A DNA stretch of 64,000 nt, from positions 27,094,001 to 27,158,000 of the forward strand of contig NC_043015.1 in the NCBI RefSeq assembly GCF_006345805.1. Direction: 5' to 3'. The DNA comes from Octopus sinensis. Taxonomy: Eukaryota. The notes below the pieces were generated by a model, which had not been told where the DNA came from, did not search any database, and saw only the letters and a list, made by a program, of their open reading frames with translations. A program made the translations under genes and the position numbers. Below are positions 1 through 64,000 of the stretch, one piece after another; the first letter of the stretch is position 1; every line of letters begins with the position of its first letter.

Positions 1-164
1 TGGTCAGAATGATTTTTTGTATTTGTTTTTTATTTCGAAGCTCTACAAAATCATCGAAAATTTCACCTACGAACTGAGACGGGTGCAATAATGAAAATGG
101 ACCTTTGAAACCATTGTTAAGAGAAAAGTCAATGGTGGTATTGGATAGAAAATCTTGCGGAATT

Positions 165-345
165 CGTTCCGACTCACCGCACGTCGAGTTCAAATCCCGC
201 CGAGATCAAATTTACCCTGTCACTCTTTGGCGGTCGGTGACAAAAATGTAACAATCCAAGGTAGCGGTGGATTAGCAGAATTGTTAGGGTGCTTGATGGA
301 GTACTTTGCGGTATCTGATCTGATCGTATGCATTCTGAGTTCAAA
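165..345 (+). mobile_element. Degenerate tRNA-derived SINE fragments
   Basis: GAGTTCAAATCCCGCCGAGATC (B-box-like) and GTAGCGGTGGATTAGCAGAATTGTTAG resemble the intact SINE at 12588-12823. Confidence 0.45.
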
Positions 346-857
346 CTGTGTCTTGCACAAAAAAATCAAATACAGTGACATTTCTGTGAAGGAGTTACGA
401 CCAACAAAAAATTTCAGCTGTTTGACAAAAGAACCGGCTTCTCAAAATTAAGAATAAGGATCAAGGCTCTAAAAATATGTATTCAAATATTGTGGATAAA
501 TGTTGGAATATTAGTTACAGACTTCATTAGTTGGAAAATGTCTGGGTCTATTTTTACAGATCCTCAATCAACGTCTTTATAAAATTAGTGATGTATTCTT
601 CAAGTTGTGCCAGTTTAAGCATCTAACGCATTTCAATTCACTCTCACCTCATGTCTCCATAATGTTTATTATCATCTTCGCATTGCTGTGTCGACAATTA
701 GAACAGTCATTTTCGCTATCATAGAAAATTAGCCAGATTTATTATGGGTTTCCTGAGGGCAGGTCTCCATATTGAGGTTCCATACTACTTTGGTAATATC
801 ATTTACTAAGACAAGTAGAGAAGTTCATAGGAGAGGCATTCTTCTTATTCTTATTAT

Positions 858-859
858 TA

Positions 860-917
<58 letters not shown>

Positions 918-960
918 GCAGTAGTAGTAGTAGTAGCAGCAACGGCAGTAATAGCAGCTA
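858..960. repeat. (TAT)n/(TAG)n trinucleotide microsatellite
   Basis: Direct reading of the sequence. Confidence 0.9.
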
Positions 961-1440
961 TTGTAGTTGTTATTGTGGTGATGGTAACGGGGATATATTT
1001 TGAAATAGATTTTGAAAGTTACAAATAATTTCATTTTTTCCTGAAATATATGTCAAAGATTTGTGTGCGTGCCAAGGGACATGTATGTATATAAATATGC
1101 AAATATACATGCATATATATATGTATGTGTATATGTGTGTGTGTGTGTGTGTCTATGTGTGTGCGCGTGCCTGTGCGCGTGCCTGTGCGTGTGTGTGTCT
1201 ATGTGTGTGCGCGTGTGTGTGTGTACATATATATACATACATACGTATAGGCATGCGATTGCTTCCTCTAACAGCCAACATATTATGACACCCGTATGCA
1301 TCATTAATTTCCTAAGCGGGTTTCTCCTTTCCTAACTATCTTCCTTCAGCCGCATTCCTTCCAGGCTTCTATTGCACTCATTTTCTCCACCAACCACCTT
1401 TTTATCTTTCACTCTCCTCTTTTACTTTTTTTCCTATCAT

Positions 1441-1478
1441 TCTTTACTGACGAAGTACTTGTGCCTGAAGCGTCAAGA
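1441..1478 (+). ncRNA. Degenerate minimal type I hammerhead-like motif
   Basis: TCTT-ta-CTGACGA-agtacttgtgcct-GAAG-CGTC-AAGA. The core has A15.1>G and helix II is weak. Confidence 0.3.
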
Positions 1479-1947
1479 CAGTTTGCAGCTTTCAGATTTA
1501 ATCACATACATTTTCTAAAACTTATCACTCCAGTGTTGTCATTTTTTTTTTTTTGTGTTCCTTAGCATTCACTGTGTGTGTGTGCGTATTGTGTGTGTGT
1601 ACGCGCGTGCATGTTGATTCAATATATAACACTAAGCTTATTGCGTGCAGTGTTCCTCAGCTACAAAACAACTGCCCAGGTACACAACAGATCACGTAAA
1701 TTAAAACTTGCCGGCATCTTAGCTGAGAATTACAGAACTTGTATCTTGCGTAGTCCATTCCTTACAAGTATATCACTTAGTTCAATTCAAATATCTTTTC
1801 TTTCCCTCTTGCTGAAGAAGGTTTTGCCTATGTTTAATGTACAACCGGCTACTTGAAACACATACGTGTTCTGATTATTTGACATATTATTCTGTAAAAT
1901 ATTCGATTTGAGCTAATTGTAATTTAGTTAAAGGGAACATGTTATTA

Positions 1948-2230
<283 letters not shown>

Positions 2231-2322
2231 ATGTATGCATACGCACACATATATCCATGAATTTACACATTTATATATTATGTAGATGTATATTCCTATA
2301 TATACGTAAGTTTATATATATA

Positions 2323-2766
2323 CTAACAGACATACCCGGTGATGTCGGGGTTAAAGAGAATAATGAAATTTATAAACACCGTCTAGATTACGCAGGTTTC
2401 AGCTGCTAGTAGCTGATATACCAACTTTCTACATTAGTAATTCTCAAAACCCATGCCAGCATGGAACATAGACGTGAAGGGAAATGTTAAAATAAAGTTT
2501 TCAACCCATATTTGTATATAAAGTAAATACATGTAATTCAAAAGCACGTTTTGTGTAGCTTATTCCGTAACCAAAAAACAGTTACAGATTATAAACAATG
2601 GAAGGCCGATTTTGGTGATTCATTTGATTCATTTGACAAATAAGATAGATATAGGTAGATAAGATATAGACAGATAGATACAGAGAGATAGATAGATATA
2701 GAAATAGAGATGAATAGAGAAATAAGCAAAAGCGAATGCGCACACGTCTCTATTTTATATATTAGA
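2323..2766 (-). mobile_element. Non-autonomous Helitron-like element with internal GATA/GACA microsatellite
   Basis: The minus strand starts A|TCTAATATATAAAA. It ends with a CCCG..CGGG hairpin (2335-2349) followed by TTAG|T, a CTAG variant. The architecture is the same as 40005-40387. Confidence 0.6.
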
Positions 2767-3095
2767 TGAGATTGTGATAATTTTTTGACCAATGAATGTA
2801 AAGTTATTTCTGAAAGTTACTTCACAAAGAGTTACCTCCTTTCTCCACGTAACCCAAGAACGAGCATTTTCTGCCCCCAGGAGACCCGTTACTCATTATA
2901 TAAAAACTCTTAAGAGTCTGAAACCCTCTCTAAAACATAAGTATTGTATGTTCCCAGTTTGGAGAAAATCAGTTGAAAAATACGGCCTTATAATCTTTTA
3001 CACACACACACATACAGAACGGGATTTATAGATATAAATAGGTATATACATATACACGCATATATATATATATATATGTGTGTGTGCGTGTGTGT

Positions 3096-3132
<37 letters not shown>

Positions 3133-3559
3133 TGTGTGTGTATATGAGTGTGCATAAGACACAAAACAAAAGGTGTGCGATATAAAATGATTTTCTAAAA
3201 CTTAAAAACAATAAAAATTTTTAAAAAACAGGTGCATCATGAATTCTTTTCTTTGAAATTGAATTATGATATTTTTCTTCGGTAGATTTTTGTCTGTATC
3301 GGTGCTACTTAAATGTGTATCTAAATAAAGTCAGGAATTTTCAAGTTGCGATGCAAAGATAATACGTGAAAAATCTGGCGTCAGTTCCAATTATAACAGA
3401 GAATGGAAAGACTATTGAATGTGTTAAAAAATAAATAAGGTTGAACATTTTTGTTGCCGTTATTTGATAACCTATGTAAGAACACAGCGACATTAATAGT
3501 AATCACTATCATAAGTGTTGATGTTGTTGTCGTTGTTACTGCTGCTGCTGCTACTGCTG

Positions 3560-3780
3560 CTTTGTTGGTGAACTAGTACAATGGTTAATGCGTCGGATAA
3601 AAGCGTAAAGCTGCATTTCTTCCGTTTCTATGTTTGGAGTTCAAATTCCATTGAAGTCAACAATTCTTTTCGTTCTCTTTTGAGGTCAATACATTAAAGT
3701 ACCAGTGAAGTACCAAACTCTATGACATCGACTACTTCCTTCCTCGGTATATATTAGGAACAATTATTATTATTATCTCA
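3560..3780 (+). mobile_element. Degenerate tRNA-derived SINE
   Basis: GGAGTTCAAATTCC B-box, AAGTACCAGT..GACATCGACT body like 12588-12823, and a (TAT)n tail. Confidence 0.45.
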
Positions 3781-4949
3781 CGCAGTTTTCACACGCCTGT
3801 TTGTACTGCCTCAAATTTTGACCATACACGTAGCATTGCTACATGAAATGTTCTTTGCGGTCGCTACTTGTTGAGAGCCTTAACTCGATATCTAGGCGAG
3901 ACACGATAACAATATTAGGAGGTTTGTTTTGGAAACTTTTAAATGGATTTATTTGCACACACTACATGTTAACATGTGCATAATGACACATATTACATAT
4001 TTACTCATATCTCATGTTAGCCAAACATAAAATTGGCACGGCTGTCCACTGCAACAGAAAATGTAAAAACAACAACATAAAAAAAGACACTCAAACGGTC
4101 AAACGAGTTGGTTTCTCTGTAAAATTCCTATGGAAACTTATAATTTGAAAGGAGTATCTATACTTTGTTGTCTAATGTATCTGCGTTGTTTACGATGGTA
4201 GTGCATACTTCGACGAAGATTTAGTTGCTATTTCTAGCAGGTCGTGAGATCATTTTAATACTCGCCGATGATTTTCGTGTTAGGATGGCGTTGTCAGATA
4301 AGCAAAAGCTGATCATCGTTTGAGCTCACTGATGGTTGAAGGTGTTGTCACACTTTTGTTGTTGTTTAAACCCAGGTCACCTTTAATCAAAAAGACATTC
4401 GATCAAAGACATTGTCTCAGTTAAGAACGACCCTTATGTTCTCCAGCAGTTATTGTTGTTGTTCTGATTGCTGTTGTTATTGTTGTTGTTATAGTCTTTC
4501 TTAATCCCTAGATCTGTTCAGCCGATGGCGACTGGAGTTACATTTATTGAAACCGGAAGAGTGAAAGCCAAAGTTGACATTGGCGAGAGTGAAATCAAAA
4601 TGTGAGAAGCTGGAATAAATGCCCGAAGGCATATCATCCGATGTCACAAATGACTCTCCGAAATCGTCGCTTCCAACAACAGTATTCAATATGGCTCTTC
4701 TTTCTTGGCAAAAAAGGGTTTATTACTAGCGGCCAATTCGACTTCTTCGAAGAACTCAACCAACCGCGGTTGGCTTTTTTTTTTGGTTTTTTTTTGTTTG
4801 GCTTTTTTTTCTTTTTAATATTTGTGACCTTTTGCCAATGGAAAGAAGGAAATAGCATTTCTGGCCAAGAAAGTAGTTTTTTCTCTTTGTTTCTCTATCG
4901 AATAAGATCCTTTTCCAAAATTTTGTAATTGCTCTTTCTAAAGAATTTC

Positions 4950-5085
4950 TATTATATTAGTATATATATATATATATACAGAGAGAGAGAGAGAGAGAAA
5001 TAGATAGATAGATATTTGGTGGGTGGGTTATATTATTTAGTCTTTTTTATAATCTATTTTTGCTTGTTTACTTTATTTCGTGTGA

Positions 5086-5129
<44 letters not shown>

Positions 5130-5140
5130 TTACATATACC

Positions 5141-5174
<34 letters not shown>

Positions 5175-5257
5175 ACATATATATATATATATTACATATA
5201 TATAGATTTATACATACAGTATATATTACTTATATATATGTTAGATATATACATTAG

Positions 5258-5299
<42 letters not shown>

Positions 5300-5318
5300 T
5301 ATATATATATATATATAT

Positions 5319-5351
<33 letters not shown>

Positions 5352-5432
5352 TATATTATATATATATATATATATATACATACATACATACATACATACA
5401 TACATACATACATACATACATACATACATACA

Positions 5433-5478
<46 letters not shown>

Positions 5479-5583
5479 CAGAGAGAGAGAGAGAGAAATA
5501 GATAGATAGATATTTGGTGGGTGGGTTATATTATTTAGTCTTTTTTATAATCTATTTTTGCTTGTTTACTTTATTTCGTGTGA

Positions 5584-5629
<46 letters not shown>

Positions 5630-5638
5630 TTACATATA

Positions 5639-5689
<51 letters not shown>

Positions 5690-5821
5690 TACATATATAT
5701 AGATTTATACATACAGTATATATTACTTATATATATGTTAGATATATACATTAGATATATATATATATATATATATTACATATATCTTTCATATTTTATA
5801 TGTATACATATGAGTATACAT

Positions 5822-5866
<45 letters not shown>

Positions 5867-5921
5867 ATATATATACATACATACATACATACATACATAC
5901 ATACATACATACATACATACA

Positions 5922-5957
<36 letters not shown>

Positions 5958-5965
5958 TATATACA
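4950..5965. repeat. Two-copy tandem duplication (period 498 bp) of a microsatellite-laden segment
   Basis: The unique anchor TTGGTGGGTGGGTTATATTATTTAGTC occurs at 5016 and 5514, with the same order of (TA)n/(TACA)n/(GA)n blocks after each. Confidence 0.85.
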
Positions 5966-6795
5966 TATTGTGTACATACTTGATTTATTATCACGTTTTC
6001 AATTTTTGATATTTCATTTCTTTATAATCAAATCTTTTCTTCATATTTTTTAGCGACTTGCTTTTAATTCTATTTTCCATTCCGAATTGTAACAAATTTT
6101 TATCTTACTTTTTCCTTCATTTCTTATTTCTGCTCAAACAGAATACAAAATAAATTTTTAAAAAAACTGTTGACTTCAAAAATTCGTTGTAAAGCTACGA
6201 TTGCAAAATGGCGATTTAACCTTTGAAATAAGAACTCGGGAAATTTTTCTTTTTATGGAGATTGATTCAGTTCATAGTACTATTTCTATCTTTCTCCTTC
6301 CTGCTCTCTTTCTCTCTCTCTCTCTCTCTTTCTTTCTCTCTAACTCTCATCTAACTCCCATCTAACACTCCTCCCACCTAAATCTCCCTTTCTCCTATCT
6401 TACTATTTCTTTCTCTTTCTCTCTCTTATACGCACGCAAACACGCACACACACACATACACTTACACATACACACATACATGCACATACACTTTCCGCCT
6501 CCATTAGTATCTTTATCCAGAAATGGCAACTGTTGTTATTGTTACCATCATTTATTATTATTATCATCATCATCATCATCATTAGAAAGTGTAATGGGTG
6601 TCTGAATTAGTAGAGAAACCATCCAGATAGCTTGAGATATAACGGACAACTCTGATTTAATACCAGCGAAGTTAATTCTGCTTTTCATCATTACGAAATC
6701 GATAAAATAGAATAGCAATCGAATACTGGGGTTAATGTAATCAACTGCTCCCGCCTATACCGAAACTTCATGTCTTCTCCCTATAGTAGAAAGGA

Positions 6796-6797
6796 TT

Positions 6798-6847
<50 letters not shown>

Positions 6848-6933
6848 TATTACTTTCATTATTATTATTATTATTATTGTTGTTGTTGTTGTTGTTGTTG
6901 TTGCTGCTGCTGTTGTTGTTGTTGTTGTTGTTG

Positions 6934-6993
<60 letters not shown>
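6796..6993. repeat. Compound trinucleotide microsatellite (CAT)n(TAT)n(TGT)n(TGC)n(TGT)n(TAT)n
   Basis: Direct reading. The terminal (TAT)n is the (TAA)n tail/target of the adjacent RLE LINE. Confidence 0.95.
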
Positions 6994-6994
<1 letters not shown>

Positions 6995-6995
<1 letters not shown>

Positions 6996-8520
6996 AGTTT
7001 GACTTTTGGTTTGTATTTGTACAAGTTGACTCCAAATCTGCCCCAGAGATCTGAAGAGACAAGTTAGAAGTTCATGTTAGTGTTATGCCTCGGGTGTCAT
7101 TATATTTGGTTTTGCACATAGTATTTTACGTAGGATATGGGCAGTTCCCATGAGCACTCTCTTTTAAATTTCTGCCATTTTGGGAATTCCTGGTATCTGA
7201 ACTAGGTATCAGCCTCTTTGCTATCATTAATAGGGCACCTATGACATCAGGCATTGTTTTAATCTTGAGGTTTCACATTTTGCCAATTTCTATTTCAAGA
7301 TCTTTATACTTGCTCAGATTTTGGTAGGTCTTGACAGATATGTTTATATCGATTGCGACAGTCATATCAATGAGGAGGCATTATTTTCGTCTGAAGTTTT
7401 TCAATTTGATATCTGGCCTATTCGCATTTATCTTTCTTTATCTAATGTTGTTGTTGTTTTTGTTATTTAAGACGTTACACAGAGTCCAATATTGTGATGC
7501 TGTTGATTGAAGATATTATATCTACCGGGGGTTTGTATTGTCTATATATTCTTTCTTGGCCAAGACTAGACAGCCAGAGACAATATGATTTATTGTTTCT
7601 TTTCCATCTCCACATATTCTGCAGTTACTTTTATTTATTTACATTATGCCTTTTTGGTGGTTTCTAGTGGCAAGGCTTTCGTCTTGTGCTGCAATTAAAA
7701 ATCTTTCACTCTGCTTTGAGTCCTGAGCTTCTCAGCTACTGTTGGGATTTTGCTTTGTCTATTTCTTTTCTGCTTAGTTTAATCCAATATTTCCATGAAG
7801 GGGCTTTTCTTGCCATAGTTTTAGTATGATCCGTTGCTGTTCCAGTTTTAGTTTGGATTTCAGTTGTTTTACAGTTTTTGTTGTTTCTTCATTTTCTTCA
7901 TAGTTGTTAGGTATTATCACTTCTTTTTTGTATTTGTCAACTTCCTTAAAAACTGAAAGCAGTTTTTGGTTTGTTTGTGGCTTGTGGATATTTGTATTAG
8001 CTTTCTTTGCTTCTAAAGTAAGTATTTCTGTAGTCCTGTAGCGGTTATTTTGTAATAGCTTTTTACCTGTATAAGGACTCTACCAACTTCGATACGTGTT
8101 ACATATAGCCTTTCTATGTGAGATTTTAGGTAGTGCATCCTAAATCCCGTCATTATTTTTCTTGCCTTCCTATCTATTTTGATTAGTTTATTTAGAGTCC
8201 AGTTAAAGATATTGTAGCTGTAACTTATAACTGGGACGGCTAGGGTGCTGATACCTATTAACTTGTTTTTTAGCATTGGGCTCTGTTTTCAGTGTTAATC
8301 TAACTCGTCTATAGTATTCTTCCTTTATTTTCTCTTTTATTTATGCGTGTTGTATCGTATCTAGTTTATTGATTCCTAAGCATTTGTATATCTGGTTTTG
8401 GTCTAATTCCCTTATTTCATTTTCTTTATCTAATGTGATGTTGCTACTCTTAACTAGTTTTCCTCCTTTCAAAGTTGCTTTAGCACATTTTTCTCAGCCA
8501 AATTCCTATCTTAGAGGCTC
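6995..8520 (-). mobile_element. R4/Dong-like RLE non-LTR retrotransposon, decayed 3' part
   Basis: Minus-strand peptides KNKLIGISTLAVPVISYS..IDRKARKIM..HYLKSHIERLYVTR (post-RT) and the C-terminal VLMGTAHILRK, abutting (TAA)n. Confidence 0.75.
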
Positions 8521-9326
8521 GTTTTGGTTTTTCACAAAGCACTGACTTTCAATCGAAAGACGTAGCGAACCATCGTGCTAAGAACTAAACGCCGCCGTCT
8601 GTGATTCACTACAACCACCAACCAGTTCAGAAAACTTTTTTGTGGAAAACCACATACCCTTTACTTGACACCGAGATGCGATACAAGACAAATGCTAAAG
8701 AGACAAATTTCAGGCCACTCCGGACATGAATGAACAGCTGCATCGTTGACGTTTGCTAATAGAATCTTAACGGACAGGACTTGGATCATCCTGTGACCAA
8801 AAGTGGCAGATGCTCAGCTTCAAAGTGTTATAAACTCATCTTAAGTCTCCTTTAGTAATAATAACAAGAAACAAGCACACACCTTAAACACACACACACA
8901 TATGCATGCATGTGCAAGTGTGTGTGTATATATATATGTGTGTGTACATGTATGTATAAATATGTATATATGCATTAATATGTAGACATATACAAATATA
9001 TAGATATATACGAAAGTGTGTATGTATATTTATTTGTGCGTGTGTGTGTTGGGATGGATCAATAATGGACAATACCTATGTTAGATTACACACACAAACA
9101 CACACACACAAACATACATACACAAAACACACACACATACACACATAACCAAGCAAATATACATATAGTGTTTTATGTAACAACACAACTTTGAAATCAT
9201 CTTGATTAGAAAACTCGAATATGCGAATAATTTAACGAACACTGCTGACTGCGCGAGGAAAGACGCCTTCTTTATTGATTTCACACAGAGGCACACACAC
9301 ACATACTCTCTCTCTCGCCCCCTCTT

Positions 9327-9380
<54 letters not shown>

Positions 9381-12029
9381 ACATGCACATCCACTGTTAC
9401 TCCACCATTTTCTCGATGCAGTAATATTTCAATACATTCTATCGGACGACAGATAATTGCTATGTAATTGGTAGTTGGTATTAGTAGTGATTATTAGTCG
9501 TTATTAGTGGTTATCGGTGGCTACTAGTGGTTTGTGATTCGGTTTGTTTCCCTTTTTTATTATTTTTCTTTATTTTTGTTGTTATTTTGTGTTTGTGACA
9601 TTCTACAACAATTATTTCTTTTATAAATAATTCATAAAGAACAGCGAATGTATGCAATTATTGGAGAAATTTATTTTGTTCCGTCTTTAAGGATCTTATT
9701 TTGTTTTTGCTCATGTCGTTTTGCATATTCTTCTGTGTGTGTGTGTGTGTGTATAACTATTACAACTTTAAAACCCCATACGTAAAGTGTACCACAAGGT
9801 TCGTTTCTGTCACCTGTTTGATTTACGCAAAATTTTCCACTCCGTCTTGTTAGTATAAGACTAACCTGGGCAGAAAAATGGTAGATATCATTTTTATTTT
9901 AGTTAAATAAATAGAGTATAGCAAGGTTCAGTTTTTGATCCTCGCTTTTTATGCAACATATATTTTCACTTTATTGTATATAAACAAAAATATTCTTTTG
10001 TTTTGTTGTTATATTTTCAGAGATGGAAGTAGAGTTGTTTTATTTCAAGTTTTACCCATTTACTTTTTCACTATACTTTTTCAATACCCCTCCCCGCCCA
10101 TTCTGTGTGACACAAAGTTCAACCGTAATAGTTCCATGTCTGTTATGTCTTATTTTATTTCCTCTTGACTGTACGAACGTAGTGGATTTCTGGCTTTGAT
10201 TGTTTTTCATGTTTGTTTATTTGTTTAATTCGTATTTTGTGTTTATTTCCTGTATCATTTGACAGACAGGTGGGTGTAGATCATGGCGTTCATATATTCT
10301 TTATACAATGTAAAATGCCGTATGAAGAGAAGAAAACAATTTTAGCGCAGTATTTCATTGCTATTGAAAGTGTAGCAAATAACCATTTATTTTAAATTTA
10401 TTATATGGAAGAATATGCACGTTATGATAGATATTCTTTGAGTTGGTAGAAATGGTTTGGGGTGATCAATGGAACTTGTGTCTGTTATATTTTCTACAGT
10501 AATTCCCATATAATTTTGAAACTGCCAATAGGCAAGACTGAGTATTAACAAGATCACTTCACCAACAACGTGGTTTCCCGTTGGATTCCGTTTCAAGTCA
10601 CCTGGAGCAGTGATAACAGATACTTGGTAGTTGCCAGTACAGTAAAACTAATTAGTTTTATTGTGTTCTTCAGTTCATTACCAAATATATAAAGGCGTTA
10701 AAGCGTCGACCAAAATATTTTGCTGGATTTAGTTCCCCTCCTTGAGTCATGAGTTCAAATGGCTTCAAAATCAAGTTTATATTTCATCTTTACGGGCTAG
10801 ATAAATAAAGTACTATTCTCGAGGTGGCATTTCCATTATAGCATCGCATATATCCCCTACAATGCTCTGACGAAAGCGTTAGAACATCACAAGAGATGTT
10901 CTCCGGTATCTGTTCTGGTTATTTGCGTCATTCGTTTAAATTCGCAGAGACATCTATACGCGTGGTAGATTTTATGCTGGTTTAACACCACCATTGGGAC
11001 ATTGAGCGATTTTAACGGAATCCACCCGATTAAAAACATTTCGACCTGGTTTCCGGTTGATTTTACTTTCCTCACGCTTAGTGGTGGGGGTCCGAAAAGA
11101 GGGGTTGTAGGCACTAACTCTCGGCTAATTGCTTTGGATATATGCTATACTACTTATTGACTTATTGAGTATTTGAACGATTTATTAATATATATGCAAT
11201 TGATAACCCCAGTTCTCAAAGAGAAACAACTTCAGGGAAGTAAATACAGTAGCATACTTAATCTAAGTGTGGTTCCGTAGTTTATTTTCCCTTCTGTATC
11301 AGTGCCTTTCACACATTCATTCTAAATACAGGATTCACTATTATAAATTTTCTTTATTCTCCAAACAACATAAATAACATAAATTTTTGTTCTTGTTTTA
11401 ACAGTTTTAGCACCGTTACAGAGAAATGTGGATGATATTAGGTGGTCGCAACTACTGAGCTTTCTGTTTTACATAAAAAGAGACTCTACAGTATTTTGTA
11501 TAAGCAGACAGAAGGTTACTCCGAGTGTTTTTGTGCTCGGTCATATTCGTTAATATACATGATCAACCTTACAACATTCCCTGTGTGTGTATATAAAAAA
11601 AACTCCCTTTTCTGAGTTTTTTTATACAGTTACAAATTTAATATATTTTACGTTTGGCATCCACTTCCGGGAACTCCGTACATTTTTTTTTCTTACGTTT
11701 GTGCGTCTGGGTTCACTTATTTGTTTGGGTGTTGCTACTTGAAAAGTATCATATAACCATTCCATTGGTTCTTCCATTCTCTTGGGTTCGCTCTCAACGA
11801 ATTTTTTTTCTAGTTGCTTCATGTGTCTCTTTTATACCCCTTCTCTTCTGTTCACAAGTATAGCTTTTTTCCTATGCATTTGGCAACCATGCCATGTTCC
11901 CAACTTTGTTGTCCGTTCTTGTATGCCCTAACAAATACCTTTTCACCAATTTTGAAATACCTATTGCAATTTTTCTTTTCTTACCAGGTAGTAATTTGTC
12001 GAAGACTGATTCTATTTTCCTCACAAACA

Positions 12030-12431
12030 TCAGCTCCGCTGGTGACATATTTGCTGGTGTATTTGGATTTGGTATACTCTTAAGAATTGTTGTAGAGCTA
12101 CCTCATCCGTGGCATCCTTATTCGACTTACTTGGGGCTCTCTTGAACGTATCGACAAAGTGTTCTGCTTGTCCGTTAGATCTGGGATGGTATGGCACCGT
12201 ACTTACATGTTCTACAGCGGACGTTTTACAAAACTTTTTAAACGCAAGAGACACAAATTGCGTTCCATTGTCAGACACTATCACGTCTGAGACGCCAAAT
12301 TTCGCAAATAACTCATGTAGAAAGTTTGTCGCAGTTGAGGAGTTTGTCTTTGTGCACTTACAAATTTCTGGCCATTTAGAGAAACTATCAACTACCACTA
12401 AGTAACGAAACCGATGTGTAGTCTTGACCAC
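12030..12431 (-). pseudogene. Gypsy integrase core (rve) fragment
   Basis: LVVVDSFSKWPE, VSDNGTQF and YHPRSNGQAEHFV form the D,D,E triad. Confidence 0.9.
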
Positions 12432-12587
12432 GGAACATCAACTTTTGATCAACGTTCACTTTTTTATCGCCGGTAATTTTGCCACTAGAGCACATCAGCT
12501 ATAGCTTTTCTCTAAATTTTCCATTTCTCTGTCCATTTTTGGCTAGTACTCGTAGCTACGCATTAAAGCTCTCATCCTCGAAATACC

Positions 12588-12823
12588 TATTTTTTTACTA
12601 CCCACAAGGGGCTAAACACAGAGAGGACAAACAAGGACAGACAAACGGATTAAGTCGATTATATCGACCTCAGTGCGTAACTGGTACTTAATTTATCGAC
12701 CCCGAAAGGATGAAAGGCAAAGTCCACCTCGGCGGAATTTAAACTCAGAACGTAACGGCAGACGAAATACGGCTACGCATTTCGCCCGGCGTGCTAACGT
12801 TTCTGCCAGCTCGCCACCTTATT
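12588..12823 (-). mobile_element. Intact tRNA-derived SINE inserted in the gypsy integrase N-terminal domain
   Basis: The head reads GGTGGCGAGCTGGCAGAAACGTTAGC..GAGTTTAAATTCC (A/B-box-like). It is flanked by the 16-bp direct repeat TCATCCTCGAAATACC at 12572-12587 and 12824-12839. Confidence 0.9.
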
Positions 12824-13836
12824 TCATCCTCGAAATACCAAGATGTCCAACATAAAATCCCCTCAACGTTTTCGTATGGGATGTTTCGGGAATTACTACT
12901 CTCCGTGCATACAACAGCACGCCATCACAAAGTGAGTATAGGTTCACGCATGGGTTTCGATTCTCACTAATACTGTTCTTATTTACTTTTTCTGACCACA
13001 ATAGTCTTTTCATTTCTGTTATGAATTCGTCCTTTATTGCATTTCGTTTTATGTCTTCTAGGGTTACCATTAATTCGCGTGCCACATTCCACATTTCTCT
13101 TTCTGATCTTAATGATGTATTTCGGTATCAGTGTGGACAAACCATCTGCATGCTCTAGCTATTTTACGGTAAGTATTCCATTTTGTAATTATAATTCAAT
13201 AATACCCCATCGCTTTAGTCAATTCACTGTGTGTGTTGGTATTCCTTTTTCAGAACCGTATATTAACAGTAATGGGCGACGATCCGTTTGTAGACAGAAA
13301 GTCTTTCCATGAATAAATCTATGGAATTTTTTCACACCGAATATGATTGCTAACGCTTCCTTTTCTATTTGGCTATAGTTCATTTCAGCTAGTAATGACG
13401 ATTATGGCGCATGTGCAATAGCACTTTTACTTCCATCGTCATATTTGTGCAAAAGCACGGCTCCCACAGCTTAATCACTCGCTTCTGTAGCCAAAATAAT
13501 ATCCAACTTTGGATCAAAATATGCTAACGATGAGTCTGATGTTAATATGATTTTTAACTCGTCAAATGCCTTCTGGCACTTATCAGTCCAGCACCATTTT
13601 GCTTTTTACTTTAACAGATCATTGAGCGCGGCGCTTACATTATGTATATTGGGAATGTAAATATGATAGTAATTTACTATACCCCAAAATGCTTGTAGTA
13701 TAGTCACATTATTCTTCGTGGGCATATTATTTATCGCGGTTGCTCTGAATGGATCCGGTTTCCGCCCATTTTTGTCTATTATCTGACCCAAGTATTTACT
13801 TTTTACAGTGAGAACTCGCATTTTTCTTCACTTAAC

Positions 13837-14442
13837 TTAAAGCCGTATCCTCTTTTCGAATACCCTTTTTACGTGTTCTAGACGTCGTTCGTGCAATTCA
13901 CTTTTTATTCGGATATCGTCTAAACAGACAATAGCAAAATCACAGTCATCCAGCATTGAATCCATTACTTGCTGAAATATGGAAGGAGCCACTTTTACAC
14001 CGAAGGGAAGTCGCTTGAATTCGAATAATCCATGGTGTGTATTAATGGTTAATAAGTGTGAGCATTTTCTTCTACTTGAATTTGTAGATATACCTCCGTG
14101 GGGGTCTAATTTTGAGAAGAATTTCCCTCCATTCAATTTTGCAAACACTTCCTCAGGACTCGGCAAAAGGTAGATATGTAAGATTAAGCAATCATTCAAC
14201 CCCATTGAAAAATCTGAACAAACTCTTAACTTATTTTCCTTTTTAACGTAGACCTTAGGCGCTGCCCAGTCCGATTGGTCCATCTTCTTGATTATTCCTA
14301 GGCTTTCTAGTCTTTCAAGTTCCTTGTTTACCTGGTCTATTGCCGCGAACGGTACAGTCCGTTTTGGCTTAAACACAGGTGTTGCATTTTGTTTTCCTAT
14401 AATTTTTGCCTTTGTTTTCGTGCAGCAGCCCAGTTCCTCCAA
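13837..14442 (-). pseudogene. Gypsy reverse transcriptase fragment
   Basis: WAAP..VKKENKLRVCSDFSMGLND, LFEFKRLPFGVKVAPSIFQQVMD, and CLDDI (YLDD box). Confidence 0.9.
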
Positions 14443-15419
14443 GGAAAAATCTGGGAATAAATGTATCGTTTTTCATTTCAAATCCCTCAGCCGCATTCGA
14501 CTTTCGACTGAACCGACTATATTCCAACGCAAAACACTCATGGGCGTATTCCACAATTTAAACAGTTCCATCCACTCTGTGCTGAACAGACTAACTGAAT
14601 TTTTTAACACATAATTTTGCTGTTTTCATTTGGTCACGAAATGACACATTGCACACAACTTTGCCAACAAATACAATCTTTCACCTGTAACACCATGTGC
14701 TACTTTTGTTGATTTATTTAATTTCGGCTTATCGATATACTTCCAAGTTTCTTCATTCACAATGGTAATATCACTTCTAATGGCTAACTGCATGTTTACT
14801 TTTATATTTTTAATTTTCCCATTTGCGAATTTCCTCTTTGTCACCTTACCATTTCCTTTCGACGACATCTTGTTTATTCCTTTTCCTTTGTTCCAACATT
14901 TTTCCATCTTGGTTTTAAGGTGCTCTTTTACGTGTCCAAGTTTCCCACAACGGAAGCAGACCACTTTCTTAAATGGATAGACCTCCACATAACATCCCCA
15001 CCAACACAAAACACACACGAACATACACACGCACACACACAGTCGCACACGCACACACGCGCGAACAAACACATGCGCACACACAACACTCTTACAAATA
15101 CATATCACATACATAACACACACACACAAATGTGCACACTTATACACACACCATCCTGCTAAATATGAAATACACACATACACAGACTCATACACATGGC
15201 ACACTAAACACTGGGACCAATCAAAAACGGCCCACACACACAGACACAAGCACATATATATACACACACAGACACAAGCACATATATATATATATACACA
15301 GACACACACACAAAGGGACGTGCGCAGAGACACACACTCACTCACACCATTCTGACCTCTAAGACCAGTCCCAAATACTACTGAACCATGACAGACTAGC
15401 CCAGAAACAAAAAAGTCCT

Positions 15420-15780
15420 TTTGATTCCACAGCGTGAGACGACTGTTGTTATCGTTAGGCCTAACTCATCGTAAAGTCAATACCACCATGACTGATATCC
15501 AATCTACAGTGGAGAAGGCTAGCCACTGGATTTGGTTAAAAAGAGACGATGAGCGATGGCTAGAAGTATATTGAGTTCTTCATAACCAGCTGATCTAGCA
15601 AGCGGGGCCTCATATCAGTGAGGGGGGCCGGTGCGCATTGATGCCGTCGAGAGGTAGGCCCCGAAACGGCGCGCATTCTCTCCTGATGACCCCATACACT
15701 TGCTAGCTTCCGATATACGGAGCTTTTAACTGGTAGCACTTGCATGTGCAAGTTGTTTGCAAGACATCTAATACCTTGTG
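15420..15780 (+). mobile_element. 3' end (ORF C-terminus + 3'UTR) of a HERO/NeSL-like RLE retrotransposon
   Basis: The frame ending in TGA at 15572-15574 reads FHSVRRLLLSLGL..STVEKASHWIWLKRDDERWLEVY, a typical RLE-element C-terminus (AERASxWLWLKR-like). Confidence 0.7.
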
Positions 15781-15820
15781 GTAGGTAACCACTGACAAAC
15801 CGGAAAGACGGTTAGGCATC

Positions 15821-17032
15821 TTGGAAAGACAAGAGGACTGCTCGGAAAGACCAGCGGACAATAGGAAAGACTATCGACACCAGGAAAGACTGGCGGAGGC
15901 TGCGGACTTACGATCCTCGCCTCTGTATTTTATTGTAACAGAAATAACAGGAAATGACAGCCCCACGATTGATCAAGAGGGGAGAGTCGAGAATCAATCA
16001 AACCCAGTCAGCACGGGAATGACCTTGGAAACGAACATGATTATTCATTCGAACAGCGAACGAAATGCAAACAACTTTGGATGCAAGCTGTGCTATAGAA
16101 CCTTTGCAACTGAGAGAGGCTTGAAGATACATCAGGGAAAGACTTGTGAGAAGAAGACAGAGCAGTGTGGATCGTCAGATCATAAAACACGTGGCAAATC
16201 ATCCCCGGACTCAAACCACAGCGGATCGATAAATGCTACAGCAGAGAACTCTTCACGTGATGAAACTACAAGTCATGAAACTGGTGCATCGGATAATACT
16301 CAGAGGAAACCGAGGGTTTTGTGGCCTGCTGCTAATGAGAAAGTGAAATATAAAGAGTTTGAAAACAAGGTTTGTCGGGCTCTTTATAAAATGACAGGCT
16401 CTACAGTGGAGAAACTGGGAAAATTATCAAGCTCAATATACGATATAGGAAAATATTTATTTGGAGTAAAAGAGAATATCCGACTAGAGAAAGGAAAGTG
16501 TGGACCAAGCAGGAGGATCAGAAAAATGCAGCAGTTGAGGAAGGAAAAGTCCGACTTAAGAAAGCGATGGAGATGTGCTGCACTAGATGAGAAACCTGGC
16601 CTTGCGTTGCTGTATACCGATTTGAAGAGGAAATGTCGTTATGTGCAACGACATATCCACCGATATGAGCGTCGAAAAGAAAGTAAAAGGACTCGGGGGC
16701 AGTTTCTGAAGGACCCGTACGGGTTTACTAAGAAGCTGTTCACTGAACCGAGGAGTGGTACTTTATCGTGCACTAAAGAAGAATTGGATGCTCATATCAA
16801 GGAAACCTACAGCGATCCGCACCGTCACCAGCCGCTGCCACCTCTACATGGGTTAAATCATCTCTCAGGACCTGATATCGAATTCCAGATTGGGGACATC
16901 AGGGAGAGAGAGGTGAATGACTTCGTAAGAAAAGCTAGAGCAAAGAGTGCCCCAGAGTGTTTAAGTATTGAGAAATCTTTGAGTTGGATGAGACTTTCCA
17001 ATTTTCTGGTTTTTCTTCTCAGAAGTATGTAA
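15821..17032 (+). pseudogene. N-terminal part of a HERO/NeSL-like RLE ORF (C2H2-like zinc finger), truncated at the start of RT
   Basis: CKLCYRTFATERGLKIHQGKTC, LWPAANEK, QFLKDPYGFTKKLF and KARAKSAP. Homology stops at about 16953, where SAPGPDG would continue. Confidence 0.75.
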
Positions 17033-17167
17033 TATTTGCCGTGGTAGGAATTCTCGATAGATGTTTGGGGGTTAATAAGAAGCCCCCGGAATAGAGAGGA
17101 GCTATAGTGCAACTTGATTTTTAATGTATAAATGTTAAGAGGGATTCCGTGCGTATGTGTGTGTGCG

Positions 17168-17225
<58 letters not shown>

Positions 17226-17451
17226 TGTGTGTGTGTGTGTGAGTGTATGTGTGTGTGATTGTCATACATAAGATGTCAGGGCATTCAAGAGCAGATTGCT
17301 ATAGTTTAATAGAATGTAATACAATACCGCGTAATAGTTGATTGTGTCGTTGTATATTGTATAATATTGAGTTTATAAGGGTATGTAGGTATACATTATT
17401 ATATAGAGAAGGCGAAATATACAGATATATACGTACATATTTATGTGCTTG

Positions 17452-17539
<88 letters not shown>

Positions 17540-17637
17540 ATGTATGTATGCATGCCTGTATATGTTATATATTTAAAAATGTATAATTTACAAATACACA
17601 CACGTTAGATGCGAATGAAAGTGTGTGTTTGTCTGTC

Positions 17638-17674
<37 letters not shown>

Positions 17675-18047
17675 TGTGTGTGTGTGTGTGTGTATTTGTG
17701 TACGTATATCTAAATGTACATACATAGATATGTATCGTGAGATTGCTTCATCATCATTCGTGTAGTTTTGCTCTTTGAGATTGTTTGCCAAGGAAAACAA
17801 GTGTGAAAGGTGAATTGTGTCCGAAATAAAAGAGAACAATGGCGAGAGGTGAAGTATAAAAGAAATAAAGGAATTTTGGAGGTTGGGAGGGGGAATAAAA
17901 AAGAAAGAGAATAACAGAAATGAAATTTAGTGTAAAGGAACGCAAGAACGAATGAAGGAATTAATGAAACCTACTAGAGAGAAAGAGAACAAAATGACGG
18001 TTTTAAATGCGAGTGCATATACATATGTGTGTGTGTATGTGTGTATG

Positions 18048-18099
<52 letters not shown>

Positions 18100-18715
18100 C
18101 ATATGTGCCTGTGTACATACATATATATACACACATATATATGTGCCCCAACATAGACTAATGAACGAGACAAGTAAAATATAAAATATATATTACGTAT
18201 GCATGCATGGAGGGATGTATGAATGAGTAGCAGAAATCCAAAACACAACAAAACTAATAAAAAGAGCGAAACTTTGAAGAGAAATAAATGCAAGCGGAAC
18301 AAGTGATACGAAGTATTGGAGGGAGAGAAAGGGAGAGTAGGGGAAGTGAGAGAGGTGGAAATTTGGGGGAAAATGGGAGTAGAATAAAGGCAGGAGGAGT
18401 AAAAGGTGAGAGAAATTTTTTTGCTTTGTTTCTTATTTTGCAATGATCCTGATAAAGGAGATCTCGTCTAAACACATAGACAAAGGCGTGTGTACGCATG
18501 CGTTTGAATACATGCTTGTACGTGCAGTGTTGCAGTTGTACAAATGCAGCTAGTCAGAGGCGGACATAGTCATATACACATATTTGTTGCGAATGAATGG
18601 AACAGGGGAGGAACATGAAAGTATAGAAGGATCCGCAAAGAATACATCGAAAATATGTGTAGGAATATATATACATGCCGAAGGTATGCATGTGTGTATA
18701 TACGTATGCATGCAT

Positions 18716-18784
<69 letters not shown>

Positions 18785-19242
18785 TATATGCAGTACATGT
18801 TTTTATGTGTATTGGATAATATGAGTATGTAAATATATATATATATGCCGAAGTATATAGAACTGTATACATACATGTGTGTGTGTACGTGTACACATAT
18901 ATATGCCATATCTTAAGACATGCATACCTGTATTCATGTTAAATGCACACTTTTCTATCAATATATGTACATGTATGTATGTATATGTATGTATATATCT
19001 GTATGCATGTATGTATATATATATACTTATATATATATATGTATGTATGTATATACATATATACATACATATACGTATAATAGAAAGGTGTGTCTTTTAA
19101 TACAAGGTGTATGTCTTACGTTTGATCTTCCTCAAGTGTCTAAAGACAAACCAAAGTGGCGAAACAAAGAACATTCTATCAACAGGAATATTTCAACTGT
19201 GTGTGTGTGTGTGTGTGTGCGTGTGTGTATGTATGTGTGTTT

Positions 19243-19274
<32 letters not shown>

Positions 19275-19672
19275 GTGTTTATGTGTGTGTGTGTGTATGT
19301 GTATTTATATTTTGGCTGATGCCAATTCACACACAACCACGCACTCACATATACTCCCAATATTGTTCTCACAATAAACTGCACCAAAAGGCTTTCGCAG
19401 CAAATTCAAAGAAACACGAGATTTAAAAGGTTAAAACATTTTATAAGTAGTCTGCACAATACACACACACACACACACTTACGCACAAACACACACACAT
19501 ACACAAATGCACACACACACAGACTCACGTACGCACCCATGTATATGTATATATATACGCACACACAAATATTTACAAAAGACTGAAAGAGAGAGAGAGA
19601 AAAAAAGAAAGAGAGAGACAGACAGACAGACAGAAATACAGAGACAGGGAGAGACAGAGAAGAAAAGAAAGG

Positions 19673-19740
<68 letters not shown>

Positions 19741-20089
19741 AGGAAGGCAGGAAAGATGAAAGAAAGAAAGAAATAAATAAAGAAGAAGGAAAGAAAGAAC
19801 GAAAGAAAGAAAGAAAGAAAGAAAGAAATGGAGTAGATGGGCCGATACTTAGTATTGTGCATATTTATGCGTATGCATCATTACGTGGGTGTGTCATTGT
19901 CTGAATGTATAAAAGTATCGTCGATGATGGAACTATGGAACACTGAATATGACGAAATAAATGTAGAAAATGGCTGCTCGGAAATATTGCCAAAAAAGAG
20001 AATAAGTGGCCGATTTTTTATATATATGCTAGTCTTTAATTCATATGCGCGTGTATGAGTGTATGCTTGTTTGCCTGCATATTATATAT

Positions 20090-20092
20090 GTA

Positions 20093-20188
<96 letters not shown>

Positions 20189-20250
20189 GTAGGTAGATAG
20201 ATAGATAGATAGAGATAGATAGATACATAGATAGATAGATAGATAGATAG

Positions 20251-20284
<34 letters not shown>

Positions 20285-20317
20285 GTAGATAGATAGGTAG
20301 ATAGATAGATAGATAGA

Positions 20318-20381
<64 letters not shown>

Positions 20382-20421
20382 CATATGTATATATATCTTA
20401 TATATATATATATATATGTAC

Positions 20422-20454
<33 letters not shown>

Positions 20455-20572
20455 TATATACATATGTATATATATCTTATATATATATATATACATATGT
20501 GTGTATAATTATATATGAGCGTGTATACATATGCATGCATATATATATACTTATATATATACTCACACACAC

Positions 20573-20604
<32 letters not shown>

Positions 20605-20820
20605 CTTATTATTATATATATATATATATACATATGTGTGTATAATTATATATTTGTGTGTATACATATGTATGTATATATTTATATATATACTCACACA
20701 CATATATATATAAATATATATATATATACATTTATTTATATATATATATATACATTTATTTATATACAAACATATATATACATACACATACAGATGTAAA
20801 TATGTATGTATACATGCATA
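20090..20820. repeat. (GATA)n(TACA)n(TA)n compound microsatellite
   Basis: Direct reading. Confidence 0.95.
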
Positions 20821-20824
20821 TATA

Positions 20825-21988
20825 TTAGGTTGTCAAGAAAGTTCTTTCGGTTTTTAACCTTTAAATTCAGAATCCATACACTTTTGCCAGTGCGAAACAA
20901 GTTTATTTATGCCAGTAGCGTAAAAATCCTGCGTTCTAGTGACGATGAAGTCGTTGAAGGCGTGTTTGGCATCGTCTTCATTTTTTAAGCATTTCTCACG
21001 CAAGAATTCAACGTTCCGGAAAAAATGGCCTAATTATTCAAACAGAAAAACTGTAACACGATTAGATAGGCGAGAGGCCTGGTGAGTATGTCACATGAGG
21101 CAGAGTTTCGTAGCCTAATTCATTCAACTTCTGCAGGCTCACATGTGCGACGTGCGGCCGAGAAGAATTGATCCTTTTCTATTGACCAATGTTGGCTCTT
21201 GTTGTCGGAGTTTCTTATGCATTTAGTCCATTTGCTGACAGTACTTCTCCGCCGTAATCGTTTCGCGTGGATCTTTGGGTTCGGGAAGTGCGGTGGAACT
21301 TCGTCGGTGTCCAACCTCTGAGCTGAGCGTCGCCGGTTGTCGTAAAGAATCCACTTTTCATCGCAAGTCACAATCAGGTCGAGAAACGGATCATTCTTGT
21401 TGCGTAAAAGAAGGGAAGATGACACTTCAAAACGGCGTTTTTTTCTTTTTTTTTATTGGTTGTCGTCCAATTCGTGCGGCACCCATTTCTCAAGTATTTT
21501 TGTTTTTCAATTTCTTTCAAGTGGTTGGGAATTGTCGTATACGTTACGACTGATTCAGAAGCAAGCTCTCGAACAGTTGTGCGTGGATTGGCTTCCACTA
21601 AGGCTCTTAGTTGATCGTTGTCAACATACGATGGCCGACCACTACGCTTATCATCTTCAAGACTCTCGTCACCGCTACGAAGTTTTTTGAACCATTGTGC
21701 TGTACGTTCATTAGTTTTTCCTGGGCCAAACACATCGTTGATATCGTGAGCTATTTCAGCAGCTTTTCGGCTTAGCTTGAACTGGAATAAGAAAATTGTG
21801 CGAATTTGCTTTTTGTCCGGAAAAATGGTCTAATTATTCAAAAAGAAAAAGACTAACAGGATTAGATAGAGCGAAAGCGGGCTTTAAAATGATATATAAA
21901 CTCAAAGTAATTTAATGAAAATTAATTTGAAAATACATCATTCAAAACCAAAATTAAAAATATGGCAAGAACTTTCTTGACAACCTAA
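20825..21988 (-). mobile_element. Mariner DNA transposon (cecropia/Hsmar1-like), internally deleted
   Basis: A perfect 23-bp inverted repeat including the TA TSD, TATTAGGTTGTCAAGAAAGTTCT, lies at 20823-20845 and 21968-21990. Peptides include IVTCDEKWILYDNRRRSAQ, DESLEDDKRSGRPS and YSPGLSP. Confidence 0.95.
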
Positions 21989-22083
21989 TATATATATATA
22001 TATATTATATATATATATATAATATATATATTATATATATATATATACATATATATATATACATACATATATATATTATATAT

Positions 22084-22139
<56 letters not shown>

Positions 22140-22289
22140 ATATATATGCATCCAAACATATATATAGAAATTTTTGTTAAAGAAGCCCCCTGCTATAACA
22201 GTACCCAAGCTAACAGTGGTTTCAAAAGTAAGTTATATCACAACCCTTCTACTAATGATACTAATGATACAAATAGAACCTTTGATGGA

Positions 22290-23558
22290 GAAAGAAATGA
22301 CAGAAAAATTTAAGGTGGAGTATTTGCGCAGACTGATCCTTAATTCGAAATTAAATGGATGGAATAAAATGGAAGCTATCAACACCTACGCGGTTTCACT
22401 CCTTGGATATGGAGCAGGGATAATCACATGAACAGTAGACGAACTAAACAGCCTAGACAGAAAGACAAGGAAGAAGTTGCGAATTAGATATATGGGTCAC
22501 TCCACCCAAAAAGTGACACAGACAGACTGTATGTACCAAGAAAAAGAGGGGGAAGAGGACTTATTGGATGTGAACACAGCATTAGAGCTGAAGAAAACAA
22601 CATAGCATAGTATGTAAAAAAATGCCACAGAACCGCTATTATTAGAAGTAGGAAGTTCAGGCTTGTGTAGGATGCAAGATTACAAAGATAAAGCACTATA
22701 CAAGAAACTGAAGACGAATGAAACTGAAAATAGGTGGATAAAGAAAAGGATACATGGTCAATTTCATAGGGATGTTGAAGATAAGACAGACAGAGAAAAC
22801 TATGGCCGTGGATGACTAAAAGTGAGTTAAAACCGGAAACGGAGGCTCTAATCTGTGCTGCCCAAGATCAAGCACTAAGAACAAACTACGTAAAATACAG
22901 AATAGACAACACAGCAGAAAGTGAAAAGTGCAGAATCTGTGGACAAACGGTGAAACCGTATGGCATATTACCAGCTAATGTACGCCACTAGCCCAGAAGA
23001 AATATAAGGGACGCCACAACAATATAGCCAGGCTTGTCCATTGGACACTTTGCAACAATTAAGGAACTTGACAGAGAAAAAAGTTGGTACGACCACAAAC
23101 CTGAAGGTATCTTCGAAAATAGAAATGCAAAGATCCTATGGGATTTTATGATTCAGTGCGACCATGAGATAGAGAAAAGGAAGCCGGACATAGTCTTAAT
23201 TGAGAAAGAAAACAAACTATGCTGGATCATAGATATAGCATGCCCAACTGACAACAAGGTATACGATAAGGAAGAAAGAAAAGTTGAGAGATATGACAGG
23301 TTAGCTTGGGAAGTTAAGCAGTTGTCGTCAATGAAAAAGGTAGCAGTAATACCAATAATTGTCGGAGCAAAAATCTCGAAAAATACGTGGAACAAATAGG
23401 GGCTGCAATAAGGGTGGAGCACTTGCAGAAAGGAGCACTACTTGGAACCACTCGAATACTACGGAAGGTGCTCGAAAAATAAGAGGTATTACCTTAGTTC
23501 ACTGGTAGTAAACAGCTAACACTGTAGTACATCTCCAGCGTTAGAAGCTGTGCAAAGG
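22290..23558 (+). mobile_element. R4/Dong-like RLE retrotransposon, 5'-truncated, followed by (TAA)n
   Basis: AINTYAVSLLGYGAGII, HPKSDTDRLYVPRK, CRICGQ and ILWDF..KPDIVL..IIDIACP (PD-D/ExK RLE). (TAA)n starts at 23559. Confidence 0.85.
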
Positions 23559-23569
23559 TAATAATAATA

Positions 23570-23607
<38 letters not shown>

Positions 23608-24249
23608 TAATAATAATAATAGATGCCACTAGATCTATTATTAGCATTTAATTATTAGTATTCTGATAATATTAGAGGGATTATACATTAATTTATCTTT
23701 GAAGCTACTATTGGCTAGAGCATTGTTATAATGAGGAACAGCTTTCTCGAAAATAGGCCAAGGAAAATTATCTGGTCGCCTCTCCCTAGTTACATCTCAA
23801 TATAGTAACACGACTTACTACGCATTCTATCCAGCGTTTCTCACAGAGCCCAAATATTAAACTAGGTCAGAATATCTTTCATTCGCTAGCCTTCAGTGGA
23901 TTTATTTGGTCACTAAAGGATGAAATCGCTAACTTTGCTATAAAATGAGAAATAGTCGGCGAGGCAGTACCATACAAAATTCGGGATTAAAAAATGCAAT
24001 TATGCCGGGAAGAAATATTCCATATTTTCACGTCTAAATACCACTTATCAAATAATATGCAAGAATTATCCCCCAAATGCTCCCATTACCACCGAAAAGC
24101 TTTCAAAATTTTAAAACTTAATTTTAATTAAGCACTTCTCAGGTTAGCGATAGGAGAATTTACGTGAACAATATTAGTGGGTTATATTCTCTTATCAACT
24201 TTTCGCCCCCCATCTCACACATACGCATTCCTATTTCCTTTGACTATTT

Positions 24250-25350
24250 CTTAACATTAAGTCCTGGACTACTTTTATTCTCTCAAATATGCTTTTCCTT
24301 CTTAGTTTCTACCATTTTTTACATATTTCTTATGTGATTCCGATATCGATTTTCTCTGGACTTCTCCAATCAATTATTCTCCTTCATGTGTAAACACACC
24401 CCATATTGAATACTCTGTCATATCTAGGAGGATGCTATCTACATATTGGTTTAAGCTTGGTCTACCTAGATAATGATTTTGATTTCTCTGTAAGTGGAAG
24501 TAATCTACCTTATTGTGAACGGCCTTACTAGTAAATTCTGAATATCTTATATTTTTAAACTCTGTCTTAGCAACTCTTGATGCATATAACTCTCGCAGAA
24601 ATTATTTCTGTCTATTTCACTTAAAGCTAGTGGATGGAATATATTCTTGCCTAGTTCAAAACCTGGCCTTCCTAACTTTTTCATCTAAAAATTAGGGTCA
24701 TCTAATGGTCGATTTGATTTTGTAGCTAAATCATATATCACCCTACTACCTTTGCTGCTCTTTGCAGTCAAAATACATTGTCTCTTACCGAAAATATAAG
24801 ACTGTCTAAACTATTCTACTCCAGTTCTCTTGAGGCTTTGATGGTGACAACACCTTGAATAAAGCCGTATGGATGCGTTTTTAACACGGATGACATCTGG
24901 ATGCAGATGAACCAACAGGATGTAAATGAACACCATATAACAAGATATCATTGCAACAGAAACATATGTCGAGCAGAAGTTTGAAGGGAATATACTATGG
25001 GAAAGACTGTAATAATGAAAACTGTGCAGATGTATAATTCTCCATCTTTATGTTGTCTTGGACATCCGCACAATAAACTGTTTATAACCTAATGAAGTGA
25101 TCTCAGGATCTACTCAGCGTGCGAAATATTGTGTGATTGTTTACCTTAAATAATCCCCAGTTATTCCATATCCTTTGATGCGGTTAGCCAGAACTTGGGT
25201 TGTACTATTGTGCTTGAACGGTACCCGCCTGGATCTATTATTCTTATCCATTCCCTTCGACCTATGGGTGCCCAGGATTTTCAGGCAATTTATGACTTGC
25301 TTGAAGATCTTGTGCACCCAAAGACGAAACTCACAGTAGCAAGAGACTGA
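24250..25350 (-). mobile_element. Highly decayed CR1-group LINE RT/tail remnant
   Basis: RVPFKH..RIKGYGITGDYL (RT region after AFDKV) and EYSIW..EVQRK (LEY..W..VQR tail motif). Many stops. Confidence 0.5.
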
Positions 25351-25428
25351 CTCTACCAAAATATAAACATATCACTAATCTTTACTATGGTATGAAGTAA
25401 AATTTTTCCGACCGTAAACACTAAACAA

Positions 25429-25429
<1 letters not shown>

Positions 25430-25474
<45 letters not shown>

Positions 25475-25491
25475 GACAGACAGACAGACAT

Positions 25492-25551
<60 letters not shown>

Positions 25552-25552
25552 G

Positions 25553-25587
<35 letters not shown>

Positions 25588-25588
25588 G

Positions 25589-25665
<77 letters not shown>

Positions 25666-25668
25666 TGA
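25430..25668. repeat. (GACA)n(GATA)n microsatellite
   Basis: Direct reading. Confidence 0.95.
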
Positions 25669-26029
25669 TGCATATATGCATATGTGCACATCTAAACGTG
25701 TGTGTGCGTGTGTGTGTTCATACGTGTGTGTGTAGTCTTCGTTTACAAGTGATTCCACTACAATGACGATGGCTACAGAGTAGTACAACAGACCTAGGTT
25801 CCAAACATAACACCAACTACAACAACAACTGCTACAACAGCATAAACAACAAAGTCATATTAGACACAGATGTTCTCTTAAATTAAATGGATAATCTACT
25901 GATTTCAATGAACCAATCAAGTCCTGGGTATCGATTAGTTCATTTAAAATAGGAAGACGGAAAAACTGGAGTTGAATTTGATTTGATACAAGAACATTTC
26001 TCTTTTTTTTCACTAGATTTGATCTACTT

Positions 26030-26247
26030 GAAAATTACAACAACTACAACAACAACAACAACACCAACAAAAGGAATAACGATAACGACAGCAGCAACAA
26101 AAATTACACTAGTTATGATATAACTAACAACAAAAACGACCGCCAGAATCACAAAACAAACAAGAGAAAAATAACAAAAAACAACTACAAAAAAACTACA
26201 GTAATAACTACAAAATACGATATCAAAAACAGCTGCTGCTACTGCTG

Positions 26248-26289
<42 letters not shown>

Positions 26290-26700
26290 TAACATGACCA
26301 AATTGAGTAATAGATGCCATGGCGAATGCGCAGAAGAAGCAAGAACTACAGTCATAAGTATTGTCGAAACTATCACAGAAGGAATAATATCATCATCATC
26401 ATCATCATTATCATCATCATCATCATCATCATCATCGTTATCGTCGTCGTCCTCCTCCTTCTTCTTCTCCTCCCCCTCATCATCATCATCAACAATGCCT
26501 GCATTAGAGTAACCATAACAAGTGGTAGTAGTAACAGCAGCAGCAACAACAGCAACAACAAACACCTTTATGACAGCAGCAGCACCCGAAGCAACGATCT
26601 CTTCACTCACAATCACAATGAAAGCACCACGATGACGCCGACAGTGAGGACAACAGCAACAACAACAACAACAAAAGCAAGCACCTGTCGGCAGAAAGCA
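26030..26700. repeat. Degenerate compound trinucleotide repeats (AAC/TAC/ATC/TCC/AGC)
   Basis: Direct reading. It gives low-complexity ORFs only. Confidence 0.85.
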
Positions 26701-28184
26701 GGTGGATTTAGCAAACAACCAGCTTTTGAGAAGGTAAAAAAACACAATAAAATAAAATAAAATATGATAAACAAATAAATAAATGAGTGGTGAGGTGTCA
26801 TGGTTGGAAGTGTAAGCACTTGAGTTGGTGCCAAACCCGTACAGGACAGAGATGATGGCAGATAAAGTTAAAGATTGCGGAAAGGAAAGGAAATAGTTTG
26901 GTTGGCTTTTAAGAAATTTGAAAAAGGGAAAAAAATATTCGTAAAGTGTTTGAGTGATTTGTTTGTAAAATATTTCACTTAATTATTTAAAACATTCAGA
27001 AGAAGAAGAAGAAGAAGAAGAAGAAGAAAATATCAACGAAATTTCTATTTTCTTTGTTTTTATTTTGGGCTTCTTTATATCGAAGAAATAATTTCTTTTT
27101 ATGGTCACATGGGCAACAAATCACGTGGCATTACAAGAACTAACTACAAATACTTTGGACGTTTCCACCACAAAAAGAATTGTGACAATAAATGGGGAGC
27201 AGGAGCAGCAGGAAGAGGAGGAGAAGGCACAGGACAATGAAGATGATGATAATGACGATGGTGAAGACGACGAAGAAGACGACAACAACGATAACGGGGA
27301 GGAGGAGAAGGAAGGGGATTTCGTTTGCCATTGGGACCATGGAAGAGGAACGTTGCAAAAACAGATGGCAAAAATGTGCGACAATTTGCATAAAAACAGT
27401 GTAAAAATAGAAAATAAAAAGACTAGAAAAATAGTATAAATATATACAATGTATATAAATATGTGTAAAGGCGGGGATCTCCACTTGGGAATAAACAAGA
27501 AACCCCACAAATTCAAAACCATCTTGAACTCCTGGTAACCACTCAGAACAGACTCATTCACACGTGCCATATTCGCTATTCAACACAGTTCTATTTCCAA
27601 TGTGAACTTGAAGAAGTCGATTGAAGAAAATATCTGTCTTCAGTCTTTCCAGTCTCGTCCACCATACAGCTCTGACCACGACCAGACAAAGAGAAACCCT
27701 CTGGTCTTCCCAGTTAAAGAAAGGCGACAAGGTCAACTTCTAGATGGACTCGATCGACAGACTGATCTGTCTTATACAAGGTAATTGTTGAACAAAATTC
27801 CACAAGTCCGAATGGTCGGATACTGAAGGAATGAAGGACACCTTGGAGATGTTCGGTTGACTACACTTCCCTTCCTGTAGAATTAATGTCAAACTGATAA
27901 AATTCCTTGGTAGAATAAATGTCACTAGAACTAAAAGGCCGAGTAACATTCTGCTTAAATAATGGAACTGCAGATACAATATCCCTGTATATACCACATC
28001 TGTTTCCATTCCTCCACTTTACTCTCTATTTCATATCTTCTCCCGAATATTTATTGCTTAACCACCTTCTCGCACCGTCTCCGATGAAGGGATATATAAA
28101 ATATCCCGGAAACAGCTGTAAGACTTTCGCTTTATAAATGTTCTGAAATCTTTCACAGCCTTGGATTTTTATCTCATTGTGTTA

Positions 28185-28245
<61 letters not shown>

Positions 28246-28349
28246 GTGTGTGTGTGTGTGTGTGCATGAATATATACATATATTTATAAATATAGTTGGA
28301 AATGGGTACGTGGCGTACAATTAAACAATAAATAGTAAATAATATATAC

Positions 28350-28405
<56 letters not shown>

Positions 28406-28425
28406 TATATATGTATATATATATA

Positions 28426-28600
28426 GGAGTCAGTCGCCATGATAGATCGTTAGCCACTACACATTGTTTTTCTGTGTCCCTTTCTGTAGAAGAGCGTAGG
28501 CTTGAAACGTAAAAGACTTTTTCTATTTCTGAGTGTTATACTAATACATGTTTGTTTTGTACACCACCTGTCTTCGTTTTTTTTTTTCGTTAATTCTCCC
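28426..28600 (+). mobile_element. Short (TA)n-flanked repeat carrying a minimal hammerhead variant; same family as 60265-60440
   Basis: Shares GAAGAGCGTAGGCT(T/C)GA(A/G)ACGTAAAAGAC and ACTAATACATGTTTGTT..CTGTCTTCGT with 60265-60440. The HHR-like motif is at 28480-28515. Confidence 0.7.
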
Positions 28601-29857
28601 TATATATATATATATATTCTTTCGTTCATTCATTTATATATTGATAGATTGATTGATTTATAGCCATCTCTGACAGATTTTTCAGGGCAGATTCTTCCCA
28701 GATTTCATTGTAACAGTGTCGTAACTGTTGTTATTGTTGTTGTTGTTGTTGTTGTTGTTGTTCTTGTTCTTGTTGTTGATGATGATGATTATATTGTTGT
28801 TGTTGTTGGTGGTGGTGGTGGTGGTGGTGGTGACGGTGGTGGTGCTGCTGCTGCTGTTTGTACTTACCCTTTTACTCAGGCATTTGCATTCTATTGCTGT
28901 TATTGTTGTAGGTCTTATAGAACCCTACGTTGACCCTGATTCTACCCAACGATTAACCAAGTCATTCTCACCCTGACCATCCATATTTATTTCAGACATT
29001 ATGTATTCTCCTTTTTAGATAGTAGGTTTTACTTGAGGTATATTTGGTTGTTATTTCTAGCAAAACAAATGACTTCATTGAGGCTTCCTTCACTTCATTG
29101 ACATCTACGGGATTTATTAATTAGTGTAACTATTAAAGTTCATTAACGATTCAACTAAGTAAACATTAATTATAAATAATACTTAGTCAAGTTAACGAGT
29201 TTCGCACCAGCAAATCTATGATTGGAGTTGAATTAGTGTTTATACACTTCATATCGTAAATTAGTAGAGATGGCAGTTTAATTAGAAATTAATAATTAGT
29301 TTGAAGTGCGAAAATAAACATTGTAAAGTAAATTTCTATATTATCGACCATTTTCTCTGTTTATTGACAAACAGACAGACGTATTAGACGACATTTCGAA
29401 GTAAAAATTAATATCTCGAATTTGTATTCATATGCCTACGGCTATTGAGAGTATGTGTTGTTGTTCCTTTTCTTATTGCTGTTGTTGTCGTTGTTGTCTT
29501 TCTTGTTGATGCTGTTGTTGTTGTTGCTTTAAACCCCCAAGTCAATCATAATTAACTATTCAAGCTGTAGCCATACCAGCGGTTTTTGTGTAACGAAGGG
29601 TAATCCAACCTGTCGGATGTCCTGCCGTCGTGCAGCGTTTTTATTTCACAGAAATTTCAGTTCACTGAGTTTATTGGAGTTATTTCCCTTCCCTGTTTTC
29701 CTTTTTGTTTAGTATTTTTAATGTTAACAACCCTAAAGGGAATTTTTGCCTTCTTACTGCATCAATAATCTCACTCAATCGAAGATTTTTTACTCACTTG
29801 CAAGATATGTATATATATATATATATACTTATATATATATATAATATATATATATAT

Positions 29858-29915
<58 letters not shown>

Positions 29916-29924
29916 AAGAGAGAG

Positions 29925-30720
29925 GAATTACCCACCATCACTAACTGATATAGGTTTTCAACGTGCCCTGCAACTCAACGTCCACGAACTCAAACATCCC
30001 AAACTAAAGAATGAATTACAACTAAAAGACCAACCATACATATCCACACACAACCCCCTAGAGGATGAGACCTTCGACACCATCTTCCAAAACATTTCTT
30101 TTCTATAAAGGGACCATAGAATGAATCAAATCCTTTAAACGCACACCATTATAAAGAGCTAAAGAAACAGCTCAAGTCAATGAAAAGTATTCTAGCACGA
30201 ACCCAGGTACACTCGTCAACAACATCGATATTGACAGTAAAAAAATGCAGAAGATCTAAGTGGTATTTGCGTCCACCTAACTGAGGAATCGGAGTTCTCC
30301 TTCAAATAGGGTTAATGTTTTAAAGTAAAAAACAAATTCACATGTGCTTTGCAAAACTTAATATATGTGTTAACTTGCTCAGGGTGTCGTGCGCAATACG
30401 TTGGTAAAACTAAAAACAGTATACGCCAGAGGATGACCTCACATAGATCCCAGATTGAAATACGGGAATACAGAAAAATAGCATTTGGGCCACTAATCAG
30501 TAACCCAACTTTAGAATTTTTCCCCTCTATAAATTTAGGAGCAACGCAACCTATAATCAGCGCATTAGCCAAAAATCATGTTTTATCGCAAAGTATAAAC
30601 TTCTTTTCAATGCTTCCACCACAGATGACACTACTACAAAGATCTTTGAATAATACAATAATACCCACGTGAATATTAAAAACGATAGATATATTCAGAA
30701 ACCTCGCTGCCCACGAATTT
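29925..30720 (+). mobile_element. Penelope-like element C-terminal fragment with GIY-YIG endonuclease
   Basis: NYP..GFQRAL..PYISTHNP (thumb/linker) followed by QNLIYVLTCSGCRAQYVGKT..RQRMTSHRSQI (GIY-YIG with CxxC insert). Confidence 0.8.
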
Positions 30721-31278
30721 ATTTAGAACCATCCCTACTACTACTGCTATTACAACCACAACAGGTTACTGTGAGGCTCTTGACCATTAAGGCTGATTCC
30801 ACGGAGAACCTTTACTACTGGATAATACTACTCCCACCTTTTGCTTTCTCTTCATCTTCTTTCTCTTCTTCTTCTTCTTCTTTTTCTTCTTCTTCTTCTT
30901 CTTCTTCTCCTTCTTCTTCTTCTTTTTCGCCTTACCTTTCTTCTTCTTCGCCTTCTCCTTCTTCGGCTGCTGCTACTTAAACCATCATACTTCAGAATCA
31001 AATATACCTTTGCATCCATAAACATAATTTTTCAGATCTGCTTCTACCTACCTTACGAACCTTCACAGAGGAAAAGACACAGAAAATAAAAGAAAATGTC
31101 CGACCTTTTTGAAGGCTGAAGAAATATTTACAAAACATTTCACTTTTCTTAAATTTGATCGTTTTTCTAGTTAATTAATATCCACCTTTGTTTCACTCTT
31201 AGTTGAAAAAGTCGAAAAGACAGAAACCGTTACTAACCATTACAAAATGTATTTCATGATAAAATTATTTATTTTCCT

Positions 31279-31309
<31 letters not shown>

Positions 31310-31859
31310 TAATATTTAATTCTTATGCTTTCCTAAAGACTTGATTTCGAAACGTACGTCCGTAGATAACTTAAAATTGTATGATAGATTGCCGTCAATT
31401 CCTTCTCTCTTACCTGTTTGTGTCTGCCTTCCAATTGCTGTTTTTACTGAGATCTCCCTTTTTAGTAGAAGAAATAGCTATAACTCTTTGACTGCTATTT
31501 CTAAATTCGGTATGTGGTAAGGCAATTCGTTGCTAAACCCTTTATTGCTTAGTATTACTTAAATTTTCCTCGAATGAGGCTTTTACATGCCGAAGACTAC
31601 TTGGTGTAATTGATAATTATTCCAAATTAATTAATTTCACCCTTCATTATTACGGATAACCATATTTTATCTCAGTAGATGACCACAGCATCTTGTTTTG
31701 GCTACACGCGGGTGGGAAGGGGCTGGTGACACAATATTTTCATTCACGCATTGAATTTGGTGATACTAGTTGCGGATTCTAGCTCGCTCTGATACTGAGT
31801 TGAGTTGGTGCCTTCTAGTATCTCAAAATTCAATATATAATCATTTATGATTATAGTAT

Positions 31860-31960
31860 TCTACGCTGAAGAGAAAAGAAGTTTTTGGTAAGATAGAATT
31901 ATTTAATATTTAATTCTTATGCTTTCCTAAAGACTTGATTTCGAAACGTACGTCCGTAGA
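31860..31960 (+). ncRNA. Type I hammerhead ribozyme (594-nt family, copy A)
   Basis: Helix I TCTACG/CGTAGA, core CTGAAGA (31866-72), 70-nt helix II closed by G-C, GAAA (31943-46), helix III AC-GTAC-GT, GUC cleavage after 31954. Confidence 0.85.
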
Positions 31961-32453
31961 TAACTTAAAATTGTATGATAGATTGCCGTTAATTCATTCT
32001 CTCTTACCTGTTTGTGTCTGCCTTCCAATTGCTGTTTTTACTGAGATCTCCCTTTTTAGTAGAAGAAATAGCTATAACTCTTTGACTGCTATTTCTAAAT
32101 TCGGTATGTGGTAAGGCAATTCGTTGCTAAACCCTTTATTGCTTAGTATTACATAAATTTTCTTCGAATGAGGCTTTTACATGCCGAAGACTACTTGGTG
32201 TAATTGATAATTATTCCAAATTAATTAATTTCACCCTTCATTATTACGGATAACCATATTTTATCTCAGTAGATGACCACAGCATCTTGTTTTGGCTACA
32301 CGCGGGTGGGAAGGGGCTGGTGACACAATCTTTTCATTCACGCATTGAATTTGGTGATACTAGTTGCGGATTCTAGCTCGCTCTGATACTGAGTTGAGTT
32401 GGTGCCTTCTAGTATCTCAAAATTCAATATATAATCATTTATGATTATAGTAT

Positions 32454-32554
32454 TCTACGCTGAAGAGAAAAGAAGTTTTTGGTAAGATAGAATTATTTAA
32501 TATTTAATTCTTATGCTTTCCTAAAGACTTGATTTCGAAACGTACGTCCGTAGA
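32454..32554 (+). ncRNA. Type I hammerhead ribozyme (594-nt family, copy B)
   Basis: Identical motif at +594. Predicted cleavage after 32548. Confidence 0.85.
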
Positions 32555-32739
32555 TAACTTAAAATTGTATGATAGATTGCCGTCAATTCATTCTCTCTTA
32601 CCTGTTTGTGTCTGCCTTCCAATTGCTGTTTTTACTGAGATCTCCCTTTTTAGTAGAAGAAATAGCTATAACTCTTTGACTGCTATTTCTAAATTCGGTA
32701 TGTGGTAAGGCAATTCGTTGCTAAACCCTTTATTGCTTA

Positions 32740-32804
<65 letters not shown>

Positions 32805-32818
<14 letters not shown>

Positions 32819-33374
32819 GTATAGCTCTTTGCAAACTGCTCTAACAATAAATACAATCCAAACACAAAATATTCTCTCTAAAAATAATCAAGCAAACACA
32901 ACTGACAACACAAATCTTCTGGCGAGACCACCCCAATCACAAAGGACAACAAATGACGAAGAAACAAAAACTGACACAAACCAAGAAAAACCTTCAAAAC
33001 TCCAAGACTGGAACAAACTTCTAAACCAACGCAAATATGCTTATTGGAAAAGCATACGCTGTAAGAACATAGCCAACATATATCAAAACTGGCGGGACTT
33101 GAAGAACCCAATACTCCCTAGAAAATTTCTTATCAAAGAAATAAGGAGTGAAACACTAGAAGAAACAACAATACGTGCAAACCTAGCCCTCTGCCGACTA
33201 GAAACGGAAATTTCCCTTCTACAAACACGAAGCACACACCAGGAAGATAAGATTAAAACAATCGATACCGTCATAATGGCCGAGATAACAGAAAAGAACA
33301 ATAACCAAAACAAAGAAAAACTACAACAATTATGGAAAGAGGATACCAAACGCCTGGGTAATATGAAATGTTAA
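32805..33374 (+). pseudogene. Unassigned open frame, probably a retroelement ORF1/N-terminal fragment
   Basis: About 185 codons of non-repetitive, helical/charged peptide (WNKLLNQRKYAYWKS..ILPRKFLIK) starting right after (TA)n. I recognise no domain. Confidence 0.4.
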
Positions 33375-34157
33375 GATGTATTATTTAGAGCAGAAATTTA
33401 GGGTTTCTGTCAGTGCGTTTTTACGTGAGCCTTGACAACGACGACTAAAACAACAGTGAATCCCAAAATGCAGCTATAAGAATAACAACAACAAACACAG
33501 CATAACAACAACCAAGGCGTCTATTAAAGTAACCATGACAACCACAATAACAGCAACAACAATAACAATAACATCTAAAACAACAATGACTACCACAACA
33601 ACGAAAACCGCAACAATAATAACATCAATTCCAACAATTACAACAACAATAAACAAAGAACGAATCATAATTTCTTCGTATTTGTTAATCAGTGAAGAGG
33701 AAAAGTAAATTGATTGAAATAACAAAAATAATTGTATGGAAAATAAAACAAGCAATACATATATAAACAAAAATAAACAACGGTAAGAGAGAGAACATAA
33801 AGGTGGATGGTGGGAGAGCGAAGCGATGATGGAGAGGGAGAGAGAGAGTGCGAGGGAGAGAGAGAGTGCGAGGGAGAGAGAGGAGAGGAGGGAGAAAGAG
33901 ACAGGGGGGAGAGACCAAAAGAGATTATAAATTTAACACGCGATATATTGACAAACATTAAGAATGTTTGAATTCTGACAAAATCGATGAAGCGAAATAT
34001 CGATCTACATTGCAATGTTATTTAGTTAGAAACAGCCAGGCTCTCATTTCGTAATCCCATAGGGTCCCTAACTTTATATTTTATCTTTCCAGGTGGAGGT
34101 CAATAAAACAATTTTCTGCATAAAAAAATGGGATCAGCTTTCATACTTCCATGATGG

Positions 34158-34200
<43 letters not shown>

Positions 34201-34329
34201 AATGACGACGATCCCAACCCCAAGAATGCGGAATTTAGCTCTTTAAATTGTTAGTTCAAATCCTGCTGAGATCAAATTAGCCTTTCGTCCCTTTCAGGTT
34301 TGACAAAGTGAAGGACCAGTCAAGCTACC

Positions 34330-35290
34330 ACAGTTAAGCCTGTGTTCAAGTACCAGTAATAATCTACGGTTCCTTTCTCCTGTATATGAGATTCTATTCT
34401 TGTCCACCTGGCAATCTGGATCAAACCCAATCTCAAGTAATTTAACTGGTCCCTCCGTCCATCGCACAACGGCGTTGCTGGATGGTATGGATACGTCTCT
34501 GCAAATGCCAAACTACGTCTCAAGGACTTTTCCTAGTTAATGTTTTGCTCTTGTCACCGCTTCTTAATCCCTTAGCATAGTTCGATCTCTTTGATTTGTT
34601 TGGTGTCCGATATTACTACGATGACGTCGTCCGCAAACACGCATCCTCCGCATCCCACTACTCATAGGATGCGGAAAATACCCTCGAGCCCACTAATATC
34701 TACAATGGTGACTCTACATACTAAACGGTTCCGTCAAGTGACCACCGAGCAAAGTTATTGTACATTGCAGCGATCTAGCCTCTGAAGACAGGAGCGAAAC
34801 CGACCGCTTTTAAGATAGCCTCTAAGCATTAATAGTCAGACCTACAGAAAGCTTTCGACAGAACTAAATTGATTAGAGCTCCACCCATTCCAAGTACTTT
34901 ACTTACCCACTCTGTGAGGTATCACGTAAGGTGGAGGTTTTCGTGGATAGATGTTTTTGGTGTGGAGATTGCCTGTGCCTCACCCACCAGAGTATCGACG
35001 GCAAATTCAAAATCCTTGGCTAACACCTTGACCAAAATCTTCACCTCCACGTTTAGCAGTTATGGACCTGAAGGAGTTCTTCCTAAGCAGCCACACCACA
35101 ACTCTTTCCGCAGTTCTTGGAATTTTCGCGCTTTATTTACAGTTACAGTTGACATTTGTCAAGGGGACCTGAATAAATCAGGTATTGGGTTGTCCGGAAA
35201 GTTCAAGCCGATTTATAGTAGCTTACCTTTCGACTTATTTTAGAACATGGTTGATTCCCCAAAAAATAGGTATTGACTACACCTCCATTT
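34330..35290 (-). mobile_element. Tx1/L1-clade LINE RT fragment (decayed)
   Basis: LLNVEVKILVKVLAK..LVGEAQ..SIHENLH, GHLTEPFS, VFADDVIV and NINxEKS on the minus strand. Confidence 0.7.
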
Positions 35291-35369
35291 AGAGCACAGT
35301 TTTAGCTATCTTTTCGTGGAAGAAGGTTTATGTTCCTACAACCTGTGTTAATTCTGTAACCCTTTAAAA

Positions 35370-35735
35370 TGGCAGGTAAGAAAGTTAATTTTCGGCACTT
35401 GATGCTTTAGGAACCAGACAAAACTTGCTGCAGCTCGGCTGTGTTGTGTTACCCCACCCTCCATATTCACCAGATATTGCTCTTTCGGATTTCCACTTAT
35501 TCAGGTCTCTGCAGAATAGTCTTAATGGTAAAATTTTCAATTCCTTGGATGACGTAAAAAGATACCTTGCCATGAAACAACCTCAATTCTGGGAGGAGGT
35601 GTATTTTCAAGTTAAAGGAAGGATGGAGACGCATTGTGCAACAAAATGGTTCATATTTGGTTGATTAAAAATGTAATGGCACGTATTTTTTTACCTTTTT
35701 TTTCCCTTTAAAAATCGGCACAAACTTTCCGGACA
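35370..35735 (+). mobile_element. Mariner 3' fragment
   Basis: LPHPPYSPDIALSDFHLFRSLQNSLNGK (YSPDL..D motif) and a TIR-like remnant CGGCACAAACTTTCCGGACA at about 35716-35735. Confidence 0.8.
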
Positions 35736-37169
35736 TTAAAACTCGTAGAGCAAAACCAGCCAGCCACCACATCGTGAAGCTCATCATTGCTTCCCATCTT
35801 ATGTCAGCTGTTATTCGACTTTCGCCAATAATACCAGCTGGTGGTGGCGGGGATGGTGTATTTGTTGTCGTACATTTAAAGTTCTTTGGACATGACGACA
35901 AGTTGCCGTTACTTTTATGCTTTTCTTTTCTTTTCTTTTTGATGTTTTTCTTTTATGCTTTTCTTACCTACCACCTCCTTCTCCTCGTTACTTGACATAT
36001 GATCGAAAGACCACGCCGCGTAAGGGATTAGTAGAATGTCTTCTTCTCTGTGTGTATGTGAGAGAAAGAGAGAGAGAAAGAGAGAGAGATAGAGAGCGTG
36101 AGTGTTTGTATGTGCGTGTGCGTGTGTGTGTGTATGTTAAAGAGGAGATTGGGTAGAGTTGGGATCTCCCCTGGATGGTAAGAAGTTTTTCTTAATTTCG
36201 ATATTTTCCGCCACCTTAATTGCTACTGCAAACGGGATTTTTTTATGTTGAATGTTGTTTCTGCTACTATTGATGATACTAGTCTCCAAATTGAACTGTT
36301 TTGCCCCTTTTTTAAATTCTTGCTGCTACCTTCGGTGCTTCTTACGTAGTTGCACGTTCTTACTGTTGTTGCGGCGATGATTGTTGATTTTGCTCTTGTG
36401 GTTGATGTAGTAGCAGCTATGGTATCGGCAGCAGTGGGGTCTTTCATTCCATTTCTGTTGTAGTTGTGGGAGCAGAACTCTCGGAAGTGCTCAGTTGTTC
36501 AACAGAAATGACATCTTGGTCATTTACCCTCCACAGTTACTCACAGTTCTTTTCCACTGGGAATGGAGATAAGGTCTGACATCCTCTTCAACTGGTCGGG
36601 CTTTACATGGAAAAGAACTCCTGTATTGTTGCAATCCAGTTCTCCCGCCTTATACTCTTAACACCCAGGAGAGTAACACTGCCCTCCAGCACTATGGGTT
36701 CTAGCTCTGGTAGGTCATTGTACTGTGCTCTTTACTGCCCTTCATTCCAAATATGTAAGGAAGAGAATAAAATCTTCGTTGCGGCGGGCAAACACTGAAT
36801 GATGGAGTACAAGATCCTCCGTCTCACGTATGACCACGAACCTGCCGAATTACTTTGCAGTAGATATATATCCGGTGTCTTGCTATACATCCCTTCTATT
36901 TGGCCGTTTGTGGACGTTTCCAGTTGACAGGTTTTCAAACTTATGAATGTGAATGTAAGCGTTTTCTAGTTGTTGCAGCTAAGGTTTAATGGGTGGGTAC
37001 GCGGTCTTCCCTTTTTCCCCTCAATTTTCGTAAACCTAACTACATCCGTTCATGTTAAAACTCTATCATCCAGAAAGAAAGAATAGAGTTCGTTTACAAC
37101 TACGTCTGCAAAAGGTTGTCACTGATGCTGTTTGAGGAACTAGATGGGAAATTACACCTAAAACATGAA

Positions 37170-37905
37170 TAAGCATTACGCGATAAGGGTCTACACAGTC
37201 AGTGCCATATAACCACAACTGAAGTAGCTAAAACACAGAGGTTGGACTGGCTGAAGAAGGGAGCATTGTAAAACGAGATTGAGAGTACCATACTGATAGC
37301 ACTAGACCAAGCTTTGGCTACTACAAATTGGAGGGTCAACTTTAGGAATGAGCATGTGTCTCCACTGTGCCATCGTGAACGATTGCCAAAACCACTATAA
37401 GTTGTGGAAACACGATACGGAAGCGAAAGTTCTATATTGAAGACTATGTAAAAAGAGGAATCTCTAGAGAGCCGAGATGCAGTATGAGAACAAACCTCAG
37501 AGAGGGGTGAGGTTGGAGACCTGCAAAATTCTATGGGATTTCTAGTCCAAATAGATCACCTGCTGGAGCACAAGCCGGACATAGTGGTGGTGTACAAGGT
37601 GCACCACATGTGCTACATAACTGGTGTTGTGTGCCCCATTGACACATGAATAGTCAAGAAGAAAGGCTAAAAAATGGATATATACAATCGTTTTAAGTAT
37701 GAAAAAGCTCGGCTTTGGAAAATGAAGGGGAGGATAGCACCAAATATTGTTGGGTCCCTGGGACAGTAACAGAAGGCATCAAGAGGAATACAAAGGAAAT
37801 AAGAATAGTGTGCCCAGTAGAACTGTTACAAAGGGTTTGTCGCCTTGGCATGGCCAGAATCATCAATTATTAGATTGCCGAAAATAAGGTAGCATGATGC
37901 TATAA
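37170..37905 (+). mobile_element. R4/Dong-like RLE 3' fragment (strongly decayed) followed by (AAC)n(TAA)n
   Basis: WLKKG..ESTILIALDQALAT, KILWDF and HKPDIVVV. Repeats lie at 37965-38090. Confidence 0.65.
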
Positions 37906-38033
37906 GATGCAGGTAACAAAGCCGTTACTCATGCAAGATTCCACGAGTTCCAACAAAACCCGAGTTAAAAACAACAACAACAACAATATTAATAATAATG
38001 ATAATAATAATTATTATTACAATTATAATAATA

Positions 38034-38073
<40 letters not shown>

Positions 38074-38493
38074 CAATAACACCAACATCTAAGAATTAAA
38101 AAATATTCTGTAAAAAATCAAACGAACAACAGGAAAAGCATAAAAATAGGACAATAGCAAAATCAACAACAACAACAATAATACAAAAGAAAGATAACAA
38201 AACAACACAGATAACAGCAACATTAACAACAACAACAGAAGAAGAAAAAGCGACAAGAGAACGTGAAAAAACTCTACTAAAAATTGGGAAAAAAATAAAG
38301 AAATGTAAACCAGAAAAAATACCAATGATGCGGACAGCAGTAACATCAACAACAACAGCACCAAAAAATAACAACGAGATGAAAATAAAGATTAGACATA
38401 ACAACAATAAAAAAAGCCCACAAAACCAACGTAAGCCTTTATCAAAATCGGCATTAAGATGTGTATGTGTGCGTGAATATATATGTATACACA

Positions 38494-38566
<73 letters not shown>

Positions 38567-39558
38567 ATGTATATGTGTGCGTGTGTCAGTGTGTGTATGT
38601 ATATATGCATATATATATATATATGTATGTGTACATGCACCGATGTATTGTCATAAATGCATATGTGTGTCTGTATTTTTGTATACACACACACACAGAC
38701 ATACATATATGTCTTGACAAGTGCAAGAACAACAACAGCAACAATGACGACAGCATTGCCTATATAAACACTCACTAACAAACAGGATAATAAGGTGCGA
38801 TTACAACAATAGTAAATACAACGAATATATAACACATTTATAAATATGCAAATATATGCACGTACGTGCGTACACAATTATACATACTTATTCATACATA
38901 TTATACATACTTATTCATACATATATGCTTAAATACTACACACATGCTTACATGTATACGCAAACATATGCATGCATATAGCATACTTACATGCGTGCAT
39001 GCAGACATGCATATATACAAGTACATACAAGTTTACATATACACAAGCCTATATACGTACATACATTCATACATACATCCATCCACCCACCCATCCATCC
39101 ACCCATCCATCCATCCATACATACATACATACGTACGTACATTTAAATATATACATAGACGAATAACAACTACAAGAGCGAAAGCAATAACAGTGGAAAA
39201 CAAAAATGAGTAATAAGAATACATAGGAAACAACATCAACAACAACAATGCCATAATAAGTAGGATATCAAAGGAGAGTTTACTTTAGGCAAATAACAAA
39301 ACGCAAACATGGAAAGGAATTGAGTCAATATACCGGATATTTATCAAATGTGATTATTTCAAAGGTTATAAAGCGGACTGTGGAACTGAACCTGCACGTG
39401 GATATAAAGAGATGTTCAGATATGCTTACGCATATATGCATGTGTGTCTGCGTGCGTGTGTGTGTGTGTGTATGTGTGTATGTATGTATATATATATATA
39501 TACATGTATATACATATGCATGCGTTTATATGAGTAAGTATATATATATATATATATA

Positions 39559-39650
39559 CTTTATTTAAAAGCAGCAGAAAATTCAACAAAACCTGTTACT
39601 CTGAGCTTCACGTTCCCGTTCGTCGGACAGTTTTTGTGTTTACTCCGGTA
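39559..39650 (-). mobile_element. Short (TA)n-flanked element with a hammerhead-like core and AATAAA end
   Basis: The minus strand reads ACTGT-CCGACGA-ACG GGAA CGT-GAAG-CTC-AGAGT ... TTTTAAATAAAG. Confidence 0.35.
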
Positions 39651-39652
39651 TG

Positions 39653-39691
<39 letters not shown>

Positions 39692-40004
39692 TATATATAT
39701 CACATCAGGAATCTTGCAACACAAATTCATAAACATATATCTGTATATTCATTCAGAAAGCGTCATTATTGAACTCCACAACACATTCGCTCCTGGCAAT
39801 CAACGATCAACTTAGGAGTGAGAGAATCATTAAAAGGGTGTTAATGTAGCAGCCATTCTACCCCCCCCCCCAAATCCTAGAGCTAGCTACTTAATCTTAC
39901 TTAATCATGTTTATATCTGTAGCGTTTTGCAAATAAGACAAATAAGAGACAGAGTTAAATTGTCTTTGCCTCAACTGCAAATATTTTCTCCCCTTAGAAA
40001 ATAA

Positions 40005-40387
40005 CTAGCAGTATCGCCCGGCGTTGCTCGGGTTTGTAAGGGAAATAACTCTATAAGCATTTTTAGAGATGTAAAGTATAATAGCCATCTCAATATGGCT
40101 AACCACAAAGGGGGTGGGGTGTTACTTTAGCTTTTTACGTAAATTTTTAGAGAGTTACTTCCCTTATATATGCCAAAAATGCATTAAAAATGGGAAAAAT
40201 TGATGGTAATTTTTTTTTTAAATCGTAAACTCATCGTAGACGCGCGCTAATACCCAGAAGAGCTCGATATGAATCACGACTATAAGATACCCGGTTTTGG
40301 TTAAACTGCACCGCAAAATGTGGGAGTAGTTAGGAATCTAAATCGTAGGAGACAGACAGCACACAAACTTACTTTTATATATAAAGA
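40005..40387 (-). mobile_element. Non-autonomous Helitron
   Basis: Minus strand: 5' A|TC (40387-40386), 3' hairpin CCCGAGCAACGCCGGG (40017-40032) then CTAG|T (40008-40005), no TSD. These are canonical Helitron ends. Confidence 0.85.
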
Positions 40388-42029
40388 TATGTCCGCTCTA
40401 ACGTCTCAAGCTCCTCATGTGCACACTTAATACAGACAATTAACAAGAAACTCTTGAAGGAAATTGCTTGAGTAAAGTAGATATCGTTTGATAATCGATC
40501 CCGTAATCTACATGGTTTCATTAAGCAGTGATGCTCGTTAATTCCATAAAATGCTATGATATACCATTTTACATGCAACCTTCTTACAGATTCTCTTTTC
40601 AAATACGTTGCATGTTTTCCAATATTTATTCTTAACAATTGAATCCTTCGCTTAAAACTCATTTAAAATCATTCATTTATTCAAAATTCTTTTTGTTTTT
40701 GTTACTGCTGCTACTGCTGCTGCTATTGTTTTCTTCTTTTTCCTGTTCGAGTATTCTATTCGTCTTCGTCCTCTTTTTTCGTCGTCATCACCATTATTGT
40801 CTTCATTTCCCTCCTCTTCTCACTTTAAGTCTATAACCATAACAACTCCTTCTCCTCCTCCTTCTTCATCTTCCCCTTCTAGGTTTTTCTTCTTTCTTGC
40901 TTTTCTGATTCTTCGTCTTCGTCTTCTGATTTTTTTCCAGCATCATTGTCGTCATCATCATCATCATCATCATCATCGTCATCATCTTTTTTTTTTCGCC
41001 TTCTCCTCCTGCTCCTTATCCTTTTCCTCGCCTGCTCTTCATCCTCTTCATCAGCCTCAAACAACTCATCTTCTTTTTCATCTTCCCCTCTCTGTTTATC
41101 CTCGTCATCATCTTTCTGCTTCTTCTTGATCTCCGCCTTATCTTTCTCCCTTTCCTCCTCCAGGTCAGCCATTATAGTGTGTAGGCCTGTTTCCTGCCAT
41201 GACTACCTCGTTTAATTAGATATAAGGAATTTATATTAACTTATGTAACGTTTGTTGTTGTTGTTGTTGTTTGATTGTTTATCTTCGAGATGACAACAGA
41301 TGATCGAAAGGAAACTTGGCATCTCTTCCTAGCAATGCAGAAACGACGGAGACTCCGCTCAACCAGATTTTAGTGGGATGCAGTCCTTAAACGGTTTTCT
41401 TTTTTCGAAAATGGCACGTGACATTGAAAATAAACAAATATGTTTAGATTTTAGAACCCTCCTTTTCCAAAAATGGTAATCGACTTAACCGAGAAAAATT
41501 CTTTCATTTCGTAGAATACAGCACAAATCTTATTAAGCCAATGACTTCAACAAAATCCGAACAACTCAACAAGATAACCTCTATGTGGTCACCCGTCCTG
41601 CTAAAAATAATAGCCAAATTCTCCAGTGGATCACTGGACCCATTTTTAAAAAGGGAAAAACGTATTGTACGATGTTGTCGTAGAAAATTTATGAGAAATA
41701 AATAAATAAAAGAAATGGTGAGTTATAGCTGGAGCATTGATAATCATTGATCCACAGAACTGATGAACTACATCCAAAGTAACCTTAAAACAGAAAGAGC
41801 CTCAATGCGGTCACTAAACCTGCTAGAAATATCAGCTAAAATTTCCTCAGATCACACCCAGCTATATTTAAAACATAGATATAGAGTGACCACAACTGGA
41901 TTCTTTCAGCGTAGTTTTGCTGGCTAAAGGTTGAACTGGGCCAAAGCAACAACAACAGCCACTACTACAAAATAATCTCCGCTGTAGTTTGATCCCGAAA
42001 TCTCAAAAGTTCAATATCAATTTTCTTAC

Positions 42030-42600
42030 TAGCCGAGAAAGGGGCAAAGCCCATCACCATTTCCGTTGTCCAAGACTGAGGAGATGGGTAGCATTAATAT
42101 CTTTCTTGAATGTCTGTCAGACTCTCTGAAGAGAAAATATGAATGGAGAGGGTCGACGTTCAGAGGACGAAAGATTGGGCATAGGGATTCGTGCAGGACC
42201 AGGAGGATGGGGTAATGGACACAACTTGTTTGATGACAGAAGTGGTGAGTGGGATAGGAATGCCTGGGTGGAAGTAGCCATGAACCCAGACAACTCCGAA
42301 GAGCAGAGGCCATTATAGGAGAGATAGAAAAGGCAGATAGAGTGGACAGTGCACTAGTGGACCAGAGGCCGAAGGATGTCTAAGAGTGATTTTATGATCC
42401 ATGTTTGTAGTAATTCTTGATACTCTGATATGAGAGCAATACTCCATTGTGGTCTGCTCTCTAGCATTGTAGTGAACGAAGAAATTGCTTAAGGAAGAAA
42501 CATCCTTTGAACTTGAAGTACAAGTCGTTGGAATTGGATCAAATCTCCCCAAAACTTTCAAAGTTTGAATATAAAGCGCCCACGATTCCAAAGTAAGGAG
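42030..42600 (-). mobile_element. Decayed LINE (Jockey/I-group-like) post-RT tail
   Basis: A TTMEYCSHI motif (RPxMEYCSHIW-like) in a frameshifted context. Confidence 0.4.
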
Positions 42601-42818
42601 ACAACCAAGTTTCATATATCAATATTTTAGTTCAGCAAAATAGCTCCATTTGAAAGAAATAGCCATTTCATTCATATGATCCATTACTGTTTAAAAATCA
42701 AAGGGAAGGAAACATTAGATCGTGTGCTCTTGTTTATCATGAAAAATATAGCCCGGTTTGTCACAACTGGAACACCTACTTGCATAGATTTCCGGAATCA
42801 ATGCTGACTTCGAACAAA

Positions 42819-42860
<42 letters not shown>

Positions 42861-43344
42861 TAGATAGATAGATAGATAGATATATATAATACAAGGCTAG
42901 TGCTTCCATCGTTAAAAGTTAGCTGATAGGTTTGAAGTCATGGGGGTAGAAAAGGAGATAAATACATGGAATACAACAACAGTGTGCAAAATAAAGTAAG
43001 TAAACGAAAGGAGTTACGTAATAGTCTTTTCTTGACAGCTGTTTCGGAAGCACCATGGCTTTCATTTTAACCATGCTCATGCGCAATAAATATCCATAAT
43101 GTCGTTGGTATGATTAATAAAATAAGTTCCAATGGATTTGTTAGGCGAAGTCAAGTCACCCACATCGGAAGAAATATATTACAAATGTGCTTTCAATGGG
43201 AATACACGCATTAAATTTAATTGTGTTTATCAACATCCTTCTCTTCTTCCCACTCTCTTTCTTCCTCTTTCTTTCTCCGTCCCTCTGTCTTTCTTTCTCT
43301 CTCTCCATTCTCCTCTTTCTCTATCGATACACTCACATGTGTAT

Positions 43345-43391
<47 letters not shown>

Positions 43392-43398
<7 letters not shown>

Positions 43399-43662
43399 AT
43401 CACGTGACCGACCAGACCATCAGATGTTGCTACACATCGCTGGTCACAATGCGCTTCACATTGTTTTAGCCTTCAAATGACGCCACCCCGCGGGCTAAGC
43501 GAGCAGGCCAATATATATATATATATTATATATATATATATATATATCACGTGATCACGTGACCGACCAGACCATCAGATGTTGCTACACATCGCTGGTC
43601 ACAATGCGCTTCACATTGTTTTAGCCTTCAAATGACGCCACCCCGCGGGCTAAGCGAGCAGG

Positions 43663-43666
<4 letters not shown>
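43392..43666. repeat. Two identical 120-bp units (43392-43511, 43547-43666) separated and flanked by (TA)n
   Basis: Each begins with the 16-bp palindrome TCACGTGATCACGTGA and ends GCGAGCAGGCCAA. Period 155. Confidence 0.9.
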
Positions 43667-43706
<40 letters not shown>

Positions 43707-43739
43707 TGTGTGCGTGTTTTTGTATGTTTATATATATAT

Positions 43740-45597
43740 GGTGCACTGTAGGATAGGGCCACTCCTGGAAAACGATGGCACACTCACAGGAAATCCAATG
43801 AGGGTAAGTGAAATACTAAATGAGCAATTCAAGAATATTTTCACTCCACCCCTAGGGCATTTTCAAGTCAGCAATCCAACTGACTTCTTTGCCACTTCAG
43901 ATATAAAATCAGAGGCAGCGATGATTGATTACATCAATATAAAGGAAGACGATGTAATAAAGGCTATTGATGAAATGAAAACAAACTCAGCTACTGGCCC
44001 CGATGGATTCCCAGCAATCCTTCTAAAAGTATGTAAGAGAGTCCTAGCAAGACCACTGCAGTTCCTCTTTCAGAGCTTCCTTGCAACTGGCAAACTTCCA
44101 AGAAAACTGAAGGAAGGTAAAATATGCCCTATTCATAAAGGAGGTAGCAGAGCGGAGGCCAAGAACTACAGACCTATCTCTCTGACCTAACACATCAGCA
44201 AGTTCATGGAACGAATAGTCAGAAGGAAATTAATCACCTTCCTTGAAGAAAATGACTTGCTGCCTGACACCCAACATGGTTTCCGACCAGGAAGACACTG
44301 CTTAACTCAGCTCCTACAGCACTATGACTGGGTGCTGAAACGACTGCTCAACCACTCAAATGTGGAAGTGATATATCTCGACTTTGCAAAGGCCTTTGAT
44401 AAAGTCGATCATAGAAATGATATGTCACAAACTGTGTGATCTTGGCATAGTTGGAAAATTGGGAGAATGGCTTCATGACTTTCTGAAGAATAGAAGTCAG
44501 GTGGTAGTAGCCAATGGGGCCACTTCCATTAACACGCAAATAGTGAGCGGTGTCCCGCAAGGCACTGTTCTGGGACCACTACTGTTCATAATGGCCCTCT
44601 CAGACATGCCCTCAGCCACGTACAGAGCCACGATCACAAGTTATGCAGATGATACAAAAGTTTCACAGGCAATACAGAACTCTGAAGACACTAAGCACCT
44701 GCAATGTGAGCTGGACAAAATATACGAGTGGGCTGAAAAGAATAGCATGCAGTTCAATGCTGAAAAGTTTCAAGCTTTATACTATCAGCATGCAAAACTA
44801 AATGCAATACACAATAAATACACTGGACCTGAAAGAATTGCAATCCCAGAGGCACAATCAATGCGAGACCTGGGTATTTACATGAGTGATGATGCAACCT
44901 TTCATGTGCATGTTGCTAAATTGGCAATGAAATGTAGGCGGCTGACCGGATGGATTCTTAGAACCTTTAGAACAAGAGACCAGGAAACCATGATGGTCCT
45001 CTGGAGGACACTTGTCCTAAGCCACTTTGACTATTGCTCTCAGCTATGGTCACCATCCAGTGTCAAGTTAATCACAGAACTTGAGGCGATCCAACGAAGC
45101 TACACGAAGAAGATAGCCTCTGTGCAGCATATAATCTATTGGGAAAGACTCAAGAGATTGAGACTCTATTCCTTAGAGCGTAGGCGAGAAAGATATGCCA
45201 TAATATACATCTGGAAGATCCTCGAAGGACTTGTTCCAAACTTTGTCATCGAGAGTTACACAAATGCCAGAACTGGGCGCCACTGCATAGTGCCAAGGAC
45301 TCCAAATTTGCCATCAAGATGTAGGACAAGATACTGTGATAGCCTGGGCTTCCGAGGCTCACAGCTCTTCAATATCCTCCCGAAGAACCTAAGAGACCTG
45401 CACGGGGTGGATGCAGATGTCTTTAAAATGAAACTGGATCTCTTCTTATCAGGTGCCCCAGATGAACCGACGGCAGGGGGTGCAGATGAGGGCAGCTGCA
45501 TCGAACTCTCTCATGCACCAAATGGCATTTGCTAAAAAGCATTCCTGCAGTAAAATCATGTAGCGACACCAAATGGCCACAGCTTGTGAGCTGAAAC
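43740..45597 (+). mobile_element. CR1-group LINE, 5'-truncated copy (RT + 3'UTR)
   Basis: GPDGFP, YRPISLT*, QHGFRPG, YLDFAKAFDKVDH, SGVPQGTVLGPLLF and YADDTK. It aligns with 49217-51085 (4 differences in a 60-nt sample). Stop at 44188-90 and a frameshift near 44411. Confidence 0.95.
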
Positions 45598-46200
45598 AAA
45601 ATATAAAATTTTTTTTAAAATGTATGTATACGTATTTCCGGTTCCGGCAGGGAAAGTCGTGTATCGCCTTTGCTCTGTTTAAAAAAGGCAGAAAGTGTGC
45701 ATAAATCGGTGAAATAATCTACTGAAAGTCACAAATTCAACTCATAAAGTCCACTACAACACTTCGGTTACAAATATATTAATCAAAAACGTAATATATT
45801 TTGCCTGAAGCCAAATACAGTAATAATTTTTCTTTTCGCCGAAAACGCACATGGTGGAAAAATTCACTGAAGTAACTTATCTCCTAGAAGAAGGAAAAAG
45901 AAACATCTCCTGGAAAATAATCCCGTAAACCACAAAAAATCCAGACCACATCGTTGGATTAAGTATCACTTTCATCTTCTATTTCAGATTATGTTTATTA
46001 TCCTATTTTATCCCCCTTAACTTAAGCCCACATCTCTGTTAAAGTTACGATCGCCATTTTTGTTTTGTTTACATATATATCTGTTCTCGAAGGCAGAAAT
46101 TGGCTTCAGAATTAAATAACCCTTTCTTCACACTTTAATATATATATTTTAATATATTTTCACTCATTTTTTTTTTTTTCACCTTCCTTCTCTCCCCGTC

Positions 46201-46238
<38 letters not shown>

Positions 46239-46370
46239 CGTGTATGTATATATGTGTGCGTGTATGTATATATGTATGCGTATATATGCATGGACGTGAA
46301 CTTTCACGAACTTTAGATAGATAAATAATCTTTCCTCTCTTTCTTACCCTCTCATCTCTCCTCTTTCAGA

Positions 46371-47118
46371 TACTCTATCTTCTAATTAGCCTTAAGATTA
46401 AATAACGTTTAATATTGTTTAATATTGTTTAACATTGTTAATAATTTTTCAGATACTCTATCTTCTAATTAGCCTTAAGAATAAACAACGTTTTTACCCA
46501 CACTTTAACATCTTCTAATTTTTTACCCACACTTTAATATCTTCTAATTAGCCTTTTACCCACATTCTAATATTTGTTAATATATTTTCAGATACTCTAT
46601 CCTCTAATTAGCCTTAAGATTAAATAACGTTCTTATCCACACTTTAACATTTTTACCCACACTTTAATATATTTTTGAATACTCTATCTTCTAATTAGCC
46701 TTAAGATTAAATAACGTTTTTACCCACACTTTAATATAATATTAATATTGTTAACATATTTTCAGACACTCTATCTCTTAATTAGCCTTAAGATTAAATA
46801 ACGTTTTACCCACAAACTTTAATATTGCTAATATACTAATACTCTATCCTCTAATTAGCCTTAAGATTAAATAACGTTTTTATCCACACTTTAACATTTT
46901 TACCCACACTTTAATATATTTTTGAATACTCTATCTTCTAATTAGCCTTAAGATTAAATAACGTTTTTATCCACACTCTAATATAATATTAATATTGCTA
47001 ATATATTTTCAGATACTCTATCTCCTAATTAGCCTTAAGATTAAATAACGTTTTTACCCACAAACTTTAATATTGTTAATATTTTTTTCAAATACTCTAT
47101 CTTCTAATTAGCCTTAAT
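46371..47118 (+). repeat. AT-rich minisatellite (about 73-87-bp monomers) directly upstream of LINE ORF1
   Basis: The core (T/C)ACTCTATC(T/C)TCTAATTAGCCTTAA starts at 46371, 46454, 46593, 46680, 46767, 46840, 46927, 47014 and 47093. Confidence 0.9.
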
Positions 47119-47178
47119 ATCTTCTTGTCTTCTCTCGAACATAGTTAGATAGATAAACAAATAGACAGATTATCCAGC

Positions 47179-48085
47179 ATGTCCAGAGCCTGGAGACCTG
47201 ACGAACTAGATTTATTTGTACGAGCCTGGGAGTGCGCCGACGGAGATAGCCCTAGCGAGGTGATTGCGGCTGCGCTGAAGAACAACGGCTACAAGAGGAC
47301 AGCGGCTCAGATGGAGTGAAAGAGACGGGAATTCGTGCGCTCATATGCGCTTGTACGGTCGCATATTGGCGCACTTGATGCCATCTTTGAGAACGAGCGG
47401 GGCAAAGATGGCAAGAATGGAGACGATGAAAGAAGTCACCCCCAACTGGTGGACGCCCGGGAGGAGGTTTTGAATGAGAAACCTGCCCGGGAAGTGAACC
47501 CAGGTGCAAGTTCTCCAACCGGCAGCAAGGGCCATGGAGACGGAGAACGCGGTGAAGAGGTAGAGGGAGGAGGAAGAACTAAAAGAAGGACTGGAAGAGC
47601 TAAAGGAAAAGCTCAAGCAGGACCAAAGGGTAGAAAAACCAGGAATAGAAGTGGAACCGCAAAAGATGGAAACAAACAGCGCACACGGGTGTGTAGGTTC
47701 TACCTGAGAGGTTCCTGCTGGCATGGAAAGGAAGGTGCAGGCTGCCGCTTTGCACATCGGGGACCCTGCCACAGAGACACGAGGCAGATGGACAAACCAT
47801 CAACACAAGGAAAAGGGATGGACCACATACCACTTGCCCCAAAGCGGAGGTACGCAGATGTTGTGCGTGCCACAAACCGCCAGCATGATGTTGTCGAAAG
47901 GGCAGCTGCTGAGCAAGAATCTTTTTTTGTGCATGGCACAAAAGATTGTACAGCAGCTGACCTGGCTTCATCAAACCCAAGCCCGCAGGTGGGACTACCC
48001 ACTATATACCAGACCACCACAGCAAACAGACCCAGGATGGACACCGCCGGCAACAACGTACACCTCACCTCGATGCTCCTACTGA
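47179..48085 (+). pseudogene. LINE ORF1 (Myb/SANT-like N-terminus, CCCH zinc finger), disrupted
   Basis: ATG at 47179 gives MSRAWRPDELDLFVRAWE..VIAAALKNNGYKRTAAQME*KRREF (TGA at 47317-19). CRFYLRGSCWHGKEGAGCRFAH follows. The probable native C-terminus is in the +1 frame, ending at 48085. Confidence 0.7.
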
Positions 48086-51020
48086 ACATCAGAGGACTGC
48101 AAACACTCAGTAACAGGACAAAGATCCCGTTCCTGAGAGACTTTGTTGCATGCAATCAAGCCTTATGCATAGCACTTACGGAAACGCACCTGAAACCGGA
48201 CATAGCAGATGCGGAGTTACACATACCACAGTATGCTGTACTACGGACCGACAGGAAAGAAAGGAGTCATGGAGGTGTTGCTATGTACATCCGTGAGGAC
48301 CTCACACCCCAGGTCCTCTTGTCATACTCAAACTCGGTGTGTGACACACTAATTGTACATATTAGGCAACTTGATGTAGTTGTGTGTGCTACATATCGCC
48401 CTCCAGATGCCCCAAGCCATGTGGGCAAGTTTGAAGACTGCCTTATAAAAATAGAAGTTCTAACCACATTAGAACAACACATAAGTGTACTTCTTGTGGG
48501 AGACTTCAATCTGCCCAATGTCAGATGGCCCGAGGGCCTTTCTCTCCCAGGAATGACAAGATGTGAACGAGGACAGGCGAGGTCCCTTCTGAACCTCATC
48601 AACACCCTGTACATGGAGCAGGTAATACTCCAACCAACCAGGGCAGGTAACACACTGGATCTCTGCTTCACAAATGACATGGATCTCATCCATAATGTGA
48701 AAGTGACACCGACATTACTCTCGGATCACAACATGATAGAGCTGACCATGTACGGGCCAAAAGAGAGCACGGACATGCAGCCTACAAGAAACCCTCAGAA
48801 TCTTTCCAGCTTGAACTACCATAAGGCAAACTGGAAACAAATTGAGAAAGAGATCCTCAAACAAAACTGGCCTAAATGTCTCTCCTCGCCAGACATTGAC
48901 GTGAAACTTCAACAATTCATGTCTGTAATGCAAGCCATATGCTACAAATGTGTCCCAGAGAGAAAGGCCACTGTACACAAGAACAAAATCCCCAGAGAGA
49001 GGAAAATTTTAATGAGACGGCGTACAAAATTTTCAAATCGCCTAAACAAACAGATTGAAAGCAGTGAAAAGTCCCGCCTAAAAATAAAACTGTTGGAAAT
49101 CGAAAAATGTCTGCAACTCTCCCATGAAAAAGAAAAAGCAGACAAAGAAGCCTGGGCTATAGACAACATAAAATCTAACCCCAGAGCTTTCTACAGGTAT
49201 GCCAAAGAAACAGCTACGGTGCACTGTAGAATAGGGCCACTCCTCGAAAAGGATGGCACACTTACAGGAAAACCAATGAGGGTAAGTGAAATACTGAATG
49301 AGCAATTCAAGAGTGTTTTCACTCCACCCCTTGGGCATCTCCAAATAACCAATCCAACTGACTTTTTTACCACTGCAGATATAAAATCAGAGGCGGCGAC
49401 GATAGATTACATCGATATAAAGGAAGACGATGTAATCAAGGCTATAGATGAAATGAAAACAGACTCAGCTACTGGCCCCGATGGATTCCCGGCAATCCTC
49501 CTAAAAGCATGTAAGAGAGTCCTAGCAAGACCACTGCAGTTCCTCTTTCAGAGCTTCCTTGCAGCTGGCAAACTTCCAAGAAACCTGAAGGAAGGTAAAA
49601 TATGCCCTATTCATAAAGGAGGTAGCAGAGCGGAAGCCAAGAACTATAGACCTATCTCTCTGACCTCACACATCAGCAAGGACATGGAACGAATAGTCAG
49701 AAGGAAGCTGGTCACCTTCCTTGAAGAGAATGACTTGCTGCCTGACACCCAACATGGTTTCCGACCAGGGCGAAGCTGTTTAACTCAGCTCCTACAACAC
49801 TATGACTGGGTGCTGAAACGGCTGCTCAACCACTCAAATGTGGAAGTGATATATCTCGACTTTGCAAAGGCCTTTGATAAAGTCGATCATGGAATGATAT
49901 GTCACAAACTGCGTGATCTCAACATAGTTGGAAAACTGGGAGAATGGCTTCATGACTTTCTGAAAGATAGAAGTCAGGTGGTAGTGGCCACTTCCATTAA
50001 CACGCAAATAGTGAGCGGTGTTCCGCAGGGCACTGTTCTGGGACCACTACTGTTCATAATGGCCCTCTCAGACATGCCCTCAGCCACGCAGAGAGCCAGG
50101 ATCACAAGTTATGCAGATGATACAAAAGTTTCACAGGCAATACAGAACCCTGAGGACACCAAACACCTGCAATGTGAGCTAGACAAAATATACAAGTGGG
50201 CCGAAAAGAATAGCATGCAGTTCAATGCTGAAAAGTTTCAAGCTCTATACTATCAGCATGCAAAACTAAATGCAATACCCAATGAATACACTGGACCCGG
50301 AGGAATAGCAATCCCAGAGGCACAATCAGAGCGTGACCTAGGTATTTACATGAGTGATGACGCGACCTTTCGTGTACATGTTGCTAAATTGGCAATGAAA
50401 TGTAGACGACTGGCCGGATGGATCCTCAGAACCTTTAGAACAAGAGAACAAGAAACCATGATGGTCCTCTGGAGACACTTGTCCTAAGCCACTTTGACTA
50501 CTGCTCTCAGTTATGGTCACCATCCAGTGTCAAGTTAATCACAGAGCTCGAGGCGATCCAACGTAGCTACACGAAGAAGATAGCCTCTATGCAGAATGTA
50601 AGCTACTGGGAAAGACTCAAGAGATTAAAAATATATTCCCTGGAGCGTAGGCGGGAAAGATATGCCATAATATACATCTGGAAGATCCTGGAGGGACGTG
50701 TCCTGAACTTTGGCATCGAGAGTTACGCAAATGCCAGAACTGGGCGCCACTGCGTGGTGCCTAGGACTCCAAACTTGCCATCAAGATGTAGGACAGGATT
50801 CTGTGATAGCCTGGGCTTCCGAGGCTCACAGCTCTTCAATATCCTCCCGAAGAACCTGAGAGACCTGCATGGGGTGGATGCAGATGTCTTTAAAATGAAG
50901 CTGGATCTCTTCCTGTCAGGTGTCCCAGATGAACCAACTTCACGGCAGGAGGGGCAGATGAGGGCAGCTGCATCGAACTCTCTCATGCACCAAATGGCAG
51001 TTTCTGGAAAGCTTTCGTGA
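48037..51020 (+). pseudogene. LINE ORF2: APE endonuclease + reverse transcriptase, one 1-bp frameshift near 50474
   Basis: APE motifs LLLNIRGL, LTETHL, GGVAMYI, GDFNLP, LDLCF and SDHN. RT motifs as in the sister copy. CTGGAGACAC here versus CTGGAGGACAC in the sister copy shifts the tail into frame 50589-51020. Confidence 0.92.
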
Positions 51021-51602
51021 AGTGAAACCAAGTAGCAACACCAAATGGCGGTGCCCCAGCATGGCCACAGCTCATAAGCTGAAACTAGAATCAATCAATC
51101 AATCAATCAATCAATCATACACACATGTGAGTGTATCGAGAGAGAAAGAGAAGAAAGGAGATATATATGTGTGTGTGTGTTTATGTATGTTTATATATAT
51201 ATATAATCACAGAGAACAAGTAAAGCGTATGGGTTGAAGGAAAGCGCAAACATTAATGCAAGTCTCCCTTCGTTAACTGTTGTTTGAATGAGATTAATGA
51301 TTCGGAACACTTATCAGCAACATCGCTCGCATCTTTGTGTCAGGAGATTAATAACAAATGATTTTGGGAAATACGATGGAAAAAACTGGAGAATAGAAAG
51401 GAATTGGGAGGAGATACCGACACATTTTGTTTATAGTATCACGTGAGTGAACGAAAATATACAAACATATACAGAAAAGTACAATAATTTTAGTTACGAC
51501 AAGTAACTGGAGGTCTTTCAGCAGAAGTAAGCAGTATTATTCAAACGACGCTAAAAAGAAAAACAGTTAAAGATGTAATTGTTCGGAGTTGGGTCACTGA
51601 AC

Positions 51603-51639
<37 letters not shown>

Positions 51640-51647
<8 letters not shown>

Positions 51648-51830
51648 CCGTTCTGTCTGTCTGTATGTCTTCTAAGATCTCGGGCATCCTCCATCCGATT
51701 GCTCTCAAATTTGATATGTAGATACTGACGGTACCAGGGCGTGTATAAGTCTTGAAAAATTACAAAAATCGATTCCAGGTGAGAATGCGATCGATAAATC
51801 CCTGGGAACATGCATTTGTGCGCGCAAGTA
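51640..51830 (+). mobile_element. Possible Helitron-type non-autonomous element 5' fragment
   Basis: (TA)n followed by CTGTCTGTCTGTATGTC..CCGATTGCTCTCAAATTT, a layout similar to the 5' part of 40005-40387. No 3' CTAG hairpin was found. Confidence 0.3.
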
Positions 51831-52144
51831 CATAGTTCCCTAGGTTGTTGCTTTTCATCAAAAATCGCCTCAAGTTGATTTCCTACATGTTTTTTCGGAT
51901 AAACTTATTATTCTCCCAGGTATGTTCTCATAAATTCATCATGCTTTTCCATCTAGATTTACCTCAAGCTATCCCATTTGCATGCATCGTTTTTCTCCTG
52001 CTTTTCTTCCGTCGACCTGTACATAACTGCACCTTTGTTGTTTTTGTACTGCTTAAAGGCACGTTTCTTTCCTTTCAAGCTTACTGTTTAAACCATGTTT
52101 GTGTTCTCCCAATCGACAGCCTTATTATTACTGGTACTTTAAAC

Positions 52145-52245
52145 TCTTTTACTGATGAAGTGTGACCTATGGTAGACTAGCTTAATTTAATTTAATTAAG
52201 CTGGTCTATCATTAAAGACACTGAAACGATGCATCGTATAAAAGA
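52145..52245 (+). ncRNA. Type I hammerhead ribozyme (475-nt family, copy A)
   Basis: Helix I TCTTTTA/TAAAAGA, core CTGATGA (52152-58), helix II AGTGT/ACACT plus a 19-bp apical stem, GAAA (52223-26), helix III palindrome ACGATGCATCGT, GUA cleavage after 52238. Confidence 0.92.
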
Positions 52246-52619
52246 TGAATTAGGGTAAACGTTTTTAAATTTTCACCTTATTTCCGAATTGCACTACTTG
52301 GCGGTTGGAGTTCTGGCTGCTCTTTCTGGTGGACGAATGGCCTGTTTAAGCCATTCCTAAATTGTTATATTTATATATATTTAGTCTTTGACTATTTTCT
52401 CTTTTCCACTAGGCCGCTGGTAGCGATAAATTTTTACTGAATTTTTTGCTACCCTAAATTGATTAATTGATAATTTTCTGACTAATTCTGAGATTGAATC
52501 GGCAGTTTATATTTGCTGCCGATAAGTTTGGCGCGAATGCGTTGGTCTTGAAAATTTTAAGACAGATATTCCCGAGGCATTGATACAGTCGCCTCGTGTA
52601 TATCCGTCTCTCCCAGGTT

Positions 52620-52720
52620 TCTTTTACTGATGAAGTGTGACCTATGGTAGACTAGCTTAATTTAATTTAATTAAGCTGGTCTATCATTAAAGACACTGAA
52701 ACGATGCATCGTATAAAAGA
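52620..52720 (+). ncRNA. Type I hammerhead ribozyme (475-nt family, copy B)
   Basis: Identical motif at +475. Predicted cleavage after 52713. Confidence 0.92.
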
Positions 52721-52994
52721 TGAATTAGGGTAAACGTTTTTAAATTTTCACCTTATTCCGAATTGCACTACTTGGCGGTTGTTGGAGTTCTGGCTGCTCT
52801 TTCTGGTGGACGAATGGCCTGTTTAAGCCATTCCTAAATTGTTATTTTATATATATTAGTCTTTGACTATTTTTCTTTTCCACTAGGCCGCTGGTAGCGA
52901 TAAATTTTTACTGAATTTTTTGCTACCCTAAATTGATTAATATATATATATATATAATATATATATATATGTATGTGTGTGTGTGTGTTTGTAT

Positions 52995-53220
52995 GTCTGT
53001 GTTTGTCCCCCTAGCATTGCTTGACAACCGATGCTGGTGTGTTTACGTCCCCGTCACTTAGCGGTTCGGCAAGAGAGACCTATAGAATAAGTACTGGGCT
53101 TACAAAGAATAAGTCCCGGGGTCGATTTGCTCGACTAAAGGCGGTGCTCCAGCATGGCCGCAGTCAATTGACTGAAACAAGTAAAAAGAGTAAAAAGAGT
53201 AAAAAGAGTAAAAAGGAGTA
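52995..53220 (+). mobile_element. SINE 3' half with (GTAAAAAGA)n tail
   Basis: Matches 57610-57820. It ends GGCGGTGCTCCAGCATGGCCGCAGTCAATTGACTGAAAC followed by about four 9-mer repeats. Confidence 0.9.
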
Positions 53221-53260
<40 letters not shown>

Positions 53261-53464
53261 TAGAAAAAAACCACTATTATGTAATTCAAACAATGATAGA
53301 CATAAACCAAATCATAAAAATTTTTTTTTTAAACATATAACTAGATCGCAAAACTATACTTTTTGTGATCTAGTTATATGTTTTAAAAAAATATTTTTTA
53401 TTTCTAATTATGAATTGGTTTATGTCTATCATTGTTTCAATTGCATAATAGTGGTTTTTATCTA
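53261..53464. repeat. Long near-perfect inverted repeat (foldback/MITE-like), arms of about 90 bp with an 8-nt loop
   Basis: AAAACCACTATTATG..CATATAACTAGATCGCAAA and TTTGTGATCTAGTTATATG..CATAATAGTGGTTTT are reverse complements. Confidence 0.85.
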
Positions 53465-53550
53465 ATTTATATATTATATATTCATATTGAGAAATCTGAT
53501 TTAATACTAAATTGAATTTGTCCCTGTAAGTTTGGAGTTATACTGTCTAA

Positions 53551-53581
<31 letters not shown>

Positions 53582-53583
<2 letters not shown>

Positions 53584-54652
53584 TTTTTTTTTCTTCTTTC
53601 AAATTTGCTTCCATTTCTTGCCGAGTGTCTTCCCGACTCCTAGGGCAAAGAAACTCATAGTATACATTGGTAGGCCATTAAACCAAACTCAGTAGTTCGT
53701 TCATTTTAAAATACATGAGCAGCAACAGTTCTCACATCGACAATGCTCTTCTCAATACGTGTGATGTACCAGTTAAGACAATCTTTTGCACTTCTTGCAG
53801 GGATGGTAAGCCAGGGATCATTCTCATATAATTTTCGGTTCCCTTCTTAATCATTCCTAGTGCTCCTACGATCACTGGTATTGTAACCGCCTTGAGATGC
53901 CACATTTTCTCAATTTCAATGAGTAGGTCTTTATATTTTCTGAGCTTGTCAAACTCTTTCGCTGAGATATTATGATCACAGGGGATGCTCATGTCGATCA
54001 ATAAGCAAACTTTATTGTTTTGGTCTTTCACAACAATATCTGGTTTATCGGCCTTGATGGTTCGGTCTGTATGTACTGGAAAGTCCCACAGAATGGTTAC
54101 ATTTTCTCCTTCAGTTACAGCCTCAGGGTGGTGATTATACAACTTGTCGGCAGTTTTGATATTGTAATGCCGACTTATTAGCCAGTGTAGATATTGGCCA
54201 ACTCTGTCATGTCTTAATTTATACTCCACTGGTGCTAAGACTTTACATCCAGAGATTAGGTGGTCCACTGTTTCAATTATGTCGTTGCAGAATCGGCATT
54301 TTGGGTCTGCTCCATTTTTCATCACATTGGCCTGGTAGTTCCGGGTTAATAGGCTTTGATCTTGAGCAGCCAGGATGAAACCTTCGCTCTCTGCTTTTAG
54401 CCCTGAGCTCCGTAGCCACTGATGGGTTTGCTTCTGGTCAACATCAGCTTGTTTGCTGCGGGTCACATATTTGCCGTGCAGAGGTTTCTCCTCCCACCTA
54501 TCAGCCAATTGCTCGTGCGCTTTCTTCATTGCCATCATTTTCACCTTCTTTGCAACAATAGTTGCCGTACTTCCCTCGGGTTGTTCAGTTTGGGTATCCT
54601 GCACGAGATCAATAGCAAATTTTTTGCTTTCCTTTATGATAGAATTATTATC
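53582..54652 (-). mobile_element. R4/Dong-like RLE retrotransposon, young 5'-truncated copy with uninterrupted C-terminal ORF
   Basis: ORF 53732-54650 contains CRFCNDIIETVDHLISGC (CCHC) and ILWDF..KPDIVVKD..LLIDMSIP (RLE). The 3'UTR abuts (TAA)n at 53551-53581. Confidence 0.92.
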
Positions 54653-54752
<100 letters not shown>

Positions 54753-55170
54753 TATATACAGGGACACTCACACACACGCACACACAAAGTGACAGACTTA
54801 CAGGCAGACAGAGACATGGAGATAAATAATGGAAAATGCAGTGAATGACATTTCTTATTTCAAATCACTACAATTGTTTGCACACATCGGCACACCCGTA
54901 TTACTTTGATGAGACGATAAACTTAATATATTGCATAAGACTCGTGAGCCATCAAAGGTGTATAATGTGTTTCTTCAGGTGAGTGTTTTGAATAAGTTCT
55001 TCGTTAGATTCTATTGCCGTTTCACTCTTTCAAAGAATGAATAATCAAAGCAGTGTGCTATTTTTAGCAACTTACAAACAAAACTAAACCCTCAAATATA
55101 AGTGACAGACACAAGTATAACCCAAATATAAAATATATACATACATATATGTATAAATACATACATATAT

Positions 55171-55743
55171 ATTTATTTGTGAATTAAGGCTACCATTGGT
55201 TTCATGTTAAGGAGAGTGGGAAAATATCCAAGTATCTTAACAATTTTCAAGCCGATGACATGGAGAAAGGTGTTCGACTCCATTTTGGAAAACAATCTCG
55301 TTTCGTTCACGAGATTTCTTGTAAATTCTCGAGAATGAAACAATGAATCAAGGGACACAACTCTGATAGACTTTTTTTATTGTTTGTCTCCCTTGGAATT
55401 TCTTTTCAGTAAATTTCTCAATGTTTATGATCTTTTTCTGGGCATTATGTTTTATACTTGTATGCTGGCGCTTATTTCTTCTTTGTGTGGAGCTTGTGAC
55501 ATTTCTTCTTTCTTGTATGCAGTTTGTGTGCCATGTGCCTTCTAGAGTAGCATCCCTTGATTCATTTTTCATTGTTTCATTCTCGCGAATTTACGAGAAA
55601 TCCTCTGAATAAAACGAGATTGTTTTCCTGAATAGAGGCGAACACTTTTCTCCTTGTGATCGGCTTCAAAATTGTTAAGATACTTGGATATTCTCCCATT
55701 CTTCTTAGCATGAAACCAATGGTAGCCTTAAACCATAAATAAA
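55171..55743. mobile_element. MITE/foldback element with imperfect terminal inverted repeats of about 190 bp
   Basis: TTAAGGCTACCATTGGTTTCATG..ATCCAAGTATCTTAACAATTTT (55185-55250) is mirrored at 55665-55730. Flanks are TA-rich. Confidence 0.8.
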
Positions 55744-55832
55744 GAATATATTTATATAGCAATGCGGTGCTGAGCACTCATTCCAACGTTTTACATTTAC
55801 ACGCGCACGCACACACACACACACACCACACA

Positions 55833-55872
<40 letters not shown>

Positions 55873-55880
55873 ACATATAT

Positions 55881-55939
<59 letters not shown>

Positions 55940-55956
55940 AATATATATATATATAT

Positions 55957-56003
<47 letters not shown>

Positions 56004-56744
56004 ATGTATATATCTGTACGTATATACATATCTACCTATGTATACACGTATGTGCGCGTGTGTGTACATCCATTCATTCATTCATACATACATACCTACA
56101 TACATACATACATACATGCATACATACATACATGCATACATACATACATACATACATTTCCGTGAAAACATTTTTTTGATATTGAGAACACGTCAGTCTT
56201 TTTGCTTTGTCTTTTTTTACTCTTTTTTTTATATTTGATCGAGTATGTTTCTGGAACATTTTTTTAAAACTATTTTTGTCCTATTTTCCCTGCGTATTCT
56301 TGCCTCAACACAGGACAACGCTGCTCCCAACAAAACTCTGAATGACTCGGGAGAATATCTGAAGAGAGAAATAAAACTAAATAAATAAGAAAGATAAGAC
56401 GCTTGGCATATTTGCAGTGATATATACAGGAAGAGAGACAGAAAGACAGACAGACAGACAGACAGAGGGAGAGAGTGTGTGTGGGTAATCGTTATCATCG
56501 ATTAGTCTAGTCTATTGATTGTTATTGATTTTATCGATCTAGAAAAGATGAATGAAAGTAAACATCAGGAAAATAATACAAGCGGGAATTTTAGCGATTT
56601 CAGCGATTTTCTCGTCTATTTTCGCCGCGGGATGGCATATATACTTACATACACGCATCCGCGTACGCGCACGCACATACTCACATACACATACATACGT
56701 GTATGTATTTATGTGCACACACACATTCATATATATTCACATAC

Positions 56745-56775
<31 letters not shown>

Positions 56776-57404
56776 TGTATGTATGTAGTATGTATGTATG
56801 TCGGTGGTTTAGCAGAAGAAAGAGGAGACATGCGCAGACGGGCAGCTCTTGGTCTTCTGCAGCAATATATTGCACAATCTGCATCTTTTATGGAACTTTC
56901 CAGACATGGATCTATTGGACCCAGATATGAAGTGTTGTTTTTATTATTCTGTCCCAGGATTGTGTTGCTACTTCATTCTGTTGCACTGATGGGGTAGCGG
57001 GGGAGAGACAGCTGTATTCTTTACCGTGAATAGATGATGTCAGCTCCTTCCTTGGAAAGTTATAAAAGCTGAATGAGCTAATGGCTTGTAGTGCTTCTGG
57101 ATGGCAACTAAGAGTCGTTAGAATAACTTAATCCAGTGATCTGTTCAGCTCACAGCTTGGTCATGGGCCTGCAGTTTGGCAGAATCATTTTGGCAGTAAT
57201 TCGATATTCCTTTCTATCGTTTAACGATGGGTGGGGTGTCCCATGGCAAAACACTGAGAAACCAGTATTGCAAAGTTATCTAACTGTAGTTTTTACTCCG
57301 AATGACTCAGAGTTTTGCCCTTCCAGAAAAGGAGAGGTCTTGATATATCAAAATAGAAAGGACACAGGCGCATATAAAAATAAAAATCTACGCACACAAA
57401 CATA

Positions 57405-57820
57405 GGCGCAGGAGTGGCTGTGTGGTAAGTAGCTTGCTAACCAGCCACATGGTTCCGGGTTCAGTCCCACTGCGTGGCATCTTGGGCAAGTGTCTTCTGC
57501 TATAGCCCCGGGCCGACCAATGCCTTGTGAGTGGATTTGGTAGACGGAAACTGAAAGAAGCCTGTCGTATATATGTATATATATATATATATAAATGTGT
57601 GTGTGTGTGTGTTTGTCCCCCTAGCATTGCTTGACAACCGATGCTGGTGTGTTTATGTCCCCGTTACTTGGCGGTTCGGCGAAGGAGACCGATAGAATAA
57701 GTACTGGGTTAACAAAAGAATAAGTCCCGGGGTCGAGTTGCTCGATTAAAGGCGGTGCTCCAGCATGGCCGCAGTCAAATGACTGAAACAAGTAAAAGAG
57801 AAAAGAGAGTAAAAAGAGTA
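57405..57820 (+). mobile_element. Full-length tRNA-derived SINE with internal (TA)n(TG)n and LINE-like 3' tail
   Basis: A-box-like TGGCTGTGTGG, B-box-like GGTTCAGTCCC, central TTGGGCAAG domain, and a 3' block shared with the CR1 LINE. Confidence 0.92.
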
Positions 57821-57854
57821 TTCATTCAGGCATAAAAAGATAGACAGACACACA

Positions 57855-57932
<78 letters not shown>

Positions 57933-59941
57933 TACATTGGAGCATTCCAACATGTGGACCTACACACACAACTGTTTAAACAAATACACAAAGGAATGTT
58001 AAGTACACACCTACACACAGAGACAAACACATGAACAAAATGAAGTACAGTAAAGATATTCGCTAGACAAATACAGAAATATAGTATGGCGTAAGTTACT
58101 GTTTGAAAGTATCTCATGAGACACAAGCGAAGATATCGACCTATGTAATGAAAGACTAAACATAGTCAATAACATTGTGCTCCAGTTATTGCTTCGCTCT
58201 CCAGAACGCGCAAGATAAAACAGAGATATGGAAAGTAAACTCTTCTAATGATATTTAACTATTAAATAAATTTGAATAAATAAAGGGGTAAAAATTGGTG
58301 AAGGGAGAGGAGAGAAGGCAAGTGAGAAAGTAAATGTATACTAGTAAAGTGTCTAGTGAGAGTCGTGAGGAAAAGGAGAGCAGAGACGATGAGAGGGAGC
58401 ATTCAAACGGTAGAAAAGATGAAGAAGAGAAGATGTCAGAAATAATAAAAATCTAATATTCATAAAAGTCTGAAGAAGAATTTGCTTCGACAGATATTTT
58501 GTTTTCAAAGTATTTTCCTAGAAGTCCCAACCTCCGCAGAAGTTTTCCTTAGAGAATTTTTCAGTGGATTTTCGAGGACCCCTTTATAAATAAAAGACAC
58601 AAAAAAACTGAAAGAACAACATCGGTAATGTGTTTGAATAAGATAAATCGTGGTCTCTTCTGGGACGTCTTTGATCTCAGACCTTCTCGATCAGTTTTGA
58701 GTTGGGGATAAACCACATCAAGATAGAATTTAAAGGGTACCCATTGAAAATAGTTTTCACCAGCACATTAACTCATCCCGTCAATGACAACAATAGAGAT
58801 ACCACAGAACTTTATGGATATATTTGGAGATTAAGGTATCAAAAGGAGGTCACATTTAGTATATGGACAATACTGAAGCCTGATCAAGAAATGAATCAAA
58901 ACAGTGTCACCTCCGCCTTACAGAGAAACTTCATATCGTTTGCTACACTACTCATGTCCTAAACACGTCGGCATGAGAGTGCAAACTAGAAATAGAATTT
59001 TAAGGTGGACACTACACATGTTACAAATAGCAGCCATGGCCTTCTAAAATCACAACTAATTTGTTGAAAATCTGAAAGAACGCCTTAGATAAAGAGTTCT
59101 GGATAGAGAAACATTCCTGACATCATCGGTTCACTCGGAGGTAAAATGAAGCGAAACAACAATAAAAACATCAAATAAGAAGTAGCGAACCTCCCTCGTC
59201 TGGCCTACACTACATCTCACGAACTTTAAGACAAACAATCCCGAGGCAAGGTGAATGACGCTTGATATCAGGTTGCAGTTTAAATTTTCAGAATTGACTG
59301 CAACATTTATTACGAGAAACATTTAAGTGTGGAATCGTAATCCTTTTTATTCGATATAAAGTTACATTTTGCACATTTCGAAATTGAAGAATGTTAAACT
59401 ATTTTGCTTTCATACCTGAGGTGAAGGAAAACTCTGTGCGTGAGTGCACGCGCGCATGTGTTTGTGTGTGTGTGTGTTAATCCGATGTATTTGTTAAACG
59501 TAATTTTAATATATTCTTCTGAACCTTCCAACCAAAAGCTCTTTTTTGGAGCCAATTAGTAGAAGATAATCACAGGAAGTAGACGAGTTTGCTACTGATG
59601 GATATTTCGACCCTGCAATTCGATATACTCCCTGTTCCAGTCACCTTTGAAACAATTTTATGTTAGTGTAATGGGAACGGTTGAAGCAAACCGAAAACTG
59701 CCAATCAGACAGTGAAAAGTTTAACAATAACTTCTGGTGTCACAGTGATGAACGAATTCGGTTTGAAGAGAAAAAAAACCCACAATTACGTCAATCACCT
59801 GACTGCACAGGGTGTAGAGGGATGGGGGAGAGGGGGTCGTCTGTGTATTTGTGTGCGAGATTTTATATGTGTATGTGCATTTATATTTATGTCTATGCAA
59901 GTTTATACATATATGTGTGTGTGTATGTATGAATGTATGTA

Positions 59942-59985
<44 letters not shown>

Positions 59986-60264
59986 TATAAATGACATTTA
60001 TACAGCTTTAGTAAAACATTGACTCAACTCTAACTTACGAAAAGATTCGTAGGCGTAAAACACGTCCGCGTCATGAGATGTTCAAAGCCATAGTCGGCAG
60101 GTCTAATTATGGACAAGTAGTCTACAGCAACCAAACTATAACTAAGGTTGAAGTGACTCAAACTGTTTCTGAATTCGTATAACCTCAACCAAATGTATTG
60201 AATATTACTTTCGTTCGTTGATTCACGTACACAGACATTATTTATATATATATGCCACGATATA

Positions 60265-60440
60265 TCACTGGCCACTAAACCTTTTCTATTTTCTCTCCCT
60301 GTTTATTTCTGTGTTTCATTCTGTCGAAGAGCGTAGGCTCGAGACGTAAAAGACTGTCTCACTTCCCGAGCGTTAAACTAATACATGTTTGTTGTTTACA
60401 CACCCGTCTTCGTCTTTTGTTTTTTTTTGTAAGTCTTCAC
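60265..60440 (+). mobile_element. Short (TA)n-flanked repeat with a degenerate minimal hammerhead (family of 28426-28600)
   Basis: CTGTCGAA-GAGC GTAG GCTC-GAGA-CGTA-AAAGA at 60321-60353. The A14>G change is likely inactivating. Confidence 0.65.
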
Positions 60441-60465
60441 TATATAATATATATATATATATTTG

Positions 60466-60520
<55 letters not shown>

Positions 60521-60924
60521 CCGTATTTGCTTTGCAAGATTCCTGATATGAAATCGTGTTTTGAAACAGATATTGTTATATTTGGGGATGGTCATTTTTT
60601 TTGCTACATAAACACACGCACTATATTCGTTCTTCACTCATTTATTACTGTTCTTATTTCATGTCCATTGTCTGGATATCTTTCATCACACACCTGTGGC
60701 CTCTTCGCCGACTCTCCATCCCGTGTGTCTCCTGTTCCGTTTAGTCCATTCTATCTTTCTATGGTGTAATAAACAAATGGTGGTGGTGATAATGTTGTTG
60801 TTGCAGTTGTATCTGGCTTAACCCTAAAGCGAACTCTAATGATTGATCGACAGAGTTGGTGTCACACCTCATCAAACACTCCATTTGTGGCCTTCTCAAC
60901 TTTCTTCTGTACTATATATCCTTT

Positions 60925-61090
60925 ATATTTTACTTGCTTTAATCATAGGTTTGTGGTCATGCTGCAGCACTGCCTTGAATGGATTTAGTCAAACAGATCC
61001 ACCCTAGCGCTTGTGATTTTGCAGGTCTTTGAAGGCTAGTACTTATTCTGTTGGCCTCTTTTGTCGAACCGCTAATTTACGAGGATGTTA
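60925..61090 (-). mobile_element. Degenerate SINE 3' fragment
   Basis: GGTCATGCTGCAGCACTGCCTT and TAGTACTTATTCTGTTGGCCTCTTTTGTCGAACCGCTAA match the reverse complement of the SINE tail. Confidence 0.6.
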
Positions 61091-61232
61091 ACTGGTAGAG
61101 TATATATGTATGTTTTCATGAATGTATGTACGTATATGTGTACGCATGTATGCATGCATGTGTGTATGTATATATGCTTATGTGTATTTATTTATATATA
61201 TGTGTGTCGATGTATGTATGTATGTCTATGTA

Positions 61233-61264
<32 letters not shown>

Positions 61265-61299
61265 ATCCATATATATATGTATACATATATATATATGTA

Positions 61300-61334
<35 letters not shown>

Positions 61335-61348
61335 ATATATATATATAT

Positions 61349-61398
<50 letters not shown>

Positions 61399-61564
61399 AC
61401 GTAAAGTGTACTAGCCATCTGAATGTGGCTAGCCACTGGGGGTGGGTGTTACTGACGCTTTTAGCCCCAGGAGATCGACGTCTCCAGCTGGCCTTAGACA
61501 CAATTTCAGTGCCCTTGTGTTATTTGCAAAGGGAGGTCATCCTCCCTCGAAAACCTAAGCGATA

Positions 61565-61609
61565 CATACGGACTATAGTTTCAAGGTTTTTGCCTCTCGT
61601 CAACGTATG
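61565..61609 (-). ncRNA. Type I hammerhead ribozyme, C3U variant, inverted-arm copy
   Basis: Exact reverse complement of 61892-61936. Confidence 0.75.
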
Positions 61610-61891
61610 GTAAACACCGGTTTTCGATTAAGGAGACCTTTGTAAATAATATTTAACGTTTTTCCCAGCAACCACAGTCACTGATTTAGAAGCGTCAGTA
61701 ACACCCACCCCCAGTGGCTAGCCACATTCAGATGGCTAGTACTCTTTACGTTGTCGAGCGGTTACTGTTTATATCTCGTTCGGAGATTTATTAATGTTTT
61801 CAGACAGTTTTTCTAAATCAGTGACTGTGGTTGCTGGAAAAACGTTAAATATTATTTGTAAAGGTCTCCTTCATCGAAAACCGGTGTTTAC

Positions 61892-61936
61892 CATACGTTG
61901 ACGAGAGGCAAAAACCTTGAAACTATAGTCCGTATG
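61892..61936 (+). ncRNA. Type I hammerhead ribozyme, C3U variant (351-nt family)
   Basis: Helix I CATACG/CGTATG, core TTGACGA, helix II GAGG-CAAAAA-CCTT, GAAA, helix III AC-TATA-GT, GUC cleavage after 61930. Confidence 0.75.
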
Positions 61937-62175
61937 TATCACTTAGGTTTTCGAGGGAGGATGACCTCCCTTTGCAAATAACACAAGGGCACTGAAATTG
62001 TGCCTAAGGCCAGCTGGAGACGTCGATCTCCTGGGGCTAAAAGCGTCAGTAACACCCACCCCCAGTGGCTAGCCACATTCAGATGGCTAGTACACTTTAC
62101 GTTGTCGAGCGGTTACTGTTTATATCTCGTTCGGAGATTTATTAATACTTATATATAATATATTATATATATATA

Positions 62176-62235
<60 letters not shown>

Positions 62236-62245
62236 CATATATGTT

Positions 62246-62279
<34 letters not shown>

Positions 62280-62287
62280 TGTATGTA

Positions 62288-62426
62288 TTTCTTTTCTTTT
62301 TTTCTTTTACTGGTTTCAGTCATTTGACTGCGGCCATGCTGGAGCACCGCCTTTAGTCGAGCAAATCGACCCTGGGACTTATTCTTTGTAAGCCCAGTAT
62401 TTATTCTATCGGTCTCTTTTGCCGAA
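62288..62426 (-). mobile_element. SINE 3' fragment
   Basis: GTTTCAGTCATTTGACTGCGGCCATGCTGGAGCACCGCC is the reverse complement of the SINE tail. Confidence 0.9.
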
Positions 62427-62469
62427 TGTATGTATGTATGTATGTATGTATGTATATTTGTATGTATCG

Positions 62470-62683
62470 TATTTCAACATCTGGCAAGGTACTTGGGGGA
62501 ACCGTTGTAATGATCCAGCCTGCATCAGGAAACCCTTCTGTCCTAGTTGGAGGAACACTACAGAAAATGGTAGACAAATTTGTTGACCTGGACAACACAC
62601 TCAGTTGTTATTGTCCCTTGGATGACGAAATAGCTTTAAGGCTTCAGAAGGCAACTGATTACTTCAGGGACTTTGTCACCTAA
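62470..62683 (+). mobile_element. RTE-clade LINE RT-tail fragment
   Basis: VMIQPASG..VLVGGTLQKMVDKFVDLDNTLS..LDDEIALRLQKA, like RTE V..F.YLGS.LS..ID.EI..RI.KA. Confidence 0.6.
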
Positions 62684-62952
62684 CACACGGTATTGCAAGG
62701 CAAACAAAAGTAGCTGTGTACTATGTGTGTTGTGCTAACGTCTCTCCTTTACTCATGTAACACATGGACCCTTTACGTCTGACATACATTTTCATGTTGG
62801 CAGGGGGATAACATTTTGAGCATCGAAGTGATGGGGGTATTTGCATAAATATTACTTGGATAAACTCGGGTATTAAAAAAATTTTAATCCAACTGTAATA
62901 TATAAATGTATCATACATACACACACATACGCATATGTGTGTGTGTGTGTGT

Positions 62953-63008
<56 letters not shown>

Positions 63009-63185
63009 GCTGTCTGTCTTCAACGAGAAAACTCACCACACAAGTTGAAGTCCCTGGTCAAGAATATTAGTCGCTGAGCGGGAAGATATTAAAACATTGT
63101 CTGGAGTTTATGGGAAGATTTTAATGAAAAATGAAAAATTTAATTTTGTGTGTGTGTGTGTGTGTGTACGTGTGTGTGTGTGTAC

Positions 63186-63217
<32 letters not shown>

Positions 63218-63391
63218 TTCTGTGTGAGTCTGTGTGTCTGTGCGTTTGCTTGCTTGTGTGTGCGTGTGTGTGCGTATGTTAGTATTTGGTAAGCAGAACG
63301 CTGCCTTTCCGCAGGTGTATTCACGAGCTCTTTGTCCATAGTGATGAAGGAGCCTTTATGAAGTCACTCGATAATTTAGAAATAGCAGCAA

Positions 63392-63429
<38 letters not shown>

Positions 63430-64000
63430 TTATTATTACTACTACTACCACTACTACTACCACTGCTACTATCACTACTACTGCAGCTGCTGCTGCTGCA
63501 GGTGTAGACCAACCAGTTACAATGCCAAAATTTTATTTTGCTTTAATATTGGAAACCTTATTGAACTGAAAATATGGTCTTTGTTAACACCGCTTACAGA
63601 TTCTATGGAATTATATACATACACAAACAAATATATATATATATGCGTGTGTGTCTACATGTGTATGCATACTTATATGTGTGTATATAAATAAATAAAA
63701 ATATCGTTATTATGTATTACGATATAACGGTACACTGCATATGTGAATATAATGTGTTAAATATTACGTTAAGTATAGTTATAAATAATCATGTTATTGT
63801 GTATTTATATATGTTTCTTTATATATAATTACATCTATATGTATAAATGTGTGTGTATGTGTATGTGTGTAGGTGTACGTATGCGTGTATATATAGAGAA
63901 AGCACTTTCTACTTCACCCTTTCTTTTTCTTTGTATATACACATATTTATATTACCCATACACGTACATAAATATATAATATATATATAGACAGATAGAT

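What the first reader, a model, noticed from the sequence alone, without database searches (positions are those of the whole stretch)
51047..51085. LINE and SINE share a 3' tail with a compensatorily changed hairpin: candidate LINE-SINE partner pair
Seen: the LINE ends GGCGGTGCCCCAGCATGGCCA-CAGCT CATA AGCTG-AAAC. The SINEs end GGCGGTGCTCCAGCATGGCCG-CAGTC AAAT GACTG-AAAC (57751-57789; also 53140-53178 and 62314-62352 on minus). The sister LINE has CAGCT TGTG AGCTG. The 5-bp stem is kept through a double compensatory change (CT/AG to TC/GA) while the loop varies. Established: stringent LINEs recognise a 3' stem-loop, and partner SINEs borrow that tail. Inference: this CR1-group LINE family (or a close relative) mobilises this abundant SINE. 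The tail repeats differ (AATC versus GTAAAAAGA), which points to a sibling subfamily as the direct driver.
Basis: partly seen in the sequence, partly recalled or inferred. Interest (0 to 1): 0.75.

Follow-up and report, generated by a model that had tools for sequence, protein, structure and literature searches.

The report
Octopus LINE and SINE share tail
In this octopus-type genome a short parasitic repeat (SINE) carries the same roughly 40-base, two-hairpin 3' end as a family of autonomous LINE retrotransposons, the standard sign that the LINE family copies the SINE; this is a new example of a well-known mechanism, not a new mechanism.

Summary
LINE_A ends at 51047-51085 with a block that recurs at the 3' end of three SINE copies (30/39 identical; none expected by chance). 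Corrections: the 53140 copy is on the + strand with loop AATT, the minus copy is 62351-62313, and the sister LINE lacks 16 nt of the block.

The shared tail is two adjacent hairpins, not one. HP1 is the near-invariant "box" GGCGGUGC-NCCA-GCAUGGCC, with a G.G mismatch. AAAC and short tandem repeats follow.

Seven related LINE tails from other octopod material, including Argonauta hians, carry the same module just after the ORF2 stop. The block is therefore ancestral to the LINE clade, not a captured SINE piece.

Three base pairs covary without breaking. The ancestral HP2 stem is CAGCC/GGCUG; the window LINE changed pair 5 and the SINE changed pair 4, independently.

LINE_A is among the poorest matches to the SINE: 29/35 non-loop positions and (AATC)n repeats. 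Siblings L124, L125 and L001 match better (31-32/35) and carry the SINE's TAAAAGA repeats.

Verdict: a credible stringent-type LINE-SINE partnership at clade level, with a sibling subfamily as the likely driver. It is a new member of a known kind. Mobilisation and CR1 membership are untested.

The parts
47150..51117 (+). LINE_A, a near-full-length non-LTR retrotransposon (5' boundary approximate). Main ORF 47335-50487 (APE + RT), continued after a 1-nt deletion near 50474 by the C-terminal ORF 50589-51020.
   Evidence: Pfam RVT_1 1.3e-29, Exo_endo_phos_2 6.9e-11. Nearest solved structure is human L1 ORF2p, E 2e-21. Frameshift located by alignment to LINE_B. Extent from self-blast.
51021..51045 (+). 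Short 3' UTR spacer (25 nt) between the ORF2 stop (TGA 51018-51020) and hairpin 1.
   Evidence: Read directly.
51046..51067 (+). Hairpin 1 (HP1) of the LINE_A tail: UGGC.GGUG C[CCCA]GCAU.GCCA, i.e. 4 bp, a 1x1 G.G internal loop, 4 bp, and tetraloop NCCA.
   Evidence: MFE and centroid fold. Pair col7/22 covaries CG7/UA2/UG2; the other pairs are invariant.
51068..51081 (+).
   Evidence: Pairs 4 and 5 covary; 100% of cells paired in 11 sequences.
51082..51117 (+). Invariant AAAC (51082-51085), then TAG, then the terminal (AATC)7 repeat (51089-51117).
   Evidence: TRF.
43737..45598 (+). LINE_B, a 5'-truncated sister copy (91.5% identical to LINE_A). ORF 44384-45535. Tail remnant 45571-45597 has HP2 (45580-45593) and AAAC, but the 5' half of HP1 is deleted.
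   Evidence: CM score only 30.8 bits.
57405..57819 (+). Full-length SINE, in order:
- tRNA-like head with A-box-like TGGCTGTGTGG (57415-57425) and B-box-like GGTTCAGTCCC (57458-57468)
- conserved central domain (about 57471-57560)
- internal (TA)n(TG)n
- 3' body
- LINE-type tail: HP1 57751-57770, HP2 57772-57785, AAAC 57786-57789
- A-rich repeats to about 57819
   Evidence: CM 71.2 bits. The central domain is 84% identical to Argonauta elements.
52951..53221 (+). 5'-truncated SINE copy. Tail module 53140-53178 (HP2 loop AAUU), then (AGTAAAAAG)4.6 at 53180-53221.
62295..62426 (-). 5'-truncated SINE copy on the minus strand. Tail module 62351 down to 62313, then A-rich repeats.
60930..61085 (-). 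Decayed relative of the SINE. The HP1 box has 3 mismatches and HP2 no longer pairs.
   Evidence: CM 22.4 bits; fold z +0.6.

Best explanation
**What it is.** The 3' end of an octopod APE+RT LINE clade (CR1-like in layout) is a conserved RNA module. It has four parts:
- HP1: a near-invariant hairpin with a G.G internal loop and an NCCA tetraloop.
- HP2: directly abutting HP1, a 5-6 bp hairpin whose stem is kept by compensatory change and whose loop is free to vary.
- The invariant spacer AAAC.
- Short tandem repeats.

The tRNA-headed SINE acquired this roughly 40-nt module from a LINE of this clade.

**How it most likely works** (inferred by analogy with UnaL2/UnaSINE1 and ZfL2). ORF2 protein made from an active LINE binds the hairpin module of the Pol III SINE transcript in trans. 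It primes reverse transcription on the terminal repeats at a nicked target and inserts a copy, often 5'-truncated.

**Who drives it.** The direct driver is probably a sibling subfamily with (R)TAAAAGA(R) repeats, like L001, L124 and L125. It is probably not the window's LINE_A, whose HP2 stem and (AATC)n repeats have diverged.

**Shown versus inferred.** Shown: homology, position, structure, covariation and the LINE-to-SINE direction. Inferred: protein recognition, trans-mobilisation and the identity of the driver.
For: 1. **Shared tail beyond chance.** 0 expected matches versus 4-5 found; blastn E 1e-5 to LINE_A and 7e-9 to L124.
2. **Same position.** The module sits at the extreme 3' end in both elements, directly before the terminal repeats.
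3. **Clade-wide in LINEs.** L001, L002, L122, L123, L124, L125 and L129 (61-73% amino-acid identity, including Argonauta hians) all carry it just after the stop codon. The direction of transfer is therefore LINE to SINE.
4. **Structure.** All 10 full tails fold as the same two hairpins as their minimum-energy structure, z -2.2 to -4.4.
5. **Covariation.** 97% of cells are paired, against 19-46% when the partner columns are slid. Three pairs change on both sides and none of them breaks: HP1 col7/22 CG7/UA2/UG2; HP2 pair 4 CG8/UA3; HP2 pair 5 CG10/UA1.
6. **Terminal repeats.** TAAAAGA-type repeats are shared by the SINE and by L001, L124 and L125, but not by LINE_A.
7. **In-window exclusivity.** A covariance model of the tail finds no other element in the window with this tail. 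The other RT-bearing ORFs lack it.
8. **Precedent from the literature.**
   - A 3' stem-loop plus terminal repeats is the only cis requirement for UnaL2 and UnaSINE retrotransposition (PMC1636434).
   - In ZfL2, stems can be swapped if pairing is kept, whereas disrupted stems abolish retrotransposition (PMC4176376).
   - Bivalve SINE-LINE tail homologies are 35-61 bp at 72-95% identity (PMC11481361). The present 39-45 nt at 77-87% is in that range.
Against: - No sampled LINE has the SINE's exact HP2 stem (CAGUC/GACUG).
- The better-matching LINEs (L001, L124, L125) come from other samples of unknown species, so their presence in this genome is not shown.
- The covariation rests on about three independent events among 11 related sequences.
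- Only 3 SINE copies were available.
- No target-site duplications could be defined.
- Age overlap of LINE and SINE activity was not measured.
- No experiment was done.
Confidence: 0.7

Rival explanations
1. LINE_A's own subfamily (stem CAGCU/AGCUG, (AATC)n repeats) is the direct driver of the SINE.
For: It is the only LINE with this tail found in the same window as the SINEs. HP1 is 19/20 identical and AAAC is identical. Its ORF2 is broken by only one frameshift, so the subfamily was active fairly recently. Stem identity may not matter if pairing is kept (PMC4176376).
Against: Over the 35 non-loop positions it ties with the Argonauta copy L002 for the lowest score among all sampled LINE tails (29/35, against 30-32 for the others). 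The terminal repeats, the part used to prime reverse transcription in UnaL2 (PMC1636434), are unrelated: (AATC)n versus (GTAAAAGA)n.
Confidence: 0.12
2. The tail is a fossil. The SINE took its 3' end from this LINE clade long ago, but it is or was amplified by an unrelated LINE (for example RTE or L1-Tx1) that needs only the terminal repeats or A-rich end.
For: The held octopus literature reports very active RTE, Dong-R4 and L1-Tx1 elements and does not name a SINE partner (PMC13282606, PMC8967140, PMC9115989). The SINE ends are A-rich.
Against: HP1, the HP2 pairing and AAAC are perfectly kept in all three SINE copies, although the copies differ by 7-9% elsewhere. HP2 carries a compensated rather than a decayed stem. 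This argues for selection on the source SINE for the hairpin module.
Confidence: 0.12
3. The block in LINE_A is a captured SINE fragment, or a SINE inserted at the LINE's end (SINE-to-LINE direction).
For: The sister copy LINE_B lacks 16 nt of the block.
Against: Seven other LINE lineages, including two Argonauta copies, have the complete block at the same place after the stop codon. No SINE body sequence lies upstream of the block in any LINE. The LINE_B gap lies between ATGGC direct repeats, the signature of a small deletion.
Confidence: 0.03
4. Chance resemblance of two GC-rich hairpins.
For: Short sequences. The 20-mer alone occurs by chance in GC-rich bacterial metagenomes.
Against: 0 expected in this AT-rich window versus 4 exact matches. 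The position at the element ends is identical. The match extends through HP1, HP2, AAAC and, in sibling LINEs, the repeats.
Confidence: 0.01

Closest known systems
UnaL2 / UnaSINE1-2 of the eel and ZfL2-1/ZfL2-2 of zebrafish (L2 clade; stringent-type LINE-SINE partners; PMC1636434, PMC4176376)
   Same: A conserved 3' tail of about 40-60 nt is shared by LINE and SINE. It holds a stem-loop with an internal mismatch or hinge, followed by short terminal tandem repeats. The stem is maintained by pairing rather than by sequence. The SINE has a tRNA-type head.
   Different: Here there are two abutting hairpins, and the invariant one (HP1, loop NCCA) is not the one with the variable loop. The repeats are 8-9 nt and A-rich rather than UGUAA. 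The host is a cephalopod. There are no functional data. The LINE clade is not shown to be L2.
Amniote CR1 LINEs and their partner SINEs (3' UTR hairpin plus octamer microsatellite; PMC4316615)
   Same: APE+RT ORF2, a very short 3' UTR, a hairpin followed by a microsatellite of about 8 nt, and severe 5' truncation (LINE_B; Argonauta tail-only copies). That is a lead only.
   Different: The repeat unit and hairpin sequences are unrelated to ATTCTRTG. RT phylogeny was not done. There is an N-terminal CCCH-like zinc finger instead of a recognised CR1 ORF1 domain.
Bivalve HCD-SINEs with CR1, CR1-Zenon, L2 or Nimb tails (PMC11481361; PMC4824008)
   Same: Molluscan tRNA-derived SINEs with a conserved central domain and a LINE-derived tail of 35-61 bp at 72-95% identity. 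Modules are reshuffled in a mosaic fashion: Argonauta elements share the central domain but not the tail.
   Different: A different molluscan class. In the papers held here, the octopus SINEs are listed as tRNA-Deu, tRNA-Core or unclassified, with no LINE partner named.

Membership tests
Stringent-type LINE-SINE partner pair (shared 3' tail) | The SINE 3' end is homologous to the 3' end of a LINE's 3' UTR | tested here: met
   30/39 identical to LINE_A. blastn E 1e-5; E 7e-9 to sibling L124.
Stringent-type LINE-SINE partner pair (shared 3' tail) | The homology lies at the extreme 3' end of both elements, just upstream of the terminal repeats, and belongs to the LINE consensus | tested here: met
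   Present in 8 full LINE tails of the clade, 25-45 nt after the stop codon.
Stringent-type LINE-SINE partner pair (shared 3' tail) | Conserved stem-loop supported by compensatory change | tested here: met
   Two hairpins are the MFE in all tails. 97% of cells are paired, and 3 robust covarying pairs never break. Few independent events.
Stringent-type LINE-SINE partner pair (shared 3' tail) | LINE and SINE have the same terminal tandem repeat | tested here: not met
   Not met for LINE_A itself: (AATC)n versus (GTAAAAGA)n. Met for siblings L001, L124 and L125 from other samples.
Stringent-type LINE-SINE partner pair (shared 3' tail) | Partner LINE and SINE coexist in one genome with overlapping periods of activity | tested here: inconclusive
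   LINE_A/B and the SINE coexist in the window. Copy divergences are similar: about 8.5% between the LINEs and 7-9% between SINE copies. There is no genome-wide age profile, and the better-matching siblings are not shown to be in this genome.
Stringent-type LINE-SINE partner pair (shared 3' tail) | Trans-mobilisation of the SINE tail by the LINE's ORF2 protein | not testable with these tools
   Needs a retrotransposition assay.
CR1 clade of non-LTR retrotransposons | RT-domain phylogeny places the element inside CR1 | not tested
   No reference set of classified LINE RTs was available. The names of database hits are uninformative.
CR1 clade of non-LTR retrotransposons | N-terminal APE endonuclease + RT, with no RNase H or restriction-like endonuclease | tested here: met
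   Pfam finds only Exo_endo_phos(_2) and RVT_1, and nothing in the C-terminal 143 aa. This excludes the R2, R4/Dong and Hero types but not L2, Rex1, RTE or Jockey.
CR1 clade of non-LTR retrotransposons | 3' UTR hairpin followed by an octamer-type microsatellite | tested here: met
   Hairpins plus 8-9-nt repeats in most clade members: ATTAAAAC, RTAAAAGA, GTAAAAAGA. LINE_A has a 4-nt unit. L2-clade elements have a similar layout, so this feature is not exclusive.
CR1 clade of non-LTR retrotransposons | CR1-type C-terminal ORF2 domain | tested here: inconclusive
The reference is unverified.
tRNA-derived SINE | Internal Pol III A and B boxes in a tRNA-like head | tested here: inconclusive
   TGGCTGTGTGG at 57415-57425 and GGTTCAGTCCC at 57458-57468 are near-consensus and 43 nt apart. 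ARAGORN and Rfam call no tRNA.
tRNA-derived SINE | Short, non-coding, dispersed copies with 5' truncation and a common 3' end | tested here: met
   One full copy (about 415 bp) and two 5'-truncated copies, in both orientations, at 91-93% identity.

The most novel reading that the evidence does not exclude
HP1 (GGUGC-NCCA-GCAU with a G.G mismatch) is conserved from Octopus-type genomes to Argonauta.

One CR1-like LINE clade carrying this module would then be the engine behind the octopus-specific SINE expansion, for which the papers held here name no LINE partner. If so, that expansion, often linked to octopus genome rearrangement and neural transcriptomes, becomes experimentally tractable through a defined 40-nt RNA module.
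Probability: 0.35. Interest if true: 0.5.

Novelty: new member of a known kind. Interest (0 to 1): 0.35.

Why it matters
SINEs make up a large share of octopus genomes: 11.6% in O. vulgaris (PMC13282606) and about 40% of the TE content (PMC8967140). They have been invoked in genome rearrangement and brain transcript diversity. Yet the papers I could search classify them only by head and core, and name no driving LINE.

A defined shared tail would:
- assign the SINE to a LINE clade;
- predict which LINE subfamilies must have been active during SINE bursts;
- give a small RNA module (two hairpins + AAAC + repeats) on which recognition can be tested.

Mechanistically it adds nothing new to the established stringent LINE-SINE model. 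Repbase or Dfam curators may already have noted the relationship.

Tried and rejected
- **Metagenome scan for the 20-nt box**. It returned 119 loci, all GC-rich bacterial chance matches without a hairpin or AAAC.
- **Rfam, permissive thresholds, 50.9-63 kb**. Only microsatellite-driven miRNA false positives, far below gathering scores. No known RNA family for the tail and no tRNA call for the SINE head.
- **ARAGORN**. No tRNA.
- **Full-text searches.** Searches for the tail sequence and for a CR1 C-terminal peptide motif gave no papers. The SINEBase supplements are not held and the O. vulgaris repeat paper holds only one small supplementary file, which I did not open. Albertin 2015 and Ohshima 1996 are not held.
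- **Cluster names of homologues**. Uninformative for clade assignment.
- **Distant relatives L127/L128** (about 49% amino-acid identity, another assembly). An HP1-like box with a U.U mismatch, a different second palindrome, an A-rich spacer and (AAGGTAAC)n can be read by eye. Folding energies are no better than shuffles (z about 0) and the CM scores are weak. I do not count them as support.
- **Target-site duplications.** They could not be defined, because microsatellites flank every copy.
- **L126.** It holds the ORF fragment but no tail.
- **Argonauta SINE-like elements.** They share only the central domain, not the tail, so they give no extra SINE tails.

Full report
**1. Observation**

The quoted sequences are in the window.
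- LINE_A ends GGCGGTGCCCCAGCATGGCC-A-CAGCT-CATA-AGCTG-AAAC at 51047-51085, followed by TAG and (AATC)7.
- The SINE ends GGCGGTGCTCCAGCATGGCC-G-CAGTC-AAAT-GACTG-AAAC at 57751-57789.
- The 20-nt box occurs four times exactly in the window and once as a 3-mismatch relic, against none in 100 dinucleotide-preserving shuffles.
- CAGCTNNNNAGCTG occurs only at the two LINE ends.
- blastn of the SINE 3' half finds the LINE end at E 1e-5.

Four corrections are needed.
- The 53140-53178 copy is on the + strand and has loop AATT.
- The minus-strand copy is 62351-62313.
- The sister LINE lacks 16 nt of the block.
- The window holds only one full SINE (about 57405-57819), two 5'-truncated copies (52951-53221 on +, 62295-62426 on -) and one decayed relative (60930-61085 on -). 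Abundance therefore cannot be judged here.

**2. The elements**

LINE_A (about 47150-51117):
- One long ORF (47335-50487) with APE endonuclease and RT domains (Pfam).
- Its nearest solved relative is human L1 ORF2p, aligned from APE through RT.
- A single 1-nt deletion near 50474, seen relative to the sister copy, shifts the frame. The C-terminal domain continues in 50589-51020.
- Only 25 nt separate the stop codon from the shared block.

LINE_B (43737-45598) is a 5'-truncated copy, 91.5% identical to LINE_A.

Protein searches place the window in an octopod.
- The best hits are an ENA contig (73%) and Argonauta hians (61%).
- A second Argonauta copy is named after an Octopus LOC gene.

The SINE consists of:
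- a tRNA-like head with near-consensus A and B boxes (read; no tRNA was called by ARAGORN or Rfam);
- a central domain that is 84% identical to elements in Argonauta;
- an internal microsatellite;
- a 3' body with no LINE similarity;
- the tail.

**3. Is the block part of the LINE, or a captured SINE piece?**

I retrieved DNA around the closest ORF2 C-terminal homologues. Seven further LINE tails were recovered: L001, L002 and L129 (Argonauta), L122, L123, L124 and L125 (a second NCBI assembly). All of them carry GGYGGTGCNCCAGCATGRCC, one spacer base, a 5-6 bp hairpin, AAAC, and then tandem repeats. In each, the module starts within about 25-45 nt of the stop codon.

The block is therefore ancestral to the LINE clade, and the transfer went from LINE to SINE. 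LINE_B's missing 16 nt lies between two ATGGC repeats. It is a secondary deletion that removes half of a hairpin.

**4. Structure**

Folding shows that the 'block' is itself a hairpin (HP1).
- Its form is (U)GGC.GGUGC[NCCA]GCAU.GCC(A).
- It has a conserved 1x1 G.G internal loop.

All ten full tails give this two-hairpin structure as their minimum-energy fold, with z-scores from -2.2 to -4.4. LINE_B and the decayed SINE relic do not.

| Measure | Result |
|---|---|
| Cells paired (11 sequences) | 97% |
| Cells paired when partner columns are slid | 19-46% |
| HP1 pair col7/22 | C-G x7, U-A x2, U-G x2 |
| HP2 pair 4 | C-G x8, U-A x3 (the SINEs) |
| HP2 pair 5 | C-G x10, U-A x1 (LINE_A; also LINE_B) |

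No cell in these three pairs is unpaired. With Argonauta as outgroup, the ancestral HP2 stem is CAGCC/GGCUG.

- one on the LINE_A/B lineage (pair 5);
- one on the SINE lineage (pair 4).

The evidence is consistent but thin: about three events among related sequences. HP2 loops vary freely (3-10 nt), whereas the HP1 stem, its loop positions 2-4, the G.G mismatch and AAAC are invariant. This suggests, by inference only, that HP1 is the sequence-specific determinant and HP2 a structural one.

**5. Which LINE is the partner?**

The table counts identities to the SINE over the 35 non-loop positions.

| LINE tail | Identical positions (of 35) |
|---|---|
| LINE_A | 29 |
| L002 (Argonauta) | 29 |
| L122 | 30 |
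| L123 | 30 |
| L001 | 31 |
| L125 | 31 |
| L129 (Argonauta) | 31 |
| L124 | 32 |

- L124 also shares the SINE's UCCA loop in HP1, and gives the best blastn hit (86.7% over 45 nt, E 7e-9).
- L001, L124 and L125 end in (R)TAAAAGA(R) repeats like the SINE. LINE_A ends in (AATC)n.
- In UnaL2 the terminal repeat is where reverse transcription starts (PMC1636434), so a TAAAAGA-tailed sibling is the more likely driver.
- No sampled LINE has the SINE's CAGUC/GACUG stem.
- The better-matching siblings come from samples of unknown species.
- A covariance model of the tail finds no further tails in the window.
- The other RT-bearing ORFs in the window lack the tail.

**6. Mechanism**

By analogy with experimentally studied stringent LINEs, ORF2 protein recognises the hairpin module. 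In ZfL2 this is done through the linker between endonuclease and RT. There, stems can be exchanged if pairing is kept, while disrupted stems abolish activity (PMC4176376). Reverse transcription then starts on the terminal repeats (PMC1636434). A Pol III SINE transcript with the same module would be copied in trans. Nothing of this was tested here.

**7. Comparison and novelty**

The arrangement is the textbook LINE-SINE 'common tail'.
- The extent and identity of the homology (39-45 nt, 77-87%) fall within what is accepted as partnership evidence in bivalves (35-61 bp, 72-95%; PMC11481361).
- The hairpin-plus-octamer layout resembles CR1 (PMC4316615) and also L2. The clade was not resolved. 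A memory-typed avian CR1 C-terminus aligns at E 1e-6, which is a lead only.
- In the papers I could search, octopus SINEs are classed as tRNA-Deu, tRNA-Core or 'unclassified', and no LINE partner is named.
- Repbase and Dfam could not be consulted.

I rate it a new member of a known kind, of modest interest.

**8. Dead ends**

These are listed under Tried and rejected. The main one was the metagenome scan, which returned only bacterial chance matches.

Noticed in passing
window 45571-45598 versus 51043-51085: The sister LINE copy has lost 16 nt (ATGGCGGTGCCCCAGC) between two ATGGC direct repeats. This removes the 5' half of hairpin 1 and looks like a microhomology-mediated deletion.
   Followed up: yes
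window about 50474: LINE_A's ORF2 is interrupted by a single 1-nt deletion relative to LINE_B. Otherwise the reading frame is open from 47335 to 51020. LINE_B has its own break near 44412-44417.
   Followed up: partly
window 47635-47787 and 47180-47320: The N-terminal part of the LINE ORF has a CCCH-type zinc-finger-like stretch (weak Pfam Torus hit, below the cut-off). A short separate ORF lies just upstream. This may be a vestigial or fused ORF1.
   Followed up: no
window 46568-47117: A tandem satellite (periods 87, 160 and 247 bp; 78-93% matches) lies directly upstream of LINE_A's 5' end.
   Followed up: no
window 13837-15345 (-) and 53732-54817 (-): Other retroelement remnants are present. 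One is an RVT_1 ORF with a weak CCHC zinc-knuckle ORF upstream of it. The other is an ORF with a weak zf-RVT hit. Neither has the two-hairpin tail.
   Followed up: partly
window 60930-61085 (-): An older SINE-like relic. Its HP1 box has 3 mismatches, its HP2 no longer pairs, and its tail is A-rich. It is either a decayed copy or an older related family.
   Followed up: partly
protein P0125 (RefSeq WP_347046854.1, 'Escherichia coli'): A 94-aa 'E. coli hypothetical protein' on a 563-bp contig is 67% identical to the C-terminal domain of this octopod LINE. It is almost certainly eukaryotic contamination of a bacterial assembly.
   Followed up: no
L002 1533-1622 (+) and 16208-16297 (-) (Argonauta hians): Argonauta elements share the SINE's central domain (84% over 90 nt) but have a different body and no two-hairpin tail. 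This fits modular (mosaic) SINE evolution around a conserved core. From memory the core looks Deu-like; that was not tested.
   Followed up: partly
L002 19096-19134 (-); L129 12331-12376 (-) and 4138-4187 (-): Argonauta carries tail-only or heavily 5'-truncated copies of its LINE (about 40-50 nt). This shows extreme 5' truncation, as described for CR1-type elements.
   Followed up: no
L127 about 2160-2250; L128 about 1985-2075: LINE relatives at about 49% identity, from another genome assembly, show by eye an HP1-like box with a U.U mismatch in place of G.G, a different second palindrome, an A-rich spacer and (AAGGTAAC)n. Folding energy does not support the structure (z about 0).
   Followed up: partly
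window 50900-63000: All permissive Rfam hits (mir-297, mir-3149, mir-466 and others) sit on TA/TG/TACA microsatellites and fall far below the gathering scores. They are artefacts.
   Followed up: yes
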